Assembly (NCBI GenBank): GCA_965208435.1
Contig: OZ242337.1
Location: 1,422,100 to 1,454,099 of the forward strand
Direction of reading: 5' to 3'
Origin: Candidatus Aldehydirespiratoraceae bacterium
GTDB taxonomy: Bacteria > Actinomycetota > Acidimicrobiia > Acidimicrobiales > Aldehydirespiratoraceae
DNA length: 32,000 nucleotides
Within the stretch, counting starts at the first letter, position 1. Every line of letters starts with the position of its first letter. The position numbers were made by a program, and so were the translations under genes. Of this stretch, positions 1 to 32,000 are shown one piece after another. The notes beneath the pieces were generated by a model. That model ran no database searches. It worked only from the letters and a program-made list of their open reading frames with translations, and was not told where the DNA came from.

Positions 1-62
1 CACCATCGTCGAAGCCCGCCCCGACCACGCCGAAAACTGATTGTGCTTCGAGTTGAGCGACC

Positions 63-476
63 CTAGACGTATCCGATGGCGTGGGCAGGCGTGAAGCGGG
101 CAATGAGGCGCCGTTCCTCAATCATGGCTCGGCGGTATTCGTCCCAGTCGGAGTGCGTTCCCGCCACCCGTTCGAAATAGGTGACCAGAGCGTCGCTGGT
201 TGCGTCGTCGACGCTGGTGGTGGGCGGCGACAACTCAACCGTGCCGTCGAGGGACACATACGACCATGCCTGCTCGTCGGACACATGCAGCACGGCCCTG
301 GGGTCGCGCCGCAGGTTGGCGGTCTTGGCCCGGCCGTCGGTCACCGAGATGCAGAACACGCCGTCGTCAACGTAATAGACGATGTCAGACGACTGCGGCC
401 GGCCGTCTGAGCGGATGGTGATGAGGACTCCGAGCCTGCGCTCCGAAGCCCAATCGACTGCCTCTGCAAGTTCCAT
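63..476 (-). CDS. PPOX-class (pyridoxamine 5'-phosphate oxidase-like split-barrel) probable F420/FMN-dependent oxidoreductase
   Basis: 137-aa ORF. The pattern RLGVLITIRSDGRPQSSDIVYYV...ISVTDGRAKTANLRRDPRAVLHV is typical of small actinobacterial PPOX-family proteins. Family call is from motif recall only. Confidence 0.65.
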   Translation of the reverse strand: MELAEAVDWASERRLGVLITIRSDGRPQSSDIVYYVDDGVFCISVTDGRAKTANLRRDPRAVLHVSDEQAWSYVSLDGTVELSPPTTSVDDATSDALVTYFERVAGTHSDWDEYRRAMIEERRLIARFTPAHAIGYV

Positions 477-513
477 GCTGTCGTTTTAGCCCACCAGCAA
501 TCGCACCGCTCAG

Positions 514-1803
514 TCAGGACGGCTTCACGCGCAGTTCAACACGGCGTTCGCGGAGATCGAAGGTGCGCAGCCCGCCGCCACCGATGCCCTCCGCGAGCCA
601 GTGCGGTGATACAGCCTCGGCAGCGGGATCGATGTGCAGATCCCATGAGAGTTCACCGGCCTGAGATGCCCTGCAGCGGGGGTTCACGGCCTGGGCCATG
701 TGCAGGAACCCGTCGAGCCAGTCCAGGGGGCTGCGGCAGACGTCGTCGCTGATGCCCGCGCAGTCGCCGAACTCGATCGAGCCGTGTGAGTCGTCGTGGA
801 TCTGCACGGTGTAGCGCACGTAGTCGTCAACGAGGATCGGGTCCAGTTGCAGCACCTTGCCGATCGTGTCCATGCCGTCACCGGTGATCGCCATCGCCTC
901 ACAGAGGCGTTCGACCATCACCGGAGCCATCGCTGCGCGGTGCTGGGGCGCGGCGTCGTCGAGCAGTTCGGGGCTGAAGTTCTCATCGATCGAGAAGTAG
1001 GCCGCCCGCATCAGCAGGTGAACGTCGAGAGCGAACTCCTTGGCCTGGCGCACCAGCACAGCGTGAGACAGGTCTTCGAGGCGGAAGTCGGGGCGGAACG
1101 GACCCGAGTAGTCGTCCATGCCGCCAGCCTCGAGCGACTCACCGAGCTCGAACTCGAAATCGGCTGCGGCCGACTGCCGAACCACTGCCAGCGACGACTC
1201 GCGCGCGCGCGGCCCGGCCTCCTCGTCGACGATCCGGACCTCCCAGCGGCAGTGGTCACCGGTGAACTCGTCGGGTTTCGGCGGCCGATGCACCGGGATC
1301 GCCCGCAATCTCGGGTTGGTCGCTCCCAGGGTCGCGTCGAAGGTCCGGTCCTCCATGTGGTGGCACATGTTGGTGACGAGCTGCTCGTCGTTGGCTGTCA
1401 GCTCACGCAGATAGTGGTGTGCGCCGCAGAAGGGCAGCCAGAAGTAGCCGAGGTCGTGGTCGACCTCCTCGAAGTGGAAGTCCAGAAAGTGATGCGGGGC
1501 ACCGACATCGAACTGGAAGCCCTTGAACGCCTCCCCCACACCGTCGCCGTCAACGTTCAAGTTCTTCTTGTTGCGCTCGGTGTAGACCGGGCTCGACCCC
1601 ATCCATTCGCTGTCGGCCTGCTTGATCGTGGCGTCCTGTCCGACCGCGAGCGCGACATGGGGCATGAGCGCCCGATCGTGGTACATGGAGACGACCATGT
1701 ACTCCCTGCAGAGCCGCGCGAGGGCCCTGCGGGTCAGCCGTTCGAGCGACCAGTCCGGGTCGAAGGGGCCCGCGTAGTCTTCGGTGAGTGCGCCGTCAGT
1801 CAT
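514..1803 (-). CDS. Hypothetical protein with two tandem homologous halves
   Basis: 429-aa ORF. Both halves open with the same signature: DYAGPFDPDWSLERLTRRAL near residue 9 and DYSGPFRPDFRLEDLSHAVL near residue 230. I do not recognise the family. Confidence 0.6.
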   Translation of the reverse strand: MTDGALTEDYAGPFDPDWSLERLTRRALARLCREYMVVSMYHDRALMPHVALAVGQDATIKQADSEWMGSSPVYTERNKKNLNVDGDGVGEAFKGFQFDVGAPHHFLDFHFEEVDHDLGYFWLPFCGAHHYLRELTANDEQLVTNMCHHMEDRTFDATLGATNPRLRAIPVHRPPKPDEFTGDHCRWEVRIVDEEAGPRARESSLAVVRQSAAADFEFELGESLEAGGMDDYSGPFRPDFRLEDLSHAVLVRQAKEFALDVHLLMRAAYFSIDENFSPELLDDAAPQHRAAMAPVMVERLCEAMAITGDGMDTIGKVLQLDPILVDDYVRYTVQIHDDSHGSIEFGDCAGISDDVCRSPLDWLDGFLHMAQAVNPRCRASQAGELSWDLHIDPAAEAVSPHWLAEGIGGGGLRTFDLRERRVELRVKPS

Positions 1804-1922
1804 CGTTGCTGCTTCTTCCGGTGCCGCATCGCATCAACACTGATTATCACGATCAACAGATCAAAACACCACTTCAACCGGTGTGCTCCGAAGGGCGTAT
1901 ATAAGATCAGCAACGGGGAACG

Positions 1923-2816
1923 ATGGAAGACCAACCATTCGCCGGCACGGCCGAACAGGCGATCCTCGTTCAGGCCGCAGGCTCGGCCGCCGGTCTGGGC
2001 GAAGGGCCGTTCGATTTGCTGCGGGTCGGTACGAACAACGTGTACACCAACCACGAAGACCTCGTTGTGGCCCGGGTTGCGCCGATGCACGAGACCGTTG
2101 ACTCCGGCAACGACCGACTGCGGAACATCGAATCGCTGATCGCCACCGGCGCGCCGTTGTTGAGTCCACTCAGCCCCGTCGTTGAACTGGCAGACGGACG
2201 GGTCGTGACTTTCTGGCCGATGGCAGAAACCGGGGAGGGGATATCGCTTCACGACATGGCCGCGCTTGTGGCCGAGTGGCACGGTGTGACTCCCCCGCTG
2301 TCACTGGAGATGTGGACTCCGGGCCATCAGGACGGACGCCGCCAGCGGATGATCGCTGCCGGGATGGAGGCTGATGTCCCTGCGGTGGCCCTCGACTTTC
2401 TGCTCACTGAGATGCACGAATCCCGTGCCGCCCTTGTCGAGCTCTGGGACGAGCTGCCCCACACGCATCCAGTCGTGCCCGTCCACGGAGACCTGTACCC
2501 GGGCAACGTCGTGTTCCGCAACGGTAGACACCTGCTGATCGACTGCGACTTCATGTGCTGCGGTCCGCCCGAGGCCGATCTGGCGCAGATGATCTCGCAC
2601 TACCAGCGCACCACCGACGACGATCCCGAGGACTTCATCGCGGCGTACGGGCTGCCCGTCGACGCCGAGTTCCTGAGGCGTGCCACCCGACTCCGAGAGC
2701 TCGACCACGGCCTCTGGCTGGCCTCGATGTGGAACGTCAGGCTGGAGTCGCAAGAGGAGTTGATGCTGCGAATCGGGCGCTGGGACGACCTCTCGACCCG
2801 CTGGACGACCCTTTGA
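1923..2816 (+). CDS. Phosphotransferase enzyme family protein (APH / kinase-like fold)
   Basis: 297-aa ORF carrying the catalytic-loop signature HGDLYPGNVVFRNGRHLLIDCDF (HxDxxxxN ... D). It is divergent from the 514-1803 gene. Confidence 0.75.
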   Translation: MEDQPFAGTAEQAILVQAAGSAAGLGEGPFDLLRVGTNNVYTNHEDLVVARVAPMHETVDSGNDRLRNIESLIATGAPLLSPLSPVVELADGRVVTFWPMAETGEGISLHDMAALVAEWHGVTPPLSLEMWTPGHQDGRRQRMIAAGMEADVPAVALDFLLTEMHESRAALVELWDELPHTHPVVPVHGDLYPGNVVFRNGRHLLIDCDFMCCGPPEADLAQMISHYQRTTDDDPEDFIAAYGLPVDAEFLRRATRLRELDHGLWLASMWNVRLESQEELMLRIGRWDDLSTRWTTL

Positions 2817-2889
2817 TTCAATCTCCTGATTCGACCCGTTCTCGGCACTGGCGTTGGCTAGGTGACCTGGTTGCTGCAAGAGTCCTCAT

Positions 2890-3897
2890 ATGAAATATCG
2901 ACTTATGGGTTCGAGCGGCCTCTGGGTTTCTGAGGTCGCGCTCGGTGCGATGACTTTCGGCAACACCGAGTGGGGTGTTGAAATAGACGAGAGCCGTTCG
3001 GTTTATGAGGGTTTCCGGGAGGCGGGCGGCAATTTCGTCGACACCGCCAACATCTACAGCAGGGGACGCAGCGAGCAGTTCGTCGGAGAGTTCATAGCGG
3101 ACCATCGGGACGAGGTCGTGCTGGCGACCAAATACTCAGCGCCGATGCGTCCCGACGACCTCAACGCCCTGGGGAACAGCCGAAAACACATGATGGAGTC
3201 GGTCCACGCAAGCCTCGAGCGTCTCGGCACCGACTACATCGACCTCTATTGGGTCCACGCCCGCGACCACACGACCATGGCGGAGGAGATCATGCGCGGC
3301 CTCGATGATCTCGTCACCTCGGGGAAGGTCCTCTACGTCGGGATCTCCGATGCGCCGGCCTGGCAGGTGGCCCGCTGCAACACAATCGCCGAGCTGCGCG
3401 GTTGGAGCCGCTTCGTTGGACTGCAGATCAGGTACAGCTTGATCGACCGCGAGGTCGAGCATGAACTGTTGCCCATGGCCGAGGCGCTCGACCTCACGGT
3501 CACGCCGTGGGACACGCTGGGCTCAGGTGTGCTGACCGGAAAATACAACCGTGATGCCGACACCGCGGGCCGGGCGACGCTGCGCGGGCGAATCTCGGAG
3601 CGCGGTCTCAAGATCGCTGCTGAAGTTGTGGCCGTCGCCGACGAACTGGGCTGCTCACCGGCACAGGTCGCGCTCAGCTGGGTTCGTTCTCGCAAGGGCG
3701 TGATCGTTCCGCTGATGGGGGCCAGAACACGGGATCAACTCGACGACAATCTGGGCTGTCTCGACCTCGAGCTGCCCGATGAGGCCTTGACACGGCTGAA
3801 CGAGGTCAGTTCGATTCGCACGCCGTTCCCGCACAACATGTTGGCGCCGTTCCGCAGCATCGGCTCCGGCGAGAGCCACCGGCCGGACCAGCACTGA
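2890..3897 (+). CDS. Aldo/keto reductase
   Basis: 335-aa ORF. The N-terminus MKYRLMGSSGLWVSEVALGAMTFG, DTANIYSRGRSEQFVG and the overall length are typical of AKR family oxidoreductases. Confidence 0.9.
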   Translation: MKYRLMGSSGLWVSEVALGAMTFGNTEWGVEIDESRSVYEGFREAGGNFVDTANIYSRGRSEQFVGEFIADHRDEVVLATKYSAPMRPDDLNALGNSRKHMMESVHASLERLGTDYIDLYWVHARDHTTMAEEIMRGLDDLVTSGKVLYVGISDAPAWQVARCNTIAELRGWSRFVGLQIRYSLIDREVEHELLPMAEALDLTVTPWDTLGSGVLTGKYNRDADTAGRATLRGRISERGLKIAAEVVAVADELGCSPAQVALSWVRSRKGVIVPLMGARTRDQLDDNLGCLDLELPDEALTRLNEVSSIRTPFPHNMLAPFRSIGSGESHRPDQH

Positions 3898-3918
3898 GGA
3901 TTCTTCAGGTTCGGGGTT

Positions 3919-4296
3919 TCATGAGCGCTTCTTGTAGATCGTGAAGCTCTCCTTGAACGGCACCAGATCGCGGCGGTACTGGCGGTGCACCTCGTCCACG
4001 GTAGCCGATGCGTCGGTCTGCACCTGTTGCAAAGCGGCTTCCAACTGAGCGATCCGTGCTTCGAGTTGGAGGACGCGTTTCACACCCGCGAGGTTCAAGC
4101 CTTCGTCGGTCAGATCGGATATTCGCTGCAGCAGGGCGATGTCGGCGTCGCTGTAACGGCGGCTGCCTCCTCCGGTGCGCGCCGGATCGACGAGCCCCTT
4201 GCGCTCATAGATCCGCAGGGTCTGTGGGTGCACTCCGGCAAGCTCCGCAGCAACAGAGATCACATACACCGCTCGATGGAATCGTTCCTGGTCCAT
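3919..4296 (-). CDS. hspR: MerR-family heat-shock transcriptional repressor HspR
   Basis: 125-aa ORF with the MerR-type HTH YVISVAAELAGVHPQTLRIYERKGLVDPARTGGGSRRYS. It is the last gene after dnaK-grpE-dnaJ, the canonical actinobacterial arrangement. Confidence 0.85.
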   Translation of the reverse strand: MDQERFHRAVYVISVAAELAGVHPQTLRIYERKGLVDPARTGGGSRRYSDADIALLQRISDLTDEGLNLAGVKRVLQLEARIAQLEAALQQVQTDASATVDEVHRQYRRDLVPFKESFTIYKKRS

Positions 4297-4317
4297 GGTT
4301 GTGTCTCCTCTCGTTTC

Positions 4318-5430
4318 TCACAGGCCCAGATGGGCCCGCGGTGATTCGGTCGTGGCCTTTGCGAACGCCTCCACTGCCCGGCGTTGCTCCCTGCTTAGTT
4401 CTTGGGGCACGGCGACGGCGACAGTGACAAGCAGATCGCCCGCTCCGCCCCTGCCCTTGAGCCGAAACGTCTTGCCGGACACGGTGCCCGGGGGAATCCG
4501 TATCTTCACGGCCTCGCCGTTGAGTGTGGGTACCTTCACTTTCGCACCGAGGGTCGCCTCGGCAAAGGTGATCGGCACCTCGAGGGTGAGGTCCCTGCCG
4601 GACCTGCCGAACATCTCGTGGGGCTCGACCGTGACATGCACGAACAGGTCACCGGGGGGACCGCCTCCGTGTCCGGGGCCTCCGCGTTGTTTGAGCCGAA
4701 TCTTCTGGCCGGTCTTGACCCCCGCCGGAATTCGTACCTTGACCTCCCGGGGACGTACCTCCACACCTGACCCGCGACAGTTCGTGCACGGCGAGGTGAT
4801 CACCGATCCCCGACCACCGCAGCTCTGGCAGGGCCGACTGAACGAGAACAGTCCCTGGTTCTCGTCGTGCACGCCCCTTCCGTCGCACGACTCGCATTTG
4901 CTCGGCGCCGTCCCGGGCGCTGAGCCCCTGCCGTCGCAACCCGAGCATGCCGCCTCGCTGGTCAGGGTGATGGTGGTCTCGAGTCCGTTGACCGCATCGT
5001 CGAATTCCAGCGTCAAGTCCACTTCTATATCGTTGCCCCGCTGCCCGCGGGCCGGCCCCGGTTGGCCGCGCCCGCGGCCGCCCCGGTTGAACAGGCCTCC
5101 GAGCAGGTCGCCGATGTCGTCCATCCCGACGTTGAAGTGGCCCGTGCCGGGACCCGGGCCACCAGCGCCTCCGAACATCGGGCCGATCGGGCCCATCTTG
5201 CGGACTTCGTCGTATTTGGCGCGCTTGTCGTCGTCGCCGATCACGTCGTAGGCGGCCGAGACCTCCTTGAACCGTTCCTCGGCGCGTGCGTCACCAGGGT
5301 TGGAGTCCGGGTGAAGCTCGCGGGCGAGCTTGCGGTACCTGCTCTTGACGTCCTTGGAGGATGCGCTTTCGGTGACGCCGAGGATCGCGTAGTAGTCCTT
5401 CTCGAACCACTCCTTTTCGTATTCAGTCAC
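4318..5430 (-). CDS. dnaJ: Molecular chaperone DnaJ
   Basis: 370 aa. J-domain (DYYAILGV...YRKLARELHPD), a G-rich linker and four CxxCxGxG zinc-finger repeats (CSGCDGRG, CESCDGRG, CQSCGGRG, CTNCRGSG). Confidence 0.95.
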   Translation of the reverse strand: MTEYEKEWFEKDYYAILGVTESASSKDVKSRYRKLARELHPDSNPGDARAEERFKEVSAAYDVIGDDDKRAKYDEVRKMGPIGPMFGGAGGPGPGTGHFNVGMDDIGDLLGGLFNRGGRGRGQPGPARGQRGNDIEVDLTLEFDDAVNGLETTITLTSEAACSGCDGRGSAPGTAPSKCESCDGRGVHDENQGLFSFSRPCQSCGGRGSVITSPCTNCRGSGVEVRPREVKVRIPAGVKTGQKIRLKQRGGPGHGGGPPGDLFVHVTVEPHEMFGRSGRDLTLEVPITFAEATLGAKVKVPTLNGEAVKIRIPPGTVSGKTFRLKGRGGAGDLLVTVAVAVPQELSREQRRAVEAFAKATTESPRAHLGL

Positions 5431-5451
5431 CAGATCACCTCCTCAATTCAC

Positions 5452-6090
5452 CTATCCCTTCACCCTGACCATGGCGGCACGCAACACCCTGCCATTGAAG
5501 GCGTAGCCGGTGCGCAGCACTTCGGAGACCATGGGCTCGGTCTGGTCTTCGTCGCCTGGTTCGCTCATGGCGGCCTCGTGCCGGTTGGGGTCGAACGGTT
5601 CGGTCTGGTCGATGATCTCCAGCCCCTGGGCCTCGAGCACGCTGCGGAGTTGGGCCGTTATCGGTTCAACACCTTCAACTTGCTGCACGGCCGCGGCGTC
5701 ACAGGCATCGAGTACCGGCAGGATCGCCTGCATCACCCGGGCAGCGGCCTGTCGAAGGGTCTGCGCGTTGCGCTTCTCCGTCTGCTTGCGGAAATTGGCG
5801 AATTCAGCGGTGACTCTCTGCAGGTCGTTGAGATGCTGGTCGCGTTCTGCGGTGAGCAGTTCCAGCGCGGTCGGTTCCCTCGGTGCCGGTTCCGTCTCGG
5901 ACCCAGCCTCAGCGGACCGGGCTTCGGGTTCACCTACCGATCCTCTGTCGGGCTCAGCGTCGGGCTCAGCGCCGCCCGGTCCGTCGAGCGCGGCGCCAAC
6001 CGCGGCGTCAACCGAGGGGGCTTCATCGGTCACCGGTTGTTCCCCGCTGGAGTCCTCGGCAGAGGAGTCGGGCTTGTCGATACCGCTCAC
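5452..6090 (-). CDS. grpE: Nucleotide exchange factor GrpE
   Basis: 212 aa. Acidic disordered N-terminus, then the GrpE core ([11 protein letters not shown] ... FDPNRHEA ... [16 protein letters not shown]). Its start overlaps the dnaK stop by 4 nt. Confidence 0.9.
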
Positions 6091-7928
6091 GATGCCTGGC
6101 TGTCGGAGTCGTCCTCGTCGATGATCTCGGCGTCGACAACCTCGTCGTCGTCGGGGGTCGACGCGGCCGCCGCAGACTCGCGTTCCGCCTGCGCGGCTGC
6201 CTCGTAGAGGCGCTGGCCGAACTCCTGGCTCGCGGTCATCAATGCCTCGGTAGCGGTCTTGATGGCCTCGACGTCGCTGCCTTCCAACGCTGTGCGCACC
6301 TCGGCCAGTTTCTCCTCGATGGTCGCCTTCTCGTCGTCGCTGACCGCGTCGGCCTGGTCGGAGAGCAGCTTCTCAGTCTGGTAGACGAGGGTGTCGGCGG
6401 TATTGCGGACCTCGGCTTCCTCCTTGCGCTTGCGGTCCTCCTCGGCATGCAGCTCAGCGTCCTTGACCATCTGGTCGATGGAGTCCTTGTCGAGCGAGCT
6501 CTGTCCGGTGATGGTCATCGACTGCTCTTTGTTGGTGGCCTTGTCCTTGGCGCTCACATGCACGATGCCGTTGGCGTCGATGTCGAACACGACCTCGATC
6601 TGGGGAAGGCCGCGCGGGGCGGGCGGGAGGTCGACGAGTTGGAACTTGCCGAGCGTCTTGTTGTAGGCGGCCATTTCCCGCTCGCCCTGCAACACGTGGA
6701 TCTCGACCGACGGCTGGTTGTCGTCGGCGGTCGTGAAGATCTCGCTCTTGCGGGTCGGGATGGTGGTGTTGCGCTCGATCAGGGTGGTCATCACCCCGCC
6801 CTTGGTCTCGATGCCGAGCGACAGCGGCGTCACATCGAGCAGCAGCACGTCCTTGACCTCGCCTTTCAGCACGCCTGCCTGGACGGCCGCGCCGATCGCC
6901 ACGACTTCGTCGGGGTTCACGGTCTTGTTCGGTTCTTTGCCGGTCATCTCCATGACCAGTTCGGCCACCGCTGGCATCCGAGTCGATCCACCGACGAGCA
7001 CGACATGGTCGATTGCCCCCTTGGTGAGTCCGGCGTCCTTGATGGCGGCTTCGAACGGGCCGCGGCAGCGGTCGAGCAGGTCGGAGGTGAGGTCGCGGAA
7101 CTTGGCCCGGGTCAGCTCGTAGTCGAGATGCAGCGGACCTGCGTCGGTTGCGGTGATGAAGGGAAGGTTGATCTGCGTCGACTGGGTCTGCGACAGTTCG
7201 ATCTTGGCCTTCTCGGCAGCTTCCTTGAGTCGCTGAGCGGCCATCGGGTCCTTGGTCAGATCGACGCCATGGTCGCCCTTGAACGACTTGGCGAGCCATT
7301 CGATCACAGCATCGTCCCAGTCGTCGCCGCCGAGCTGGGTGTCGCCGGAGGTGGACTTGACTTCGAATACTCCGTCGCCGAGTTCGAGCACCGACACGTC
7401 GAAGGTGCCGCCGCCGAGGTCGAACACGAGGATGGTCTGGTCCGACTCCTCCTTGTCGAGACCGTACGCCAACGCAGCAGCGGTCGGTTCGTTGATGATC
7501 CGCAGGACTTCGAGCCCGGCGATCCGGCCGGCTTCGGTGGTGGCCGTTCGTTGTGCGTCGTCGAAGTAGGCGGGAACCGTGACCACGGCCTGGGTGACGG
7601 TGTCGCCGAGGTACTCCTCAGCGTCACGCTTGAGTTTCATCAGGACACGGGCCGAGATCTCCTGGGACGTGTACGCCTTGGAGTCGATGTCGACCTTCCA
7701 GTCGGTGCCGACATGGCGCTTGACTGAGCGGATGGTGCGCTCGGGGTTCGTGATCGCCTGACGCTTGGCCACTTCGCCGACGAGAACCTCGCCGTCCTTG
7801 GCGAAGGCGACGACGGAGGGGGTGGTGCGTGAGCCTTCCGCGTTGGGGACGACGACGGGGTCGCCGCCCTCCAGCACGGAGACGACGGAGTTGGTGGTGC
7901 CGAGATCGATACCTACGGCCTTGGGCAT
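6087..7928 (-). CDS. dnaK: Molecular chaperone DnaK (Hsp70)
   Basis: 613 aa. Hsp70 signatures [21 protein letters not shown] and [10 protein letters not shown]. Confidence 0.98.
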
Positions 7929-7950
7929 GCTCTGCTCTCTACTTTCGCTG

Positions 7951-8034
7951 CGGACGGTGCCGCAGATCCGCGGACACCGTCAGGGTGGGTTTCGGGTCGG
8001 ACGGCGCCGCAGATCCGCGGACACCGTCAGAGTG
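7951..8034 (-). repeat. Tandem duplicated 37-nt unit in the dnaK leader; each copy can fold as a stem-loop
   Basis: Copies at 7951-7987 and 7998-8034 (period 47) match at 35 of 37 positions. Each contains arms gacggtgccgc / gcggacaccgtc around the loop agatcc (7953-7981 and 8000-8028). Confidence 0.8.
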
Positions 8035-8039
8035 TGAAT

Positions 8040-8108
8040 CTTGCTAGAATGCAAGTGTACAGTACTTGAATCTGTTTACACCCAAAAAGTTGAGTCTAAT
8101 ATTGTCAA
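8040..8108 (-). promoter_or_regulatory. Candidate dnaK promoter/operator region with HAIR-like inverted repeats (putative HspR sites)
   Basis: 8090-8108 reads TTGAGT-N7-TGTCAA. One half matches the HAIR consensus CTTGAGT-N7-ACTCAAG perfectly and the other at 4 of 6 positions; on the minus strand the second half reads TTGACA (-35-like). Two further short perfect inverted repeats: CTTGC-N6-GCAAG (8040-8055) and CAAGT-N7-ACTTG (8052-8068). Confidence 0.45.
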
Positions 8109-8174
8109 CTATGGTGGTGATCTGACGACAGAGGTCCCGACGACGGCCACCACCGTCAACGGGGCACGCAGCCG

Positions 8175-8201
8175 GACTCTCCGTCCGCCGCGGGAGGAGT
8201 C
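8175..8201 (-). terminator. Possible stem-loop downstream of the secreted-protein gene
   Basis: GACTCTCC...GGAGGAGTC is an imperfect hairpin about 30 nt past the stop at 8232. No U-tract follows. Confidence 0.2.
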
Positions 8202-8231
8202 GTGGAACAGGCGTCGGGCGGCGCTGCTCGA

Positions 8232-9347
8232 TCACCGGTCGATGGTGTTGGTCCCACTTGGAGTGCGACCCGCCGAACAACCCTCAAGTTCAACATCGGT
8301 TGGTGCCGGGAATGGCCCGTCGACCAGGTCACCGCACAATTCGGTCACAACCCCGGCCGCATACGCAGACCCATCGAAAGGCGTGTCGTAGCCGGCATAG
8401 TCTTGCACGTACTGCAGGATGTACGTTCCGTTCTCGTCAGATGGATTCTTGTGATCCACCAGAAGTTCCACAACACCGGCCGCGCCACGCAAGTGAGCCC
8501 CTGCCAACAAGCCTGAGAGCGTGACCTCAACCTTGTTCGAACGACCTCCCGGCGGAGGACTGACAGACGGATCCAACTGATCCCACGACACATACATACC
8601 CAGATAGTCTTTGAGCGTTTTTCCCTTAGCTTTCAACCCCGCCACAATACCATTGTATTTATTTGTGAAGTGATCCTTGATTACAAGAATGTGCTTGTCA
8701 GGATTCGTGAAATCAACATAACCATTTATCCCATTCTTGCCAGTAAAATTTGAATCATAAAAGGCGACCGTATCGGTAGCTAAAGTCGGCACCTCGACAA
8801 CAGGCGGATACACCAATGTGGAACGTACACCATTGGCCCAGGTATTGTTAGGAAGGTCGACGTAGTGTGACGGGTAGAATTTGTCTCCAACCTCAAACTC
8901 AGGAAACTTGTAATAACCTGTATCTACGAGGTCTGACTCTTGAAACTGGAATCCAACAAATCCCAGATAGTTAATAACATTTGATTGAATCAACTTCCAG
9001 TCTGGGTTCGTATCATTCGGATCATAGAGTTTACTGATACCAATTGTTTCAAACAATTCTTTGATTGTAACCGAACTACGTTGTACTGGATTGCCGTCAA
9101 GATCACGTACAACGCGCCCGGGATAGTTGACTTCTGGGTATGATTCAACCGGGTTGTTCCAGTTCTTATTATAGTAGCCCTGCTGAGAAGGATCGATATC
9201 AGATTCATATGCCCAAAGTACATCAATAAAGTCATCGTACGACTTTGTTTGTACATCACCTACAGTTGATTCAGCTCCGACTGCAGGAATCGAGCTTCCT
9301 ATCAAGCTTAGAATCAGCGCAACAATGCTGAACGAATAAATCTTCAT
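8232..9347 (-). CDS. Secreted protein of unknown function; compositionally mosaic gene
   Basis: 371-aa ORF with a Sec-type signal peptide (MKIYSFSIVALILSLIGSSIPAVGA|E). The 5' ~750 nt are about 35% GC and the 3' ~350 nt about 60% GC. The start lies 7 nt after the nagB stop. I cannot place the motifs YLGFVGFQFQESDLVDTGYY and LSGLLAGAHLRGAAGV in a family. Confidence 0.6.
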   Translation of the reverse strand: MKIYSFSIVALILSLIGSSIPAVGAESTVGDVQTKSYDDFIDVLWAYESDIDPSQQGYYNKNWNNPVESYPEVNYPGRVVRDLDGNPVQRSSVTIKELFETIGISKLYDPNDTNPDWKLIQSNVINYLGFVGFQFQESDLVDTGYYKFPEFEVGDKFYPSHYVDLPNNTWANGVRSTLVYPPVVEVPTLATDTVAFYDSNFTGKNGINGYVDFTNPDKHILVIKDHFTNKYNGIVAGLKAKGKTLKDYLGMYVSWDQLDPSVSPPPGGRSNKVEVTLSGLLAGAHLRGAAGVVELLVDHKNPSDENGTYILQYVQDYAGYDTPFDGSAYAAGVVTELCGDLVDGPFPAPTDVELEGCSAGRTPSGTNTIDR

Positions 9348-9353
9348 GGGTCT

Positions 9354-10091
9354 TCATTCTCCTCTATTTGTTAATTGTTGAGACGCTAATGGGTCCAACA
9401 CGACCGTGACATTGGTGTGGAGTTGAATGGCTGAAGCAGGTACGGCATCGGAGATCGGACCCTCGACAGTTCGTGCTACGGCACTGGCCTTGCCCGCTCC
9501 GCAGGCCACAAGCAGCAGTTCGGACGCGGCAAGGATCGTGGCGATGCCCTGAGTCATTGCTCGGGTCGGGACAGAGTGCCCGGCCACAAAGAAGCGGGCG
9601 TTGTCCTCCCGGGTCTGCTCGCTCAGTTCAATGACTCGTGTGATGCTGTCGAACGGTGTGCCCGGCTCGTTGAAGGCGATATGGCCATTCGTTCCGATCC
9701 CGAGGATCTGCAGACCGATCGAAGCAGCCCGCACCTCCTGTTCGTAGCGTACGCACTCCGCTGTCAGATCCTGGGCCTGGGTGTTCGGACCATGCAGAGA
9801 GCCACTGCGCAGATCAACGTGTTGCGCGAACAGGCGGTGGACGACAGACCAGTAAGCATTGGGGTCGTACCGTTCCAATCCGACGTATTCGTCGAGCAGG
9901 TAGGCGTCAACGGGACGAAAGCTCAAACCCTGCCGTCGGTGACGACTCACGAGTTCGGCAAAAAGACCTTCCATCGTTTCACCGGTGGCGAGCCCCAATG
10001 CCGGCGACTCTGAGGTGGAGACGAATCGTTCGACGACACCCGCTGCTTCTCGTCCGACGCTGTCGGGGTCGTTGCAGACGATGATCCTCAT
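9354..10091 (-). CDS. nagB: Glucosamine-6-phosphate deaminase (NagB family)
   Basis: 245 aa. GLATGETMEGLF, ILGIGTNGHIAFNEPG and AIQLHTNVTVVLD are typical of NagB. ATGA overlap with the upstream kinase gene. Confidence 0.85.
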   Translation of the reverse strand: MRIIVCNDPDSVGREAAGVVERFVSTSESPALGLATGETMEGLFAELVSRHRRQGLSFRPVDAYLLDEYVGLERYDPNAYWSVVHRLFAQHVDLRSGSLHGPNTQAQDLTAECVRYEQEVRAASIGLQILGIGTNGHIAFNEPGTPFDSITRVIELSEQTREDNARFFVAGHSVPTRAMTQGIATILAASELLLVACGAGKASAVARTVEGPISDAVPASAIQLHTNVTVVLDPLASQQLTNRGE

Positions 10092-10951
10092 GGCGTCGCA
10101 GGGTCCCCAGTGCCTTGGCTGGTGCCCCTGGCTGCGACTGCGGCACCGACGATCCCGGCGTGCATACCGTTGCGAGCCACCGAGATCGGCTTGGAGAGCT
10201 CGAGCTTCGATGAGAACTGCTCAAAGTCGTCGCTGAGCCCACCACCGACGACCCACCGCGAAGGGTTGAGGATTGCCTGAAGTTCGTCGAAGAACGGTTG
10301 TGCACGCCTGGCCCACTCAACAGGGGTGAGCGCCTCAGTTGAGATGGCACGTCCCGATGCGACTTCCTCGAAACAGCCGTCCACGCCACTGAGACTGCCC
10401 AACTCGGAATCGGCTATGAGGTTGCCGTTGTGCAGCAGTGCACTGCCGATGCCGGTGCCGAACGTCAAGACGATCGTGAGGCCGGACTCGTCGAGACTGG
10501 CCTCGCCGTAGACCAGTTCGGCCAGTCCGACCGCGTCGGCGTCGTTGATCAGCACCGCATTGCCTCCGTTGGGGGCGCGCAGCCATGTCAACGCTTCTGT
10601 CTTCTCCCAGGAAGCGCAGAGATTCGGGGCGTGCCTCAAGCTCGATCCGCTGATCATGCCCGGCAGGGCGATGCCTACCGGACCGGTCCACTGCATCGCC
10701 GCAGCGATGCGCCGCGTCGCTGCGGCGACATCATCCGGGTTGGCTGTCGGCGGGGTCGGTTCGACAAGGGCTCGCCTCGTCAGTCTGCCCACTTCGAGAT
10801 CGACGATAGCCCCCTTGATGCTGGTACCTCCAACGTCGATGCCGAGCCACATTGTGGAGCCGTAATCCAGCGGGTGGGGCTGCTGGTCGTGCCCGTCCCC
10901 GTCACGGCTGCGAACAACCTCAGAACACCCCATCTCAATGTCGCGGCTCAT
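10088..10951 (-). CDS. ROK-family sugar kinase (polyphosphate/ATP glucokinase-like)
   Basis: 287 aa. The ROK ATPase N-terminal motif WLGIDVGGTSIKGAIVD follows an N-terminal extension. The M1 start is supported by an ATGA overlap with the upstream ABC ATPase stop. Confidence 0.75.
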   Translation of the reverse strand: MSRDIEMGCSEVVRSRDGDGHDQQPHPLDYGSTMWLGIDVGGTSIKGAIVDLEVGRLTRRALVEPTPPTANPDDVAAATRRIAAAMQWTGPVGIALPGMISGSSLRHAPNLCASWEKTEALTWLRAPNGGNAVLINDADAVGLAELVYGEASLDESGLTIVLTFGTGIGSALLHNGNLIADSELGSLSGVDGCFEEVASGRAISTEALTPVEWARRAQPFFDELQAILNPSRWVVGGGLSDDFEQFSSKLELSKPISVARNGMHAGIVGAAVAARGTSQGTGDPATP

Positions 10952-11751
10952 TCGTCGAGACCGGCGGTTCGAGCGCCCGTGATATAGGCGACAAGGTCGT
11001 CCTTGGTCACCTCACCGACATCGACATCTGCGATTTTCTGACCCTGACGCAACACGATGGCCCGGTCGCACACTGCCGTCACGCGTTCCATGTTGTGAGT
11101 GATCAACAACACGGCGACGCCCGAGTCCCGCAGGCTGCGGATCAACTCGAGCACACGGGCCGCCTGTTCGACGCCCAGCGCCGCCGCGGGTTCGTCGAGC
11201 AGCACGATCTGCTGTCCCCAAGCCACCGCCCGCCCTATCGCCACCGCCTGGCGCTGACCGCCCGACAGAGCATCCAAAGGCCTGCGCAGAGACGGGATGC
11301 GGATGTCGAGACGGCTCAGAATCTCATCGGACTCGCGCCGCATGCGCTTCTTGTCGAGCACGCCGACCAGCGCCCCGAGCCTGCCGCCGCGGGTGTGCTC
11401 ACGGTTGAGGAACAAGTTCTCCACCACATCGAGAGGATCGATCACCGCAAGCGTCTGATGGACCGTCTCAATCCCCAGCGTCCGCGCCGCCTCCGGCGAG
11501 GACACAGCACGCTCAACACCGTTGACACGCACCGTCCCGGCATCGGGCACATACACGCCGGAGATGCACTTGACCAAAGTCGACTTGCCCGCTCCGTTGT
11601 CGCCGAGCAGCGCCGTGACCCGCCCGTAGCGCAGGTCCATCGTCACACCATCGAGCGCCCGCACGGCGCGGAACGACTTGCGCAAGCCAGTGATCTCAAG
11701 CGCAACGGAACCCGGCTGTGCAGAACCCGGATCGGCAGGCACCGCGATCAC
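10948..11751 (-). CDS. ABC transporter ATP-binding protein (single NBD, sugar-type)
   Basis: 267 aa. Walker A GDNGAGKST, signature LSGGQRQ and Walker B LLDEP. Confidence 0.9.
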   Translation of the reverse strand: MIAVPADPGSAQPGSVALEITGLRKSFRAVRALDGVTMDLRYGRVTALLGDNGAGKSTLVKCISGVYVPDAGTVRVNGVERAVSSPEAARTLGIETVHQTLAVIDPLDVVENLFLNREHTRGGRLGALVGVLDKKRMRRESDEILSRLDIRIPSLRRPLDALSGGQRQAVAIGRAVAWGQQIVLLDEPAAALGVEQAARVLELIRSLRDSGVAVLLITHNMERVTAVCDRAIVLRQGQKIADVDVGEVTKDDLVAYITGARTAGLDE

Positions 11752-12959
11752 CGCTGCCCACCGCCGAGCACGACAGGATCACCGAAACAGTTCCACACAC
11801 CCGCCACCCGAGGCTCGCCCCTCGACACGCCCTCAATCCCGACAACGAACGCCCTCGTCACAAAGGCCTGCACACGGAAGCCGAAGACCACCGTCGCACC
11901 CTCAGCCACGGTCCGCCCGCCCTCGGGGTGAAGCTTGGCGTAGTAGTCGATCGCGGCCGGATCGGGCATGTCCGCACGCACCGGGTCAGTCGAGGCCTCA
12001 GACGGGTCGTGCGCCACAACAGCCCGAACCTCGTAGTCGGCGAAGACCGGGTCGATGTAGAGCCCGCCGCCGAAACAGAACGGCACTCCCTGATGGACAT
12101 GGGCCACCTCGCTCAAGTACAGCACCGCCGGCTGCTCAGGCAGATCACCCACCGCATGCAACGGGGTCGTGCCGGTCAGACCATGTCCCGGTTCCACCTG
12201 GGTGCCGCCCGAGTCCGCCAACAGCCCCAGAACCTCAGTCGAGGTCGTCCCGGGCAGATTGAGCTCCAGACGCTCAGGGCTCGCAGGATGCCGACTGGCG
12301 ATCTCCGCAGCCCGGGCCAGGGTCTCAACGTTGCGGGTGGAGCGCACCGCCCCAGTCTCAGAAGAGAACAGCAGCGCCGGAAACGTCGTGAGTCCGGCGA
12401 ACTCCACACCCTGAAGCGAGGCGATGCGGTCGATCATGGCGGGCAGATCGTCCAACAGGACACCACCCTCATGGCCGCTGTAGAACTCGTCGCCCGGATC
12501 GAAGACCCGCACCAACAGCCGCTGCGAACGCCCGCTGGCACGAGCCGCAAAAGCAGATTCAACAGCTTTGTTCGCCGAGAAGACCGTCCAATAATCGGGC
12601 TCAAGGCCGGCGGCCTCAGCAGCCTCGGCTCTCGGAACCTGGACCAGATGGCCCAGATGGCCGAGCCGGTGACCGTTGCGGGCGATGGGCCGGGCACACG
12701 CCATGTCGACCGCGACGAACCCGTCGGCGCCGCCGCGCGCCATGGCAGCGAGCGCGCCCGGCGCCCGGCCGATCTGCTTGGTCATGGCGTAGACGGTCAG
12801 GCCCAGGTCGTGCGCCCGTCCACACAACAGGGCAGTGTTGGCCTCAATGGTGTCGAGGTCGAGCACACAACTGTTGGCTGGAATCCGCCCGGCCTGGTGG
12901 AGCCCGACCGCCGCCTCGACGAAACGCGGATTGTGCTCGAGAAGGGACCGAAGGAACAC
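11748..12959 (-). CDS. YhfX-like / alanine-racemase-N-domain PLP-dependent enzyme
   Basis: 403 aa. The N-terminus MFLRSLLEHNPRFVEAAVGLHQAGRIPANSCVLDLD and the candidate PLP-lysine context YAMTKQIGRAP resemble the YhfX family as I recall it. The gene sits between the permease and ATPase genes. Confidence 0.55.
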   Translation of the reverse strand: MFLRSLLEHNPRFVEAAVGLHQAGRIPANSCVLDLDTIEANTALLCGRAHDLGLTVYAMTKQIGRAPGALAAMARGGADGFVAVDMACARPIARNGHRLGHLGHLVQVPRAEAAEAAGLEPDYWTVFSANKAVESAFAARASGRSQRLLVRVFDPGDEFYSGHEGGVLLDDLPAMIDRIASLQGVEFAGLTTFPALLFSSETGAVRSTRNVETLARAAEIASRHPASPERLELNLPGTTSTEVLGLLADSGGTQVEPGHGLTGTTPLHAVGDLPEQPAVLYLSEVAHVHQGVPFCFGGGLYIDPVFADYEVRAVVAHDPSEASTDPVRADMPDPAAIDYYAKLHPEGGRTVAEGATVVFGFRVQAFVTRAFVVGIEGVSRGEPRVAGVWNCFGDPVVLGGGQR

Positions 12960-12960
12960 C

Positions 12961-13962
12961 TCAACTCTCTTTCTGTTCTCGCATACTCAACGACACGGCC
13001 AGGATGATTATCACTCCCCGGGCGATCTGTTGGTCCGAAACCCGCAGGCCCCAGAGGATCAAGCCGTTGTTCAGCATCGCCATGACAACCGACCCAGCGA
13101 CAGCGCCCGCCACTGAGGCCCGCCCGCCGAAAAGGTTGGTCCCCCCGATCACGACGGCCGCGATCACCGTGAGCAACAGGTTCTCACCGAGGTCATGGCG
13201 ACCGATGGCAAGCCTGCTGGCGAGTAGCACACCGGCGAACGAAGCCGCCGCCGCGCTCACAACCAGGGCCGAAATACGGACCCGGTCGGTATTGATGCCC
13301 AGCGCCTTGGCCGCCGAGCGATCAGAACCCACCGACAGCACATGGCGACCCCAGCGCAGCTGATGCAGAGCGAAATGACCCAGAAGCCCGACCACCGCAG
13401 TCCAGATGAGCAGCGACGAGACCGGGCCGACAGAGCCCGATCCGAAGATCTCCCGGAAGGCGTCGTTGCGAATCGGCAACGACTGAAGGTTGTTCATGTT
13501 GCGGGCGACTCCGCTGACGATCCCGAGCATCCCCAACGTCACAAGGAATGAAGGGATGCGCACCTTGACGGTGATGAACCCGTTGATGAGCCCGATGCCG
13601 GCACCGACGGCCACTGCTGCCAGAGTGCCCGCAACGAAACCGTGGCTGCCCACGACCTCCGCGGCGACCAACGACGACAGAGCAGCAACCGAACCGACCG
13701 ACAGGTCGATCTCCGAGGACGCCAAGGCGAAGGACATGCCCACCGCCATGACCGCGATCGGCGCCGACTGGCGTCCGATGTTTATGAGATTGGAGGAAGT
13801 GAGGAACCCATCGTCGTGCAGAAACACGGCAAACAGCAGGAACACCAGTACCGCAGCCGCGTACACAACGTAGTGACGCAGCTCTGCGTGCTGTCTCCAA
13901 CCGTCGATCCGCGCACGCGCCCCTGAAGGGAGAAGAATGGCGGCGCGCAAATCCCGGTTCAC
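12961..13962 (-). CDS. Sugar ABC transporter permease (RbsC/AraH-like)
   Basis: 333 aa, multi-span hydrophobic protein with the typical branched-sugar permease pattern (GGTNLFGGRASVAGAVAG). Confidence 0.85.
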   Translation of the reverse strand: MNRDLRAAILLPSGARARIDGWRQHAELRHYVVYAAAVLVFLLFAVFLHDDGFLTSSNLINIGRQSAPIAVMAVGMSFALASSEIDLSVGSVAALSSLVAAEVVGSHGFVAGTLAAVAVGAGIGLINGFITVKVRIPSFLVTLGMLGIVSGVARNMNNLQSLPIRNDAFREIFGSGSVGPVSSLLIWTAVVGLLGHFALHQLRWGRHVLSVGSDRSAAKALGINTDRVRISALVVSAAAASFAGVLLASRLAIGRHDLGENLLLTVIAAVVIGGTNLFGGRASVAGAVAGSVVMAMLNNGLILWGLRVSDQQIARGVIIILAVSLSMREQKES

Positions 13963-13987
13963 GATGGGTTCCTCAGATCAAGCCGAC

Positions 13988-15196
13988 TCAGCCGAGGGCA
14001 TCCAGAACCTCTTGGGGAGGATCGTCGGCCAGCGACTGGCGATACCCCTCCTCGATGTTGTCGGCCGTGACCCCGATGGCCGGAACCACCACGAAGGCAG
14101 GCGCCGACTTGCCGAGCACCCCGTAGGCGCCCTCGAGGGCCATGGTGCGTCCGAGGTTGTACGCCTCATCGGCGGCGATGCCGACGACATTGCCCCCCTC
14201 GACCATGTCGAGCGACACGTTGGTATCGAGGTCCATGGTCACGACCGCCACATCGGAGGCGCCCGCGGCACGCAGCGCAGCGATGACGCCATCGGCCGGA
14301 CCCGCCGACCACGGTGCATAGATGCCGTCGAGGTCAGGGTTGCGGGTGAGCAGCGCGGAGGCGATCTCCTCAGCTGCGGCCGGGTCCGCCAACCCCTGCT
14401 CGGCGACAATCTCCATGTCCGGGTAGTTGGCCTCGATCCAGGACTTGAAAGCCTGGTCCCGCTGGTTGGTCACGTAGTAGGCCGCGTCGTGGAAGATGAA
14501 GCCCACTTCGCCCTGCCCGCCGAGCGCGTCAGCGAGCAGATCAGCCGCAGTGATGCCCATCGCCGCAAGGTCGTCGGTCACGATGCCGACATAGTCCTCG
14601 CCGTGAACGTAACCCTGGGGAACGTTGGACAGGAACACCAGCGACACTCCGGCGTCCACAGCCGGGCGGAACGCCTCGGCGCCCGCATCGGGGCCGATCG
14701 CCAGGCTGATAATGATGTCGGGGTCCTGGGCCATGACGGTCTCAACGTCATTGGCCTGCTGAGCTGCGTCGAAACCGGCGTCGGTCTCCGCAATCACGTT
14801 GATCCCGAGTTCCGCGAACGCGTCGCGGGCCCCCTGGCTCACCGCATCCGTGAAAGCACCGGAGGTGTGCCACAGCAGCGCTGCTGTGTATTCGCCCGCC
14901 TGAACTTCGGCGATCTCGGCGTCGTCGAGGCTTATCTCGCTCGCCGCTACGGCCTGCTCGCCGCCGGGCCCCTGGGTAACGGGCCGCTCGGGCTCGGGCT
15001 CGGGCTCAGGTTCCGGCTCGGGCTCAGGTTCCGGCTCGGGCTCGGGATCAGGCGCGGCGGTGGTGGTAGTGGCAGCGTCTGATGAAGTATCATCGTCATC
15101 GCTGTCATCGCCGCATGAGGCGGCGAAGACTGCGAACACGGCGATCAGCGACACGAGTAGCAGCCACTTGGGTATCTTGTTTCTTGGTTGTTTCAT
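13988..15196 (-). CDS. Sugar-type ABC substrate-binding lipoprotein with a (PE)n linker
   Basis: 402 aa. Signal peptide plus lipobox (FAASC), an acidic/Thr-rich segment, PDPEPEPEPEPEPEPEPEPEPE, then a periplasmic-binding-protein type I fold pattern. Confidence 0.85.
   Translation of the reverse strand: MKQPRNKIPKWLLLVSLIAVFAVFAASCGDDSDDDDTSSDAATTTTAAPDPEPEPEPEPEPEPEPEPEPERPVTQGPGGEQAVAASEISLDDAEIAEVQAGEYTAALLWHTSGAFTDAVSQGARDAFAELGINVIAETDAGFDAAQQANDVETVMAQDPDIIISLAIGPDAGAEAFRPAVDAGVSLVFLSNVPQGYVHGEDYVGIVTDDLAAMGITAADLLADALGGQGEVGFIFHDAAYYVTNQRDQAFKSWIEANYPDMEIVAEQGLADPAAAEEIASALLTRNPDLDGIYAPWSAGPADGVIAALRAAGASDVAVVTMDLDTNVSLDMVEGGNVVGIAADEAYNLGRTMALEGAYGVLGKSAPAFVVVPAIGVTADNIEEGYRQSLADDPPQEVLDALG
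14987..15050 (-). repeat. Hexanucleotide-type tandem repeat encoding the (Pro-Glu)n linker
   Basis: ctcgggctcgggctcgggctcaggttccggctcgggctcaggttccggctcgggctcgggatcagg is read directly from the sequence. Confidence 0.9.
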
Positions 15197-15217
15197 GGTC
15201 CCCTCCTTTGGGTCCAG

Positions 15218-16465
15218 TTATGGATCAGCAACCCCGCACCACTGCGCGATGAAGTGGGCGAGCGTACGCGTGGCAGTGACCAGTTCGTCTACGGCCAGCC
15301 GCTCGAACGGCGTGTGACAGTGGGAAATGTCTCCCGGAGCGAAGTAGACGCCGGGAATCCCCAGCTCCCGCAGAAACGGCTTCTCCGACCAGTAGGGGGC
15401 ACCCTCGATCCGAGCGCCCTCTCCGGTCACCTGTTCAATCGACCGGGCCAACACCGCAACCCCCGGATGGTCGACGTCCAGTTCGTCGGGCGTCCCTCCG
15501 AAACGGTGGTCCCGCGGCGCGCTGAACTCCACTGTGCAGTCCACTGAGTGCTCGTCGGCGATCTGTTGGGCGATGGTTCCGATCCGCCCGGCGGCGGTGT
15601 CGAGGCTCTCACCGGGAAGCACCTTGCGGATCAGTGACAGCTCGAAGCGTCCCGGCACCGCGATGTTGCCTCCCGAGGTCACCGAAGTGACCAGCAGGAA
15701 CGCCTCCCCGAGCAGATCATGTGCAGCGACGCCTGAGCGCAGTTCCTCGGAATGGCTCCAAAGCCCCTCCAGCAGGCTGTGGCCGGCCTTGAGAGCGTCC
15801 ACACCGAGCTCCGGGCGCCCGAAGTACGCGGACACCCCGGTATAGCCGATATCGGCTATCAGGAATCCCATCTGCGCCGTGTAGATCGCCGATGTCGTCG
15901 GCTCCGTGTAGATCGCGAAGTCCGCTTCGGGCCATTTCCCGTCGCGGTCCTTCACCGCGGCGCGCATCCCCGCGGACACGCCGCTGCCGGGCTGTCCCGA
16001 CTCCTCGTCGCACACGAACAGCGTCGAGACTCTGCCAGCGGGCCGCAGGCCGACCCTCTCGAATGCGCGGACCGCCTCGATGATCGCGCAGATCCCCGCC
16101 TTCTGGTCCGCGACCCCGCGTCCCCAGATGGCGCCGTCGATGATCGGCGAGGCGAACGGGTCCTCACGGTCGGTTCCCTGCCAGTGCTCCGTCCAGTCGT
16201 CGGTCGCCACCGTGTCGAGATGCCCGGCCAGCAGCAGCGACCGCCCCGAGCCGCCCCCGGCCGAGCCGTGCACATTGGGTCGTTTCGGGGCGCATTCCAC
16301 CAGTTCGGACTCACCGAACACCTCGGACTCGTTGATTCGACCGAAGACCCAGTTGGCGAAGGCCTCCTCGTTGGGAGTCACACTGGGGATCCGAACTGCT
16401 TCGCGCACGAGTTCTACGAGCGCATCGCTGTCGACGGCGCCTGCGACCTCTAAAGCAGCGCTCAT
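15218..16465 (-). CDS. M20-family metallo-amidohydrolase (ArgE/DapE/ACY1-like)
   Basis: 415 aa. Metal-binding patterns LLLAGHLDTV, GRGVADQKAG and CDEESG, and a C-terminal HCHTPFERL, are typical of M20 deacylases. Confidence 0.8.
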   Translation of the reverse strand: MSAALEVAGAVDSDALVELVREAVRIPSVTPNEEAFANWVFGRINESEVFGESELVECAPKRPNVHGSAGGGSGRSLLLAGHLDTVATDDWTEHWQGTDREDPFASPIIDGAIWGRGVADQKAGICAIIEAVRAFERVGLRPAGRVSTLFVCDEESGQPGSGVSAGMRAAVKDRDGKWPEADFAIYTEPTTSAIYTAQMGFLIADIGYTGVSAYFGRPELGVDALKAGHSLLEGLWSHSEELRSGVAAHDLLGEAFLLVTSVTSGGNIAVPGRFELSLIRKVLPGESLDTAAGRIGTIAQQIADEHSVDCTVEFSAPRDHRFGGTPDELDVDHPGVAVLARSIEQVTGEGARIEGAPYWSEKPFLRELGIPGVYFAPGDISHCHTPFERLAVDELVTATRTLAHFIAQWCGVADP

Positions 16466-17655
16466 CTCTGCTGGTCTCCCAAGATCTCTGTGACCAGGGA
16501 CTCATGCACGGAACGCAGAGACATCGACACCGCTCCTACCAGAGCTGCCCGGCGGCCCAGAGTCGATGCCGAAAGCTCGGGAGGCGGGTCGACCAACCGG
16601 GAGAGGTGCAACCGGACTGCGTCCACGAACACCGGGTTGCTGCCCACACCTCCGCCGAAAACGACATGCCCGGGGTCTGCGATCAGACACAGGTGCGATA
16701 CCGCCAGCGCCATGGCCCCTGCCACCTCGTCGAGCACGGACCGCGCCGCATCGTCGCCCGCTTCAACGGCTTCGAATATTTCCGGCACATCCGCGCTGGG
16801 GTCGAGCGCGGAGCGGAGCCCGTCCTCGATCGCGCGTCCGAACAGCTTGCGGATCGAGGGCGCGGAGGCCACATCCTCGAGGGTGACCGGCACCGCGCCG
16901 GGGGCGGGCAGCGACAACAGCAGGGAGCCGACCTCGCCCGCAGATCCGGTGCCGCCCCGGTATAGGTCTCCGCCGACCACCATTCCCAGACCGATACCCG
17001 TGCCGACGGAGATTGCCGCGAAGTCCCTGTCGGGCTGTCCGGCCCCCATCTGAGTCAATTCGCCCAGCGCAGCCAGGTTGACGTCGTTCTCTATGTGGAC
17101 ACGACCGTCCATGCGCTCTGAGAGGAACTCGTGCACCGCCAGACCGTCGAACCCGGGCAGGTTGAGGGCCTGTTCCACGCGGTCGCGGTCACGCCGGTAT
17201 ATTCCGGGCACTCCGATGCACACGCCGCTGCAGGGTCCGTCAATGCTCCGAAGCATCTCAGTGGACGTGCCGACGAGACCATCCAGCGCCGTCCGGGCAT
17301 CGGGACCCGTCTCCACCTCGCACTCGACGACCAGATTGCCCAACAAGTCGCAGACACCGACCAGCATCTTCGTGGCGCCGATGTCGGCGACCACTGAGTG
17401 CCGGGCCGTCGGAACCAGTTCGTAGAGGGCGGCAGGGCGGCCGATCGAACCAGACTTGGGGCTGTCGTTGGCGACTCGGACCAACCCTGCGGACTCCATG
17501 TCAGCGACCAGCGCCGACACAGTCGGTTTGGAGAGGCCGGTGGATCGGGCGATCTCGGCCCTCGACATCCTTCGGGGGTGTGACGCGAACAGTGCGTCAA
17601 CAATCCGTTGGCCACTGATCAGCCTCAGTACAGCGCTTCCAGACCCTTCGCTCAT
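16462..17655 (-). CDS. ROK-family transcriptional regulator
   Basis: 397 aa. N-terminal winged HTH (MSRAEIARSTGLSKPTVSALVADMESAGLV) followed by a ROK sugar-binding domain. It is the first gene of the operon. Confidence 0.85.
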   Translation of the reverse strand: MSEGSGSAVLRLISGQRIVDALFASHPRRMSRAEIARSTGLSKPTVSALVADMESAGLVRVANDSPKSGSIGRPAALYELVPTARHSVVADIGATKMLVGVCDLLGNLVVECEVETGPDARTALDGLVGTSTEMLRSIDGPCSGVCIGVPGIYRRDRDRVEQALNLPGFDGLAVHEFLSERMDGRVHIENDVNLAALGELTQMGAGQPDRDFAAISVGTGIGLGMVVGGDLYRGGTGSAGEVGSLLLSLPAPGAVPVTLEDVASAPSIRKLFGRAIEDGLRSALDPSADVPEIFEAVEAGDDAARSVLDEVAGAMALAVSHLCLIADPGHVVFGGGVGSNPVFVDAVRLHLSRLVDPPPELSASTLGRRAALVGAVSMSLRSVHESLVTEILGDQQR

Positions 17656-17665
17656 ATTGTTAGTA

Positions 17666-17693
17666 ATCTTACCTTACAAATCAGGAATGTCAA
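17666..17693 (-). promoter_or_regulatory. Candidate sigma-70-type promoter of the ROK-regulator operon (near-leaderless)
   Basis: On the minus strand: TTGACA (17693-17688), a 16-nt spacer, TAAGAT (17671-17666), then 10 nt to the ATG at 17655. It lies in a short AT-rich patch. Confidence 0.45.
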
Positions 17694-17829
17694 GAAAGAT
17701 TCGACTGAGCCAAAACGGCTGGCCGCCCGGCGAAAAACACAGCGCAGCTCCGACTACACCCGCCAATAACACAGCACAGTTCCTGCTACGCTCGGCAACA
17801 ACAAGGCAAAGCACAGTAGCGTCAACGGG

Positions 17830-18540
17830 ATGTACAACCTGATCCTGGTGCGCCACGGGCGTTCGGAGTGGAACGACCTCAACCTCTTCACCGGCTGGTA
17901 CGACTGCCCGTTGATGGAGACCGGTCGACAGGAGGCCCGCGACGCCGTGCCGCTGCTGGCCGAGGCAGGCCTGCTGCCGGACATACTCCACACCTCGCTG
18001 CTGCAACGGGCCATCGAGACCGCCGAGATCATCCTCGCCGGACTCGACCGCCGGTGGATTCCCGTGCGAAGGCACTGGCGGCTCAACGAACGCCACTACG
18101 GCAACCTCACCGGCCTCGACAAGGCCCAGGTCGGCGAGATCCACGGTGCCGAACAACTCCGGCAGTGGCGACGCAGCTACAGCACCCCGCCACCGCCGAT
18201 CAGCGAAGACAACGAGTTCAACCCGGCGAAGTCCGCCGCCTACGCCGACCTCGCACCGGAACTGATGCCCGACACCGAGTGCCTCGCAGACGTGGTGGAC
18301 CGGCTCTTGCCCTACTGGTACGACTCGCTGGTCCCCGACCTGCGCACCGGCCGCAACGTCATGGTCGCCGCCCACGGCAACTCACTGCGGGCCCTCGTCA
18401 AACACCTCGACAACATAAGCGACGACGAGATAATCGAACTCAACATCCCCACCGGCGTCCCCCTGCACTACACCATCGGCCCCGACATGCGCCCCACCGA
18501 CCAGGCCCACCCCCTCGACCGGGCCCTGACCGCCGACTGA
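17830..18540 (+). CDS. gpmA: 2,3-bisphosphoglycerate-dependent phosphoglycerate mutase
   Basis: 236 aa. [30 protein letters not shown] and [15 protein letters not shown]. Confidence 0.92.
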
Positions 18541-18587
18541 ACGACCTGGAGGAGGCGGGTTCGCTTGGTCGCGCGGATGTCGTACCA

Positions 18588-19739
18588 CTAGATCAAGGGC
18601 TGAGGTACCATCCATAGATTTTCGGCGGACCGCCGAAAGAAACCCGCGGGATGCTGTTCTTGCGCCGCCTTCATACGTTCGGCATTCAAGTTCTTTGGGT
18701 TTGCTTCGGTCATTCGAAGCGCTTGAAGACCACCGCAGACTACTTTCGCCGAATACCAACCGAGCCTTTGCGCTCCAATAGGCAACCGGGGTGTTAGATC
18801 CACTGCAAAGGCTGGTCCAGCGGTGCGTTCCATCTCGTTCGCAAGTTCAGCGAGAGTCAGTGGTCGTCCATCTGTGTGATTCGACGCGGGCGGCACGAAC
18901 GCGTCAACCCACTCCCGGAGCGACTGATTCGCTTCCTCAGAAGTCCAGTACTTCGCGCGAGTGAGGTCATCGACAACGTGCCGTGGCGGCACCTGGCCAT
19001 GGGCCGTGAAAACACCGCGGAGCACGCAAAGGACCTGGAGGGCCTCACGAAGCGCTCGGCAACTACCCTCGAGACTTGAGTATGAGATCGCGGCACCTAC
19101 CGCACTGGCCGGCGCCGGACCAATGACACAACCCACGAAAGCGCTGTACCCCGGGATTGGGGTCGCCATACGAGCGATCACAACGTCGGTATCTTGTTCT
19201 TCAGCGCTCGTCAAAAGGCGGTCCATGCTGCTTGATCCTCGGTGTTCAGCGAGATCGACTCGTTCGAGTCTGGCTTGAAGATTCCACGCGACCATCACCG
19301 CATCCCGTTCAACGAGTTCGAGCAGGCCCGACCGTATGGCGGCTTCAAGACTTGGACCGGATGCCGCGCCAGACGGCGACGGGTCAACCGTCGCATTGGT
19401 GTTGATGTCAAGTGGATAGTCCACCTCGACCTCGGGGACATCGACGGTCTGTTCCCAGTCCGAAAGCCTGAAGCCAGAATATGACGTTTCGCGGAGCGCG
19501 CTCGGAAAGAGCGAGCGGCGCTCAACCGCCTCCCCAACGCCACGCAGAATCGTGTCGTGCCGGGTCAGACCCGCCGCACCAACCAGCGCTAGGGAGTGTG
19601 CCTCGCTATCAGTTGCCCCGTTTCGGCCGATATTAATAGCAAGAGTCCACAGCCTACAGTTCTCAACGCACGGCGGGTAGAGCGTGGCGCTGCTGGCCAC
19701 ACCTACCGACGGCTCCAGGGTTTCGAGGTATTTTATCAC
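18588..19739 (-). CDS. YcaO-domain protein (ATP-dependent backbone-amide activating enzyme)
   Basis: 383 aa. GVGEAVERRS, SGAASGPSLEAAIRSGLLELVERDAVMVAW and a Pro-rich C-terminal tail (...WMVPQPLI) fit the YcaO pattern. The GTG start overlaps the upstream gene's TGA (GTGA at 19736-19739). Confidence 0.8.
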   Translation of the reverse strand: MIKYLETLEPSVGVASSATLYPPCVENCRLWTLAINIGRNGATDSEAHSLALVGAAGLTRHDTILRGVGEAVERRSLFPSALRETSYSGFRLSDWEQTVDVPEVEVDYPLDINTNATVDPSPSGAASGPSLEAAIRSGLLELVERDAVMVAWNLQARLERVDLAEHRGSSSMDRLLTSAEEQDTDVVIARMATPIPGYSAFVGCVIGPAPASAVGAAISYSSLEGSCRALREALQVLCVLRGVFTAHGQVPPRHVVDDLTRAKYWTSEEANQSLREWVDAFVPPASNHTDGRPLTLAELANEMERTAGPAFAVDLTPRLPIGAQRLGWYSAKVVCGGLQALRMTEANPKNLNAERMKAAQEQHPAGFFRRSAENLWMVPQPLI

Positions 19740-20995
19740 GTCGCCCCGTTCTCGGAAGCTCTCGGCACTCCAACGGATGCTTCATGCAGAATGGCTTCGA
19801 CATCCTCAACCGTGAATCGGCTCAGCACAGGGCGCGGGGCACCCCAGCGATCAATGATCGTTTCCGCCAGCGTGTGGATTTCGGCTTCAGAGAAATCTAG
19901 GTCGGTGCCTGATGGGTGACGTAGCAATTGCTCAAGCTCCTCAGCACCCGAAAGACCGAGTGCTTGAGTCACCTCACAGACCCTACCTGGAAAGCCCCAC
20001 CGGTCGTCGCCGGTCACAACGCGCCGCAGCCAAGGGCCGACTAGCGCGCTGGTCGCCTTGACCTTCCTGATTCCGGCGATCGTCGCCATTTCGTTGGCGA
20101 CGAACCACAGGGGCGATCCGATCGGAGGTCGCCCCTTCAGGGCAGCAGAGGTGTGCGTCGATGCGCTCAGCCAACCAGATGTAAGACGAGCATCGGTATC
20201 ACACAGTCCGGTTTCGGGGAGGCGCAGCATCAGCGCCAGCGATCTGAGGAGACTCTCTGCGACGATGTCTGGGATCGTCAGCTTGTACGGCGTGTTAACC
20301 ACCGGGCCGAGGATCCGCACGAATGCCTCGAACAGCCCCTCCCAAACGGATGTCGCGCTGAGCGTTGATGTTGCAACGCTGTCCAGAATCGCCTCATCAA
20401 AGTGTAGAGATCGTCCCCGGAGCAACAGTCTCTGATCCTGGATCCTCAAACAGGCAACAGAACTCACCTCACTCCCGGTGCCCACCGTTGTCGGAATCGC
20501 TACGAACCAGCGATCATCTCGGTGAGTCCGTTCGACGGTCAACAGGCTGCTTCGCTGTGCTTGCTTTCTCCATCGCCCGATCTGGCTCGGACTCGTGCTC
20601 GCGATGCGCGCGAGTTTTGCTACATCAAGGGTGTTTCCACCGCCGATCGCCAGCACCGTGGTTGGCTTGAGATCAGCCAACCAACGGGCAACCCTTTCGA
20701 TTTCGGACAGATCGGCATCCGGCGCGACTTCAATAACCGGACCCCGGTAACTATCGCTGAGCCACGGGCCGAGCAATGGCATGCGGCTGACCACCTTATC
20801 AACCGCGACCGCGTCAAGGTTCACCGTTGCGAGTGCTCGAAGAATCGAGTTGTCGCCGACCGTGAGCTTTTGACTGATCTGTTGCCAAGGTTCGCCCGGT
20901 TGGCGTCGAGCGACATCAAGTTTACGTCGCAAGTACGTACTCCACCGCTTCGAACGCAAGATCCAGCATTTCATCAAGTTCCTCCGAGGACGCAA
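19736..20995 (-). CDS. Iron-containing alcohol dehydrogenase / dehydroquinate-synthase-like enzyme (candidate oxidative decarboxylase)
   Basis: 419-aa ORF with LAIGGGNTLDVAKL and IPTTVGTGSEVS. The longest ORF overlaps the aminotransferase 3' end by 74 nt, so the true start is uncertain. The in-frame ATGs I located are at 20995, 20974 and 20782. Confidence 0.7.
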   Translation of the reverse strand: MRPRRNLMKCWILRSKRWSTYLRRKLDVARRQPGEPWQQISQKLTVGDNSILRALATVNLDAVAVDKVVSRMPLLGPWLSDSYRGPVIEVAPDADLSEIERVARWLADLKPTTVLAIGGGNTLDVAKLARIASTSPSQIGRWRKQAQRSSLLTVERTHRDDRWFVAIPTTVGTGSEVSSVACLRIQDQRLLLRGRSLHFDEAILDSVATSTLSATSVWEGLFEAFVRILGPVVNTPYKLTIPDIVAESLLRSLALMLRLPETGLCDTDARLTSGWLSASTHTSAALKGRPPIGSPLWFVANEMATIAGIRKVKATSALVGPWLRRVVTGDDRWGFPGRVCEVTQALGLSGAEELEQLLRHPSGTDLDFSEAEIHTLAETIIDRWGAPRPVLSRFTVEDVEAILHEASVGVPRASENGAT

Positions 20996-22178
20996 CGAAT
21001 GCGGGAACCAATTGAATGCAGGACGGTCCGGGCTGAACGATTACCCCGCGGCGTAACGCCTCAGTGACGATCTCGCCTACTCGTTGTGGCTCAACGATCG
21101 TCCCTTTCTCATCATGGAGCACAACCGCACGGAATAGCCCGGTGCCGCGCGTGCCTGCAACAAACCGGTTTGAAGCAGAACGCTCAGCGAGCCCGTTGCA
21201 GAGCTGCTCGGCTAACGCCTGGCGTCGCGCTTCAGCGCCGTATTCGATGTGCTGTTGGATTGAGGCGATCATTGCAGCACAAGACGGGGGGGTTCCAGCC
21301 TGCGTCTCGCCATGCACGAATGCGGCGTCGGCGGCGGAGAAGCGCTCACTGACGCGTTCCGACCAAAGAACGGCTGAGGCAGCAGCGGCGCCATTGGTCA
21401 GAGCTTTGCTGAGAACCAACACGTCGGGAGTCACTGGCCAAGTTGAATGCGCGAATAGAGGACCGGTGCGGCCAAACCCTGTGGCGACCTCGTCGGCGAC
21501 AACCAGGACTCCGTACTGTCGCTTCGCTTCAAGGATTTCAAGCAACAACTCCATCGGAGGTTCAATCGCCCCCGAGCCAAGCAACGGCTCTAGCACGACG
21601 GCGGCTACCGAGTCGCCTGAATGGGCAATGAGTCGTCGAAACTCGTCGGCAGATCCCACAGCAACGTGGCGCACATGTCGCTGGTCAGCCCCGTACAAGA
21701 GCTGACCGAGATTTTCTCCTGAAAGCGCCACAGCTCCGAGCGTCGTACCGTGGTAGCTGCCCTTCATGCTGACTACCAACCGGCGTTGGTGCGCCTGCTC
21801 TAGGTTCCAGAACTGCCGCGCAACCTTGATCGTCGCATCAATAGCGGCCCCACCAGATGTCGCAAAGAGGACACGTTGGAAATTGGGCCCGGCTAGCGTC
21901 AGCAAGAGATGGGCCGCCTCCTCGGCAAATCTATGGTTGTAGCGAAAGAGTGTCAGGTATGAAGCTTCGATGAGGGAGGAGTGCACCGCGTCCGCGACCT
22001 GGCGGTTCCCATAGCCAAGGCTGACGTTCCAGAGACCGCTCGTCGCACATAGGCGTCTTTGGCCGTCCAGAAAATCAACGCGGACGCCATGTGCACTGAC
22101 GGCCATTCGCAGAGGGGGCGAAGAAACACTCGGCGGCGTGAAGAACTGAACCACCGAGCTCTCGGTATGCTCACTCAT
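20922..22178 (-). CDS. Class III PLP-dependent aminotransferase
   Basis: 418 aa. SGLWNVSLGYGN, ATSGGAAIDATIKVAR, VVADEVATGFGRTGPLFA and VLSKALTNG (PLP lysine). Its start overlaps the methyltransferase stop by 8 nt. Confidence 0.88.
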   Translation of the reverse strand: MSEHTESSVVQFFTPPSVSSPPLRMAVSAHGVRVDFLDGQRRLCATSGLWNVSLGYGNRQVADAVHSSLIEASYLTLFRYNHRFAEEAAHLLLTLAGPNFQRVLFATSGGAAIDATIKVARQFWNLEQAHQRRLVVSMKGSYHGTTLGAVALSGENLGQLLYGADQRHVRHVAVGSADEFRRLIAHSGDSVAAVVLEPLLGSGAIEPPMELLLEILEAKRQYGVLVVADEVATGFGRTGPLFAHSTWPVTPDVLVLSKALTNGAAAASAVLWSERVSERFSAADAAFVHGETQAGTPPSCAAMIASIQQHIEYGAEARRQALAEQLCNGLAERSASNRFVAGTRGTGLFRAVVLHDEKGTIVEPQRVGEIVTEALRRGVIVQPGPSCIQLVPAFVASSEELDEMLDLAFEAVEYVLAT

Positions 22179-22632
22179 CGTGTTCCTTTAGGTAAGTGGT
22201 CACATACAGCCGTCGATCCTCGATGTGGTGCTGAGCAGCGGCTATGCACGTTCGTGACGCGATTAATAGGCCTCTCAGCTCCGCTTCCCGGTCAACGGTG
22301 TCCTGAGTAAGAATTCTTGTCGATGTCGTCCAAACGCGAATCGGTCGTGCGTTTGAAGCGACCGTCACATGACGACGAAGGGCCTCCGTGTCGACATACT
22401 CGAAGAGGGTGAACTCCTCGTCGCCGAGATCGATCACGGTGGTCGACTCCTGAGACAAGGACTTGGGTAGATCGACTTCGAGCAAAGAAAGAACGAAGCG
22501 GCCTCCGGGCCGTAGCATCTTCCACACTCGGTCGAAACAGTCACTGCGGTCCTCAGCAGACAGGAGGCTGATCGAGCTCGTACCGACAACTACGACATCA
22601 GCCCCTGAGTCCAGGCAGAACTCCTGCATTAG
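22171..22632 (-). pseudogene. Class I SAM-dependent methyltransferase, C-terminal part (separated by IS insertion)
   Basis: The ORF MQEFCLDSGADVVVVGTSSISLL...LRPGGRFVL carries motifs II and III only. It is in frame with the N-terminal part once the IS and one target-duplication copy are removed. Confidence 0.85.
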
Positions 22633-24245
22633 CCTGGATCCACCGGTGGGGTTGGGTTGTTGGTGTGTTCGCGTCCGCGGAAAAGGCCTCCTGGTCTGCG
22701 ATGATTGTGATGACTAAAAGTCACTTTCGTCACAAAAACAGGAGGCACTTTTCGTGTCTGTATCATCGCGCAGGTTGGACCGGTTGGCAACAACGTTTGA
22801 TCATGAGGGCCTGGTAGCGAACGCGGGCCTGGTTCTGGCTGCGACGTTGTTCGCTCGTTTGGGTCTGTCGGGGTTGATCAAACGGTGGGTGGACACTGGT
22901 TCGCCGAACCCGGACCGCAAGGTTTTGACGGTGGTCGCAGCGATGCTGGCGGGTGGCACCCATATTGATCATGTCGACATGCTGCGCGCCGGGCGCACTG
23001 GCAGCGTGTTGGGGTTTGCCCCCGCGGCGCCGTCGACGGTGGGAACGTTTCTGCGGACCTTCACGTTCGGTCACGTCCGCCAGCTCGAAGCGGTGGCCTC
23101 GCGGGTTTTGGCGCGGGCCTGGCAACTCGGCGCAGGCCCGGGCTCTTCGCCGTTGGTGGTGGATCTGGACTCCACGGTCTGTGAGGTGCACGGCAAACTC
23201 AAGCACGGCGCCTCCTACGCCTACACCAAAGTGTTGGGCTATCACCCGCTGCTGGCTGTGCGTGCGGGCACCTCTGAGGTGCTCGGAGCGCGGATGCGCA
23301 AAGGCTCCGCTCACTCATCGCGTGGTGTGCTGCGCTTCGTCGATGAGCTCATAGCCAACCTCAAACGCGCGGGTGCTGCCGGGCCGGTCACGATACGCGC
23401 CGATTCGGGGTTCTGGTCCTGGGGGCTGATCGACCGTCTCAACACTGTTGACGTGAAATGGTCGATCACCGTGTCGCTGAACTCTGCTGTCCGCGCCGCT
23501 ATCGAGACGATCGGCGACAAAGCCTGGGTTGACATCGACTACCCCAAAGGGGGCCACGCCCAAGTCGCCGAAACCCTCTATACCACCGGCCGCGGCAAAC
23601 AACGCCGCACCGTGCGCCTCGTGGTGCGCCGCACCCGCCTCACCGACCGCGCCCAGCAACGGCTCTGGCCCAACTGGCGCTACCACGCCTTCATCACCAA
23701 CAGAAACGACCTCAGCACCGTCACAGCAGACCAATTCCACCGCAACCACGCAGTCGTCGAGCTCGCCATCCGCGACCTCAAAGAAGGCTCCGGACTCAAC
23801 CACATCCCCTCCGGGCACTACCCAGCCAACTGTGCATGGCTCGCCTGCGCCGTGCTCGCCCACAACATCGGCCACTGGACCGCCATCCTCACCAACACCA
23901 CACCAGCCACCAACCAAACCCGCCGCACCCGCCTCACCGCGCTGCCCGCCGTGCTCGTCAACCGATCCGGCACACACACCCTGCGATACCCCACCCGCTG
24001 GCGATGGCAAACCCAATTCACCAACACACTCACCAAACTACGAAACCTGCCCGGACCCTCCGGCTAACCCCCACCACCCAAAGGAACCCGGCACCCTCCA
24101 GCACACACCCAGCGCCACCAACCCAACCCAACCCCTGAACCCTGAACCCAACACGCCCCAACACACCAAACCCAGTCCCAAACACCCAACCCGACACCCG
24201 CCCACCAACCACCCCACCCACCAACACCGAATCGGTGGATTCAGG
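22633..24245 (+). mobile_element. Intact IS1380-family insertion sequence (1613 bp)
   Basis: Terminal inverted repeats CCTGGATCCACCGG (22633-22646) and CCTGAATCCACCGA (reverse complement of 24232-24245) match at 12 of 14 positions. It is flanked by the direct repeat ATTAG (22628-22632 and 24246-24250) and contains one transposase ORF plus a C/A-rich 3' tail. Confidence 0.85.
22754..24067 (+). CDS. IS1380-family DDE transposase
   Basis: 437 aa. GTG start 8 nt after GGAGG. VLGYHPLLA and the overall layout are typical of IS1380-family transposases (from recall). Confidence 0.8.
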   Translation: MSVSSRRLDRLATTFDHEGLVANAGLVLAATLFARLGLSGLIKRWVDTGSPNPDRKVLTVVAAMLAGGTHIDHVDMLRAGRTGSVLGFAPAAPSTVGTFLRTFTFGHVRQLEAVASRVLARAWQLGAGPGSSPLVVDLDSTVCEVHGKLKHGASYAYTKVLGYHPLLAVRAGTSEVLGARMRKGSAHSSRGVLRFVDELIANLKRAGAAGPVTIRADSGFWSWGLIDRLNTVDVKWSITVSLNSAVRAAIETIGDKAWVDIDYPKGGHAQVAETLYTTGRGKQRRTVRLVVRRTRLTDRAQQRLWPNWRYHAFITNRNDLSTVTADQFHRNHAVVELAIRDLKEGSGLNHIPSGHYPANCAWLACAVLAHNIGHWTAILTNTTPATNQTRRTRLTALPAVLVNRSGTHTLRYPTRWRWQTQFTNTLTKLRNLPGPSG

Positions 24246-24595
24246 ATTAGGCCCGTTTCAACGCTGAGGTTACTCCGTCGCCGAGAGAGGCGCGGATCCG
24301 CGTCAATTGTCTCTTCTAAGAAGCGGAGCATCTCTGGCGAGTTATCGACAGCGATCACTTCGGCACCTATTGCGAGAAGTGCCTTCGTGATCCTCCCCGA
24401 ACCGGCTGCAAGCTCCACGACGCGGGTCCCGCGGCCCCCGCATGCCCGGATGATCTCTGGAAGCTCGGAACGATCGTTCTCAGTCAGGTGGTGGTAGAAC
24501 GAGGCACCAGCAACGTACATATCGCCTCGTCGCTCAGCCGAGCAGCGGGCCCACGCGATGCCGCCTCGACCCGGCGGATCGGCTACGGGGGTCAT
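24246..24595 (-). pseudogene. Class I SAM-dependent methyltransferase, N-terminal part (separated by IS insertion)
   Basis: Motif I VVELAAGSGRITKALLAIGAEVIAVDNSPEML. ATGA overlap with the upstream gene. The reading frame runs into the IS end at 24245. Confidence 0.85.
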
Positions 24596-25599
24596 CTCGT
24601 TTCGTCGCAGGATAGCCGGTCTCCAAGTATCTGGGCCTGGACCATCTCACAGCTTTGGACAGCTTGAAGTGATGGGATGCCGAACACACTTGAGATCGCT
24701 TCGATCGCTTCAGTTCGGCTCGCTGTTCCGAACATGATTTCTACGATCGTGGCTGCATCTGGGGGTGCTTTGAGGACCTGGCCAGTCACCGGGTTTGCGA
24801 CCAGATGATCACTCCCATCGAAGAGCACGATCGGAGAGTCGGGACGCTCGGTTGGCAGCTTCGGCAGTACTCCTTGGGTCGTTCTGTAACCGAAGCCACT
24901 GACGAGGGGCATCTCCTTGACGTGTCTCGTCGACACCCGGCGCATGACACCTAGGACGGCTAGGTAACGGCCGAGCCATGGTCGCTCGCTGGTTCCTCGC
25001 TGCAGCTCAGTCCGCGTAGCGGCCTCTGAGACACACCGCTCGGCGGTTCCACCAAAGTAGCTCGGCTGCGTCGACCCATCTTTCCCAACAAATCGACGGG
25101 CACCTGAGGCACTGGCACAGGTGCGCGAGGAACTCAGCGCGCATTCGTCAGCAAACGCAACATAGGGGTGAAGTAGGTGCGGTCGAAAGACGCCTTCGTC
25201 GACGGCATCGTCAGCATCGGCGAGGAAATCCGCGACATCCTCAGTCGAGTGGACCGTGAAAAGGGTTGGGCCGGTGGTCGGAATGTAGGCCCCTGTCGCG
25301 TACGCAAACGAGGTCACCGAGAGGCCGCTGGAGAGCGCAAGTTCGTCGCCGTCGAAGTTGAGCGACCCCGTGTATGTGGCGATGTCGCCTCGAGAATTGA
25401 CGCGGCCCACTAGCTCTTCGGGGACAAATATCAGGCTGGTGGCCGGCAGATCCAGCGATTCAAGTACCGCAGCCGGTGCTCCCGGAAGTATGAGTACCTC
25501 CTTGGGGAACGTGGACACCGAACCCGGTCCATTGTCATACGTGCCGGTCAGCACTCGCTGAAGCCGCATCGCAGCATCTTCTCTACCACTACCCAGCAT
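24592..25599 (-). CDS. Unannotatable protein with a C-terminal PqqD/RRE-like peptide-binding domain
   Basis: 335 aa. I do not recognise the first ~255 residues. The last ~80 (DHLVANPVTGQVLKAPPDAATIVEIMFGTASRTEAIEAISSVFGIPSLQAVQSCEMVQAQILGDRL) follow the PqqD-like RiPP-recognition-element pattern. AAGGAG lies upstream of the ATG. Confidence 0.65.
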   Translation of the reverse strand: MLGSGREDAAMRLQRVLTGTYDNGPGSVSTFPKEVLILPGAPAAVLESLDLPATSLIFVPEELVGRVNSRGDIATYTGSLNFDGDELALSSGLSVTSFAYATGAYIPTTGPTLFTVHSTEDVADFLADADDAVDEGVFRPHLLHPYVAFADECALSSSRTCASASGARRFVGKDGSTQPSYFGGTAERCVSEAATRTELQRGTSERPWLGRYLAVLGVMRRVSTRHVKEMPLVSGFGYRTTQGVLPKLPTERPDSPIVLFDGSDHLVANPVTGQVLKAPPDAATIVEIMFGTASRTEAIEAISSVFGIPSLQAVQSCEMVQAQILGDRLSCDETR

Positions 25600-25611
25600 G
25601 TCTGTTGCTCC

Positions 25612-27180
25612 TTAACTTGTTAGAGATTCGATTGCCGGCTGAACCACACGTTGCCTTGCCCAGCTGCTTGGTGACAGGCCAGGCTGATGCGCGACTGAGC
25701 GGAGCGCCGCCTCTCGTGGTGCCAGCTCCGATATGAGCTCGATCGGAACACACTGTGCCTTAGAGGTCAGCGCCAACCCGGTTATCGGGACGATGGCCTC
25801 GAGTGGGGTTTCGCAGGACACGGCCGGACCAGTGACGCGCGCTCGGCCTAGTTCAGCTCCAAGCACCAGCCCGCCGCTGTGGATGACAATTTCCATCCCG
25901 ACGTCGATCCCGTCCTTGCTCACTGTTCCCGTCGGGAAGACGACAAACCAATTTCCATCGGTTTGCGTGACGCCACCGACGTAGCGGTTGTCTATCGTGG
26001 TAAACGACAGCGCGGCCGACACGCCCAGCACAGCCACGAGCAACCAGCAGGCCGCTCGGAGCGGTCTTGCTCCTTCTCGCAACACTCTGACGGTCCGGCG
26101 GACCGCGATCCGAAGTGCATAGAAAGAGAGACCAGCGATTAGCGCGAATAGCGCCGCCGCGCCAGGCTTTTCCAGTGCCATCAGCAGGGATCGAATGGCA
26201 ATGATCGCATACATGATGAGCACGATGGGTACAACGAGAGACACGAATCCAAACATGGGTGTCCAGCTGCGGGTCGGCTCCCTGCGGGGACCGCCCAGCA
26301 GTCGAAACGACACCCAGGCCCAGAAGTCGTCAATTGATTTCCTGCGGAGATGTGAGATATCAAGCCATGTGGCGAGAGCCAAATATCCATCCAGCTTGAC
26401 GAAAGGTACAAGGTTGAATAGTGCGAACGCGTAGCATGCGAGACCAAATACCACGAGACCTGTCACGAGTTCGCCGCTGACCGCGTAAGCCAACAAGACG
26501 GCAACGCCTCCCATGGCAGCATGGGCACCAACTCCTGCGAGAGCCACCGCGACTCGTTGGCGCGGCTCAAGCCGCCATGCGCCGGTCACATCACAGAAGA
26601 ACGCGGGCGAGAGGTAGAAGAGCATCACGCCCATCCGCCGAGGTGACTCGCCATAGGCCATCAGGGCGCCGGCATGTGCCATTTCGTGAACGAACGTCGA
26701 AAAAAGGAGCGATATCAATATCGCGGCATACACCTCGATCGAAATGGACGACCCCAGGGAATCGTCAACCAGCTGTCGATTCGTACCGAGGAGAATCAGT
26801 CCCGCGCCGGCAATCGAAAGAAAGAGAAGCCTGATTCTGGGCCTGAGAACGGCGCGAGCGACGCTAGCTAACCAACGCAGCCGAACGGATGGATCAAGGA
26901 GACTGATCTGCAGCGAGAACGGTGGCCGGAACTGAACGCGCTTTGGGCGGATCTCAGCGCATTCGGACAAGAGTTCAAGCCTCTCGAGTTGCCCTCTAGT
27001 CGCCCCCACGAGGGCTGGAAACCATGGCGGCCCGAGGAGTTGCGACACCTCGCTATCTGATATCGTTGGAGCTTGGATCAAGATGTCACGCACCCGTGAA
27101 GCGTCATGCCCGATCCGAACAAACTGGCCGTTGGCTGTCTCGACCAACACGGCTGGGGTTGCCTGATCAGGAGCGGTCAT
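25612..27180 (-). CDS. M50-family (site-2-protease-like) membrane metalloprotease with a C-terminal extracytoplasmic domain
   Basis: HEMAH and NLVPFVKLDGY motifs within multiple TM segments. I set the start at the internal ATG at 27180, which forms an ATGA overlap with the permease stop. The 610-aa track ORF would overlap the permease gene by 268 nt. Confidence 0.8.
   Translation of the reverse strand: MTAPDQATPAVLVETANGQFVRIGHDASRVRDILIQAPTISDSEVSQLLGPPWFPALVGATRGQLERLELLSECAEIRPKRVQFRPPFSLQISLLDPSVRLRWLASVARAVLRPRIRLLFLSIAGAGLILLGTNRQLVDDSLGSSISIEVYAAILISLLFSTFVHEMAHAGALMAYGESPRRMGVMLFYLSPAFFCDVTGAWRLEPRQRVAVALAGVGAHAAMGGVAVLLAYAVSGELVTGLVVFGLACYAFALFNLVPFVKLDGYLALATWLDISHLRRKSIDDFWAWVSFRLLGGPRREPTRSWTPMFGFVSLVVPIVLIMYAIIAIRSLLMALEKPGAAALFALIAGLSFYALRIAVRRTVRVLREGARPLRAACWLLVAVLGVSAALSFTTIDNRYVGGVTQTDGNWFVVFPTGTVSKDGIDVGMEIVIHSGGLVLGAELGRARVTGPAVSCETPLEAIVPITGLALTSKAQCVPIELISELAPREAALRSVAHQPGLSPSSWARQRVVQPAIESLTS

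Positions 27181-32000: not shown

Follow-up and report, generated by a model that had tools for sequence, protein, structure and literature searches.

YcaO genes are frequent secondary genes in daptide biosynthetic gene clusters (BGCs) (Ren et al. 2023), and the daptide YcaOs, named DapY, were characterised in 2025 (Dommaraju et al., bioRxiv July 2025, PMC12338566; ACS Cent Sci 2025;11:2143, PMC12670281). In these two reports, DapBC converts the C-terminal Thr of the precursor to aminoacetone by oxidative decarboxylation, DapD transaminates the aminoacetone to 1,2-diaminopropane (Dap), and DapM methylates the new amine. DapY (TfDapY and SaDapY) cyclodehydrates the terminus with ATP/Mg both in vitro and in vivo; the mono-methylated intermediate becomes 3,4-dimethylimidazoline (Diz, M-49), and 4-methylimidazoline (Miz, M-63) forms when DapM is absent (PMC12338566, PMC12670281). 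TfDapY alone formed Miz from purified Dap-terminated substrate, with no partner protein required, and formed Diz when DapM was added, and there was no DapY product unless Dap had been installed first. Miz is not a DapM substrate, and in the published work the Miz terminus was seen in vitro only, never in vivo (PMC12338566, PMC12670281). The enzyme class, the substrate and the product of DapY were already established in 2025, and the puzzle of a partnerless YcaO acting on Cys-free peptides, as the preliminary description of the present DNA had framed it, is solved.

We analysed a 32,000-nucleotide stretch of a Candidatus Aldehydirespiratoraceae genome (the window) and found that its minus-strand operon, with coordinates descending from 29367 to 18588, is a daptide BGC. 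It encodes two precursors that end in Thr, an ABC exporter, DapP, DapB, DapM, DapD, DapC and a YcaO (Table 1). The YcaO is, with a probability that we put at about 85%, a divergent member of the DapY family and the dapY of this cluster, its activity being predicted from its homologs.

Above the cut-offs of the NCBIfam daptide models, we found DapD, DapB, DapP and one precursor, along with DapM in the intact relative (the 268-aa DapM of L050 and L051, which scores 182 bits with NF041820, cut-off 175). DapC matches the daptide_DH model NF041822 with an E-value of 1e-66 and 225 bits, below the equivalog cut-off of 300. The starts of dapC and dapP were set by the L050 gene calls; the longest dapC ORF reaches 20995, and the dapP ORF extends to 27444. 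The relatives L050 and L051 (ENA metagenome assemblies) have YcaOs 93% identical at the protein level to that of the window and cluster DNA that is 93-94% identical, and the cluster gene order is the same in L050, L051 and L055. The 68-aa hydrophobic protein lacks a family match in the Pfam and NCBIfam scans and is possibly an immunity protein. The NCBIfam daptide models do not include one for DapY, and such YcaOs stay annotated as "YcaO-like family protein" only.

Table 1. Features of the daptide cluster and its insertion sequence (positions within the window).
Feature	Coordinates	Strand	Description	Basis
dapY	18588..19739	-	383-aa stand-alone YcaO, predicted C-terminal imidazoline-forming cyclodehydratase	Pfam, homology, fold, clade
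dapC	19736..20974	-	Fe-ADH-family oxidative decarboxylase of the C-terminal Thr	Pfam Fe-ADH; NF041822; 91% identical to L050
dapD	20922..22178	-	class-III aminotransferase (aminoacetone to 1,2-diaminopropane)	daptide_amino NF041821, 494 bits (cut-off 450)
dapM, 3' fragment	22171..22632	-	disrupted methyltransferase	collinear with intact 268-aa dapM of L050/L051
IS1380-family insertion sequence	22633..24245	+	1613 bp, inside dapM; transposase 22754..24067	empty site in L050
dapM, 5' fragment	24246..24595	-	SAM-binding part	Pfam Methyltransf_25/11/12; collinear with L050 dapM
dapB	24592..25599	-	daptide RRE accessory protein, DapC partner	daptide_RRE NF041823, 162 bits (cut-off 150)
dapP	25612..27180	-	intramembrane HExxH metalloprotease (leader removal)	daptide_HExxH NF041824, 316 bits (cut-off 300)
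ABC exporter	27177..28657	-	permease 27177..27923, ATPase 27926..28657	Pfam ABC_tran, ABC2_membrane_4; gene order as in L050/L051
68-aa hydrophobic protein	28667..28873	-	cluster-conserved	gene call in L050, L051, L055
precursor A2	28965..29141	-	58 aa, ends ...GVAIT	daptide_123 NF041808, 26.7 bits (cut-off 25)
precursor A1	29188..29367	-	59 aa counted from MTIVD, ends ...GVAVT	NF041805 and NF041808, 20.8 and 19.5 bits, both below cut-off

The YcaO ORF is intact, and its product matches PF02624 in the Pfam scan (E 9.4e-21, 74.9 bits, cut-off 25.7). The alignment spans profile positions 90-324 only; Pfam misses the N-terminal third of the protein because the segment between the ExxER helix and SPSGAA is short (46 aa). 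At its start region, gcgacGTGAtaaaa (...acGTGAtaaaa), the last two letters of the GTG at 19739 are also the first two of the TGA that ends the Fe-ADH gene dapC (19738..19736), so the operon membership given in the preliminary description on the basis of this overlap stands, and the overlap indicates translational coupling of dapY to dapC. The start call is correct, as MIKYLETLEPSVGVA at the N-terminus lines up with the conserved beginning of the homologs (MIDV..TL.P..G).

We found that the AlphaFold2 model of the protein (pLDDT 89, pTM 0.90) has a complete YcaO fold, in answer to the structure prediction that the preliminary description had proposed, and all 41 of its significant PDB structural matches are YcaO proteins. 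The TM-scores are 0.6-0.7 for LynD, MkYcaO, MjYcaO and McbD and lower for E. coli YcaO, which is the weakest structural match (TMq about 0.5). Clustering with housekeeping YcaOs of the E. coli type, which had been named as a finding that would speak against a biosynthetic role, did not occur, and TIGR00702 gives 15.6 bits against a cut-off of 75.65. The acidic ATP/Mg motifs, whose loss had been named likewise, are intact and family-invariant (G69-E70-A-V-E73-R74 and E141-L-V-E144-R145-D146, with E70/E73/R74 and E141/E144/R145 as the binding residues kept in the alignment), as are the SPSGAASG and REALQ (E232/Q235) motifs. Every invariant position of the 18-member family alignment is present in the window YcaO, and its motifs align to the CEAVER, ELVERD and TEVNQ motifs of LynD, TruD and MjYcaO.

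Compared with the two characterised enzymes, the window YcaO is 32% identical to TfDapY (E 2e-37, residues 1-362) and 32% identical to SaDapY (E 1e-34, residues 1-383, including the C-terminal PHPLI/PQPLI), based on reference sequences that were machine-read from Table S4 of PMC12670281 and may carry a few OCR errors. At the alignment-score threshold of 50 in the published network, it probably has no direct link to TfDapY, with a score estimated at about 33 from 127 bits. Phylogenetic placement had also been suggested beforehand, and it puts the protein in the DapY clade: the window group, TfDapY, SaDapY and 45 YcaOs at context-verified daptide loci form a clade with 96/100 bootstrap support in distance-based (neighbour-joining) trees, which cover YcaOs other than those of bottromycin, thioviridamide, thiopeptide and spyrimidone pathways. 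Long, low-scoring YcaOs were excluded from this clade in 100/100 replicates, and downstream of one sampled member just outside it is a nitroreductase gene, as in azole-type clusters. The window group sits on a long branch, and its internal placement within the DapY clade has 34% support. A 20-member subclade that joined the window group with P0028 and P0032 in the first neighbour-joining tree was not reproduced in the bootstrap run on the subset.

Gene context agrees with a daptide role across the family. A GTDB scan of species-representative genomes gave at least 49 homolog loci, and in 46 of the 49 listed, DapC, DapD and DapP are nearby on the same strand, with DapM also present in all but two of these 46; among the exceptions to the DapC/DapD/DapP context, two are truncated contigs. 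T. fusca, S. azureus and close relatives of the window are not among the 49 species-representative loci listed. More distant homologs are daptide-linked as well, such as P0032, which is in a DapD-DapC-YcaO arrangement, and P0020, whose Cellulomonas cluster includes a RamC-like (lanthipeptide-type) enzyme. All homologs of the window YcaO are from Actinomycetota.

The window YcaO lineage is a single cluster among 1.84 billion 50%-identity representatives, with the next match at 166 bits and 40 clusters at E ≤ 1e-30; by these sequence searches, it is small and isolated. Its segment between the ExxER helix and SPSGAA has 46 aa, and the family median is 76 (range 35-98). We considered whether this apparent deletion of approximately 43 aa marks a degenerate enzyme and ruled this out, since no other part of the family varies as much in length and the segment is shorter still (35 aa) at the context-verified daptide locus L009. 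The C-terminal tail is PQPLI, in which both prolines are kept and the near-universal His is replaced by Gln. In the family, the tails are PHPLP (43), PHPLI (40, including the active SaDapY), PHPLV (10) and PQPLI (5). No known catalytic residue is lost through the short segment, the PQPLI tail or the isolation of the lineage.

Precursor A2 carries ESLEAP as its leader motif and ends in Thr, features shared with the precursors at 40+ DapY loci, and A1 has a leader near-identical to that of A2 and an ortholog in L051. Precursors with an ELE..EAP leader and a final Thr are encoded at most of the homolog loci, and the terminal Thr is the sole residue conserved across the precursor cores of the family. 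Cys is absent from both A1 and A2, which bears out the earlier exclusion of thiazoline chemistry.

If the window cluster follows the pathway whose steps were shown for its homologs, DapB (RRE) and DapC (Fe-ADH family, NAD+) would convert the C-terminal Thr of the precursor to aminoacetone by oxidative decarboxylation, DapD would transaminate the aminoacetone to 1,2-diaminopropane (Dap), and DapM would methylate the new amine once (Mmp). DapY alone, with ATP/Mg2+, would activate the carbonyl of the last backbone amide, which belongs to Ile57 in A2 and to Val58 in A1; the new amine would attack the activated carbonyl, and the phosphate would leave to give the ring, which is predicted to be 3,4-dimethylimidazoline (Diz, M-49) or, from the unmethylated amine, 4-methylimidazoline (Miz, M-63). 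The nucleophile would be the amine installed by DapB/C, DapD and DapM and not a Ser/Thr hydroxyl. DapP would cut the leader after ...ESLEAP, giving cores predicted to begin with WGWGSFF by analogy with the ELExxxxx cleavage rule, and the ABC transporter would export the peptide.

The preliminary description had offered three chemistries for the YcaO: oxazoline formation at Ser/Thr, backbone thioamidation, and amidine or macroamidine formation. Amidine came closest, as an imidazoline is a cyclic amidine, and the Ser/Thr hydroxyl as nucleophile gives way to the installed amine. It had also connected the YcaO to the C-terminal Thr that is oxidatively decarboxylated; that connection survives, and the word "unprecedented" does not, given the published DapY imidazoline (PMC12338566, PMC12670281). 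Borrowing the RRE of the neighbouring protein in trans, as it had further proposed, is unneeded, since TfDapY alone formed the ring on purified Dap-terminated substrate.

We weighed the DapY assignment against other YcaO chemistries. A canonical azoline cyclodehydratase would make oxazolines from core Ser36, Thr39 or Thr43 on the unmodified peptide. These three residues are at the positions given earlier, the cores do contain Ser and Thr, the window YcaO has a PxPxx C-terminal tail, and its closest curated HMM is the SagD/TOMM model TIGR03604, aligned to the profile end. However, TIGR03604 gives 81.1 bits against a cut-off of 219.25, the characterised homologs are inactive until Dap is installed, and the terminal Thr is the only conserved residue in the family cores. 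Furthermore, among all large ORFs of the 32-kb window, Pfam and NCBIfam scans revealed no E1/ThiF/Ocin-ThiF-like partner, no TfuA and no nitroreductase-type azoline dehydrogenase, which agrees with the stand-alone YcaO described before, and the protein has no fused RRE; we regard oxazoline formation as very improbable. To a thioamide-forming YcaO or a bottromycin-like, macroamidine-forming YcaO, we give almost no credence. A stand-alone YcaO of about 380 aa is the size of such enzymes, and the profile search matches MjYcaO and MkYcaO (thioamide) about as strongly as LynD, TruD and MusD (azoline), at 1e-17 to 1e-13, a result that does not discriminate between the classes; the best match to a solved YcaO in a single-sequence PDB search (E 3e-4 over 80 residues) is weak and gives no placement. 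Against both chemistries are the daptide-specific context and the position in the DapY clade. The window has no TfuA or sulfur-delivery gene, TIGR03266 (McrA thioamidation) gives 30.1 bits against a cut-off of 365, and modification takes place with the leader in place, which leaves no free core N-terminal amine for a macroamidine.

What this strain makes depends on the insertion sequence in dapM. We defined its boundaries by comparison with the empty site in L050 and found terminal inverted repeats CCTGGATCCACCG / CCTGAATCCACCG and a 5-bp target duplication, ATTAG, at 22628-22632 and 24246-24250. Its transposase matches the IS1380 model NF033539 (280 bits, NCBIfam) and DDE_Tnp_1_4 (Pfam). The insertion looks recent because both ATTAG copies are identical and the flanking dapM fragments are otherwise undisturbed. 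Since Miz is what DapY was found to form when DapM is missing, a cluster that lacks DapM should yield peptides that are at most Miz- or Dap-terminated. Hence, with dapM split by IS1380, transcription of the downstream genes should lead to Miz or to the free primary amine as the end product, and no product is expected otherwise; polarity on dapD, dapC and dapY equally could silence the pathway.

A DapY-family gene that is silent in this strain, in a decaying cluster where IS1380 blocks dapD, dapC and dapY by polarity, is a serious prospect that we rate somewhat below an even chance; it concerns the activity of the strain and not the identity of the enzyme. Speaking for silence, dapD, dapC and dapY all come after the IS, with its target duplication, in the operon, remnants of insertion sequences border the cluster on its precursor side, and relatives have other lesions: L055 and L056 have an ABC ATPase cut down to 162 aa, and P0005 is an ABC-ATPase::YcaO fusion protein, which implies the deletion of everything between the two genes. 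The cluster is also at different chromosomal sites in different genomes, and, together with the lesions in relatives, this suggests that it is mobile and decays easily. Silence is opposed by the recent look of the insertion and by the other cluster ORFs of the window, all of which are intact and equal in length to those of the relatives. The dN/dS of dapY is 0.27 relative to the 93%-identical L050, and the other cluster genes have 0.14-0.36, values that reflect purifying selection, at least until recently. A weak promoter-like site (22790..22762, minus strand) faces outward at the IS end; in a promoter/terminator consensus scan, such sites are no commoner than in shuffled sequence, and the scan says nothing on IS polarity. 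Beyond the DapY assignment itself, we think it rather unlikely, although conceivable, that the genome acts as a natural dapM knock-out whose daptides end in 4-methylimidazoline (Miz), if dapD, dapC and dapY are transcribed across or out of the IS, and that, separately, this long-branch lineage with its PQPLI tail and short segment might prefer the primary amine or differ in substrate scope from TfDapY and SaDapY.

Because the class, substrate and product of the enzyme have been known since 2025, the discovery value of this DapY is small, and the value left is practical. A compact lineage (383 aa) that is only 32% identical to both characterised DapYs broadens the sequence space for engineering C-terminal imidazoline installation, and the IS-split dapM beside the intact relatives L050 and L051 makes it possible to compare, in natural clusters, what the pathway yields with and without methylation.

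Of the known systems, TfDapY and SaDapY (PMC12670281) are the nearest. They share with the window YcaO a stand-alone YcaO that ends a dapB-M-D-C operon, Thr-terminated precursors, the N-terminus MI..L.TL.P..G, the catalytic motifs and the clade, and SaDapY also shares the PxPLI tail. In contrast to them, the window YcaO is a long branch of low identity, has Gln for the tail His, has an activity predicted from its homologs, falls about 30 aa short of the DapY family median in its variable segment, and has a cognate dapM that is disrupted. The azoline TOMM cyclodehydratases (SagD/BalhD/McbD and the fused LynD/TruD) are alike in the YcaO fold (TM 0.6-0.7 for LynD and McbD), the ATP/Mg motifs, the proline-rich C-terminal tail and the logic of ATP-dependent cyclodehydration; unlike them, the window YcaO has neither an E1-like/Ocin-ThiF partner nor an RRE and is far below the TIGR03604 cut-off, and a DapY uses a post-translationally installed amine, not Cys/Ser/Thr, as the nucleophile and the very last amide as the target. 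The bottromycin YcaO (BmbE/PurCD type), compared by its description only, is likewise stand-alone with an amine nucleophile and an amidine product, but it uses the N-terminal amine to close a macrocycle, whereas DapY forms a 5-membered C-terminal ring, and the gene contexts are unrelated. Finally, the Microbacterium paraoxydans daptide BGC (mpaA-BCDMPT; Ren et al. 2023) has the same core genes, precursor architecture and Thr chemistry up to the diamine; unlike the window cluster, it lacks a YcaO, and its chemistry stops at the dimethylamine (Dmp).

The IS1380-family element in the methyltransferase gene dapM carries imperfect 13-bp inverted repeats and a 5-bp target duplication (ATTAG). Comparing the window with its relatives, we found that the dapM site is free of this element in the metagenome-assembly relatives L050 and L051. 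Insertion sequence remains also lie upstream of the precursor genes, and there a second DDE_Tnp_1_4 (IS1380-like) transposase is represented by an N-terminal fragment into which an IS630-like element seems to have inserted. As a candidate copy of the insertion in dapM, this debris was rejected by blastn.

Features in and around the daptide cluster of the window
Feature	Coordinates	Strand	Location or note
371-aa protein ORF	8232..9347	minus	in low-GC patch
Complete IS1380-family element, 1613 bp	22633..24245		within the daptide methyltransferase gene dapM
Conserved hydrophobic protein, 68 aa	28667..28873	minus	between precursor genes and ABC transporter
IS debris	29842..31718		upstream of daptide precursor genes
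HTH_23 ORF	30373..30984		part of IS630-like element
DDE_3 fragment	31359..31718		part of IS630-like element

This same cluster has also suffered damage in relatives. In P0005, a YcaO homolog of 221 aa encoded on a 39-kb contig, the ABC ATPase contributes its N-terminal 120 aa, joined directly to YcaO residues 176-276, which implies that all sequence between the two genes was deleted. In two further loci, L055 (ATPase gene at 2682..3170) and L056 (ATPase gene at 401..889), the ABC ATPase is shortened to 162 aa. The 9-kb cluster occupies different chromosomal sites: in both the window and L050 it adjoins gpmA and the dnaK operon, and in L055 its neighbours are prs, the ribosomal protein L25 gene, pth and mfd. 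These differing locations suggest that the daptide cluster moves as one unit.

The small hydrophobic protein is present in every close relative and has no family match; possibly it serves in immunity or as an accessory membrane protein. Elsewhere in the window, GC content falls to 0.52-0.53 at 8001..10000 versus ~0.64 in the remainder. The ORF in this patch encodes a protein with a signal-peptide-like N-terminus, for which Pfam and NCBIfam gave no match. The patch lies at the border of a sugar-utilisation block of ~8.6 kb (8113..16700), and this block is missing at the corresponding place in L050 and L051.

Among more distant YcaO homologs, we found a hybrid daptide cluster in Cellulomonas chengniuliangii (CP101988.1, 1384279-1405559), which encodes a RamC-like lanthipeptide-type enzyme (RamC_N/Pkinase, with a faint LANC_like match) and a glycosyltransferase, and which is closed by the Fe-ADH and YcaO genes. 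Since no methyltransferase was seen when the genes called along the stretch from precursors to YcaO were inspected, this cluster may naturally make the unmethylated imidazoline. The closest YcaO lineage outside the daptide clade is P0101 (locus L057, 8001..10115), where a 67-aa ORF is followed by the YcaO gene and then by a nitroreductase gene. This gene context is azole-type and delimits the DapY family.
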